From Coriobacteriia bacterium (GTDB lineage: Bacteria; Actinomycetota; Coriobacteriia; Anaerosomatales; Anaerosomataceae): 32,000 nucleotides of DNA. Each line of letters begins with the position of its first letter. Positions within the stretch are counted from its first letter, which is position 1. The stretch is from assembly GCA_049658145.1 (NCBI GenBank), contig JBASOJ010000051.1, positions 13,449 to 45,448 of the forward strand, written 5' to 3'. The notes beneath the pieces are model-generated. The model worked only from the letters and a program-made list of their open reading frames with translations. It made no database searches and was not told the origin of the DNA. This document shows, piece by piece, positions 1 to 32,000 of the stretch. The position numbers were made by a program, and so were the translations under genes.

Positions 1-1
1 A

Positions 2-283
2 GGCCCGGACGCGTTCGATTGCAGCGGGTTCACGATGTGGTGCTACCGGCAGATCGGCGTCAGTCTGCCGCATAGTTCCGCAGCGCAGATCAACGTGGGG
101 CAGCGCGTCTCGCGCGCCAACCTGATGCCAGGTGACCTCGTGTTCTTCGGCAGGAGTCGCATCCACCACGTCGGAATCTACGTCGGAGGAGGCAACTTCA
201 TCCACTCGCCCAACACGGGGGACGTCGTGAAGGTCTCCAGTCTGGACGCGCGGAGTGACTACGTGGGAGCCTGCAGGCCCTGA
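2..283 (+). CDS. NlpC/P60 family cell-wall peptidase, C-terminal part (5' end outside window)
   Basis: The frame is open from base 2 and reads GPDAFDCSGFTMWCY..., containing the DCSGF catalytic-Cys motif. Downstream HHVGIYVGGGNFIHSP is the typical His region of NlpC/P60. Stop at 281-283. Confidence 0.85.
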   Translation, partial: GPDAFDCSGFTMWCYRQIGVSLPHSSAAQINVGQRVSRANLMPGDLVFFGRSRIHHVGIYVGGGNFIHSPNTGDVVKVSSLDARSDYVGACRP

Positions 284-320
284 CGAAGTCACGGCAAGTT
301 CACTATCGGATGGGGGACCG

Positions 321-1562
321 ATGGCGGGGGGCGGACTGCTTGAACCGTTGCGCTCGAGGGATTTCCGCTGCCTGTGGTTCGGACAACTCGTCTCCGTCGT
401 CGGCGACAAGGTCGATCAGATAGCACTCGGCCTGCTTGTCTACCAGAAGACCGGCTCTGGTCTGCAGATGGGCATCACGCTGGCGATCTCGATGCTCCCT
501 TCTGCCGTGTTCGGCATGGTCGCCGGAACCTATGTGGATCGCTTCGACAAGCGGCGCACGATGCTGACGGCGGATGTGCTGAGGGCGGTGTTGGTTCTCG
601 GCGTGCCGTTCGTGGCGGAGCGCTTCGAGAGCATCGTGCCTGTCTACGCCATCGCGTTGCTACTGGCGACCGTCGGGCTGTTCTTCGAGCCGGCGAAGCT
701 CTCCCTGATCCCGAAGCTCGTCGACCGCGAGCGTTTGATGGCGGCGAATTCGCTCGATAGCGCGACCGTCTCTGTCGCCGAGCTCGCGGGCCTTGCTTTT
801 GCGGCGGCCGCGGTCGCGAGCATGGGCGTCCGCCTGGCCTTCTTCTTCGACGCCGCCACCTTCGTGGTGTCTGCCGCCTTCATCTTCGCGATCGGCTACC
901 GGGAAGCGGTCAAGCGTGCCGAGGGCGGGATCATGACCGGAGTCGGTGCCGACCTGATCGAGGGCCTTCGCTACGTCTGGCGGCATGGGGTGCTCCGAGA
1001 TCTTCTCTCGGTGTACGCCGTAGCGATGTCTGCGGTGGCCGCATCCGTCACGTTCGTGTACGTCCTGGCGCTCGATACATTCGACGGCGGGGCGCCAGGT
1101 CTGGCGCTCATGGACGGTGCGATAACCGTGGGCCTCCTGCTCGGCAGCATCGCCGTCGGGCGCGGAGCTGCGAGCGGTGCCACACGCAAGTTGCTCTGGG
1201 GTCTCACTGCCTTTGCGGCATTGCAGTTCCTGCTTGCGGTGGCGCCGTCGATCGCCTGGTCGGTACCGGTGCTACTCGCGATGGGCGTTGCGAACATGTA
1301 CTTCTATGTGCCGATGTCCACGGTGCTGCAGACAGCCTCCATGCCTTCGATGCGGGGACGCGCGTTCGCCGCCAAGCAGACGCTCAGCCGGGCGTTCTCG
1401 GTTGCGGGATTCGTGGCCGCCGGTGCCGTCGCCGAGCACCTGGGCGTTCGCCAGTCCATCGTGCTGGTGAGCGCGGTCCTCGTGCTGGTGGCCGCTGTGG
1501 GATGGTCCCGGCCCGCCTTGCGCGCGGATCTGGCCGCTGACGTTGCCGAAGTCGTGGAGTAG
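321..1562 (+). CDS. MFS transporter
   Basis: About 12 hydrophobic segments. The N-terminus FRCLWFGQLVSVVGDKV and the motif DRFDKRR after TM2 are typical of MFS (EntS-like) proteins. Start moved to ATG 321, which follows GGGGGA; ORF-track start 255 is less likely. Confidence 0.85.
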   Translation: MAGGGLLEPLRSRDFRCLWFGQLVSVVGDKVDQIALGLLVYQKTGSGLQMGITLAISMLPSAVFGMVAGTYVDRFDKRRTMLTADVLRAVLVLGVPFVAERFESIVPVYAIALLLATVGLFFEPAKLSLIPKLVDRERLMAANSLDSATVSVAELAGLAFAAAAVASMGVRLAFFFDAATFVVSAAFIFAIGYREAVKRAEGGIMTGVGADLIEGLRYVWRHGVLRDLLSVYAVAMSAVAASVTFVYVLALDTFDGGAPGLALMDGAITVGLLLGSIAVGRGAASGATRKLLWGLTAFAALQFLLAVAPSIAWSVPVLLAMGVANMYFYVPMSTVLQTASMPSMRGRAFAAKQTLSRAFSVAGFVAAGAVAEHLGVRQSIVLVSAVLVLVAAVGWSRPALRADLAADVAEVVE

Positions 1563-1640
1563 ACTCGTCGTGCAGGCTAAAGCCCGACGCCCCTCGCGTC
1601 GAAGAACCTCCTGTGCCACCGAGACGAAGGCGAGCGCTTC

Positions 1641-2744
1641 ATGGCGGAGATCGACGGGCTACTGAAGATGATGACCGATAATGGCAGTTCCGACCTGCAC
1701 CTCAAGGTCGGAAGCCCTCCGGCCGTGCGCCTGAACGGCAAGCTGGCCGTTCTCCGGGAACTGCCGACGCTCACGCCCGAGGCCACGAGCAGGCTGGCGA
1801 CGTCCATGATGGACGATCGACAGAAGATCTCTTTCGAGAACCACCGGGAGCTCGACTTCGCCTACTCGCTACCCGGTGTCGGGCGGTTCAGGGTCAACGT
1901 CTTCCATCAGCGCGGCAGCGTCGGGATAACGCTGCGCCATGTGAGCACCGAGCGAGCGGGGATCGAGGGCCTGGGTCTCCCTCCGGTTGTCAGACGTCTC
2001 GCCGAGGAGCCGCGCGGCCTCGTGCTGGTCACGGGCACCGCCGGTTCGGGCAAGACCACCACGCTCGCCGCGATGATCGATCACATCAATCACACGCGCG
2101 AGGGCCACATCGTCACGATCGAGGACCCGATCGAGGTCTTGCACCAGGACGCGAAATGCATCATCAATCAGCGCGAGATAGGGATCGACACCGAGAGTTA
2201 CGCCGATGCACTGCGCCATGTCGTCCGCCAGGACCCCGACGTCGTGCTGATCGGTGAGATGCGCGACCATGAGACGGTATCCGCCGCACTCACCGCCGCG
2301 GAGATCGGCAACCTGGTACTCTCAACGCTCCACACGATCGATGCCACCGAGACCGTCAACCGCATCATCGACTTCTTCCCGCCATACCAGCAGAAGCAGA
2401 CGCGACTGATGCTCGCCTCCACGCTCAAGGGCATCATCTCGATGCGGCTCATCCCGTCGATCAACGGTGGACTCGTCCCCGCCGTCGAGGTCATGGTCAT
2501 GACCGGCACCATTCGCGAGTACATCATGGACTCGGAGAAGACCTATCTGATCCGGGATGCGATGGAGGAGGGCGAGTACTACGGCATGCAGACGTTCGAT
2601 CAGAGCCTGCTGAGCCTGTACTCGCAGAATCGCATCACGATGGACGACGCGGTAGCGATGGCGGGCAACGCGCACGACTTCAAGATCAAGGTGCGCACAC
2701 TGGGCATCACGGCCGAGCAGGCCACGCAGACCGGCATCTACTGA
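1641..2744 (+). CDS. pilT: type IV pilus twitching-motility ATPase PilT family
   Basis: 367 aa. N-terminus GSSDLHLKVGSPPAVRLNG, Walker A GTAGSGKTTT, Asp/His boxes, and IGEMRD...LSTLHT, characteristic of the PilT/PilU retraction ATPases. Confidence 0.9.
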   Translation: MAEIDGLLKMMTDNGSSDLHLKVGSPPAVRLNGKLAVLRELPTLTPEATSRLATSMMDDRQKISFENHRELDFAYSLPGVGRFRVNVFHQRGSVGITLRHVSTERAGIEGLGLPPVVRRLAEEPRGLVLVTGTAGSGKTTTLAAMIDHINHTREGHIVTIEDPIEVLHQDAKCIINQREIGIDTESYADALRHVVRQDPDVVLIGEMRDHETVSAALTAAEIGNLVLSTLHTIDATETVNRIIDFFPPYQQKQTRLMLASTLKGIISMRLIPSINGGLVPAVEVMVMTGTIREYIMDSEKTYLIRDAMEEGEYYGMQTFDQSLLSLYSQNRITMDDAVAMAGNAHDFKIKVRTLGITAEQATQTGIY

Positions 2745-3127
2745 CGTTTCGCCGCCACACGGCGTACGCCCTCCAGCACGAGTACGGCCGCAAGAGCACC
2801 GGCCGTATCGACGGCCCAGTCCGCGACATCGGGCACGCGCCCGGGGACGAACGACTGGTGGAACTCATCGGTGATCCCGTAGAAGGAGGCGATCGCCACC
2901 GCGGTCGCCAGGGTCGCCCAGGGGCGTACGGCCCTCGGCAGGGAGAGCAGCAGGATCGCTCCCAGTACCGCATACTCGATGAAGTGGGCGAGGGAGCCGT
3001 AGGTGCCGGGAACCGCAGAGCCGGGCAGCGATGACAGCCCGAAGATCACCGCCATCCAGGCGACCGCCACCAGGAGCGCTCCGGTGCGTATAGCTCGTTC
3101 CGGCCCCATGGCACCTCTCGTTCTCAT
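2738..3127 (-). CDS. VanZ family membrane protein
   Basis: 129 aa, 4 TM segments. HFIEYAVLG and ITDEFHQSFVPGRVPDVADW are VanZ-like signatures. Converges on pilT with a 7-nt overlap. Confidence 0.75.
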   Translation of the reverse strand: MRTRGAMGPERAIRTGALLVAVAWMAVIFGLSSLPGSAVPGTYGSLAHFIEYAVLGAILLLSLPRAVRPWATLATAVAIASFYGITDEFHQSFVPGRVPDVADWAVDTAGALAAVLVLEGVRRVAAKRQ

Positions 3128-3192
3128 CCGTCGACCCGTACCGTAAGCTCTGCCAACGTGATTCTACCGTCTCGTCATGTCCCGGAGGACCA

Positions 3193-4095
3193 GTGCGCCG
3201 AAGTACCGCTCTCATCGCCGTGGTCGTGTCGTCGGCATGCTTCGCCACGCTGGCGGTCCTCGCCCGGCTCGCGTACGCCGAGGGCGGGCGTCCGCTCCCC
3301 CTGCTGACGTGGCGGTTCGCCGTCGCTGCTGCGGTGATGGCGACGTTCCTTGCCCTGCGCCAGCGGTCGGCACTTGTCGCGGGCGTCCGGGATATCCCGC
3401 GATACGCCCTGTTGTCGCTCACGGGTTACGGAGCCGCGTCGATCTGCTTCTTCTTCGCACTACGGCACCTCAGCGCATCGGTCGGGACGCTCTTGCTCTA
3501 CGCGTACCCCGCGATCGTGGCAGTGATAGAGAGCGTACTCGATCACCAGCGGCTTCCGGTATCGCGTGTGGTGGCTGTCGCGCTCACTTTCGCCGGGTGC
3601 GCTCTCGCCGCCGGACTGCTGGACTCCGCCGTAGTCGTGAACGTGCCCGGTGTCCTGCTCGCGCTCGGCGCGGCATCCGCCTACGCGCTGTTCACGTTGT
3701 TGTCGAGTCGACTCATCGCAGACCGATCCAGACTCGTGCTGATGACGTACACGTTCGGCATCTCGGCGATCGGCATCGGCGTTGTGACACTCCTCGCCGG
3801 AGAGTCGCTCGTGCCGACCGGATGGACGCCACAGCTGTGGCTCATCCTCGGCCTGATGGTCCTGCTGCCCACGTATGCGGCCGTGGTCCTGTTCTTGAGT
3901 GGCATTCGGGCGCTGGGCCCGTCCCGTGCATCGCTCATCTCGACGATGGAACCTGTGTTCACCGTCGCTCTGGCCGGAGTCGTCCTGGGAGAGCGCATGA
4001 CCGCGACACAGTGGGCGGGCGCCCTGCTCGTGATCGCCGGGATCGCGCTCGCCGAGCGTCCGCGCGGTGTCGTTGAGGTGCCAGCCGCCGTCTAG
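3193..4095 (+). CDS. EamA/DMT family transporter
   Basis: 300 aa, about 10 TM segments arranged as two EamA-like halves. GTG start preceded by GGAGGA. Confidence 0.8.
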   Translation: MRRSTALIAVVVSSACFATLAVLARLAYAEGGRPLPLLTWRFAVAAAVMATFLALRQRSALVAGVRDIPRYALLSLTGYGAASICFFFALRHLSASVGTLLLYAYPAIVAVIESVLDHQRLPVSRVVAVALTFAGCALAAGLLDSAVVVNVPGVLLALGAASAYALFTLLSSRLIADRSRLVLMTYTFGISAIGIGVVTLLAGESLVPTGWTPQLWLILGLMVLLPTYAAVVLFLSGIRALGPSRASLISTMEPVFTVALAGVVLGERMTATQWAGALLVIAGIALAERPRGVVEVPAAV

Positions 4096-4754
4096 CCGGC
4101 TATCAGCACCACGAGCGCACGCGCGGCCCAACCGCCGATGGTGATCGCCGCCTGGCCGCCGAAGGCCCACGCGGTCGCGGTCCGGACATCGCGCTCGGGC
4201 ACGCCCGCCCCGGTGAGGCCCCGGTACGTGAGCACCGAGGACACTGCCAGCGCGACAAGCTGGAGTAGCCACGTCGCTGCGACCGCGTAGGGGAGCAGAG
4301 CGGCCAGATACGCGGTCGAGAGACGTGCCCGGCTGATCGCCCCCTTCGGCATCAGGACCGCGAGGATGATGAACCGCGCGCCCGCCCACAGCACCTGGCT
4401 GCCCACGCCGACGGCGACTGGCAACCAGAGGCTTGTGGAAGTCGCAGTGCTGATGCCGGTCGCGATGAGGCCGAAGATGAACGCACGCAGCCCCACGGCT
4501 GTCGCGACGCGTCGTGCGACATCGTCAGTCGTGTCCCAGGGAAGCGCAGAACTGGCGTGATAGGTTCGCAGTAGCGACCACTGGTGGACCCACGCGTTGG
4601 CGATGGCGCGCACCCCGGGGCCCACCCGCCGAACCAGCGAAACGGCTCCCGCAATCGTCCGGCGCCAGGCAGCGAAGAGCCCCGCGGGCAGCGACCCCAC
4701 GGCGGGGTCGTCCACACGGGACTCTGATGGTCCTTCTTCGGCGTTCGTGGGCAT
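4092..4754 (-). CDS. hypothetical integral membrane protein
   Basis: 220 aa. Hydrophilic N-terminus followed by 4-5 hydrophobic segments, with high GC3 in this frame. No family recognised. Confidence 0.55.
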   Translation of the reverse strand: MPTNAEEGPSESRVDDPAVGSLPAGLFAAWRRTIAGAVSLVRRVGPGVRAIANAWVHQWSLLRTYHASSALPWDTTDDVARRVATAVGLRAFIFGLIATGISTATSTSLWLPVAVGVGSQVLWAGARFIILAVLMPKGAISRARLSTAYLAALLPYAVAATWLLQLVALAVSSVLTYRGLTGAGVPERDVRTATAWAFGGQAAITIGGWAARALVVLIAG

Positions 4755-4842
4755 CGTCGGTCGGCGCCTTCGGGTCGTCGGCAGTCCGCTGCCAGTCTAC
4801 CCGACGCCGACCCGCATAGCGCGCTCGTGACGCCTCCGCGCC

Positions 4843-5175
4843 TTACGAAGCGCTCAGTCTGGCCTGCACCGCTCTCAGGATCGCGGGGTACGATACGGCT
4901 CCATCGTACATCGGCTCTCCGTCGACCACCGTCACGGGGTAGACGAGGCCCTGGTCCTGGATACGCTGGATCATCACACCGTGGCTGGCGAGGACCTCGG
5001 CGCGACTCGCATCGTGGTAGACGATGCTCGCGCTATCGCCGAAGCGATGCTCGACTTCACTGCGGATCATCGCGGTGATCTCCTCCGGAGACCAGGACGG
5101 CCCTCATCCACCGCTCCAGCAGGTCGTCTCGACGGGGTAGTCGAAGACTTCGATGGTCACCCTGGGTTCAGGCAT
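4843..5175 (-). CDS. thioredoxin-fold (YuzD/ArsD-like) small protein with one in-frame TGA at 5104-5106; candidate selenoprotein, C-x4-U motif
   Basis: ATG 5173-5175 is preceded by AGGAG. It reads MPEPRVTIEVFDYPVETTCWSGG-TGA-GPSWSPEEITAMIRSEVEHRF...LSAS-TAA. ORFs 5104..5343 and 4843..5070 share this frame and are separated only by that TGA. The TGA sits 5 codons after a Cys, where a thioredoxin-fold redox motif is expected. An 8-bp hairpin starts 10 nt downstream. Confidence 0.5.
5076..5094 (-). other. candidate bacterial SECIS-like hairpin downstream of the in-frame UGA
   Basis: The minus-strand RNA is UGA GGGCCGUCC UGGUCUCC-GGA-GGAGAUCA. That gives an 8-bp stem (one G-U pair) with a G-rich apical loop starting 17 nt after the UGA. 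Confidence 0.35.
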
Positions 5176-5186
5176 CCTTGTCGCTC

Positions 5187-5390
5187 CTATCCGACTCGAA
5201 CGGCGCCGCCGGGACAGCTGAGCGCGCACACCGCACAACCGGTACAGCGGTCGGGATCTATTGCGTAGCCCTTCGCGCCGGGATAGAAACCCCCGGCGAT
5301 CGGAACGATAGCCCCCCGCGGGCAGGCACGTCGTGCCGGACATGCCGGGGACCGGTCGCAGCTCGAGGCGTCGATGGTGACGGTTCGCAC
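5187..5390 (-). CDS. small 4Fe-4S ferredoxin-domain protein
   Basis: 67 codons. GTG 5388-5390 is preceded by GGAAGGAG. Canonical CTGCAVCALSCP (CxxCxxCxxxCP) plus an atypical first motif CDRSPACPARRACP (Cx5Cx5CP). This is the only real part of the 823-aa antisense ORF 5187..7658. Confidence 0.75.
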   Translation of the reverse strand: MRTVTIDASSCDRSPACPARRACPRGAIVPIAGGFYPGAKGYAIDPDRCTGCAVCALSCPGGAVRVG

Positions 5391-5426
5391 GTGATGACTC
5401 CTTCCGCGGGCACGAAGAACAGCAGG

Positions 5427-5456
5427 ACTATATACCCCAGAGGGTATAGAGCGCAA
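5427..5456 (-). promoter_or_regulatory. putative sigma-70 type promoter of the ferredoxin/thioredoxin-fold operon
   Basis: The minus strand reads TTGCGC (5451-5456), a 16-18 nt spacer, then TATATA/TATAGT (5427-5434), about 35 nt upstream of the GTG start. Confidence 0.45.
5431..5448. promoter_or_regulatory. perfect inverted repeat TATACCC-N4-GGGTATA (operator-like), inside the promoter spacer and overlapping the -10
   Basis: Read directly: tataccc caga gggtata, with 7-bp perfect arms. The AT-flank/GC-core architecture resembles CsoR/RcnR-family operators as I recall them. Confidence 0.5.
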
Positions 5457-5586
5457 GAGCGTCCGGATGTGATCTCGCCTTGAGCGGCACCCGCCGTCAT
5501 CGAGCCGCACATCGCGAAAGCCGCACCGGTACGCTACTCTGGGCAGGTGTATCGAATCGCGAATCCGCAAGGGCAGGGGGCTTGAG

Positions 5587-6747
5587 GTGGACAAGAAGCC
5601 GCGGGCACAGTCCGAACGCGACATCACATGGCGCATTGTCGCGTTCGGCGCCGGCATTGGCGCGGTCTTCCCGCTGGTGGCAAACCTGCTCGTCGTGCCG
5701 CGGAACACCCTCGCGCTCGTGTTGTTCTGGATCATGTCGATCGCCAGCGGCGTGGTGGTCGGCGCGGCGTGTGCCAGGCTTTTCCGGCGCGCGGTCGAGA
5801 AGACGCTGCGGAATGTGTTGGAGAACGCCACATCGACACTCGGCTTCGCCCCCTCTACCGTCGAGGGTGAGGACGCCCTCACGGTCGAGATCGGGCGTGT
5901 GTTCGGCACCGCTGCGAGTCTGCTCGGCCAGCTCCGTGCCGCCACCGAGAACATCCGTGCCGTCAGCGCCGAGGTGATGGCCGCCACCGAGCAGCAGGCC
6001 TCCGGAGCGGCGGAGCAGGCGGCTGCGGTGACGCAGACATCCGCGACGGTCGAGGAGCTCGCGCAGACCTCGAGCCAGATCGCCGACAACTCCGAGTCGG
6101 TGGTCCGCATCGCCGAGAAGACGCTCGCCACCGCCGAAGACGGCATGAGTGCTGTTGCCGCCACCGCCGTCGGCATCGAGGAGATCCGCGAGACGACGAT
6201 GCAGTCGTCCGACCGGATCCTGGCCCTTGGCGAGCGCAGCCAGGAGATAGGCCGCGTACTCTCGATCATCGATGAGATCGCCGAGCAGACGAAGATACTC
6301 GCACTCAACGCCGCCATCGAGGCGGCACGCGCCGGCGAGGCGGGGAAGGGCTTCTCGGTCGTGGCCGAGGAGATCCGCAAGCTCGCCGACTCGGTGACCG
6401 AGTCCACCAACGAGATCGGACGCGTGGTGCGTGAGATCCAGGCCTCGGCCTCGGCGCTCATCATGCAGACGGAGAAGGCCGCGAACAAGGTGGCCGAGGG
6501 CCAGCAGCTCGCGCTGAACACGCAGAGCTCGCTTGAGCGCATCGTGTCCCAGGTGGAGCAGACCACCGACGCCGCGAAGCAGATCTCGATCGCGACCCAG
6601 CAGCAGCGGACCGCTTCGGACCAGGTCGTCGTCTCGATGCGGGAGGTGGCGCAGGTCTCACAGCAGGCGGCCGATGCCTCGCGAAAGATCGCAGCCGCCA
6701 TCATCGAGCTCACCAGGCTCGCGGATTCGCTGGCGGTTGGCCGATGA
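5587..6747 (+). CDS. methyl-accepting chemotaxis protein (two N-terminal TM helices, no recognisable sensor domain)
   Basis: 386 aa. The highly conserved MCP hairpin-tip [38 protein letters not shown] is present, within Q/E/A/S-rich coiled-coil heptads. GTG start after AGGGGG. Confidence 0.9.
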
Positions 6748-7205
6748 CCGGCTCGGTCGCGGAGCGACTCCTCTCTGGCGGGCTCGAACTCCCGGTGCCT
6801 GCCGCGGCGCTCGGGGCCTACGTGCCCGCGGTGCGCGCGGGAAACCTGGTCTTCACATCCGGCCAGCTCCCGATGCTCGCGGGCGAGCTGATCGAGCGCG
6901 GGCGTGTAGACGACGATGTGAGCCCCGAATCCGCGGAGCGCTGCGCGCGGCAGTGCGCGCTCAACGCTCTCGCCGCCGCTTCGACCGTGTGCGATCTCGA
7001 TGAAGTCGTGCGGGTCGTCAAGCTCGTCGGGTACGTGGCCTCGGCACCGGGTTTCGCGGGACAGCCGGGCGTGATCGACGGCGCCAGCGGTGTTCTCGCG
7101 ACGGCGTTCGGCGAAGCGGGGCGACACGCGCGGGAGGCCGTCGGGGTCGCGGCTTTGCCGCTGGGCGCGCCCGTCGAGGTGTCGCTCATCCTGGAGTTGC
7201 GCTGA
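6744..7205 (+). CDS. RidA/YjgF family protein
   Basis: 153 aa. [14 protein letters not shown] and the C-terminal [14 protein letters not shown] are typical of YjgF/RidA. Its ATG overlaps the MCP stop (ATGA, 6744-6747). Confidence 0.8.
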
Positions 7206-7287
7206 GCCGATCTTCGGGGCAGGAATGGGCGCGTCTCTGCCGAATAGCGCGTGAAGAAGGACTCCGGTGTCCATGCCGGTGTTCGTA

Positions 7288-7316
7288 TTGTCCGGCACCA
7301 AGGGTTCGGCTATCGT
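7288..7316 (+). promoter_or_regulatory. possible promoter upstream of the multihaem cytochrome gene
   Basis: TTGTCC (7288-7293), 17 nt spacer, TATCGT (7311-7316). Weak match to consensus. Confidence 0.25.
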
Positions 7317-7401
7317 TTGTCGGAGGACGGCCGAGTGGGCTGTCTCTGTGTGCTGGGCATTTGGGGCTTTCCCTGGGACGGCGAGCGAGGAGAGGGTGCG
7401 C

Positions 7402-9528
7402 ATGGCAAAGGATCCGAAGGAGAAGAAGGAGAAGAAGCCGTCAGGGTGGAAAGACCCGATCAGGCGCCCCCGGTACATCATTTGGGCAGGCGTTGCGCTG
7501 ATCGGCCTTTGCGCGATCATCCTTGTCGGCTTTGCCGGATCGTCCACCGACTGGTTCTGCGGAACGCTGTGCCACTCGGTGCAGGGTGACGCGGTCGCCG
7601 CGTACGACCAGGGCACGCACAACAAGGTCAACTGCCTGACGTGCCATGAGCCGGTCAATGGCGACCCCGTGATCTTCGCCTATCGCAAGGTGGAGGCCGG
7701 TGTGCTTGGCGCGTATCAGCTGGCGACCACGACGTACTCGTCGCCGCTGAATCCGAACAGCCACCTCGCGCTCAACCGCAGTGAGATGGACATGTCGGAC
7801 GGTCACTGCACCCAGTGCCACTCGCTCGAGAACCGGGACATCACTCCGAGTGAAGGCATCATCATCAACCACAACGCCCATACGGATCGGGAGATCAACT
7901 GCACCGCGTGCCACAATCGTGTGGCGCATCCCGAAGACGGGCTCGAGACCATCGCGACCAATCCCGAGACGGGTGAGCCTGCGGCCAAGCACGCTGACTT
8001 CATGACCATGACCGCGTGCTTCCGCTGCCATACCCTCACCGATGAGTCTCCGTCCGGTAAGGAGTTCAAGGCGCCTGGTACCTGCGCGACGTGCCATTCC
8101 GCCGACTTCGACCTCAAGCCCGCGAACCATGACGACTCGAACTTCTACCCGGCCGGTCACGCGGACCTCGCGATGATGGAGATCGACCATGCCACCGGGC
8201 GTCCGGCCGAGGACGTCATCCGTCCCGTCGAGTATGGCGAGGGCGAAGAGGGCGGCGAGGAGGCTGCGGGAGGCGCGGAGCCCGAGAGCGCTCGCTCCGA
8301 AGAGAGCGACCCCGAGGTCCTTCCCGTTCCGCATGTGTGGGAAGTGGACTACTGCTCCACGTGTCACATCGAGGGCACCTTCTGCACCGGGTGCCACGGT
8401 ATGGAGATGCCGCACTCGGAGGAGTTCGAGACCAAGACCCACCCCGAGACCGCAGCCACGATGATCGACAAGTGCGAGTTCTGCCACCAGCAGTCGACTA
8501 CGTACTTCTGTGACAACTGCCATCACGGCACCAAGGTCGACTGGGCCTTCGATGCCGCTTCGCCATGGCAGAGCCAGCACGCTAAGACCGTGGTCGAGAA
8601 GGGCGTCGCCGGGTGCCTCGGCGCATGCCACGAGCAGCAGTTCTGCGTGGATTGCCACACGGCCCTCAAGCCGGTTCCGACCTCGCACGCGGCTGCGGAC
8701 TGGCTGCATGCCGGTCTCACCGTGACGTCGTACCCGGACGGCCACGCAGTGGCCAGCGCCTCTCACGCGCTTCTGGCCCAGAAGTCGATCGAAGCGTGCG
8801 AGGTATGTCACGGCACCGGTGGCACCGCTTCTCAGTTCTGCGTGAACTGCCACCAGCTCGAGATCCCGCACCCGGACCAGTTCAAGGTCAATCACGTCTC
8901 TGGTCGCAACACGCCGCAGGTGTGTGCCAACTGCCACAAGGCCGTCGAGCTCTGCTCCGACTGCCACCACAAGGGTGCCGTGAACGGCACGCCGTGGCAG
9001 CGTCAGCACCCGGTGACCGTTGCCGCGGACGGCGCGAATCCGTGCTTCGAGAAGTGCCACCAGGACAAGCAGTTCTGCGTTCAGTGCCACACCACGCTGA
9101 AGGCGGTTCCGACGTCCCACACGGTGGGCGACTGGACGCACCGCGCGACCGATGCCGGTGCGGCTCACCAGGTCGCGTACCAGGCGGCGACGGACTCGTG
9201 CGACTACTGTCACGGTGACGGCGGCGTGAAGGCGGCGTTCTGCCAGAACTGCCACCAGGTCGAGATGCCGCACGCCGGCGGATATGCCGACGCGGGTCAC
9301 CAGGCCGATCTGACCACCAACGGTGTTCAGAGGCCCGTGTGCCAGAACTGCCACGCGCAGGCGTTCTGCGACAGCTGCCATCACAAGGGTTCTGTCGCCG
9401 ATCAGAAGTGGGTGTTCTATCACCCGGAGATCGTGGCCAAGGACGGCGCACAGCCGTGCTTCGAGTGCCATGAGCCGACGTTCTGCTCGTACTGCCACGT
9501 CAACAAGGCAGCCACCCTTACGCGCTAG
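7402..9528 (+). CDS. membrane-anchored multihaem cytochrome c: 21 CxxCH + 3 CxxxCH, NapC/NrfH-like N-terminus plus three tandem hexahaem modules
   Basis: ATG 7402 follows GAGGAGAGGG. Lys-rich cytoplasmic N-terminus, then one TM helix (YIIWAGVALIGLCAIILVGFAG). The segment TDWFCGTLCH...VNCLTCHEP resembles NapC/NirT. An acidic linker EYGEGEEGGEEAAGG follows. I counted 24 haem-binding motifs in the translation. Confidence 0.9.
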   Translation: MAKDPKEKKEKKPSGWKDPIRRPRYIIWAGVALIGLCAIILVGFAGSSTDWFCGTLCHSVQGDAVAAYDQGTHNKVNCLTCHEPVNGDPVIFAYRKVEAGVLGAYQLATTTYSSPLNPNSHLALNRSEMDMSDGHCTQCHSLENRDITPSEGIIINHNAHTDREINCTACHNRVAHPEDGLETIATNPETGEPAAKHADFMTMTACFRCHTLTDESPSGKEFKAPGTCATCHSADFDLKPANHDDSNFYPAGHADLAMMEIDHATGRPAEDVIRPVEYGEGEEGGEEAAGGAEPESARSEESDPEVLPVPHVWEVDYCSTCHIEGTFCTGCHGMEMPHSEEFETKTHPETAATMIDKCEFCHQQSTTYFCDNCHHGTKVDWAFDAASPWQSQHAKTVVEKGVAGCLGACHEQQFCVDCHTALKPVPTSHAAADWLHAGLTVTSYPDGHAVASASHALLAQKSIEACEVCHGTGGTASQFCVNCHQLEIPHPDQFKVNHVSGRNTPQVCANCHKAVELCSDCHHKGAVNGTPWQRQHPVTVAADGANPCFEKCHQDKQFCVQCHTTLKAVPTSHTVGDWTHRATDAGAAHQVAYQAATDSCDYCHGDGGVKAAFCQNCHQVEMPHAGGYADAGHQADLTTNGVQRPVCQNCHAQAFCDSCHHKGSVADQKWVFYHPEIVAKDGAQPCFECHEPTFCSYCHVNKAATLTR

Positions 9529-9547
9529 GCAGCGTGACGGTGCGATC

Positions 9548-9581
9548 GAAAGGACCCGGCCGGAAACGGCCGGGTCCTTTC
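9548..9581 (+). terminator. strong stem-loop after the cytochrome gene (15-bp stem, GAAA loop)
   Basis: GAAAGGACCCGGCCG-gaaa-CGGCCGGGTCCTTTC, 20 nt after the stop codon. There is no clear U-tract. Confidence 0.6.
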
Positions 9582-9649
9582 GCATTCATGCCAGAAACCC
9601 GGCGCAGGACCTTTGCCTTGACCGGGCGACCATGTATGATAACGGCTCA

Positions 9650-9726
9650 CGGGATGTGGCTCAGCTTGGTAGAGCGCTGCGTTCGGGACGCAGAGGTCGT
9701 GGGTTCGAATCCCGCCATCCCGACCA
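9650..9726 (+). tRNA. tRNA-Pro (anticodon CGG)
   Basis: Hand-folded cloverleaf. Acceptor CGGGATG/CATCCCG, anticodon arm CTGCG-TTCGGGA-CGCAG, T-loop GGTTCGAATCC, encoded CCA. Confidence 0.9.
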
Positions 9727-9740
9727 TCATTGAGACACCT

Positions 9741-9764
9741 GACAGGCCGGGCGACCGGCCTGTC
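9741..9764 (+). terminator. hairpin downstream of tRNA-Pro (10-bp stem)
   Basis: GACAGGCCGG-gcga-CCGGCCTGTC. Confidence 0.45.
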
Positions 9765-9787
9765 GGCGTATCCGAGGGAGTGCGGCG

Positions 9788-10462
9788 TTGGACGCGTTCT
9801 TCACGGCTATCGGCTACGGGCTCTGTCATCAGTTGCCCGAGCGGTCGTTCTTCGGCGGCGGGTATCAGCTGCCCGTGTGCGCCCGGGACACCGGTATCTA
9901 CTTCGGTTTCGCCCTCGGTCTTCTCGCGCTCGCGATGCTTGCCCGCGGCTCCCGCCCGCAGGAGTTGCCTCGCTGGCCGGTACTGCTCCTCATCGGCGTG
10001 TTCATCGCGGCGATGGGTGTCGACGGAGTCACGTCGTATGCGGGCCTGCGCTCGTCGACGAACGACTTGCGGCTGATCACCGGTCTCGGGACCGGCTGGG
10101 GACTGGCTGCGCTCACGTTCCCGATGCTGAACGCACAGGTATGGGTCAGGCCCAGTGTGACCCGGACCCCGCAGGGCGCTCGCGAGGTGGGGATCTGGCT
10201 CGGGCTGCTCGTCGCGTCGTTCGTGTTGGTGCGGTGGGGGCTACCGCTCCTGGGAATCGGCTATCCGCTGCTGCTCGTGCTCGCGATCGTCGCGACGTTC
10301 GCCGCGATCAACCTGGTGTTCGTCGGCCTGATGCCGCCGTTCGAACGGCGTGCCCGGCGTCTGCGGGAGCTGTGGCTGGCACTGACCGTCGCCAACGGCC
10401 TGACGCTGCTCGAGTTGGCCGGGGCGGCCTGGCTGCGGTCGTTCGCCGAGAGCCTGCTGTAG
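9788..10462 (+). CDS. DUF2085-like membrane protein
   Basis: 224 aa. N-terminal CHQLPERSF...LPVCARDTGIYFG is the DUF2085 signature as I recall it. 5-6 TM segments. TTG start 7 nt after GAGGGAG. Confidence 0.65.
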   Translation: MDAFFTAIGYGLCHQLPERSFFGGGYQLPVCARDTGIYFGFALGLLALAMLARGSRPQELPRWPVLLLIGVFIAAMGVDGVTSYAGLRSSTNDLRLITGLGTGWGLAALTFPMLNAQVWVRPSVTRTPQGAREVGIWLGLLVASFVLVRWGLPLLGIGYPLLLVLAIVATFAAINLVFVGLMPPFERRARRLRELWLALTVANGLTLLELAGAAWLRSFAESLL

Positions 10463-10531
10463 CGCCGGCGCATCGTGTCAGAGTCGGGCCGTACGCTTCA
10501 TTCGAACATCTGTTCGAAGGAGGCGATCGGC

Positions 10532-10912
10532 GTGGTACAACTCACTCTGCCCGACTGCGGAGCAACCGGCACACTCCCCGACGTGGTCACGAACCTCACT
10601 CGCCGCTGGGCGCGCGAATTCGGGGACGGCGGCCATCTCGTGGTCGCCTCGCAGGCAACGGAGTCGCGATTCTCCGAGTGGGGGGCGCGCATCCTGACGC
10701 ACCGCGAGCGTGAGCGTGTCGATGCCTACTTCAACGCGGTCGTAAGGCGAGCTCTGATGCGGGAGCATGAGTCCGGAGCTCGATCGGCGCGCCGACGGTG
10801 GGTGGAGGCCAGCATCGTGGCAGACCTGTGCGCCGCAGGCTGGGATGCCGAGCGCGCGGCCGAGGAGGCACGGATGGTGACAGCGGGCCCGGTGTGCGGC
10901 ACGGCCGCCTAG
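10532..10912 (+). CDS. hypothetical protein
   Basis: GTG 10532 is preceded by AAGGAGG (ORF-track start 10475 is less likely). 126 aa, no recognisable family. Its stop shares the CTAG with the convergent lipoprotein gene. Confidence 0.45.
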   Translation: MVQLTLPDCGATGTLPDVVTNLTRRWAREFGDGGHLVVASQATESRFSEWGARILTHRERERVDAYFNAVVRRALMREHESGARSARRRWVEASIVADLCAAGWDAERAAEEARMVTAGPVCGTAA

Positions 10913-11352
10913 CGCACCGAGTCGGCCGCCACGACGGAGAGGTCGTCGCGAGAGAACACCCAGACCCGACGATGGGTGAGCGGCTCGCCGGCATCGCCCC
11001 ACGCCTCGTAGACGATCCAGGCGGGCTCATCGTTGAATGCCCCGACCTCGACCGCGTAGGGGATCGCTGCGGTGTCGGTCGGAAACTCTGCGGTCAGCAC
11101 ATCGGCAAGGAGGGCCGCGTCATCTCCATGGGTGCGTAGGTCGGCCAACGCTTCCTGCCGCGCTGTGAGGGCGTCCTCGATCATCACGCGGGAGGCCGAT
11201 CCGGGATCGGAGTCGTCGAGCGCAGCGGACAGCTCGTCGGCGGTGTAGGAGCCACCCTCGGGTATATAGGTGACGCGCGCATGCTGTGCACATCCTGCGA
11301 TGGCGAGCGAGGCGAGAACCGCAAGGACCGTGATGTAGCTATGGGTGCGCAT
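10909..11352 (-). CDS. lipoprotein, function unknown
   Basis: Signal peptide with lipobox MRTHSYITVLAVLASLAIAG-C. ATG 11350-11352 is preceded by GGAGG. The upstream part of the 384-aa ORF is antisense to the SAM hydrolase gene and is discarded. Confidence 0.7.
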   Translation of the reverse strand: MRTHSYITVLAVLASLAIAGCAQHARVTYIPEGGSYTADELSAALDDSDPGSASRVMIEDALTARQEALADLRTHGDDAALLADVLTAEFPTDTAAIPYAVEVGAFNDEPAWIVYEAWGDAGEPLTHRRVWVFSRDDLSVVAADSVR

Positions 11353-11427
11353 GGTCCCGGACCTCCAGACCTGGACTCCTGGAACCATACTAGACGATAC
11401 GGGGCCTCTCTCGGCGGAAGGCGGGAT

Positions 11428-12234
11428 ATGTTCTCGATCATCTGCTTCACATCCGATTTCGGGACCGGTGACACCTGGGTGGGCGTCTGTCACGCCGTGA
11501 TCCAGCGCTCCTGTCCCCAGGTCAGGGTGGTCGACCTGGCGCACGAGATCGCTCCCTACGACATACGCAAGGCAGCCGCGGTGGCTGCCTCGGGTACGTG
11601 GCAGCTTCCGGAGGCGATCCACCTGGTGGTCGTCGACCCCGGGGTCGGTGGCGGCAGGCGCGATCTCGCGCTGGTCACGCCGGGCGGGACCATCCTTGTT
11701 GGCCCGGACAACGGTGTACTCCTCCCTGCGACGTGGCGGGGCGGGGGCGTCGAACGAGCGTACGCGATCGATGCGACGCGTCTCGACTTCCACGCGCCGC
11801 TCGCGACGTTCCACGCGCGTGACGTTCTCGCGCCGGCGGCCGCGCTGCTCGCCTGTGGTGTCGACGTCACCGCGTTCGGCGAGCTCATCGACCCGGCGAC
11901 GCTCACACCGCCTCCGTTCATGCCGGGGCATCTCGAAGGCGACGTCACGGTCGCCGAGGTGATCGACATCGATCGTTTCGGGTCGATCCGGATCGCGGTT
12001 TCCGCTGCGGACGTCATCGAACGGGGGCTCGATCGCGGGCGCGTCGAGGTGGCACTCGGGCACACGCGCATCGAGGTCCCCTTCGGTGGCACGTTCAGTG
12101 ACGTGGGCGAGGGCGAGCCGGTGGCACTCGTCGACTCATCGGGCTGGTTCACCGTCTCCGTCCGTCTTGAGAGCGCCGCCGAGCGATACGGAGTCGAACC
12201 GGGCATGGTGACCCGGATCCGCCCGCTCTCGTGA
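11428..12234 (+). CDS. SAM hydrolase / SAM hydroxide adenosyltransferase family (DUF62)
   Basis: 268 aa. FTSDFGTGDTWVGVCHAV, VVVDPGVGG and GPDNGVL are hallmark DUF62 motifs. Confidence 0.8.
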   Translation: MFSIICFTSDFGTGDTWVGVCHAVIQRSCPQVRVVDLAHEIAPYDIRKAAAVAASGTWQLPEAIHLVVVDPGVGGGRRDLALVTPGGTILVGPDNGVLLPATWRGGGVERAYAIDATRLDFHAPLATFHARDVLAPAAALLACGVDVTAFGELIDPATLTPPPFMPGHLEGDVTVAEVIDIDRFGSIRIAVSAADVIERGLDRGRVEVALGHTRIEVPFGGTFSDVGEGEPVALVDSSGWFTVSVRLESAAERYGVEPGMVTRIRPLS

Positions 12235-12306
12235 CGCGCGTGTCGTGTCAGAGCGCATCGCTACGCTGTGTCCATCGGACGTGGACGGGTGTGGCGGAGG
12301 TGCGAG

Positions 12307-13308
12307 ATGGGACGGCAGTACATCGCGGCGTTGGCCGAGGGCGAGCGTGTCGATGCGGTCTTCGCGCTCAAGGGCAAGCAGATCAGAGCCACGAGAACGG
12401 GCGACCCGTATCTCCTGCTCGAGTTCTCGGACAGGACCGGGCGGATCGGTGGGATCATGTTCCGCCCGCGGGGGAGTGCGGTCGAGACGCCTGTCGGCGC
12501 GGTCGTGGCTGTGCGGGGAACCGCCACGGCCTATCGGGGCATCCTGCGCATCACCGCCGAGGAGATACGACCGGTCCGCCAGTACGACGCCACTGATCTC
12601 CTTCCTTCCGGAACCCGGGATCCCGAGGAGCTGGTCGGTGAGTTGCGCGCGCTCGTCAAGGGCGTCGGCGACCCCGCGCTCTCGGGTGTCGTCAGACGCG
12701 TCTTCTCCGAAGCCGGATTCATGAAGCGCTTCAGGATGTGTCCCGCGTCGCAGAGCTATCATCACGCCTACATCGGCGGGTTGCTCGAGCACACGGTGGG
12801 CGTGGCGACGCTCTGCCGGGCGCTGTGCGATCTCTACCCGCACCTGGACGGCGACCTGCTGCTCGCGGGCGCCCTGCTCCATGACATCGGCAAGGTCGAC
12901 GAACTCGTGTACACCACCGGCATCGACTACACCGACGACGGGCGCATGATCGGTCACGTCGTGCTCGGCGAACGCCGGGTGCGGGCAGCGGTCGACGCCC
13001 TCGGCGACGCGGTGCCCCACGAGACGGCGACGCGGCTCGCGCACGTCCTCCTCGCGCATCACGGCGAGTTGGAGTGGGGCTCACCGAAGCGGCCGTGCAC
13101 TCTGGAGGCGCTCATGCTGCACCATGCGGACAACCTGGACGCGAAGACGGCCGGCTTCATCGAGGCCGCCGCCTCGGCCGCACGTGTCGATGAAGCCTGG
13201 ACGGACGCGGGTAACCTCTTCCGGCGTCCGCTGTGGGCCCCGCGGGCGGCGGAAGACGACCGCTGGATGATGCCGAGTGAGGACGGCCAGTATGCGCTCA
13301 CTGCCTGA
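12307..13308 (+). CDS. OB-fold + HD-domain protein, YhaM-like 3'-5' exoribonuclease family
   Basis: 333 aa. N-terminal OB-like region (LKGKQIRATRTGDPYLLLEFSD) followed by HD motifs HHAYIGGLLEHT and LLHDIGK. ATG after GGAGG. Confidence 0.7.
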   Translation: MGRQYIAALAEGERVDAVFALKGKQIRATRTGDPYLLLEFSDRTGRIGGIMFRPRGSAVETPVGAVVAVRGTATAYRGILRITAEEIRPVRQYDATDLLPSGTRDPEELVGELRALVKGVGDPALSGVVRRVFSEAGFMKRFRMCPASQSYHHAYIGGLLEHTVGVATLCRALCDLYPHLDGDLLLAGALLHDIGKVDELVYTTGIDYTDDGRMIGHVVLGERRVRAAVDALGDAVPHETATRLAHVLLAHHGELEWGSPKRPCTLEALMLHHADNLDAKTAGFIEAAASAARVDEAWTDAGNLFRRPLWAPRAAEDDRWMMPSEDGQYALTA

Positions 13309-13385
13309 CGGCATGGCGCATGGGCTACAATCCTCGGGTGGCGGTGTCGCCACACATCGGACCACCATGGCGCAAGGAGCGATCG

Positions 13386-14183
13386 ATGACGTATCCCAGG
13401 GCTGAGATCGGTGTGTTCGGCGGAAGTGGTTTCTACTCGCTGCTCGACAATCCGGTCGAGGTGCGGGTCGAGACGCCCTACGGCGATCCTTCCGACTCGC
13501 TCATGGTCGGCGAGATCGGGGGCCGAAGCGTCGCCTTCCTCCCGCGCCACGGGAGCAAGCACACACTGCCTCCGCACATGATCAACTACCGCGCCAACGT
13601 CTGGGCGATGAAGGAGCTCGGCGTCACCCGGATCATCGGGCCGAACGCATGCGGTTCGCTGCAGACGCACGTGAAGCCGGGCGAGTTCGTCGTGTGCCAT
13701 CAGTTCGTCGATCGGACCACCGGCCGTAAGGACACCTTCTACGACGGGCCCCAGACCGTGCACGTGTCGTCGGCCGACCCGTACTGCCCCACGATGCGCG
13801 AGATCGCGATCGAAAAGGCCCGGGACCTCGGGGTCTGCGTGCACGACCGGGGTACGGTGGTGGTCATCCAGGGCCCGCGGTTCTCGACGCGCGCCGAGTC
13901 GCAGTGGTTCGCCAGGCAAGGGTGGGAGGTCATCAACATGACCCAGTATCCCGAGGCCTATCTCGCGCGGGAGCTGGAGATCTGCTACTGCAACATCTCG
14001 ATCATCACCGACCATGACGCCGGGGTCGAGGGCCTCGACGCGCCCGTCACCAACGACGAGGTCGTGCGCATGTTCGCGGCCAGCAACCAGAAGGTGAAGG
14101 ACTTGCTGCATGCCATGATCCCGGCGCTGCCCGCCGAGCGCCCCTGTATCTGCGCCACCGCCCTCGAAGGCGCGGCGTTCTAG
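13386..14183 (+). CDS. mtnP: S-methyl-5'-thioadenosine phosphorylase
   Basis: 265 aa. IGVFGGSGFY, FLPRHG..H..PPH.INYRAN and MTQYPE are typical of MTAP/PNP family 2. ATG after AAGGAG. Confidence 0.85.
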   Translation: MTYPRAEIGVFGGSGFYSLLDNPVEVRVETPYGDPSDSLMVGEIGGRSVAFLPRHGSKHTLPPHMINYRANVWAMKELGVTRIIGPNACGSLQTHVKPGEFVVCHQFVDRTTGRKDTFYDGPQTVHVSSADPYCPTMREIAIEKARDLGVCVHDRGTVVVIQGPRFSTRAESQWFARQGWEVINMTQYPEAYLARELEICYCNISIITDHDAGVEGLDAPVTNDEVVRMFAASNQKVKDLLHAMIPALPAERPCICATALEGAAF

Positions 14184-14288
14184 GGCGCGTTCGCACGTCT
14201 CTGCGTCGCACGTCCCTGAAGTCCGGACTTGTACGAGTTTGTAACTCGGGGGTACATTATCGCAAACACACGATGTGGGGACGGGATC

Positions 14289-14948
14289 ATGACGGTATCG
14301 AAGCGCGATCCATCCGCTATCCCTGAAGGCGTCATCGAGCGCCTTCCGGCCTACCTGAACGTCCTCATGCAGCTGCGCGCCGAAGGGGCGCGCACGGTGT
14401 CCTCCGCGCGCCTCGGTGAACTCACCTCGGTGAACCCCGCGCAGATCCGGCGCGACCTCACGCACTTCGGGTCATTCGGCAAGCGCGGCGTGGGATACGA
14501 CGTCGGCGCGCTGGTCGAACAGATTCAGCGGATACTGGGCTCCGACCACATCCACCGGCTTGCACTCGTCGGAGCCGGCAACCTCGGCTCGGCGATCGCC
14601 GGTTACAGCGGGCTAAAGCAGCACGGTTTCGTGGTGACCGCCATCTTCGACAACGATCCCGCCAAGATCGGCACGCGCATCGGCAAGATCGTGGTGCAGC
14701 CGATCGAGGAACTCGACGGTGCGCTCCGGGCCCAGGAGATCCGCATCGGGGTCGTGGCAGTGCCTTCGGAGGCCGCCCAGCAGGTAACCGATGAGTTGGC
14801 GAGCGCCGGCGTGCGCGTGATACTCAACTACACCCCGGTGATCGTCGGGGTTCCGGAGGGTGTCATGTTGCACAACAGCGATCCGGTACAGGAACTGCTG
14901 CATACCCTCTACTACCTCTCGCGCCAGGAGGGCGTGGCGCGGGTATAG
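14289..14948 (+). CDS. rex: redox-sensing transcriptional repressor Rex
   Basis: Winged-helix N-terminus IERLPAYLNVL...NPAQIRRDLTHFGSFGKRGVGYDV, followed by the Rossmann motif LVGAGNLGSA. Confidence 0.9.
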   Translation: MTVSKRDPSAIPEGVIERLPAYLNVLMQLRAEGARTVSSARLGELTSVNPAQIRRDLTHFGSFGKRGVGYDVGALVEQIQRILGSDHIHRLALVGAGNLGSAIAGYSGLKQHGFVVTAIFDNDPAKIGTRIGKIVVQPIEELDGALRAQEIRIGVVAVPSEAAQQVTDELASAGVRVILNYTPVIVGVPEGVMLHNSDPVQELLHTLYYLSRQEGVARV

Positions 14949-15025
14949 TCGTAGATGATAAGGTGGCATTCGTTCGTTCGGGCCTCAGCGTCGGCCGGCG
15001 CGGGCCTAGAGTCGAGGAGGATGAC

Positions 15026-15244
15026 ATGGCGGCATTCGGTATGCCAGGCGGCTGGGAGATCTGGGCCATCCTGGCGGTTGTGCTCTTGCTGTTCGGTCCC
15101 ACGCAGCTGCCCAAGCTCGCGAAGATGTTCGGCAAGTCGGCGAAGGCCCTCAAAGAGGGCATGGACGAGGGCATGAACGAGCTCGATGACAGCGACACCA
15201 CGGCCAAGCCGGCCGAGAAGTCCGAGACGCCCGCGGACGAGTGA
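15026..15244 (+). CDS. tatA: twin-arginine translocase TatA/TatE family subunit
   Basis: 72 aa. GGWEIWAILAVVLLLFGPTQLPKLAKMFGKSAKALKEG is a typical TatA sequence. ATG after GAGGAGG. Confidence 0.9.
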   Translation: MAAFGMPGGWEIWAILAVVLLLFGPTQLPKLAKMFGKSAKALKEGMDEGMNELDDSDTTAKPAEKSETPADE

Positions 15245-15269
15245 TCGCGCGCGGCAGTTCACTTGCACA

Positions 15270-15297
15270 GGGGGCGCCTGCGGGCGCCCCTTCGCTT
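15270..15297 (+). terminator. rho-independent-type terminator after tatA
   Basis: GGGGCGCC-tgcg-GGCGCCCC followed by TTCGCTTTCG. Confidence 0.6.
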
Positions 15298-15405
15298 TCG
15301 GCTTGTGTCACCCAGGAGGCGCGGCTATACTCTCGTGAGCCAATCGCGGGTGGCCCGTTCGCATCGTCCACCGCCGCTCGTTCGACCGAGGTACAGGAGT
15401 GCCAG

Positions 15406-15879
15406 ATGCAGAAGGAGATCGCGCTCACGCCCGAGGGCCAGGCACGCCTCGAGGAGGAACTGCTCCACCTTGAGACCGTTAGACGCCGTGAGGTCGGGGA
15501 GCGAATCCGCGAGGCGAAGGATTTCGGCGACATCTCGGAGAACTCCGAGTACGACGACGCCAAGAACGAGCAGGCGTGGGTCGAGAGTCGCATTGCCGAG
15601 ATCAGCCAGATCCTCGCGAACGCGACCATCATCGAGTCCCCCAAGAGCCACAGCAAGGTCGGGCTCGGGGCCCGGGTGCACCTGCGCGATGTGGCGGCCG
15701 ATGAGACCTTCGTCTATCAGCTGGTCGGCTCGGCTGAGGCCGATCCGACGCACAACCGCATCTCCAACGAGTCGCCTGTCGGCCAGGCGGTCATCGGCGC
15801 GAAGAAGGGTGACGTCGTCAAGGTCACGACCCCGCGCGGCTCGATCATCGAGTACGAGGTCGTGTCCATCTCCAAGTAG
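15406..15879 (+). CDS. greA: transcription elongation factor GreA
   Basis: 157 aa. LTPEGQARLEEEL...AKDFGDISENSEYDDAK is the canonical GreA coiled-coil. ATG after AGGAG. Confidence 0.92.
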   Translation: MQKEIALTPEGQARLEEELLHLETVRRREVGERIREAKDFGDISENSEYDDAKNEQAWVESRIAEISQILANATIIESPKSHSKVGLGARVHLRDVAADETFVYQLVGSAEADPTHNRISNESPVGQAVIGAKKGDVVKVTTPRGSIIEYEVVSISK

Positions 15880-15888
15880 TGGGGGATC

Positions 15889-17388
15889 ATGACGGACGAA
15901 CCGAGCACAGGCGCCACCCCGGCCGAGGACGCAGTCGCGGTCCGTCTCGCCAAGGTGGCGGGACTCCGAAGCGCGGCAGTCGAGCCCTACCGGGACTCAT
16001 TCGAGCGCACCGCGCTCGCCGCTGATCTCATCGAGGCCCACGCGGACCTAGGAGCGGGCGCGCAGACCGCCGATCTCGTCAGTGTGGCCGGCAGGGTCGT
16101 CGCGAAGCGCGATCAGGGCAAGGTCCTCTTCCTCGTGATCAAGGATGGCTCCGGCGAGATCCAGCTCTTCTGCCGCCCCGATGTTCTCGGCGATGACCCC
16201 TATGCCTCGGCCTGTGACCTCGACCTCGGCGACTGGGTCGGCGCCACGGGCACGGTGCTGCGTACTCGCCGGGGCGAACTGTCGGTGTCGCCCACGGAGG
16301 TCCTGCTCCTCTCCAAGTCGGTGCGACCGCTTCCCGAGAAGTATCACGGGCTTTCCGATACCGAGACCCGGTATCGTCAGCGCTACGTGGACCTGATCGC
16401 CAACCCCGAGGTGCGCGCGGTCTTCGAGACCCGCTTCGCCGTGATCTCGGCGATCCGGGCGTTCATGGCCGGCCGCGGTTTCCTCGAGGTCGAGACGCCG
16501 ATGCTGCAGCCGATCCCGGGCGGCGCCACCGCGCGCCCGTTCGTCACCCATCACAACGCGCTCGACATGGACCTCTACCTGCGCATCGCGCCGGAGTTGT
16601 ACCTCAAGCGGCTGCTCGTGGGCGGCTTCGAGCGGGTGTTCGAGATCAACCGCTCGTTCCGCAACGAGGGCATGTCTCCGCGTCACAACCCCGAGTTCAC
16701 CATGCTCGAGGCGTATCAGGCGTTCGGCAACATGGAGACGATGCGCGAACTCACCGAGGCTCTCATCACGTCCGTTGCGCTCGAGACCCTGGGTACGCTC
16801 GAGCTCGAGTACCAGGGTCACGCGGTGTCGCTTGTCCCGCCGTGGCGGCAGGCGCCGATGGCCGAGCTCGTCAGTGAGGCAGCGGGCCGGGAGCTGTCGG
16901 TACACACGCCGCTCGCGGACCTGCGTGCCGAGTGTGCCCGGCACGAGGCCCCGGTCGAAGCGGACTGGGGTCCCGGCAAACTGCTCACCGAGCTGTTCGA
17001 GAAGCTCGTGGAGCACACACTGAACGAGCCGACGTTCGTGACGCTCTATCCCGCCGAGACATCGCCGCTCGCGCGGCGCAACGATGATGACCCGATGCTC
17101 ACCGATCGATTCGAGCTGATCATCACCGGCCGTGAGTTCGCGAACGCGTTCTCCGAGCTCATCGACCCCGCCGACCAGCGCGGCCGCTTCGAGGCGCAGG
17201 CGGCCGCAAAGGACGCCGGAGACGATGAAGCGATGTGGGTCGACGAAGACTACCTGCGTGCTCAGGAGTACGGGATGCCGCCCGCCGGCGGCCTCGGCAT
17301 CGGCATCGATCGGCTCGTGATGCTGCTTACCGACAGCGCGTCGATCCGCGACGTCCTGCTGTTCCCACACATGCGGCCTGAGGCCTAG
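15889..17388 (+). CDS. lysS: lysine--tRNA ligase (class II)
   Basis: 499 aa. OB anticodon-binding region, class II motifs (FLEVETPMLQ, RNEG, GLGIGIDRLVMLL). Confidence 0.95.
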   Translation: MTDEPSTGATPAEDAVAVRLAKVAGLRSAAVEPYRDSFERTALAADLIEAHADLGAGAQTADLVSVAGRVVAKRDQGKVLFLVIKDGSGEIQLFCRPDVLGDDPYASACDLDLGDWVGATGTVLRTRRGELSVSPTEVLLLSKSVRPLPEKYHGLSDTETRYRQRYVDLIANPEVRAVFETRFAVISAIRAFMAGRGFLEVETPMLQPIPGGATARPFVTHHNALDMDLYLRIAPELYLKRLLVGGFERVFEINRSFRNEGMSPRHNPEFTMLEAYQAFGNMETMRELTEALITSVALETLGTLELEYQGHAVSLVPPWRQAPMAELVSEAAGRELSVHTPLADLRAECARHEAPVEADWGPGKLLTELFEKLVEHTLNEPTFVTLYPAETSPLARRNDDDPMLTDRFELIITGREFANAFSELIDPADQRGRFEAQAAAKDAGDDEAMWVDEDYLRAQEYGMPPAGGLGIGIDRLVMLLTDSASIRDVLLFPHMRPEA

Positions 17389-17592
17389 GGCTGCGGAGGT
17401 TCGCTGCGCGTGTCGCCGCCCGTCGGCGTCTCGCCCGCGTCCTGGCGGAATCTGAGTGTGAAGCGCTCACATCCGGTGGCACCGTCCTTGCTTCACATCC
17501 CGCACACTTCGACCCGTGTCACGGAGCGGGGTAGAATAGGCGTACGACATCCGATGCGCCTCATCGGCGCTGTAGATTGGGAGTGACGGACC

Positions 17593-20148
<2,556 letters not shown>

Positions 20149-20151
20149 CAG

Positions 20152-21495
20152 ATGGCCAGACCCCGGAGCACATGGCTCTGCCAGCAGTGCGGGCATTCCG
20201 CGCCGCGTTGGCTCGGCCGGTGCCCCGAATGCGGCGAGTACGGCACGTTCGTGGAGGAGGCCCAGTCGTCGCAGGTAGTGGGCGGTTCGTCCGCTGTCGG
20301 TACGGCCCGAGCCGTCACCCCGCTCGCGGAGGTCGCCCTCTCCCCGGAGATGCGCTTCACCACGGGGATAGGGGAGCTCGACAGTGTGCTGGGTGGTGGC
20401 CTGGTACGCGGCTCGGTCGTGCTCATCGGTGGTGAGCCCGGCATCGGCAAGTCGACCCTGCTGCTTCAGGCGGCCGGCGCGCTCGGCAACCGCGGCGTAC
20501 CCGTGCTCTACGTCTGCGGCGAGGAGTCCGTGCAGCAGGTCCGGTCGCGCGCGGACCGGGTCGGCGTGTCTTCGGGCATCACGCTGCTGCCCGAGGTGGA
20601 TGCTTCCGCCATCGAGGCGACGATCCTGGCCGAGCGGCCACAGGTGGTAATCGTCGATTCCATCCAGACGCTCTACGACCCCGGCCTGGACGGGGTCCCG
20701 GGGAGCGTCGGGCAGGTGCGGGCCACGGCCGCACGCCTCGTGCGTCTGGCGAAGACCAACGACGTCACGCTGCTCGTCGTCGGTCATGTGACCAAGGACG
20801 GGACCATCGCGGGTCCGAGGGTCCTGGAGCATGTGGTGGACACGGTGCTGTACTTCGAGGGCGACTCCGACCATGCGTTCCGGATCGTCCGGGCGGCCAA
20901 GAACCGCTTCGGCTCGGTCTCCGACATCGGGATCTTCGAGATGGCCGAGGACGGTCTCGCCGAGGTCGGACAGCCATCGGGCGCGCTGCTCGCGGAGCGC
21001 ACGGGCGGGGTGCCCGGCTCGGTGGTGATGGCGACGATGGAGGGTAGCAGGCCCCTACTCGTCGAAGTGCAGGCGCTCGTCACGCCGACGTACCTGCAGG
21101 TTCCACGCCGCCTCTCCGTGGGTATCGAGACCGCACGATTGCTGCAAGTCCTGGCGATCCTCGAGCGGCGGGCCGATGTCGGACTCGGCTCGTACGATGT
21201 CTACGTCTCCGTTGCGGCAGGGGTGCGGGTGACTGAGCCTGCCGTCGATCTGCCGCTTGCGCTCGCGCTGGCGTCATCGCGCGCGGACCGTGCCGTGCCC
21301 GCCGACGCTGTGGCCTTCGGCGAGATCGGGCTCACCGGCGACGTCCGCGGAGTGCCGCATGCGGCCGCCCGGCTACGTGAGTCCTCACGGATGGGGTTCG
21401 GGCGTGCATTCGGCCCCCAGTCCAAAGGTGCCAGCGCACTGGATATGATCGGCGTTCGCACGGTGGCCGATGCCCTCAAGGTGGCACTCGGGTAG
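20152..21495 (+). CDS. radA: DNA repair protein RadA/Sms
   Basis: 447 aa. N-terminal zinc finger CQQCGHSAPRWLGRCPECG, Walker A GGEPGIGKST, KNRFG motif and a Lon-like C-terminus. Confidence 0.95.
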   Translation: MARPRSTWLCQQCGHSAPRWLGRCPECGEYGTFVEEAQSSQVVGGSSAVGTARAVTPLAEVALSPEMRFTTGIGELDSVLGGGLVRGSVVLIGGEPGIGKSTLLLQAAGALGNRGVPVLYVCGEESVQQVRSRADRVGVSSGITLLPEVDASAIEATILAERPQVVIVDSIQTLYDPGLDGVPGSVGQVRATAARLVRLAKTNDVTLLVVGHVTKDGTIAGPRVLEHVVDTVLYFEGDSDHAFRIVRAAKNRFGSVSDIGIFEMAEDGLAEVGQPSGALLAERTGGVPGSVVMATMEGSRPLLVEVQALVTPTYLQVPRRLSVGIETARLLQVLAILERRADVGLGSYDVYVSVAAGVRVTEPAVDLPLALALASSRADRAVPADAVAFGEIGLTGDVRGVPHAAARLRESSRMGFGRAFGPQSKGASALDMIGVRTVADALKVALG

Positions 21496-21570
21496 CGAAT
21501 GTGGTGGCGCGGCGGCGGTCGTGGCAGAATCCAGGTAGAGTCAGCGTCTGTCAGAGGTGAGGAGGGCACG

Positions 21571-22623
21571 ATGCGCGAAGAGGAGATGCACTCGGCGCTG
21601 CAGTTCGTCGCACCGGGCACGCCACTCAGGCAGGCGCTGGACAACGTCATCGCCGGAAAGACCGGCGCGCTGATCGCGATCGGCGACGAGACCGGTGTGG
21701 ACTCCCTCAGTAACGGCGGCTTCGTCATCGACGCGTCCTTCACCCATCAGCGCCTCTTCGAACTGGCGAAGATGGACGGCGCCATCCTGCTCGACGCCGA
21801 AGCAACCCGCATCCGCAGGGCGAACGTCCACCTCATGCCCGACCCTTCGCTGCCGACCACCGAGACCGGCATGCGCCACCGCACCGCCGAGCGCGTGAGT
21901 CGCCAGACACAGGCGTTGGTCGTGTCGGTGTCTCAGCGTCGCGAGGTCGTCACCCTTTATCGCAACGGGGAGCGCATCTCGCTCGCCGACATCGATGTCG
22001 TGCTCGCCAAAGCAAGTCAGGCGGTGCAGACCCTCGAGCGTTACCGCACCCGCCTCACCGAGGTGTCGACGCATCTCACCGAACTCGAGTTCGAGGACCT
22101 CGCCACATTCGGGGACGTCGCCGTGGTGCTGCACCGTTTCGAGATGCTGAGACGTGTGGGTCGCGAGCTCAGCCGATACATAATCGAGCTCGGCACCGAG
22201 GGGCGTCTCGTGCGCATGCAGGCCGATGAGCTCACGGCGGGCGCAGAAGACGACTTCCTCATGTTGGTCCGCGACTACATGCCCGACTCGGGACCGCGCA
22301 AGGCTGTCGCGGCCCTCGCCCGCATCGCGGCCCTCACCCCTGAGCAACTCCTCGACCCCGGTGCACTCGCGGTGGCCCTGGGATATGCCCCCACGGCCGA
22401 CATCGACGAACAGCACGTACGGCCCAAGGGCTACCGGTTGCTCCATCGCGTGCCGCTCCTGCCCGCTACCGTGATCAACCGGCTCGTCGACCGCTTCGGC
22501 TCACTCAAAGCCATACTCGCCGCGACCGAGCAGCAACTCGATGATGTCGACGGTGTGGGGGCGCGACGCGCAAGGGCCATCAGTGACGGTCTGCGTCGCA
22601 TGCGCGAACGGGCCGTGCTGTAG
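21571..22623 (+). CDS. disA: DNA integrity scanning protein DisA (diadenylate cyclase)
   Basis: 350 aa. DAC domain (GALIAIGD, DGAILLD, GMRHRTAERVS) and a C-terminal HhH. ATG after GAGGAGGG. Confidence 0.92.
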   Translation: MREEEMHSALQFVAPGTPLRQALDNVIAGKTGALIAIGDETGVDSLSNGGFVIDASFTHQRLFELAKMDGAILLDAEATRIRRANVHLMPDPSLPTTETGMRHRTAERVSRQTQALVVSVSQRREVVTLYRNGERISLADIDVVLAKASQAVQTLERYRTRLTEVSTHLTELEFEDLATFGDVAVVLHRFEMLRRVGRELSRYIIELGTEGRLVRMQADELTAGAEDDFLMLVRDYMPDSGPRKAVAALARIAALTPEQLLDPGALAVALGYAPTADIDEQHVRPKGYRLLHRVPLLPATVINRLVDRFGSLKAILAATEQQLDDVDGVGARRARAISDGLRRMRERAVL

Positions 22624-22762
22624 GGCGCCGACGCGCACCTGTGCTACGATCGCCTCATTCATACCATCGTAGGTATCGTCGGCCCGCCGGTCACCCGGCC
22701 CGGCACCGGAGGAGGTGAAGGCGCTCGTCAGAAGCGGCATCTGACGTTCGGGCGTCGAGATC

Positions 22763-23815
22763 ATGTTCGTACAGCTCGCTCGTGTATTCCTGATCACGGT
22801 GGGCGCACTCGGCGGGTTCGCGGTCTCACAGCAGATCGACTGGACGGCTCAGACGGGGTTCTCAGAAGGCTACGTCATCTTCATCATCATCATACTGGGA
22901 GCCTCGATAGGGTACGTACTGGGCGGCATATTCGGCCGGGAACTAGAAGCGGCCTACCGCCGGATCCACTCACGACTCGCCGAAGTCCACACACCTACGC
23001 TCATGCTGGGCGCGGTCGGTCTGCTGGTTGGGCTGCTCGTGGCCTTCCTCATCTCGTCTTCGCTCCTCAAGTACCTCGAGAACCCGAGGTGGCTTGGCTT
23101 TCTCGTCACTGCGCTGCTCTACGTGTTCTGCGCCTATGTCGGCGTGAGCCTCTTCATGTTGCCGGGTCGCGATGAGGCGCTCGCATGGTCGTTTGGCTCG
23201 TCGGCACCGGTGGACAGCCGCCCTCCCAAGCTGCTCGACACAAGCGCCATCATCGATGGGCGGTTTGCGGAGCTCGCGAAGTCGGGCCTGCTCGAAGGTC
23301 CGTTGCGTGTGCCGCGATTCGTGCTCGTCGAGCTGCAGACGCTCGCGGACTCGGCTGATGATGCCCGTCGTGCCAGGGGTCGGCGTGGGCTCGATCTGCT
23401 GACCACGATGGCAGCGGGGGAGTACGGTGTGCTCGTCATGGAGAGCGACTTCTCCGAGATCCCCACTGTGGACGCGAAACTCGTGAGGCTCGCGCTCTCC
23501 AGCGGCGGCACGCTCGTCACCGTCGACTACAACCTCACCAAGGTGGCGCGCGTCGAGGGCGCGGCGGTGCTGAACGTGAACGAAGCGGCCGAGGCGTTGC
23601 GCCCTGTGCTGCTTCCCGGCGATGCGTTGCACATCGCGCTCACCAAGGAGGGCAAGGAGGCCGGGCAGGGGGTCGGCTACCTCGGCGACGGCACCATGGT
23701 CGTCGTGGCCGACGGCGCGCGCTCGGTCGGCACGGACATCGATGTCGAAGTGACCTCGGTCCTCCAGACGAGTGCCGGCAGGATGGTGTTCGCACGACTC
23801 AAGGAGCTTCCATGA
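22763..23815 (+). CDS. PIN/TRAM domain membrane protein (YacL-like)
   Basis: 350 aa. 4 N-terminal TM segments, a PIN-like region (LLDTSAIIDGR) and a C-terminal TRAM-like beta region. Syntenic position matches Bacillus yacL. Confidence 0.8.
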   Translation: MFVQLARVFLITVGALGGFAVSQQIDWTAQTGFSEGYVIFIIIILGASIGYVLGGIFGRELEAAYRRIHSRLAEVHTPTLMLGAVGLLVGLLVAFLISSSLLKYLENPRWLGFLVTALLYVFCAYVGVSLFMLPGRDEALAWSFGSSAPVDSRPPKLLDTSAIIDGRFAELAKSGLLEGPLRVPRFVLVELQTLADSADDARRARGRRGLDLLTTMAAGEYGVLVMESDFSEIPTVDAKLVRLALSSGGTLVTVDYNLTKVARVEGAAVLNVNEAAEALRPVLLPGDALHIALTKEGKEAGQGVGYLGDGTMVVVADGARSVGTDIDVEVTSVLQTSAGRMVFARLKELP

Positions 23816-24525
23816 ACGCCGCGATCATCGTCGCGGGTGGAGGCGGAGAACGCACCGGTCTCGACGGAGGCAAGCAGCTCGCCGCGGTGGCGGGTCGGCC
23901 TGTGCTGTACCACACCGTCTCGGCGTTCGTCGCGTGTGCGGCGATCGATGCGATCGTTGTGGTGACTCACCCGGAGCGCGTAGAGGAGTATCGGGCTGCC
24001 GCTGTTGCGCCCCTCGGTTCCCCCAAGATCGTCGGCGTGATCGGCGGCGGCGGATCGCGGCAGGAGTCGGTGGCACGCGGGCTCGCGGCTGTTCCCGCCG
24101 ACGCGGATGTCATCGCCGTGCACGACGGTGCTCGTCCTCTCGTGACTCCCGCACTCATCGCCGAGGCGATCGACGCGCTGGATGCGGACGCAGCACTCGA
24201 TGGAGTCGTCGTCGGCCACCCCTCGTATGACACGCTGAAGCTCGTCGGCGCGCGGGACCGGGTCGCAGGTACCCTCGACCGCACCACGGTATGGGCAGCC
24301 CAGACACCGCAGGTGTTCCGTGCGCCGGTTCTGCGCCGCGCGTACGCGAGGGCCGAGGCCGAGGGATTCGCGGCCACCGACGACGCGTCGCTGGTCGAGC
24401 GCGCCGGCGGCTCGGTGCGGATGCTGGCGGGGCCACGTGACAACATCAAGGTCACCGTTCCGGAAGACATGCTCATCGTCGAACGCCTACTGCGGACGAG
24501 AGTGGAAGGAGCGGGCGATGAGTGA
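23812..24525 (+). CDS. ispD: 2-C-methyl-D-erythritol 4-phosphate cytidylyltransferase
   Basis: 237 aa. IVAGGGGERTG...KQL, VHDGARPL and QTPQVF motifs. ATGA overlap with the upstream gene. Confidence 0.92.
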   Translation: MNAAIIVAGGGGERTGLDGGKQLAAVAGRPVLYHTVSAFVACAAIDAIVVVTHPERVEEYRAAAVAPLGSPKIVGVIGGGGSRQESVARGLAAVPADADVIAVHDGARPLVTPALIAEAIDALDADAALDGVVVGHPSYDTLKLVGARDRVAGTLDRTTVWAAQTPQVFRAPVLRRAYARAEAEGFAATDDASLVERAGGSVRMLAGPRDNIKVTVPEDMLIVERLLRTRVEGAGDE

Positions 24526-25000
24526 CCTCAGAGTCGGCATCGGCTACGACGTGCATGCTTTCGCGGACGGCCGTGCGCTCGTTCTCGGGGGCGTCGAGAT
24601 CCCGCATGATCGAGGCCTGCTCGGCCATTCGGACGCCGACGTACTCGTCCACGCGCTGATGGACGCGATCCTTGGAGCGCTTCGCGAGGGGGATATCGGC
24701 AGGCTCTTCCCCGACACCGATCCGGCGTATGCCGGCGTCTCGTCGATCGATCTGCTCTCGCGTGTCGCCGCCCTGGCCGAAGAGCGCGGCTGGCGGCTGG
24801 CCGATGCCGACACGGTGCTGGTGCTCGAGCAGCCGCGCGTCGCACCGTACCGTGACGAGATGCGTGATCGCATCGCCGCCGCGCTCGGTGTGGACGCGTC
24901 GCGCATAGGCGTGAAGGCTACGACCACCGAGGGCCTCGGCTTCGAGGGCAGGGCCGAGGGTGTCGGCGCTCAGGCGGTCGTCTTGTTGGAGCGCATATAG
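24518..25000 (+). CDS. ispF: 2-C-methyl-D-erythritol 2,4-cyclodiphosphate synthase
   Basis: 160 aa. RVGIGYDVHAF...GHSDADVLVHALMDAILGA is canonical IspF. 8-nt overlap with ispD. Confidence 0.95.
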   Translation: MSDLRVGIGYDVHAFADGRALVLGGVEIPHDRGLLGHSDADVLVHALMDAILGALREGDIGRLFPDTDPAYAGVSSIDLLSRVAALAEERGWRLADADTVLVLEQPRVAPYRDEMRDRIAAALGVDASRIGVKATTTEGLGFEGRAEGVGAQAVVLLERI

Positions 25001-25009
25001 ACGCCCGTG

Positions 25010-25039
25010 TTGACACGTCTTCGAGCGTGACATGATAGT
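25010..25039 (+). promoter_or_regulatory. putative promoter upstream of cysE
   Basis: TTGACA (25010-25015), 17-18 nt spacer, TGATAGT (25033-25039). Confidence 0.4.
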
Positions 25040-25084
25040 AGTGCGATTCGTCGCCCGGAAAGCATGAAAGGGGGTCGTGCGCCG

Positions 25085-25801
25085 ATGATCTCGCGGATCA
25101 CAGCGGACATAGCTGCCGTCAAGGAGCGCGACCCGGCGTGCCCCTCCACGTGGTCGGCACTCACGAACTACCCCGGTCTCTGGGCGGTCTGGTGGCATCG
25201 CGTGACGCACAGGCTGCACCGCTCGGGACGTACGTGGCTCGCGAGGTATATCAGTCAGCGCGTGCGCAGGCGCACGGGCATAGAGATCCACCCGGGAGCG
25301 GCGATCGGCGAGCGCTTCTTCATCGACCACGGTATGGGCGTGGTCATCGGTGAGACGACCGTCATCGGCAACGATGTGACGCTCTACCAGGGAGTGACTC
25401 TGGGCGGCACCGGCAAGGAGCATGGTAAGCGGCATCCGACGATCGAGGACTTCGCTGTCGTGGGCGTCGGGGCGACCGTGCTGGGCAACATCACCATCGG
25501 TCACGGTTCACGTGTAGGTGCGGGCGCCGTCGTGATCGCCGACGTGCCGGCCAGCTGCACCGTCGTGGGCATCCCCGGTCGCGTCGTCGTCAGGGAGGGC
25601 CAGCGGGTCGATGCGGTCGACCTGCACCACGAGGACCTGCCCGACCCCGTGGTCGAGATGTACCGTTCCATGGCGCGACGCATCGACCGGCTTGAGTCGC
25701 GCCTGGCGCGCGACGAGGACGTGAGCGCCGAGACGGGCGGACCTGTCTTCGGCGAGGTACCCGCAACACGAGAGGACGACGATGACGATCCGGGTCTATA
25801 A
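25085..25801 (+). CDS. cysE: serine O-acetyltransferase
   Basis: Hexapeptide-repeat SAT: GIEIHPGAAIGERFFIDHGMGVVIGET, GKRHPTIED. ATG 25085 follows AAAGGGGG and matches the N-terminal length of Bacillus CysE. The alternative start ATG 25064 lacks an SD. Acidic C-terminal tail. Confidence 0.88.
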   Translation: MISRITADIAAVKERDPACPSTWSALTNYPGLWAVWWHRVTHRLHRSGRTWLARYISQRVRRRTGIEIHPGAAIGERFFIDHGMGVVIGETTVIGNDVTLYQGVTLGGTGKEHGKRHPTIEDFAVVGVGATVLGNITIGHGSRVGAGAVVIADVPASCTVVGIPGRVVVREGQRVDAVDLHHEDLPDPVVEMYRSMARRIDRLESRLARDEDVSAETGGPVFGEVPATREDDDDDPGL

Positions 25802-27287
25802 CACGCTCAGCCGCGGCAAGGAGGAGTTCGTCCCTCGCGATCCGGGCGCGGTGGCGATGTACGTGTGCGGGCCGACCGTCTACAACCACATCCACATCGG
25901 CAACGCTCGAACCTTCCTCACCTTCGACGTCATCCGCCGGTACCTCACCTACGCGGGCTACGACGTACGCTTCGTTCAGAACGTGACCGATGTCGACGAC
26001 AAGATCATCGCGCGCGCCGCCGAGGAGGGCCGCGAGCCCGCCGAAGTCGCCTCCGACTACACACTGGCGTTCCGCGCGGCGATGGACGCGCTCGGCATCG
26101 AGCGCCCCACGGCCTCCCCCAAGGCGACCGAGACCATCCCCGGTATGATCGCGATGACCGAGCGGCTGATCGAGCGCGGTCACGCCTACGTCGTAGACGG
26201 CGACGTCTACTTCGCGGTCCGCAGCTTTCCCGACTACGGCAAGCTGTCCGGCCGGAACATCGACGATCTCGAGTCGGGCGCGCGTGTGGATGTGGACGAG
26301 CGTAAGCAGGACCCGCTCGACTTCGCGCTGTGGAAGTCCGCCAAGCCCGGCGAGCCCCACTGGTCCAGTCCGTGGGGCGAGGGCCGGCCCGGCTGGCACC
26401 TCGAGTGCTCGGTCATGTCGGAACAGGAGCTCGGCGTGACGTTCGACATCCACGGCGGGGCGAGCGACCTCATCTTCCCGCACCATGAGAATGAGATCGC
26501 ACAGTCCGAGGCCGCGACGGGCCGGCCGTTCGTTCGGTACTGGCTCCACGGTGGTCTGTTGCAGGTGAATGCCGAGAAGATGAGCAAGTCGCTCGGCAAC
26601 TTCATGCTGCTGAAAGATGTGCTGGCGCAGTACCCTGCGCCGGTCGTGCGCGTGCTGATGCTGCAGACGCACTACCGCAGCCCGCTCGATTTCTCACCCG
26701 ATCGTCTCGAGGAGGCGTCGCGCTCGTACGAGCGGCTCGTCACGCCGCTGCGCAACCTGGAGTGGGCAAAGCGCAACAGGGCGACGGGAACGCTCAGCGA
26801 GGCGACGCCGTCGGCGATCGCGGCGCTCGAGGAGATCCCCGGTGCCACCCGGCGGGCGTTCACCGCGTCGATGGACGACGACTTCAACACTGCAGGTGCG
26901 CTCGCCGCGCTCTTCGACCTCGTGCGCGTGCTCAACACCTTCCTCGAGCAGCATGGCATCGGCGACAACGCGCGGTACGCGTCGCGCCTCGATGAGGCGG
27001 CGGCGACGCTCACCGAGCTCCTCGGTGCGCTCGGGGTGTCGATCACGACCTCCGCGCGGGGTGCCGAGTATCCGGCGGATGTCTTGCCGATGGCTCGCGA
27101 CCTGGCCGGCTACGATGGCGGCGACGCCCGGGCGGCGGTGGATGCGCTGCTCGCGGCGCGTGCGGTTGCCCGCACGGAGCGCAACTGGGCCGCGGCCGAT
27201 GCGGTCCGGGATGGGCTCGCCCGCCTCGGCTTCACCATCGAGGACACCGCCTCCGGCGCACGCGTCGTCTTCCACGGCCGCGGGTAG
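25782..27287 (+). CDS. cysS: cysteine--tRNA ligase
   Basis: 501 aa. HIGNAR (HIGH) and KMSKS motifs, class I fold. Overlaps the cysE 3' end by 20 nt. Confidence 0.95.
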   Translation: MTIRVYNTLSRGKEEFVPRDPGAVAMYVCGPTVYNHIHIGNARTFLTFDVIRRYLTYAGYDVRFVQNVTDVDDKIIARAAEEGREPAEVASDYTLAFRAAMDALGIERPTASPKATETIPGMIAMTERLIERGHAYVVDGDVYFAVRSFPDYGKLSGRNIDDLESGARVDVDERKQDPLDFALWKSAKPGEPHWSSPWGEGRPGWHLECSVMSEQELGVTFDIHGGASDLIFPHHENEIAQSEAATGRPFVRYWLHGGLLQVNAEKMSKSLGNFMLLKDVLAQYPAPVVRVLMLQTHYRSPLDFSPDRLEEASRSYERLVTPLRNLEWAKRNRATGTLSEATPSAIAALEEIPGATRRAFTASMDDDFNTAGALAALFDLVRVLNTFLEQHGIGDNARYASRLDEAAATLTELLGALGVSITTSARGAEYPADVLPMARDLAGYDGGDARAAVDALLAARAVARTERNWAAADAVRDGLARLGFTIEDTASGARVVFHGRG

Positions 27288-27294
27288 TGCGGCG

Positions 27295-28026
27295 ATGAGC
27301 GACTTCATCGAGGGTCGCAACGCCGTTCTCGAAGCGCTTCGATCGGGCATGCGGCTCGAAAGCGTGACGATCGCCGATGGCGTGCGGAACGATCCGGGCA
27401 TCGAGGAGATCCGGCGGCTCGCCGGCGCGGCAGAAGTCCCCGTGAGATCGGCGGCGCGCGAGAAGCTCGATCGCCAGAGCGCCCGCGGCGCCCACCAGGG
27501 CGTCGTGGCTGTCGCGGCCCCGTTCCGCTATGCGGAGCTCGCCGACGTGCTGCGCACCGTAGCGGGGCGAGACCGGTCGCTCGTGGTGGTGCTCGACCAC
27601 GTGACCGATCCCGGGAACCTGGGCGCGGTCATACGCTCGGTCGAAGTGGCGGGGGGCGACGCGGTCGTCATCCCGAAGGACCGGGCCGCATCGATCGGAC
27701 CCGTGGCTCACAAGGCCTCAGCGGGCGCCACGGCTCACCTGCCCGTGGTGCAGGTGGGCAACGTCGCGTGCGCGCTTGGCGATTTGAAGGACGCGGGCTA
27801 CTGGGTGGCGGGCGCCGACGAGCGGGGAGAGCAGGACCTCTGGCATTCACCGTTGAACGGGCGGCTCGTCCTCGTACTCGGTGCCGAGGGCAGCGGCCTT
27901 GCGCGGCTCACGCGCGATCGGTGCGACTTCCTGGTGAGCATCCCCGTTGCAGGGAAGGTGTCCTCGCTCAACGTCGCGCAGGCGACGAGCGTCCTGGCGT
28001 TCGAGTGGGTGAGACAGGGCACGTGA
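27295..28026 (+). CDS. rlmB: 23S rRNA (guanosine-2'-O)-methyltransferase RlmB / TrmH family
   Basis: 243 aa. SpoU substrate-binding N-terminus (IEGRNAVLEAL) and SPOUT motifs DHVTDPGNLGAIIRS, LVLGAEGSGL, SLNVA. Confidence 0.88.
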   Translation: MSDFIEGRNAVLEALRSGMRLESVTIADGVRNDPGIEEIRRLAGAAEVPVRSAAREKLDRQSARGAHQGVVAVAAPFRYAELADVLRTVAGRDRSLVVVLDHVTDPGNLGAVIRSVEVAGGDAVVIPKDRAASIGPVAHKASAGATAHLPVVQVGNVACALGDLKDAGYWVAGADERGEQDLWHSPLNGRLVLVLGAEGSGLARLTRDRCDFLVSIPVAGKVSSLNVAQATSVLAFEWVRQGT

Positions 28027-28556
28027 GCCGCGATCACTACATCGTCGACGGCTACAATGTCCTCTATGCCCATCCGGTCCACAGCCGCGAGGCGCGGCGC
28101 GACCTCGATGTGGCGCGTGCGCACCTCGTGGCGGACCTCAGTGTCTTTGCCGAGGGCGGGCAGAGGACGACGGTCGTCTTCGACGGCGCGGGCAACCCCT
28201 TCTCGGACGGTTCACCGCATCACCTGGGCACGCTGACCGTGATCTTCTCGGCGGCAGGCACGTCGGCGGACACCGTTATCGAGGCGCTGGCGCAGCGCTA
28301 CCGCGAGCGGGGCGAGTCCGCGGTCGTGGTGACGTCCGACGCCGCGACACGTGATACCGTCGGTTCCGGCACGGTCTCGGTGCTCTCCTCCGAGCGCTTC
28401 GTCGCGGACCTTGTGGACACCCGGGACGCCGACACGCGGCTCTCTGATTCCGGAGCCCGTCGCGTCCCGGTCGCGCGCCGCATCGACGAAGACGTCGCCG
28501 TCGTGCTCTCGCGGTGGGCCCGCGGGGGCCCTCCACAGCAGCTTCAGCGGCCTTAA
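28023..28556 (+). CDS. NYN-domain RNA-binding/ribonuclease protein (YacP/Rae1-like)
   Basis: 177 aa. YIVDGYNVL...VVFDG...VTSD pattern. GTGA start/stop overlap with rlmB. Same position as Bacillus yacP. Confidence 0.8.
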   Translation: MSRDHYIVDGYNVLYAHPVHSREARRDLDVARAHLVADLSVFAEGGQRTTVVFDGAGNPFSDGSPHHLGTLTVIFSAAGTSADTVIEALAQRYRERGESAVVVTSDAATRDTVGSGTVSVLSSERFVADLVDTRDADTRLSDSGARRVPVARRIDEDVAVVLSRWARGGPPQQLQRP

Positions 28557-28575
28557 GAAAACTCATCGCCGGAGG

Positions 28576-28594
28576 TCAGGCTTGTTCAGGCTTG
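28576..28594 (+). repeat. tandem direct repeat TCAGGCTTG-T-TCAGGCTTG (10-bp phase) just upstream of the sigH -35
   Basis: Read directly from the sequence. The second copy ends 10 nt before TTGACA. Confidence 0.6.
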
Positions 28595-28604
28595 CCAGAA
28601 CTCG

Positions 28605-28632
28605 TTGACACGCTCCCTTCCGATGTTATCGT
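28605..28632 (+). promoter_or_regulatory. putative sigH promoter
   Basis: TTGACA (28605-28610), 16 nt spacer, TATCGT (28627-28632). Confidence 0.45.
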
Positions 28633-28713
28633 CAGTAGTGCTCCACAAGTACGGCGATTCACAAGCGGCCCTTAGAGGCCAATCATTCCTCCCCCTCGAG
28701 ACCGGGGGGCTTC

Positions 28714-29379
28714 GTGGGAGGGAACGGAGAATTGCAAAGGGCACTTGGGGACTCACGACGTAGACTCGACCGCTGCGACGAACTCACGCTCATCGTCGCA
28801 GCCCAACGGGGGGACGAGGCTGCAAGCTCATTGCTCGTATCGCGGTACCGGGGGTTCGTGCGCTGCAAGGCGCGTTCCTACTTCCTCGCTGGCGCAGACC
28901 GCGACGATGTCATCCAGGAAGGCATGATCGGCCTGTACAAGGCCATTCGTGACTACGATCCTTCCCGCCAGGCCAGCTTCCGGTCGTTCGCCGAGTTGTG
29001 CATCACGCGCCAACTCATCACCGCCATCAAGTCGGCCACCCGGCAGAAGCACTCGCCGCTCAACAGCTATGTCTCTCTCAGCCGCTCGGCCAGTGTCGAG
29101 GACGAAGGAGATAGGGTGCTCGCCGACATCCTCGCAGCACGCGAGGTGTGCGACCCTGCCGAGATCGTCATCTCCGCATGGGAGACCGTGAGCATCCGCG
29201 AAGGCTTCCTGCAGGTACTCTCGCCCTTTGAGACCGAGGTGCTGCGCCTGTACGTCGACGGCAAGTCGTACCAGGAGGTGGCCGAGTCGCTGGATCGCGG
29301 CGTGAAGTCGGTCGACAATGCACTTCAGCGCATCAAGCGCAAGATCGAGTTCCAGATCGAGCTCGTTCACGCCTGCTAG
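28714..29379 (+). CDS. sigH: RNA polymerase sigma factor SigH (sporulation/stationary-phase sigma-H family)
   Basis: Strong resemblance to B. subtilis SigH as I recall it: YRGFVRCKARSYFLAGADRDDVIQEGMIGLYKAIRDY...FAELCITRQLITAIKSATRQKHSPLNSY...KSVDNALQRIKRK. Start is either GTG 28714 or in-frame TTG 28732. Confidence 0.9.
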   Translation: MGGNGELQRALGDSRRRLDRCDELTLIVAAQRGDEAASSLLVSRYRGFVRCKARSYFLAGADRDDVIQEGMIGLYKAIRDYDPSRQASFRSFAELCITRQLITAIKSATRQKHSPLNSYVSLSRSASVEDEGDRVLADILAAREVCDPAEIVISAWETVSIREGFLQVLSPFETEVLRLYVDGKSYQEVAESLDRGVKSVDNALQRIKRKIEFQIELVHAC

Positions 29380-29975
29380 CCGCTGGTGCACCCTGCAGTC
29401 GTCCCGCTACAATGGTGCGCGCCGCCGGCGTAGCTCAAAGGCAGAGCAATCGCCTTGTAAGCGATAGGTTGCGGGTTCGATTCCCTCCGCCGGCTCCACA
29501 CGAACACGATGGCCCGGGCAACCGCCCGGGCCATTCGCATCGTCCGCCATGCGTCTCTAGCCCGCGTGTATCTCCTGCGGGGCCATCGGGTCCCGAAGAG
29601 GCGAGCGAGATCCAGGCCGATGATCGGGTCCGGACGATCGCCTTCGCCGACGACTTGCCGCTGCACCTCGAGAACCAGTATGGAGCCGCCCAAGGCGACG
29701 GTGCACACGCCGCACACGATCGCGAGCGTCGCGAGGGTCACGGGCCACAGGATGATGGCCGGCGTGGGCACGGTGGCGTAGGCGACAGCCGTGACGAGCG
29801 CCATCGCCACGCCATGCAATCCCTGGTCGAGCAGGAACACCGCGAGTCCCGAGGTCTCGGGATCACGCCGCGCACCGATTGACGTGGCCGAGATACAGAC
29901 CCAGAAAGAGTGCCACCACGTCTCCCGCCAGCGGGTTGCCGCGTTCATTGTGCATATGTGCGAGGGTCGCGCCAC
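29376..29975 (-). CDS. hypothetical membrane protein (3' boundary doubtful: the ORF runs antisense through the hairpin, tRNA-Thr and the sigH stop)
   Basis: High GC3 and 2-3 hydrophobic helices between about 29640 and 29860 (LAVFLL...AIILWPVTLATLAIVCGVCTVALGG). Codon quality drops after about 29600 (AGG AGA ... AGA). There is no convincing SD at GTG 29975 or ATG 29948. Confidence 0.3.
   Translation of the reverse strand: MARPSHICTMNAATRWRETWWHSFWVCISATSIGARRDPETSGLAVFLLDQGLHGVAMALVTAVAYATVPTPAIILWPVTLATLAIVCGVCTVALGGSILVLEVQRQVVGEGDRPDPIIGLDLARLFGTRWPRRRYTRARDAWRTMRMARAVARAIVFVWSRRRESNPQPIAYKAIALPLSYAGGAHHCSGTTAGCTSG
29424..29498 (+). tRNA. tRNA-Thr (anticodon UGU)
   Basis: Acceptor GCCGGCG/CGCCGGC, anticodon arm ATCGC-CTTGTAA-GCGAT, T-loop TTCGATT (one C-U mismatch in the T stem), encoded CCA. 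Confidence 0.85.
29508..29533 (+). terminator. hairpin after tRNA-Thr (11-bp stem)
   Basis: ATGGCCCGGGC-aacc-GCCCGGGCCAT followed by TTCG. Confidence 0.5.
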
Positions 29976-30039
29976 TGCGCTTCACCGCAGCCGCGGGTTG
30001 GTCTAGCATGAGGGAGGGTACCGCGCGGAGGAGGCGGCT

Positions 30040-30453
30040 ATGTCCAACCAGGAGTTCCTGTCCCGCGTACCGATCTTCGAGAACCTGCTGCCTGATCAGA
30101 TGGCGAGTATCCTCGCCGTGGCACAGGAGCACACGTATGCGCCCGGCCAGATCGTCGTCACTCAGGGAACCCCGGGTCAGGCGTTCTATCTCATCACGTC
30201 GGGCGAGATGGCGATCGAGCGCGACGGGCAGGCCCTCGGCGCCTTCGGGCAAGGAGACTTCTTCGGGGAGATGTCCTCGCTGGACAGCGCAAGGCGCTCG
30301 GCCACGATCCGGGCCATCGATGAGACGCACTGCCCCATGCTGTCGAGCTGGGACTTCAAGTCGCTGCTGGAGCGTGTATCCTCCATCGCCATCCGGCTGC
30401 TCGAGGTCTTGAGCAGACGTCTTCGCGTCGCCGACGAACGTCTCGCCCGCTGA
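30040..30453 (+). CDS. stand-alone cyclic-nucleotide-binding domain protein (no DNA-binding or other output domain)
   Basis: 137 aa. VPIFENL...G.....G......Y.I.SG...I.....FGEMS...RSATIRA is the CAP/PKA-type cNMP-binding fold. The protein ends right after the C-helix. Confidence 0.85.
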   Translation: MSNQEFLSRVPIFENLLPDQMASILAVAQEHTYAPGQIVVTQGTPGQAFYLITSGEMAIERDGQALGAFGQGDFFGEMSSLDSARRSATIRAIDETHCPMLSSWDFKSLLERVSSIAIRLLEVLSRRLRVADERLAR

Positions 30454-30473
30454 CCGCGGAGGAAGGGGGAGAG

Positions 30474-31094
30474 GTGCTGCTTTCTGGTTCGCCCCTCATG
30501 CACGAGGTGGGTAAGCGCATCCTCGGCCGCTATCTCGAGGTGTCCGGAGCACGAAACGTGGAACTTGCGCCGTCCATGCGTACGGACGCCACCGGTATCG
30601 ATATCCGTCGACTCGATGGTCCTGACAGCGTGTCGGCCAAGGTCAAGGTGGACTACTACTGCGGCACCGATGCCGCGAAGATCGCCAACCGCGACTTCAC
30701 GTTCTATCGCGCCGACACGGCGAGCTACGCCCTCGAGGCGATGGCGGATACCGCGACGCGGTCCCCCGGCTGGACACAGACATCACTTGCCGAGCAGTTG
30801 CTCTACTACCGGCTCGCGATCCCCCGTGCTGAGACCGAGATCGCTGCGCTGCTCGAGAGTCCGGACGGCGTGTTCTTCTCCGAGCTGGGCGTCGAGCGTG
30901 ACGACCTTCGGATCGTGCCGTTCCGCGAACTCCGCTCATGGTTCGAGCGCTCGCACGACCAGTATCCGCCTCGACCGGTCATCAGCGGGGGCCGTTCGGC
31001 CTGGTATCGCATCGTGCCCATGATCGAACTTGAAGCGGCCGTCGCCGGCGTGCGGGTCGTGGGGCCGATCTACGGTTCGTTGAATGCGCGATAG
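30474..31094 (+). CDS. hypothetical protein, unknown family, coupled to the cNMP-binding gene
   Basis: 206 aa. GTG start 20 nt after the upstream stop and directly after GGAGGAAGGGGGAGAG. High GC3. I recognise no motif. Confidence 0.6.
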   Translation: MLLSGSPLMHEVGKRILGRYLEVSGARNVELAPSMRTDATGIDIRRLDGPDSVSAKVKVDYYCGTDAAKIANRDFTFYRADTASYALEAMADTATRSPGWTQTSLAEQLLYYRLAIPRAETEIAALLESPDGVFFSELGVERDDLRIVPFRELRSWFERSHDQYPPRPVISGGRSAWYRIVPMIELEAAVAGVRVVGPIYGSLNAR

Positions 31095-31179
31095 GTCCGG
31101 ACCGGTTGCTCGACGCCAGAGTGTCGTCGACCGTGTCTGAGCAGTGCGACTTTGGATACGCCCGGCACCGTTGTAGTCG

Positions 31180-31209
31180 TTGACACTGCTTCTCGCGATG
31201 CAGTAGTAT
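31180..31209 (+). promoter_or_regulatory. promoter of the tRNA-Tyr/Thr/Met(-tuf) cluster
   Basis: TTGACA (31180-31185), 18 nt spacer, TAGTAT (31204-31209). An AT-rich stretch TTTTTTATTG lies just before the first tRNA. Confidence 0.55.
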
Positions 31210-31272
31210 TCCTCTCGCCTGTCGCCAGGCAAGCAACTTGAAAACGTGATAGAGTGCGGCTTTTTTATTGTT

Positions 31273-31357
31273 GGGAGTGTGCCCGAGTGGCTAAAGGGGA
31301 CGGGCTGTAAACCCGTTGGCTACGCCTACCTTGGTTCGAATCCAAGCGCTCCCACCA
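31273..31357 (+). tRNA. tRNA-Tyr (anticodon GUA)
   Basis: 85 nt. Acceptor GGGAGTG/CGCTCCC, anticodon loop CTGTAAA, long variable arm, T-loop GGTTCGAATCC, CCA. Closely parallels E. coli tRNA-Tyr. Confidence 0.9.
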
Positions 31358-31392
31358 CCGATGATCCTCCCCCGCAGGGGTGCGGGGTTTCC

Positions 31393-31469
<77 letters not shown>

Positions 31470-31503
31470 GTAGTCACCGCGTCGGCCGCCAGGCCGACGT
31501 CAC

Positions 31504-31580
31504 GGCGGCGTAGCTCAGTTGGTTAGAGCACACGGTTCATACCCGTGATGTCACTGGTTCGAATCCAGTCGCCGCTACCA
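31504..31580 (+). tRNA. tRNA-Met, elongator type (anticodon CAU)
   Basis: Acceptor GGCGGCG/CGCCGCT, anticodon arm CACGG-TTCATAC-CCGTG. It lacks the three G-C pairs of the initiator anticodon stem. A lysidine-modified tRNA-Ile2 cannot be excluded from sequence alone. Confidence 0.8.
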
Positions 31581-31739
31581 GGCATCATCACGGAGACGTG
31601 GCAGACTCGTCTTTGTGCCGTACATACAAGACGCACCATGCTGCTCGTGATCGCGCCGCGATCACGAGCAGGCCGGAGACGGGACCTGTCACCCGCGACC
31701 GGCTGAGGTCGCAACCAGGTCCTTTGAAGGAGGAGACTC

Positions 31740-32000
31740 ATGGCCAAGAAGAAGTTCGAGCGCACCAAGCCGCACATGAACATCGGCACCATCGGTCACG
31801 TCGACCACGGCAAGACCACCCTTACCGCTGCGATCACCAAGACGCAGTCCGAGAAGGGCCTCGCCGATTTCACCCCGTTCGACCAGATCGACAAGGCTCC
31901 GGAGGAGCGTGAGCGCGGTATCACCATCGCCATCGCGCACGTGGAGTACGAGTCGGACAAGCGCCACTACGCGCACGTCGACTGCCCGGGTCACGCCGAC
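31740..32000 (+). CDS. tuf: elongation factor Tu, N-terminal part (3' end outside window)
   Basis: ATG 31740 follows GAAGGAGGAG. Reads [34 protein letters not shown]...[13 protein letters not shown]...DCPGHAD. Not in the ORF track because no stop lies within the window. Confidence 0.95.

Follow-up and report, generated by a model that had tools for sequence, protein, structure and literature searches.

A probable selenoprotein with a predicted thioredoxin fold encoded across a conserved in-frame TGA in Anaerosomatales

Introduction

On the minus strand of a 32-kb stretch of Coriobacteriia DNA (hereafter the window, meaning the whole stretch that was analysed), two open reading frames share one frame and are separated by a single TGA codon. 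The locus raises the question of whether this TGA ends a short peptide ahead of a separate domain, interrupts a decaying gene, or is read as selenocysteine (Sec) within one continuous protein. An earlier note, made from the letters of the window, had favored the last of these readings. Sec decoding is documented for Actinobacteria in general (PMC5322559), and our search of the literature on Anaerosomatales and strain EMTCatB1 returned nothing on selenocysteine. The family table of a May 2026 review of prokaryotic selenoproteomes is without PF07315, PF06953, DUF1462 and CxxxxU (PMC13188914). In the literature searched, no link of selenoproteins with DUF1462, YuzD or ArsD was found, and no model of NCBIfam release 20 matches the joined protein, in keeping with the earlier note, according to which no Sec form of this YuzD/ArsD-like family is known to have been described.

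Results

Architecture of the locus

The candidate selenoprotein gene occupies positions 5175-4843 of the minus strand, from an ATG start codon (5175-5173) to a TAA stop codon (4845-4843), and consists of 110 codons plus the stop, with the translation Met1...Cys19...Sec24...Ser110. The Shine-Dalgarno sequence AGGAG (5188-5184, minus strand) is located 8 nt upstream of the ATG, and a GGAG or AGGAG of comparable kind precedes the conserved ATG in most orthologs. The ATG opens MPEPRVTIEVFDYPVETTCWSGG, which is followed at codon 24 by the sole in-frame TGA of the ORF (5106-5104, minus strand); the frame then continues for 86 further codons. The TGC codon of Cys19 (5121-5119, minus strand) lies five codons ahead of the TGA, giving a C-x4-U motif in which Cys19 would be the partner of Sec24. 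A hairpin of the bacterial SECIS type, UGGUCUCC-GGA-GGAGAUCA, is located within the coding sequence at 5094-5076 of the minus strand and covers the codons from Trp28 to Thr34. The start codon, the TGA, the Cys, the 86 codons and the hairpin had all been described correctly in the earlier note.

Directly upstream, a gene encoding a ferredoxin of 67 amino acids with a GTG start codon (5187-5390, minus strand) matches Pfam Fer4 families. Its stop codon TAG (5189-5187) is overlapped by the AGGAG of the selenoprotein gene, suggesting translational coupling with the ferredoxin. This partner ferredoxin is often missed by gene callers.

Conservation of the reading frame across the TGA

For the ortholog set, one genome per species was scanned, which yielded 80 loci, all from Coriobacteriia/Anaerosomatales-type MAGs. 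In these 80 species genomes, the tblastn matches cross the TGA and span residues 1-110. The TGA is located at the identical codon in 84 of 84 homologous loci (from approximately 80 Coriobacteriia/Anaerosomatales genomes), each time within the motif C-x-[SG]-G-G-TGA-G-P-[STA]-W-[ST]-P, and the decay in relatives for which a check had been proposed was not seen. The TGA is shared by 14 more distant metagenomic relatives (L089-L092 and L100-L109), the DNA of which has a GC content of 41-66%.

Among 81 distinct sequences, Asp12, Pro14, Cys19, Gly22, Gly23, Gly25, Pro26 and others are invariant and flank the TGA on both sides. The third codon positions of the invariant flanking residues vary freely (0.6-1.8 bits), and the codon of Cys19, which is present in 81 of 81 sequences, varies between TGC and TGT. 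Conservation combined with free synonymous change also characterizes the N-terminal strand, Cys19 and the GG-U-GP motif. This pattern shows that selection acts at the protein level on a single, uninterrupted frame.

When 5.8 billion proteins were searched, 145 relatives were recovered. Among the matches listed, nearly all comprise 61-88 residues and hold the C-terminal two thirds only. The starts of these truncated entries differ between species (MIRSE, MRAE, VRAE, MTAIV, MQNRF, MLYYD and others); annotated starts at the equivalent of MIRSEV, which the earlier note had singled out for inspection, are not conserved. The fragments are named "DUF1462 family protein" or "hypothetical protein" by NCBI and "disulfide oxidoreductase YuzD" by JGI. 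The only full-length entry of this protein search, P0002, has a Trp at the critical position, and its DNA has TGA there, indicating that the gene caller had applied a code that reads UGA as Trp. The sequence data support the view that the 23-codon and 75-86-codon pieces belong to a single gene. The tblastn matches, the selection on both sides of the TGA and a DUF1462 match that runs across it (described below) argue for the earlier proposal that the two ORFs are one Sec-containing protein.

Elsewhere, TGA behaves as an ordinary stop codon: within the window, 6 of the 17 well-supported genes end in it, as do many orthologs of the selenoprotein gene. The internal TGA would therefore be recoded by its local context and not by a change of the code. 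When all loci were screened for conserved in-frame TGA codons flanked on both sides by coding signal, this family was the only one returned, apart from antisense and end-of-gene artefacts. Neither the 32-kb window nor approximately 1.4 Mb of related loci, including +/-10 kb in 80 genomes, yielded selA, selB, selD or tRNA-Sec. ARAGORN detected no tRNA-Sec in the window or in approximately 90 loci, and tblastn with E. coli SelA, SelB, SelD and FdhF against the window and the related loci gave no Sel proteins and no FdhF homolog. The only SelB-like match (31776-31994) comes from an EF-Tu-like gene at the end of the window, of which it covers the N-terminal GTPase.

Cysteine and probable selenocysteine forms

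An exhaustive HMMER search of 1.84 billion cluster representatives provided full-length relatives of two kinds. In P0127, P0132, P0134 and P0138, the position of the TGA is occupied by Trp, and the DNA of these relatives carries TGA together with the same hairpin on contigs of 41-61% GC. The code with UGA as Trp was used by one caller for these four entries and for P0002. In the other kind, the position is occupied by Cys. P0121, which is 51% identical, has the codon TGC at the position of the TGA and can be regarded as an ortholog because it shares the same ferredoxin/DUF2085/SAM_HAT synteny. A C-x4-C motif is present in P0128, P0137 and P0143, and a C-x3-C motif in P0141, P0150 and P0151. 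A metagenome scan with a variant hairpin pattern added another ten members of the Sec form, in which the motif is C-x3-U or C-x4-U.

The two related families also place a Cys at this position. In the family profile, the second Cys of the CASC motif of S. aureus SA0798 (PDB 1XG8) aligns to U. The profile-profile alignment with ArsD was made with a genuine ArsD from an arsR-arsD-arsA operon (hhalign probability 95.8%, E 6.7e-9), and it sets the CC-x4-C-G-P of ArsD on (T)C19-x4-U24-G-P, with Cys18 on U24 and Cys13 on Cys19. The C-x4-U-G spacing is thus the same as that of C13-x4-C18-G in ArsD, as the earlier note had stated, and the Cys that it had proposed to look for in homologues at the position of the TGA is present in P0121, P0128, P0137, P0143, 1XG8 and ArsD. 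Cys at the exact position of the TGA in orthologs and in both related families is a signature of Sec and not of leaky termination.

The hairpin downstream of the TGA

The hairpin (U GGUCUCC GGA GGAGAUC A) is 19 nt long, forms 8 bp and starts at the 10th nt after the UGA. The bSECIS model has a stem of 4-16 bp, a loop of 3-9 nt with a G in its first two positions, a spacing of 16-37 nt between the UGA and the loop, and a minimum free energy (MFE) at or below -7.5 kcal/mol (PMC13188914). With an upper stem of 8 bp, a GGA loop, a spacing of 17 nt and an MFE of -9.3 kcal/mol, the hairpin lies within every bound of this model (PMC13188914), its loop opening with GG as required, and the compatibility with bacterial SECIS geometry claimed in the earlier note was borne out.

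The codons +4 to +9 (TGG TCT CCG GAG GAG ATC), which include the otherwise rare TCT, exhibited zero synonymous change in the 81 distinct sequences; the adjacent invariant Gly, Pro and Arg codons have third-position entropies of 1.4-1.8 bits. Across 86 sequences, 99% of the hairpin cells are paired. Distant low-GC relatives show double changes (G-C to A-U and C-G to U-A) and several wobble-compatible single changes. The covariation amounts to these two double changes, and the main evidence is the invariance of the hairpin. Such invariance could in principle stem from another RNA-level function. The peptide W-S-P-E-E-I-T is relaxed in the Cys-form relatives, which fits the idea that the RNA element holds the peptide in the Sec forms.

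In the RNAalifold analysis of the region from -9 to +60, the 8-bp hairpin is the only consensus structure, and the alignment gave no support for a conserved lower stem incorporating the UGA. The z-score of the 73-nt region, a GC-rich sequence, was not significant. Rfam searches, both of the whole window at the gathering threshold and of positions 4950-5200 at permissive E-values, returned no SECIS or other relevant family; two chance-level matches were the only output of the Rfam searches. The 17-mer of the hairpin was found nowhere else in the collected loci and no second selenoprotein gene was seen nearby, so the lineage offers no second SECIS for comparison.

Alternative readings of the TGA

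We infer Sec insertion from three standard in-silico criteria, namely a conserved UGA, Cys/Sec pairs and a bSECIS, and we put the probability that the TGA at 5106-5104 is read as selenocysteine in a genuine Sec-encoding gene at approximately 0.85. It is improbable that the UGA is instead decoded as Trp, Cys or Arg by near-cognate read-through stimulated by the hairpin, or that termination is followed by re-initiation, which would yield a 23-residue peptide and a separate C-terminal domain. Read-through can be stimulated by stem-loops 3' of stop codons, and such a reading would agree with the lack of Sec machinery in the window and in the approximately 1.4 Mb of related loci. However, orthologs as well as both related families have Cys at precisely this position, and the hairpin fits the bSECIS constraints down to the GG that opens its loop. 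Moreover, no conserved start codon or Shine-Dalgarno sequence is found 3' of the UGA, the called starts vary by species, and termination at the UGA would sever the predicted beta1 strand and Cys19 from their own fold.

A decaying pseudogene or a genome-wide reassignment of UGA to sense is hardly conceivable. The splitting of the ORF by gene callers and the code with UGA as Trp used for five entries might be taken as signs of either, but more than 90 divergent sequences retain the same TGA, are otherwise free of lesions and show strong selection to either side of it. Decay is excluded by this identical, otherwise lesion-free arrangement, and reassignment was rejected because TGA still terminates genes of the window and orthologs of the selenoprotein gene.

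Fold and family

When U is written as C, the joined protein matches Pfam DUF1462 with 26.9 bits (cut-off 25, E 5.9e-6), and the match covers residues 17-103, across the TGA. The relatives P0121 and P0138 reach 32.9 and 33.8 bits, respectively, against the same model. Against Pfam ArsD, the joined protein scores 18.1 bits (E 0.0034), below the cut-off of 27. The AlphaFold2 model was made on P0002, a 57%-identical homologue with Trp at the Sec position. It has a thioredoxin-type beta-alpha-beta-alpha-beta-beta-alpha arrangement (pLDDT 76), in which the motif lies between beta1 and the long helix alpha1, and its confidence is moderate near the motif (pLDDT of about 62 for residues 31-40). This model agrees with the thioredoxin fold, with the TGA at the end of beta1 in the manner of a redox Cys, that had been proposed in the earlier note.

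The best structural matches of the P0002 model in Foldseek are 1XG8, thioredoxins and ArsD, and the top match is 1XG8 (E 3.4e-4, TM 0.49/0.56), which also ranked first when the PDB was searched with the sequence profile (E 2e-4). Pfam, the PDB sequence match and the fold uphold the likeness to YuzD that had been noticed earlier, whereas the string given there as "B. subtilis YuzD" is verbatim that of S. aureus SA0798 (1XG8). Judged by the model, the protein is a predicted thioredoxin-fold protein placed between DUF1462/YuzD and ArsD, and by its Pfam score it is a formal, borderline member of PF07315. Membership in ArsD was rejected on the Pfam score, the position of Cys12 and the operon context.

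Genomic context

In 82 of 86 loci, the ferredoxin gene is the immediate upstream neighbour and has the same orientation. The ferredoxin has seven conserved Cys residues, arranged as C-x5-C-x5-CP and CxxCxxCxxxCP. The distant Sec-form locus L102 encodes a fusion of a canonical thioredoxin domain with a homologous ferredoxin domain (41% identity); this ferredoxin-thioredoxin fusion precedes the Sec gene and genes for a TrxR-like flavoprotein and a Trx_3/Grx-like protein, and OsmC is encoded beside them. OsmC, TrxR-like and Trx_3 proteins are also the neighbours in L100 and L109, and a CsoR-family repressor lies downstream in L105 and L089. Among the Cys forms, P0141 is located between trx and a trxB-like gene, P0137 comes after a ferredoxin, and P0143 directly follows arsR-arsD-arsA. 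The ferredoxin co-transcribed with the selenoprotein gene is likely to be its electron or redox partner.

Discussion

The proposed mechanism takes the Sec machinery as given. At the UGA of codon 24, decoding would follow the usual bacterial pathway, in which Sec-tRNA(Sec) is delivered by SelB bound to the SECIS hairpin; the hairpin is located in the coding sequence and would fix the peptide W-S-P-E-E-I-T. The active site C19-x4-U24-G-P would be positioned at the end of beta1 ahead of helix alpha1, and Cys19 and Sec24 would most likely alternate between the thiol/selenol state and a selenenylsulfide. As a small redoxin, the protein may thereby take part in a thiol-redox relay, with the translationally coupled seven-Cys ferredoxin as its probable electron partner in this lineage. 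We give roughly even odds to this function, that is, a thiol/selenol redoxin that works by way of a Cys19-Sec24 selenenylsulfide, with electron exchange between it and the ferredoxin. The redoxin is favored by the weight of the gene context, and the assignment of function is drawn entirely from that context, in which one Cys-form relative, P0143, belongs to an ars operon and not to a redox cluster.

As the main functional alternative, the protein could be a selenoprotein that works as an ArsD-like metalloid or metal chaperone, with Cys19 and Sec24 as ligands for As(III), Sb(III), another soft metal or an Fe-S cluster that is then passed on to a partner, and not as a cycling redox pair. The alignment of the CC-x4-C-GP of genuine ArsD on (T)C-x4-U-GP, the presence of ArsD structures among the best fold matches and the position of the Cys form P0143 beside arsR-arsD-arsA are consistent with this idea. 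So are the Cys-Cys doublets of the ArsD kind in L058 (ACCSGGUGP) and P0121 (ACCSSGCCGP), the CsoR-family repressor that adjoins some distant members, and the observation that predicted Sec-ligand contacts are mostly with metals (PMC13188914). Nevertheless, we consider a chaperone unlikely, because arsA, arsB and arsR are absent from the window and from the synteny that 80 genomes share, the equivalent of Cys12 is Thr/Ala/Ser/Asp in nearly all members, the ArsD score stays below the Pfam cut-off, and most of the informative contexts consist of Trx, TrxR-like, OsmC and ferredoxin genes.

A more specific and rather doubtful proposal is that the selenoprotein and its dedicated seven-Cys ferredoxin make up a minimal flavin-independent system of two proteins, in which the Fe-S cluster would reduce the selenenylsulfide or Cys19/Sec24 would serve as a fourth ligand. 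The ferredoxin site that would need the missing fourth ligand in the latter alternative is a three-Cys site. If the pair did function in this way, the low-potential ferredoxin pools of subsurface anaerobes would be tied directly to thiol/selenol redox control.

The protein would fit best as a new selenoprotein family of an already familiar type, namely redox proteins of the thioredoxin fold whose ORF contains a bSECIS, and not as a new kind of system. The family would add a Sec form, with a C-x4-U-G-P motif, to the DUF1462/YuzD-ArsD branch of the thioredoxin fold; its conservation extends over an entire order of subsurface Coriobacteriia, and it is present in several other lineages. The finding would imply that Anaerosomatales use selenocysteine. 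It also points to a systematic annotation error, in which about 145 database clusters keep the last 61-88 residues without the active site. The databases record the family as a truncated 75-residue fragment. The linkage to a ferredoxin and the ferredoxin-thioredoxin fusion provide the first concrete functional lead for the uncharacterised DUF1462. The putative 19-nt SECIS is unusually invariant, and such a compact element may be suitable for studies of SelB recognition in Actinomycetota and for seeking further selenoproteins in Anaerosomatales genomes.

Among known systems, the proposed direct reduction of the Cys-Sec selenenylsulfide by an Fe-S cluster can be likened to ferredoxin:thioredoxin reductase, in which a cluster reduces a disulfide. 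With DUF1462/YuzD (PF07315; SA0798, 1XG8), the window protein has in common the thioredoxin-like fold, the length and a C-terminal (L)xYP(L/V)...DG...G motif. The motif of SA0798 is C-x2-C (CASC), with Cys in both places, whereas the window protein has C-x4-U followed by G-P; the C-x2-C after beta1 is absent here, some distant members have C-x3-U, and the second Cys of SA0798 falls on U. ArsD (PF06953; 3KGK, 3MWH and 3KTB) has the same fold as that predicted for the window protein, a similar beta1 strand (V-x-V/I-F-D-P) and an identical spacing of the active-site pair, C13-x4-C18-G-P compared with C19-x4-U24-G-P, with Cys where the window protein would have Sec. Of the As(III) triad Cys12-Cys13-Cys18, however, only Cys13 and Cys18 have counterparts (C19 and U24), the position of Cys12 being Thr in the window protein, and the ArsD operon with arsA has no counterpart in the window or in the conserved synteny. 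The known bacterial selenoproteins with a thioredoxin fold comprise Trx, Grx, Prx-like, DsbA-like, AhpF-N-terminal-like and Trx-like Sec.1/Sec.2 proteins (PMC13188914). Like the present candidate, they are small, carry Sec in a redox motif ahead of helix alpha1, have abundant Cys homologues and bear an in-CDS bSECIS hairpin immediately 3' of the UGA. In contrast to the C-x4-U found here, they have UxxC, CxxU, CxU or UxC motifs and match other Pfam/NCBIfam models.

Gene neighborhood of the predicted selenoprotein gene

The gene order around the selenoprotein gene is very stable across the order Anaerosomatales. A tRNA-Pro(CGG) gene (window 9650-9726, plus strand) is found at the equivalent position in the related loci L007-L086, and its distance from the selenoprotein gene is approximately 4.5 kb in almost all of 80 genomes. 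The interval holds a divergent MCP gene together with a gene of the YjgF family. A gene for a multihaem c-type cytochrome of 753 residues (window 7267-9528, plus strand), with Cytochrome_C7 and MtrC-like matches as well as weak matches to a double zinc ribbon, is also kept near the locus in many genomes. On the downstream side, a predicted membrane protein of 220 residues without a Pfam or NCBIfam match is encoded at window 4092-4754 (minus strand), and its gene begins 88 nt after the selenoprotein gene. Because tblastn detected a comparable gene in just 39 of the 86 related loci (at a distance of 4 kb or less in 38), this gene probably lies outside the conserved unit.

Directly upstream of the selenoprotein gene, an ORF for a ferredoxin with seven cysteines (window 5187-5390, minus strand) starts with GTG and has a good Shine-Dalgarno sequence. 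The ORF is present in 82 of the 86 related loci, yet none of the five public assemblies with this exact locus (L002-L006) has a gene call for it, which suggests a small gene that annotation systematically misses. In one related locus, L102, the gene directly adjoining the Sec-form gene of the family encodes a fusion protein of 215 residues (L102:1509-2156, plus strand), which combines a canonical thioredoxin domain with a ferredoxin domain of the same unusual type as the upstream ferredoxin (C-D-x-S-P-x-C...CP). As a predicted link of the Rosetta-stone type, this fusion connects the ferredoxin with thiol redox chemistry.

Codon context of the UGA and other features of the window

The Gly codon immediately 5' of the UGA (window 5107-5109, minus strand, and its orthologous positions) has U or A as its third base in 79 of the 81 sequences (GGT in 59 and GGA in 20); the adjacent Gly codon favours GGC. 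This preference may reflect an influence of the 5' context on how the UGA is recoded.

The sole match to E. coli SelB in the window and the related loci is at window 31776-31994 (plus strand), 3' of the tRNA-Tyr/Thr/Met cluster, with 40% identity across 74 aligned positions (residues 1-61 of SelB). It is the 5' end of a gene for an EF-Tu-like GTPase and should not be taken for selB. The 83-nt tRNA-Ala(cgc) called by ARAGORN at 25985-26067 (minus strand) did not match the Rfam tRNA model and is probably a false call; the other five tRNAs of the window were recovered by both ARAGORN and Rfam.

Cys-form relatives

P0121 (L093:505-870) is a Cys-form ortholog with the same synteny and a TGC codon at the Sec position. 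Its gene retains 15 of the 19 nucleotides of the putative SECIS-type hairpin, including the rare TCT codon, and thus looks like the product of a recent Sec-to-Cys conversion, an event rarely documented in bacteria (PMC13188914). P0143, a more distant Cys-form relative in which the CGP motif is repeated, is encoded by the fourth gene of an operon at L096:80-3129, directly after arsR-arsD-arsA, and this operon therefore codes for a DUF1462-like paralog in addition to a true ArsD.

What the first reader, a model, noticed from the sequence alone, without database searches (positions are those of the whole stretch)
7402..9528. 24-haem, single-TM-anchored cytochrome c in a genome with Gram-positive-type gene order: candidate extracellular electron-transfer wire
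Seen:
- 708 aa.
- Lys/Arg-rich N-terminus and one TM helix (N-in by the positive-inside rule).
- 21 CxxCH plus 3 CxxxCH motifs, about one haem per 30 residues.
- The first about 270 residues carry 6 motifs and begin like NapC/NirT/NrfH quinol dehydrogenases (TM helix, then WFCGTLCH...VNCLTCHEP).
- An acidic Gly/Glu linker (EYGEGEEGGEEAAGGAEPESARSEESDPE) joins this part to three repeated hexahaem modules.
Established: NapC/NrfH-type proteins take electrons from the menaquinol pool, and long multihaem chains mediate metal or electrode respiration in Geobacter, Shewanella and Thermincola.
Inference: a quinol oxidase module is fused directly to an approximately 18-haem extension. That would make a one-polypeptide conduit from the membrane out through the wall. 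This is unusual for a high-GC organism with a Bacillota-like core, and I recognise no characterised orthologue.
Basis: partly seen in the sequence, partly recalled or inferred. Interest (0 to 1): 0.8.

Follow-up and report, generated by a model that had tools for sequence, protein, structure and literature searches.

The report
Membrane-anchored 24-haem electron-wire cytochrome
A real, strongly conserved gene of a group of anaerobic Gram-positive Actinobacteria (Coriobacteriia of the OPB41/Anaerosomatales type) encodes a membrane-anchored protein with 24 haem groups, most likely a built-in cable that carries respiratory electrons between the cell membrane and partners outside it; a related gene switches on at a working electrode, but the protein itself has never been studied.

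Summary
In detail: window 7402-9528(+) encodes a 708-aa protein with 21 CxxCH and 3 CxxxCH motifs, against 0.5 expected by chance. It has an N-in anchor helix, a six-haem head, an acidic insert and three homologous hexahaem modules. The head is a NapC/NirT-family domain (PF03264 46.6 bits against a cut-off of 24.1; hhalign to NrfH 95%). It is not an NrfH, NapC or TorC equivalog. The C-terminal module matches no Pfam or NCBIfam family and no solved structure. It recurs in about 900 metagenomic protein clusters as "head + n modules" (12, 18, 24 and 26-32 haems). The organism is not Bacillota-like but a Coriobacteriia-type actinobacterium. The gene is a vertically inherited core gene at one fixed housekeeping locus in at least 80 species-level genomes. 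All 48 haem cysteines are invariant, and 47 invariant His plus one invariant Met can fill all 48 axial positions, so this is an electron-transfer protein, not an enzyme. The orthologue in biocathode strain EMTCatB1 (gene 1d0898) is about 17-fold induced at a current-consuming cathode. The reading as a trans-wall, one-polypeptide wire fed by quinol remains inference, and cultured relatives had no detectable quinones. Verdict: a new variant of a known kind, of moderate to high interest.

The parts
7387..7396 (+). Ribosome-binding site GAGGAGAGGG, 5 nt upstream of the ATG. The context GCGAG(C)GAGGAGAG is conserved in distant relatives.
7402..9528 (+). Coding sequence of the 708-aa, 24-haem c-type cytochrome (stop TAG 9526-9528). 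Apoprotein 76.7 kDa, about 91.5 kDa with 24 haems.
7402..7473 (+). Cytoplasmic Lys/Arg-rich tail (aa 1-24; 10 K/R, pI 10.4). It carries the motif G15-x-K-D-P-x2-R-P-R-x3-W28, conserved at 90% or more.
7474..7539 (+). Single transmembrane signal-anchor helix (aa 25-46), N-in.
   Evidence: (AF2 helix 22-47)
7540..8226 (+). NapC/NirT-family (NrfH-like) head with six haem sites (aa 47-275). The motifs start at C53 (CxxxCH), C78, C136, C167, C206 and C228. Invariant extra ligand candidates are H73, H157, H160, H176, H197, M203, H243 and H253.
8227..8319 (+). Acidic Gly/Glu insert (aa 276-306; 12 D/E and 1 K/R; pI 4.05). AF2 models it at low confidence. It is the only hypervariable spacing in the family (haem 6 to haem 7 = 36-140 aa).
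8320..8766 (+). Hexahaem module A (aa 307-455), made of three di-haem units. Motifs at 318, 328, 358, 370, 405 (CxxxCH) and 415. Invariant His at 338, 347, 375, 393, 429 and 455.
8767..9168 (+). Hexahaem module B (aa 456-589). Motifs at 466, 480, 508, 518, 548 (CxxxCH) and 559. Invariant His at 490, 498, 523, 536, 573 and 589.
9169..9525 (+). Hexahaem module C (aa 590-708). Motifs at 600, 614, 647, 656, 686 and 695. Invariant His at 624, 633, 661 and 674. The protein ends 9 residues after the last CxxCH motif, with no LPXTG or other wall anchor.
9545..9587 (+). Very stable hairpin just after the stop codon: a 16-bp perfect core CGAAAGGACCCGGCCG / GAAA / CGGCCGGGTCCTTTCG, followed by CAUUC. It is terminator-like, so the gene looks like its own transcription unit.
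   Evidence: -37.3 kcal/mol, z = -6.8
7264..7289 (+). Terminator-like hairpin plus T-rich tail after the upstream mcp-ridA pair. It separates that pair from the cytochrome gene.

Best explanation
The gene encodes a genuine, purifying-selected, 24-haem c-type cytochrome.

Anatomy (shown):
- A short basic cytoplasmic tail.
- One N-in anchor helix.
- On the outer face of the membrane, a NapC/NirT-family (NrfH-like) head carrying six haems.
- A variable acidic insert.
- Three tandem hexahaem modules, each built from three di-haem units of the form CxxCH-x3-9-CxxCH-x5-H-x8-H.
- All 48 axial positions can be filled by 47 invariant His and one invariant Met, so the protein is an electron-transfer chain and not a catalytic multihaem enzyme.

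Mechanism (inferred): the head exchanges electrons with the membrane's lipophilic carrier (menaquinol/menaquinone), or possibly with a neighbouring membrane oxidoreductase. The 18-haem extension relays them away from the membrane into or through the Gram-positive wall. The acceptors or donors there could be Fe(III) minerals, electrodes, partner cells or further cytochromes. Transfer could run in either direction. The number of modules sets the reach, because relatives carry 1, 2, 3 or 4-5 modules on the same kind of head.

The protein is a vertically inherited core component of the OPB41/Anaerosomatales-like Coriobacteriia rather than an acquired island gene.
For: The gene is real and conserved:
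- 464 homologues were found.
- In 114 full-length homologues of 44-91% identity, all 48 haem Cys and all 24 proximal His are 100% conserved, including the three CxxxCH motifs.
- The motif count is 24 against 0.5 expected by chance.

Ligand count: 23 further invariant His plus invariant M203 are available. There is no CxxCK motif.

Head:
- PF03264 scores 46.6 bits against a gathering cut-off of 24.1, over residues 32-177.
- The family profile finds NrfH 2j7a_C at E = 1.3e-5.
- hhalign to NrfH gives 95% probability, E = 3.4e-8.
- The whole protein aligns collinearly with a 32-haem protein that has a canonical FCxSCHEM NapC head (P0141, E = 9e-31).

Modules:
- They are 35-41% identical to each other.
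- A profile search finds 900 cluster representatives at E <= 1e-3.
- A series of 12, 18, 24 and 26-32 haems exists on NapC-type heads.
- The same module is also fused to cytochrome b/b6-type and FdnI/HydC-type membrane anchors, which are other quinone-interacting modules.

Topology: the tail is basic with 10 K/R, and AF2 predicts a helix at residues 22-47 in a model of mean pLDDT 82.4.

Context: the synteny mcp-ridA-CYT-DUF2085...PNP-rex-greA-lysS-clpC holds in 44-62 of 80 species-level genomes, down to 40% cytochrome identity.

Biology of relatives:
- The EMTCatB1 orthologue 1d0898 was identified by matching gene order.
- It shows 2347 TPM at a closed-circuit cathode, against 137 (BrES) and 130 (open circuit). 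The authors name it as a candidate for direct electron uptake.
- Cultured Anaerosomatales have a Gram-positive wall and 17-18 multihaem cytochromes, and one is an obligate Fe(III) reducer.
- EMTCatB1 is annotated with CcsA, CcdA, MqnA and UbiE.
Against: - Respiratory quinones were 'not detected' in both cultured Anaerosomatales.
- The first haem motif of the head is an invariant CxxxCH.
- The NrfH haem-1 ligand Met49 aligns with Val60. NrfH Lys82 aligns 1-2 columns away from the invariant K96.
- No partner cytochrome, reductase or maturation gene sits in the conserved neighbourhood.
- There is no wall-anchoring motif.
- The acidic insert is modelled at low confidence and pTM is only 0.58.
- The last di-haem unit has no trailing His pair of its own. 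Full six-coordination holds only if ligands are shared between units.
- Nothing is known about expression, haem loading or localisation in this organism.
- I could not establish whether the two cultured strains carry the orthologue.
Confidence: 0.6

Rival explanations
1. An oversized CymA/NrfH-type hub. The protein oxidises quinol at the membrane and simply distributes electrons to soluble or membrane-associated reductases in the wall zone (for example nitrite, sulfur-compound or DMSO-type reductases). It does not reach the cell surface or act as an extracellular wire.
For: The head is NapC/NirT-family. EMTCatB1 is reported to encode nitrite respiration and 18 c-type cytochromes. There is no wall anchor or surface-targeting motif. 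Anaerosoma tenue has a similar multihaem repertoire but does not reduce Fe(III).
Against: No reductase gene is linked to the cytochrome in any of the 80 loci examined. Eighteen extra haems, and a variable module number of 1-5, are hard to justify for a short hand-over. The orthologue is induced by cathodic current, not by a soluble acceptor.
Confidence: 0.2
2. An electron store (bio-capacitor). The 24 low-spin haems buffer respiratory electrons when external acceptors or donors are intermittent. They do not form a directed conduit.
For: Very high haem density with all sites apparently six-coordinate. The gene is a core gene kept across very different habitats: subsurface, digesters, termite gut and a biocathode.
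Against: The architecture is a linear modular repeat on a membrane-coupled head with variable length, which suits reach rather than storage. Storage and conduction are not mutually exclusive, so this is a weak rival.
Confidence: 0.1
3. A catalytic multihaem enzyme of the HAO, octahaem reductase, MccA or NrfA kind, acting on a soluble nitrogen or sulfur compound.
For: The module profile gives weak hits to hydroxylamine oxidoreductase (E = 2.4e-4) and to nine-haem and sixteen-haem cytochromes. OcwA of Thermincola is structurally related to such enzymes.
Against: The hits are driven by CxxCH spacing and carry high compositional bias. There is no CxxCK motif and no Cx15CH-type or other special site. 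47 invariant His plus 1 invariant Met leave no obviously open axial position. No family model is matched.
Confidence: 0.04
4. Not a functional gene: a chance ORF, a shadow frame or a decaying pseudogene in a high-GC genome.
For: High-GC DNA produces long spurious ORFs. Two of them overlap this locus on the minus strand.
Against: 24 motifs against 0.5 expected. GC3 is 0.84. There are 464 homologues with invariant haem sites. The RBS is conserved. The orthologue is highly transcribed.
Confidence: 0.01

Closest known systems
NrfH of Desulfovibrio vulgaris (PDB 2J7A/2VR0), the NapC/NirT-family membrane-anchored tetrahaem menaquinol dehydrogenase
   Same: One N-terminal anchor helix is followed directly by haem 1. 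Haems 1-4 align with it (family profile E = 1.3e-5; hhalign 95%). PF03264 scores above its gathering cut-off.
   Different: The first motif is CxxxCH. Val stands where NrfH has the haem-1 ligand Met49. The TIGR03153 score is 51.5 against a cut-off of 134. There is no nrfA neighbour. There are 20 additional haems.
CymA of Shewanella and ImcH/CbcL of Geobacter: inner-membrane multihaem quinol oxidoreductases that start extracellular electron transfer (own knowledge)
   Same: Same proposed job: coupling the quinone pool to an extracytoplasmic haem chain. ImcH also combines a NapC/NirT-like part with extra haems. CbcL-like fusions (FdnI/HydC-type b cytochrome plus multihaem) carry the same C-terminal module as found here (P0241).
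   Different: Those proteins carry 4-9 haems and hand electrons to separate periplasmic and outer-membrane cytochromes in diderm cells. Here 24 haems sit in one polypeptide of a monoderm. No equivalog model is matched.
Thermincola potens Gram-positive EET chain: membrane, 'periplasmic', wall and surface multihaems ending in OcwA (Carlson 2012, own knowledge; Costa 2019, PMC6703420)
   Same: A Gram-positive cell wall has to be crossed by haem-to-haem transfer. The chain starts with a membrane-associated multihaem.
   Different: Thermincola is proposed to use several separate cytochromes of 6-10 haems. Here a single protein may do much of the path. No sequence relationship to OcwA was detected (no PDB hit).
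Gene 1d0898 of Coriobacteriaceae sp. EMTCatB1 (Kobayashi et al. 2021, PMC7943316)
   Same: It is the orthologue: 55% identity and the same position, mcp-CYT-DUF2085...greA-lysS-clpC. It is the only family member with functional data (about 17-fold higher at a current-consuming cathode).
   Different: [quoted passage not shown] Its architecture, family and conservation were not analysed, and the evidence is transcript abundance only.
MtrA / MtrC decahaem cytochromes of Shewanella and HmcA 16-haem cytochrome of Desulfovibrio
   Same: Long bis-His haem chains used as insulated wires. There are weak profile similarities (PF22113 31.8 bits; MtrC E = 1.4e-6, nine-haem 2.5e-5, 16-haem 2.6e-4).
   Different: The similarities are motif-spacing matches with high bias. 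There is no porin partner, none of the beta-barrel domains of MtrC, and no Hmc membrane-complex genes. The di-haem repeat unit is distinct and absent from Pfam and NCBIfam.

Membership tests
NapC/NirT cytochrome c family (Pfam PF03264) | Score above Pfam's gathering cut-off for the N-terminal region | tested here: met
   The N-terminal 280 aa score 46.6 bits against a cut-off of 24.1 (E = 4.1e-12), covering residues 32-177 and profile positions 18-170 of 174. The hit was absent from the full-length scan; I attribute this, without testing it, to composition correction for the Cys/His-rich remainder. Homologues P0001, P0002, P0009 and P0092 score 38-50 bits.
NapC/NirT cytochrome c family (Pfam PF03264) | Single N-terminal transmembrane anchor helix, haem domain on the outer face | tested here: met
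   The tail carries 10 K/R. The hydrophobic stretch is residues 25-46, and AF2 predicts a helix at 22-47. The outer-face location follows from the positive-inside rule and from the site of haem attachment, so it is an inference.
NapC/NirT cytochrome c family (Pfam PF03264) | Four canonical CxxCH haem sites in the conserved order | tested here: inconclusive
   Four sites align with NrfH haems 1-4 (C53, C78, C136, C167). The first is CxxxCH in 100% of 114 homologues.
NapC/NirT cytochrome c family (Pfam PF03264) | Quinol dehydrogenase activity | not testable with these tools
   Invariant K96 lies 1-2 alignment columns from NrfH Lys82. Quinones were not detected in cultured Anaerosomatales. EMTCatB1 is annotated with MqnA and UbiE.
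NrfH (NCBIfam TIGR03153, equivalog) | Score at or above the trusted cut-off (134.2 bits) | tested here: not met
   41.3 bits for the full-length protein and 51.5 bits for the N-terminal domain alone.
NrfH (NCBIfam TIGR03153, equivalog) | CxxCHxM motif providing the Met ligand of haem 1 | tested here: not met
   NrfH Met49 aligns with V60, which is at least 90% conserved in the family.
NrfH (NCBIfam TIGR03153, equivalog) | Adjacent nrfA (pentahaem nitrite reductase) gene | tested here: not met
   The neighbours are mcp, ridA, tRNA-Pro and DUF2085. No cytochrome or reductase gene was found next to it in the window or in the 80 related loci.
NapC / TorC (NCBIfam TIGR02161, NF007906, TIGR02162) | Score at or above the trusted cut-offs (310-478 bits) | tested here: not met
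   NapC/NirT subfamily 22.2 bits and NapC 20.2 bits. TorC was not detected for this protein.
MtrC/OmcA outer-surface decahaem cytochromes (PF22113 domains II/IV) | Pentahaem domains II/IV alternating with beta-barrel domains I/III | tested here: not met
   PF22113 scores 31.8 bits against a cut-off of 30 for the full-length protein, but only 24.7 bits on the N-terminal domain. The AF2 model has only short helices and no beta domains. PDB profile hits to MtrC carry high bias.
Unnamed 'head + n hexahaem modules' class (defined here from metagenomic relatives) | A module of three di-haem units (CxxCH-x3-9-CxxCH-x5-H-x8-H), repeated in tandem behind a membrane-anchored quinone-type head | tested here: met
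   There are three modules 35-41% identical to each other. The unit is conserved in 27 diverse module sequences. There are 900 cluster representatives, and heads of NapC, cytochrome b6 and FdnI type occur.
Extracellular electron-transfer (EET) cytochromes of Gram-positive bacteria (functional class) | Exposure beyond the membrane or wall and electron exchange with minerals or electrodes | not testable with these tools
   The evidence is indirect only. The orthologue 1d0898 is induced about 17-fold at a working cathode. The lineage includes an obligate Fe(III) reducer.

The most novel reading that the evidence does not exclude
A single polypeptide acts as the complete trans-envelope conduit of a Gram-positive cell. 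A NapC-type head plugged into the membrane is fused to an 18-haem rod. The number of modules (1-5 in relatives) is tuned to wall thickness. The rod lets OPB41/Anaerosomatales-type Actinobacteria exchange electrons in both directions with minerals, electrodes or syntrophic partners. This would be an ancestral core trait of the whole lineage. The head might work without a conventional quinone pool, since none was detected in the cultured members.
Probability: 0.3. Interest if true: 0.8.

Novelty: new variant of a known kind. Interest (0 to 1): 0.55.

Why it matters
How monoderm bacteria move respiratory electrons across a thick wall is still known from very few systems: the Thermincola multi-protein chain and the flavin-based route of Listeria. 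OPB41/Anaerosomatales-type Coriobacteriia are widespread in the deep subsurface, mud volcanoes, anaerobic digesters, termite guts and bioelectrochemical reactors. Their respiratory hardware is essentially unknown.

This gene is:
- universal and syntenic in that lineage;
- the only family member with a direct link to electrode-dependent expression;
- built on a simple 'membrane head + n identical modules' plan that also occurs in hundreds of uncharacterised metagenomic proteins.

If confirmed, it would give a marker gene for electroactivity in this lineage. It would also provide a minimal, one-gene Gram-positive conduit for synthetic biology, and a new haem-wire fold (the di-haem repeat) for structural study. 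The apparent absence of quinones in cultured relatives makes the identity of the head's electron partner a sharp, testable question.

Tried and rejected
- A full-length Pfam scan missed the NapC/NirT domain. Rescanning the N-terminal 280 aa alone recovered it.
- PDB sequence searches with the single protein found nothing useful. With the family profile, only NrfH was found. With a 27-sequence module profile, only weak, bias-driven hits to MtrC, nine-haem, HAO and HmcA cytochromes appeared.
- NCBIfam has no model at trusted cut-off for either half.
- I searched for a Rex/CRP-type operator upstream. None is present in the window or its close relatives (best 7 of 14). One is present only in a more distant sub-clade.
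- Rfam found nothing near the gene.
- I tried to find out whether Anaerosoma tenue or Parvivirga hydrogeniphila carry the orthologue.
- Table S9 of PMC7943316 (the cytochrome list) was truncated in the held copy.
- Carlson 2012 is not held.
- I rejected equating NrfH Lys82 with K96. The two alignments place them 1-2 columns apart.
- I rejected a Tat signal reading of the RRPR tail, because c-type apocytochromes are matured outside after Sec export (own knowledge).
Full report
**Observation.** The ORF at 7402-9528 (+) is exactly as described.
- It encodes 708 aa with 21 CxxCH and 3 CxxxCH motifs, the latter at residues 53, 405 and 548. It contains 49 Cys and 54 His.
- The start ATG is preceded by GAGGAGAGGG.
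- Shuffling the protein's own composition gives 0.5 motifs on average (maximum 4 in 2000 shuffles). The other frames of the whole window contain only 5 such motifs.
- GC3 in this frame is 0.84.
- The long minus-strand ORFs overlapping the locus are the usual high-GC shadow frames.
- The tail is basic (10 K/R in 24 residues). One hydrophobic helix follows. Six motifs lie within residues 53-232. The acidic stretch occupies residues 276-306. Three repeats follow, 35-41% identical to each other.

**A real, conserved gene, and whose it is.**
- The protein has 464 homologues in the 5.8-billion-protein collection. Full-length relatives run from 91% down to 44% identity. Where named, they are 'NapC/NirT family cytochrome c' or 'cytochrome c3 family protein' from Coriobacteriia or Actinomycetota MAGs.
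- In one-genome-per-species GTDB contigs, 84 stretches encode a relative and 80 were fetched. Nearly all are Coriobacteriia- or Actinomycetota-labelled MAGs. The closest is UBA6100 at 85%. One is labelled Anaerosomatales, several come from termite guts, and one is Coriobacteriaceae sp. EMTCatB1 from a thermophilic electromethanogenic biocathode.
- The window's other genes are greA, lysS, clpC, radA, disA, a PIN-domain gene, ispD, ispF, cysE, cysS, a SpoU methylase, yacP and a sigma factor. The same order is shared by these actinobacterial MAGs.
- So the host is a high-GC monoderm of the OPB41/Anaerosomatales kind, not a Bacillota-like oddity.

**Conservation of the haem sites.**
- Across 114 full-length homologues, all 48 haem-binding Cys and all 24 proximal His are 100% conserved, including the three CxxxCH variants. 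113 of the 115 sequences compared (the query and its 114 homologues) have 24 motifs.
- A further 23 His are invariant, grouped by domain as follows:
  - head: 73, 157, 160, 176, 197, 243, 253
  - module A: 338, 347, 375, 393, 429, 455
  - module B: 490, 498, 523, 536, 573, 589
  - module C: 624, 633, 661, 674
- Met203 is also invariant.
- That gives 47 His plus 1 Met for 48 axial positions. With the absence of CxxCK or other special sites, this points to a chain of six-coordinate electron-transfer haems, not a catalytic multihaem enzyme.
- One caveat concerns the repeat logic. Each di-haem pair is followed by two His, so the last pair (motifs 686 and 695) has no trailing His of its own. The count closes only if ligands are shared between neighbouring units. 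In that case H243 and H253 of the head would serve module A. I could not test this, because model coordinates are not exposed.

**The head.**
- The full-length Pfam scan showed only generic c7, c3 and MtrC-domain hits.
- The N-terminal 280 residues alone score 46.6 bits on PF03264 (NapC/NirT; gathering cut-off 24.1) over residues 32-177. I attribute the missed full-length hit to the composition correction for the Cys/His-rich remainder; this was not tested.
- The family profile finds D. vulgaris NrfH as its only significant solved relative (E = 1.3e-5). hhalign gives 95% probability (E = 3.4e-8) from the anchor helix to haem 4.
- The protein is not an equivalog of any named member. NrfH scores 51.5 bits against 134, and NapC 22 bits against 310.
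- The NrfH haem-1 ligand Met49 aligns with Val60. The first motif carries a one-residue insertion. The invariant K96 sits 1-2 columns from the NrfH quinol-site residue Lys82.
- Two extra haems (motifs 206 and 228) complete a six-haem head.

**The extension.**
- The C-terminal 399 residues match no Pfam or NCBIfam family.
- A 27-sequence module profile gives only weak, bias-laden PDB hits to MtrC, nine-haem cytochrome c, HAO and HmcA.
- Foldseek finds nothing for the AF2 model (mean pLDDT 82.4, pTM 0.58).
- A profile of the three modules finds 900 cluster representatives at E <= 1e-3, and 275 at E <= 1e-10, among 1.84 billion proteins.
- Many of these have the same plan: anchor helix, a canonical FCxSCHEM NapC head, then many haems. 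They form a series:
  - 12 haems: L076, three tandem copies in L077, L080 and P0199.
  - 18 haems: P0134, P0136 and P0146, all with natural C-termini.
  - 24 haems: this family.
  - 26-32 haems: P0140, P0141, P0149, P0154, P0170 and P0206, and a 28-haem Armatimonadetes protein in L079.
- P0141 (32 haems; PF03264 62 bits) aligns collinearly with the window protein over its whole length (E = 9e-31).
- The same module is also fused to cytochrome b/b6-type and FdnI/HydC-type membrane anchors.
- The unit of construction is a di-haem repeat, CxxCH-x3-9-CxxCH-x5-(P)H-x8-H, with three per module.
- The module's repeated attachment to three kinds of quinone-interacting anchor, and the variable module number, are the best sequence-level arguments that it is an electron-relay extension whose length is adjustable.

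**The acidic insert.** Among 113 family members with 24 motifs, every inter-motif spacing is nearly fixed except haem 6 to haem 7. That spacing ranges from 36 to 140 residues (median 91) and is always strongly acidic. In P0074 the insert is essentially absent. The insert is therefore dispensable and variable, either a surface loop or a spacer. It is not a conserved hinge, and the head and module A can be directly contiguous.

**Context.**
- The gene has a 196-nt upstream gap, with a terminator-like hairpin after mcp-ridA.
- A very stable hairpin follows its stop codon (-37.3 kcal/mol, z = -6.8). tRNA-Pro comes next, with its own promoter-like site. The gene looks monocistronic.
- tblastn of the window's neighbours against the 80 loci shows the same order in most of them: T2SS-type ATPase ... 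mcp-ridA-CYT-DUF2085 ... SAM_HAT-HD-PNP-rex-greA-lysS-clpC. The counts out of 80 are DUF2085 62, mcp 56, PNP 54, rex, greA and lysS 48 each, and clpC 44. Many loci are cut by contig ends. The order holds down to about 40% cytochrome identity.
- The gene is thus an old, vertically inherited core gene at a housekeeping locus. No other cytochrome, reductase or maturation gene lies beside it.

**What is known about relatives.**
- Khomyakova et al. 2022 (PMC9686372) cultured the first OPB41 members, now the order Anaerosomatales. Both have Gram-positive walls and 17-18 multihaem cytochromes together with cytochrome c biogenesis genes. One, Parvivirga hydrogeniphila, is an obligate Fe(III) reducer. 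Respiratory quinones were 'not detected' in either.
- Kobayashi et al. 2021 (PMC7943316) studied EMTCatB1 on a methane-producing cathode. [quoted passage not shown]
- It lies between 1d0897 (an mcp, 'tar/frzCD') and 1d0899 ('predicted membrane protein'), upstream of greA (1d0908) and clpC (1d0910). This is exactly the order around the 55%-identical homologue in L018, so 1d0898 is the orthologue.
- It reads 2347 TPM at closed circuit, against 137 with BrES and 130 at open circuit. [quoted passage not shown]
- The same annotation lists CcsA, CcdA, MqnA, a UbiA-type prenyltransferase and UbiE.

**Most likely mechanism.**
- Shown: the anatomy, the conservation, the family of the head, the modular series and the induction of the orthologue at an electrode.
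- Inferred:
  - The head exchanges electrons with menaquinol/menaquinone, or with a membrane partner if quinones are truly absent.
  - The 18-haem extension carries them away from the membrane into or through the wall.
  - Transfer can run outward (Fe(III)) or inward (cathode).
- I put this general reading at about 0.6. The strong form, in which one polypeptide spans the whole wall as a continuous wire, I put at about 0.3.
- Rivals and their estimated probabilities:
  - a CymA-like hub for wall-zone reductases, 0.2;
  - an electron store, 0.1;
  - an enzyme, 0.04;
  - a non-gene, 0.01.

**Novelty and score.**
- The kind is known: NapC/NirT-anchored multihaem proteins, and multihaem electron transfer in Gram-positive bacteria. 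The family is already in databases under generic names, and one orthologue has been flagged by transcriptomics.
- What is new is the defined architecture (six-haem NapC-type head, acidic insert, 3 x hexahaem modules), the unrecognised di-haem repeat module and its 'head + n modules' series, and the status of the gene as a syntenic core gene of a whole actinobacterial lineage.
- I rate it a new variant of a known kind, with interest 0.55.

Noticed in passing
Loci L022, L024, L025, L026, L028, L029, L030, L031, L034 and L065, at -50 to -56 nt from the cytochrome start codon. Absent at window 7142-7401.: A Rex/CRP-like palindrome, (T/A)TGTG-N8-(T)TCAC(A/G)T, sits at a fixed position upstream of the cytochrome gene in the 45-50%-identity sub-clade. 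Sixteen loci score at least 10 of 14 against TTGTGAAN4TTCACAA, versus 2.6 expected from shuffles. The window and its close relatives lack it (best 7 of 14). rex is a conserved neighbour about 5 kb downstream (window 14229-14948). It lies directly next to the distant homologues in L076 and L077.
   Followed up: partly
window 7402-7485 (aa 1-28): The cytoplasmic tail carries the motif G15-x-K17-D18-P19-x2-R22-P23-R24-x3-W28 (family consensus GFKDPVRRPRYIIW), conserved at 90% or more. That is far more conservation than a positive-inside anchor needs. It could be a docking or insertion signal.
   Followed up: no
window 9788-10462 (DUF2085) and 10475-10912. EMTCatB1 genes 1d0899 and 1d0900.: The DUF2085 membrane protein is the most constant neighbour of the cytochrome (62 of 80 loci). 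In EMTCatB1, 1d0899 (DUF2085) and the next gene 1d0900 (hypothetical) are also higher at the working cathode: 92 versus 16 and 45 TPM, and 1249 versus 151 and 318 TPM. A functional link is possible but cannot be separated from the general synteny.
   Followed up: partly
window 5587-7205: A methyl-accepting chemotaxis-type gene (386 aa) overlaps by 4 nt with a RidA/YjgF-family gene. This pair precedes the cytochrome in 45-56 of 80 loci, although the cultured relatives are described as non-motile.
   Followed up: no
window 25985-26067 (-): ARAGORN calls a tRNA-Ala(cgc) on the minus strand inside the cysS coding region. Rfam's tRNA model does not confirm it, while it confirms the other five tRNAs. 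It is probably a false positive.
   Followed up: yes
L077 9356-13006, and L076 1234-4002: Distant relatives carry several tandem paralogues of a minimal form with 11-12 haems (NapC-type head plus one module, about 300 aa) next to a Rex-family regulator gene.
   Followed up: partly
window 2865-4754: Overlapping ORFs on both strands have no Pfam hit at E <= 1e-3. In the syntenic region of L082 the called genes are VanZ-like (-), EamA transporter (+) and an unknown 224-aa protein (-). The plus-strand ORF 3177-4076 is therefore probably the EamA-type gene, and the minus-strand ORF 3460-4389 probably a shadow frame.
   Followed up: partly
window 7402-9528 (method note): A whole-protein hmmscan failed to report PF03264 even at E <= 1, although the isolated N-terminal domain scores 46.6 bits. 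Long Cys/His-rich tails can hide real domains, presumably through HMMER's composition correction.
   Followed up: yes
window 17593-29379: The gene order clpC-radA-disA-PIN(yacL-like)-ispD-ispF-cysE-cysS-SpoU methylase-yacP-sigma factor mirrors the Bacillus subtilis ctsR-clpC ... sigH region.
   Followed up: yes
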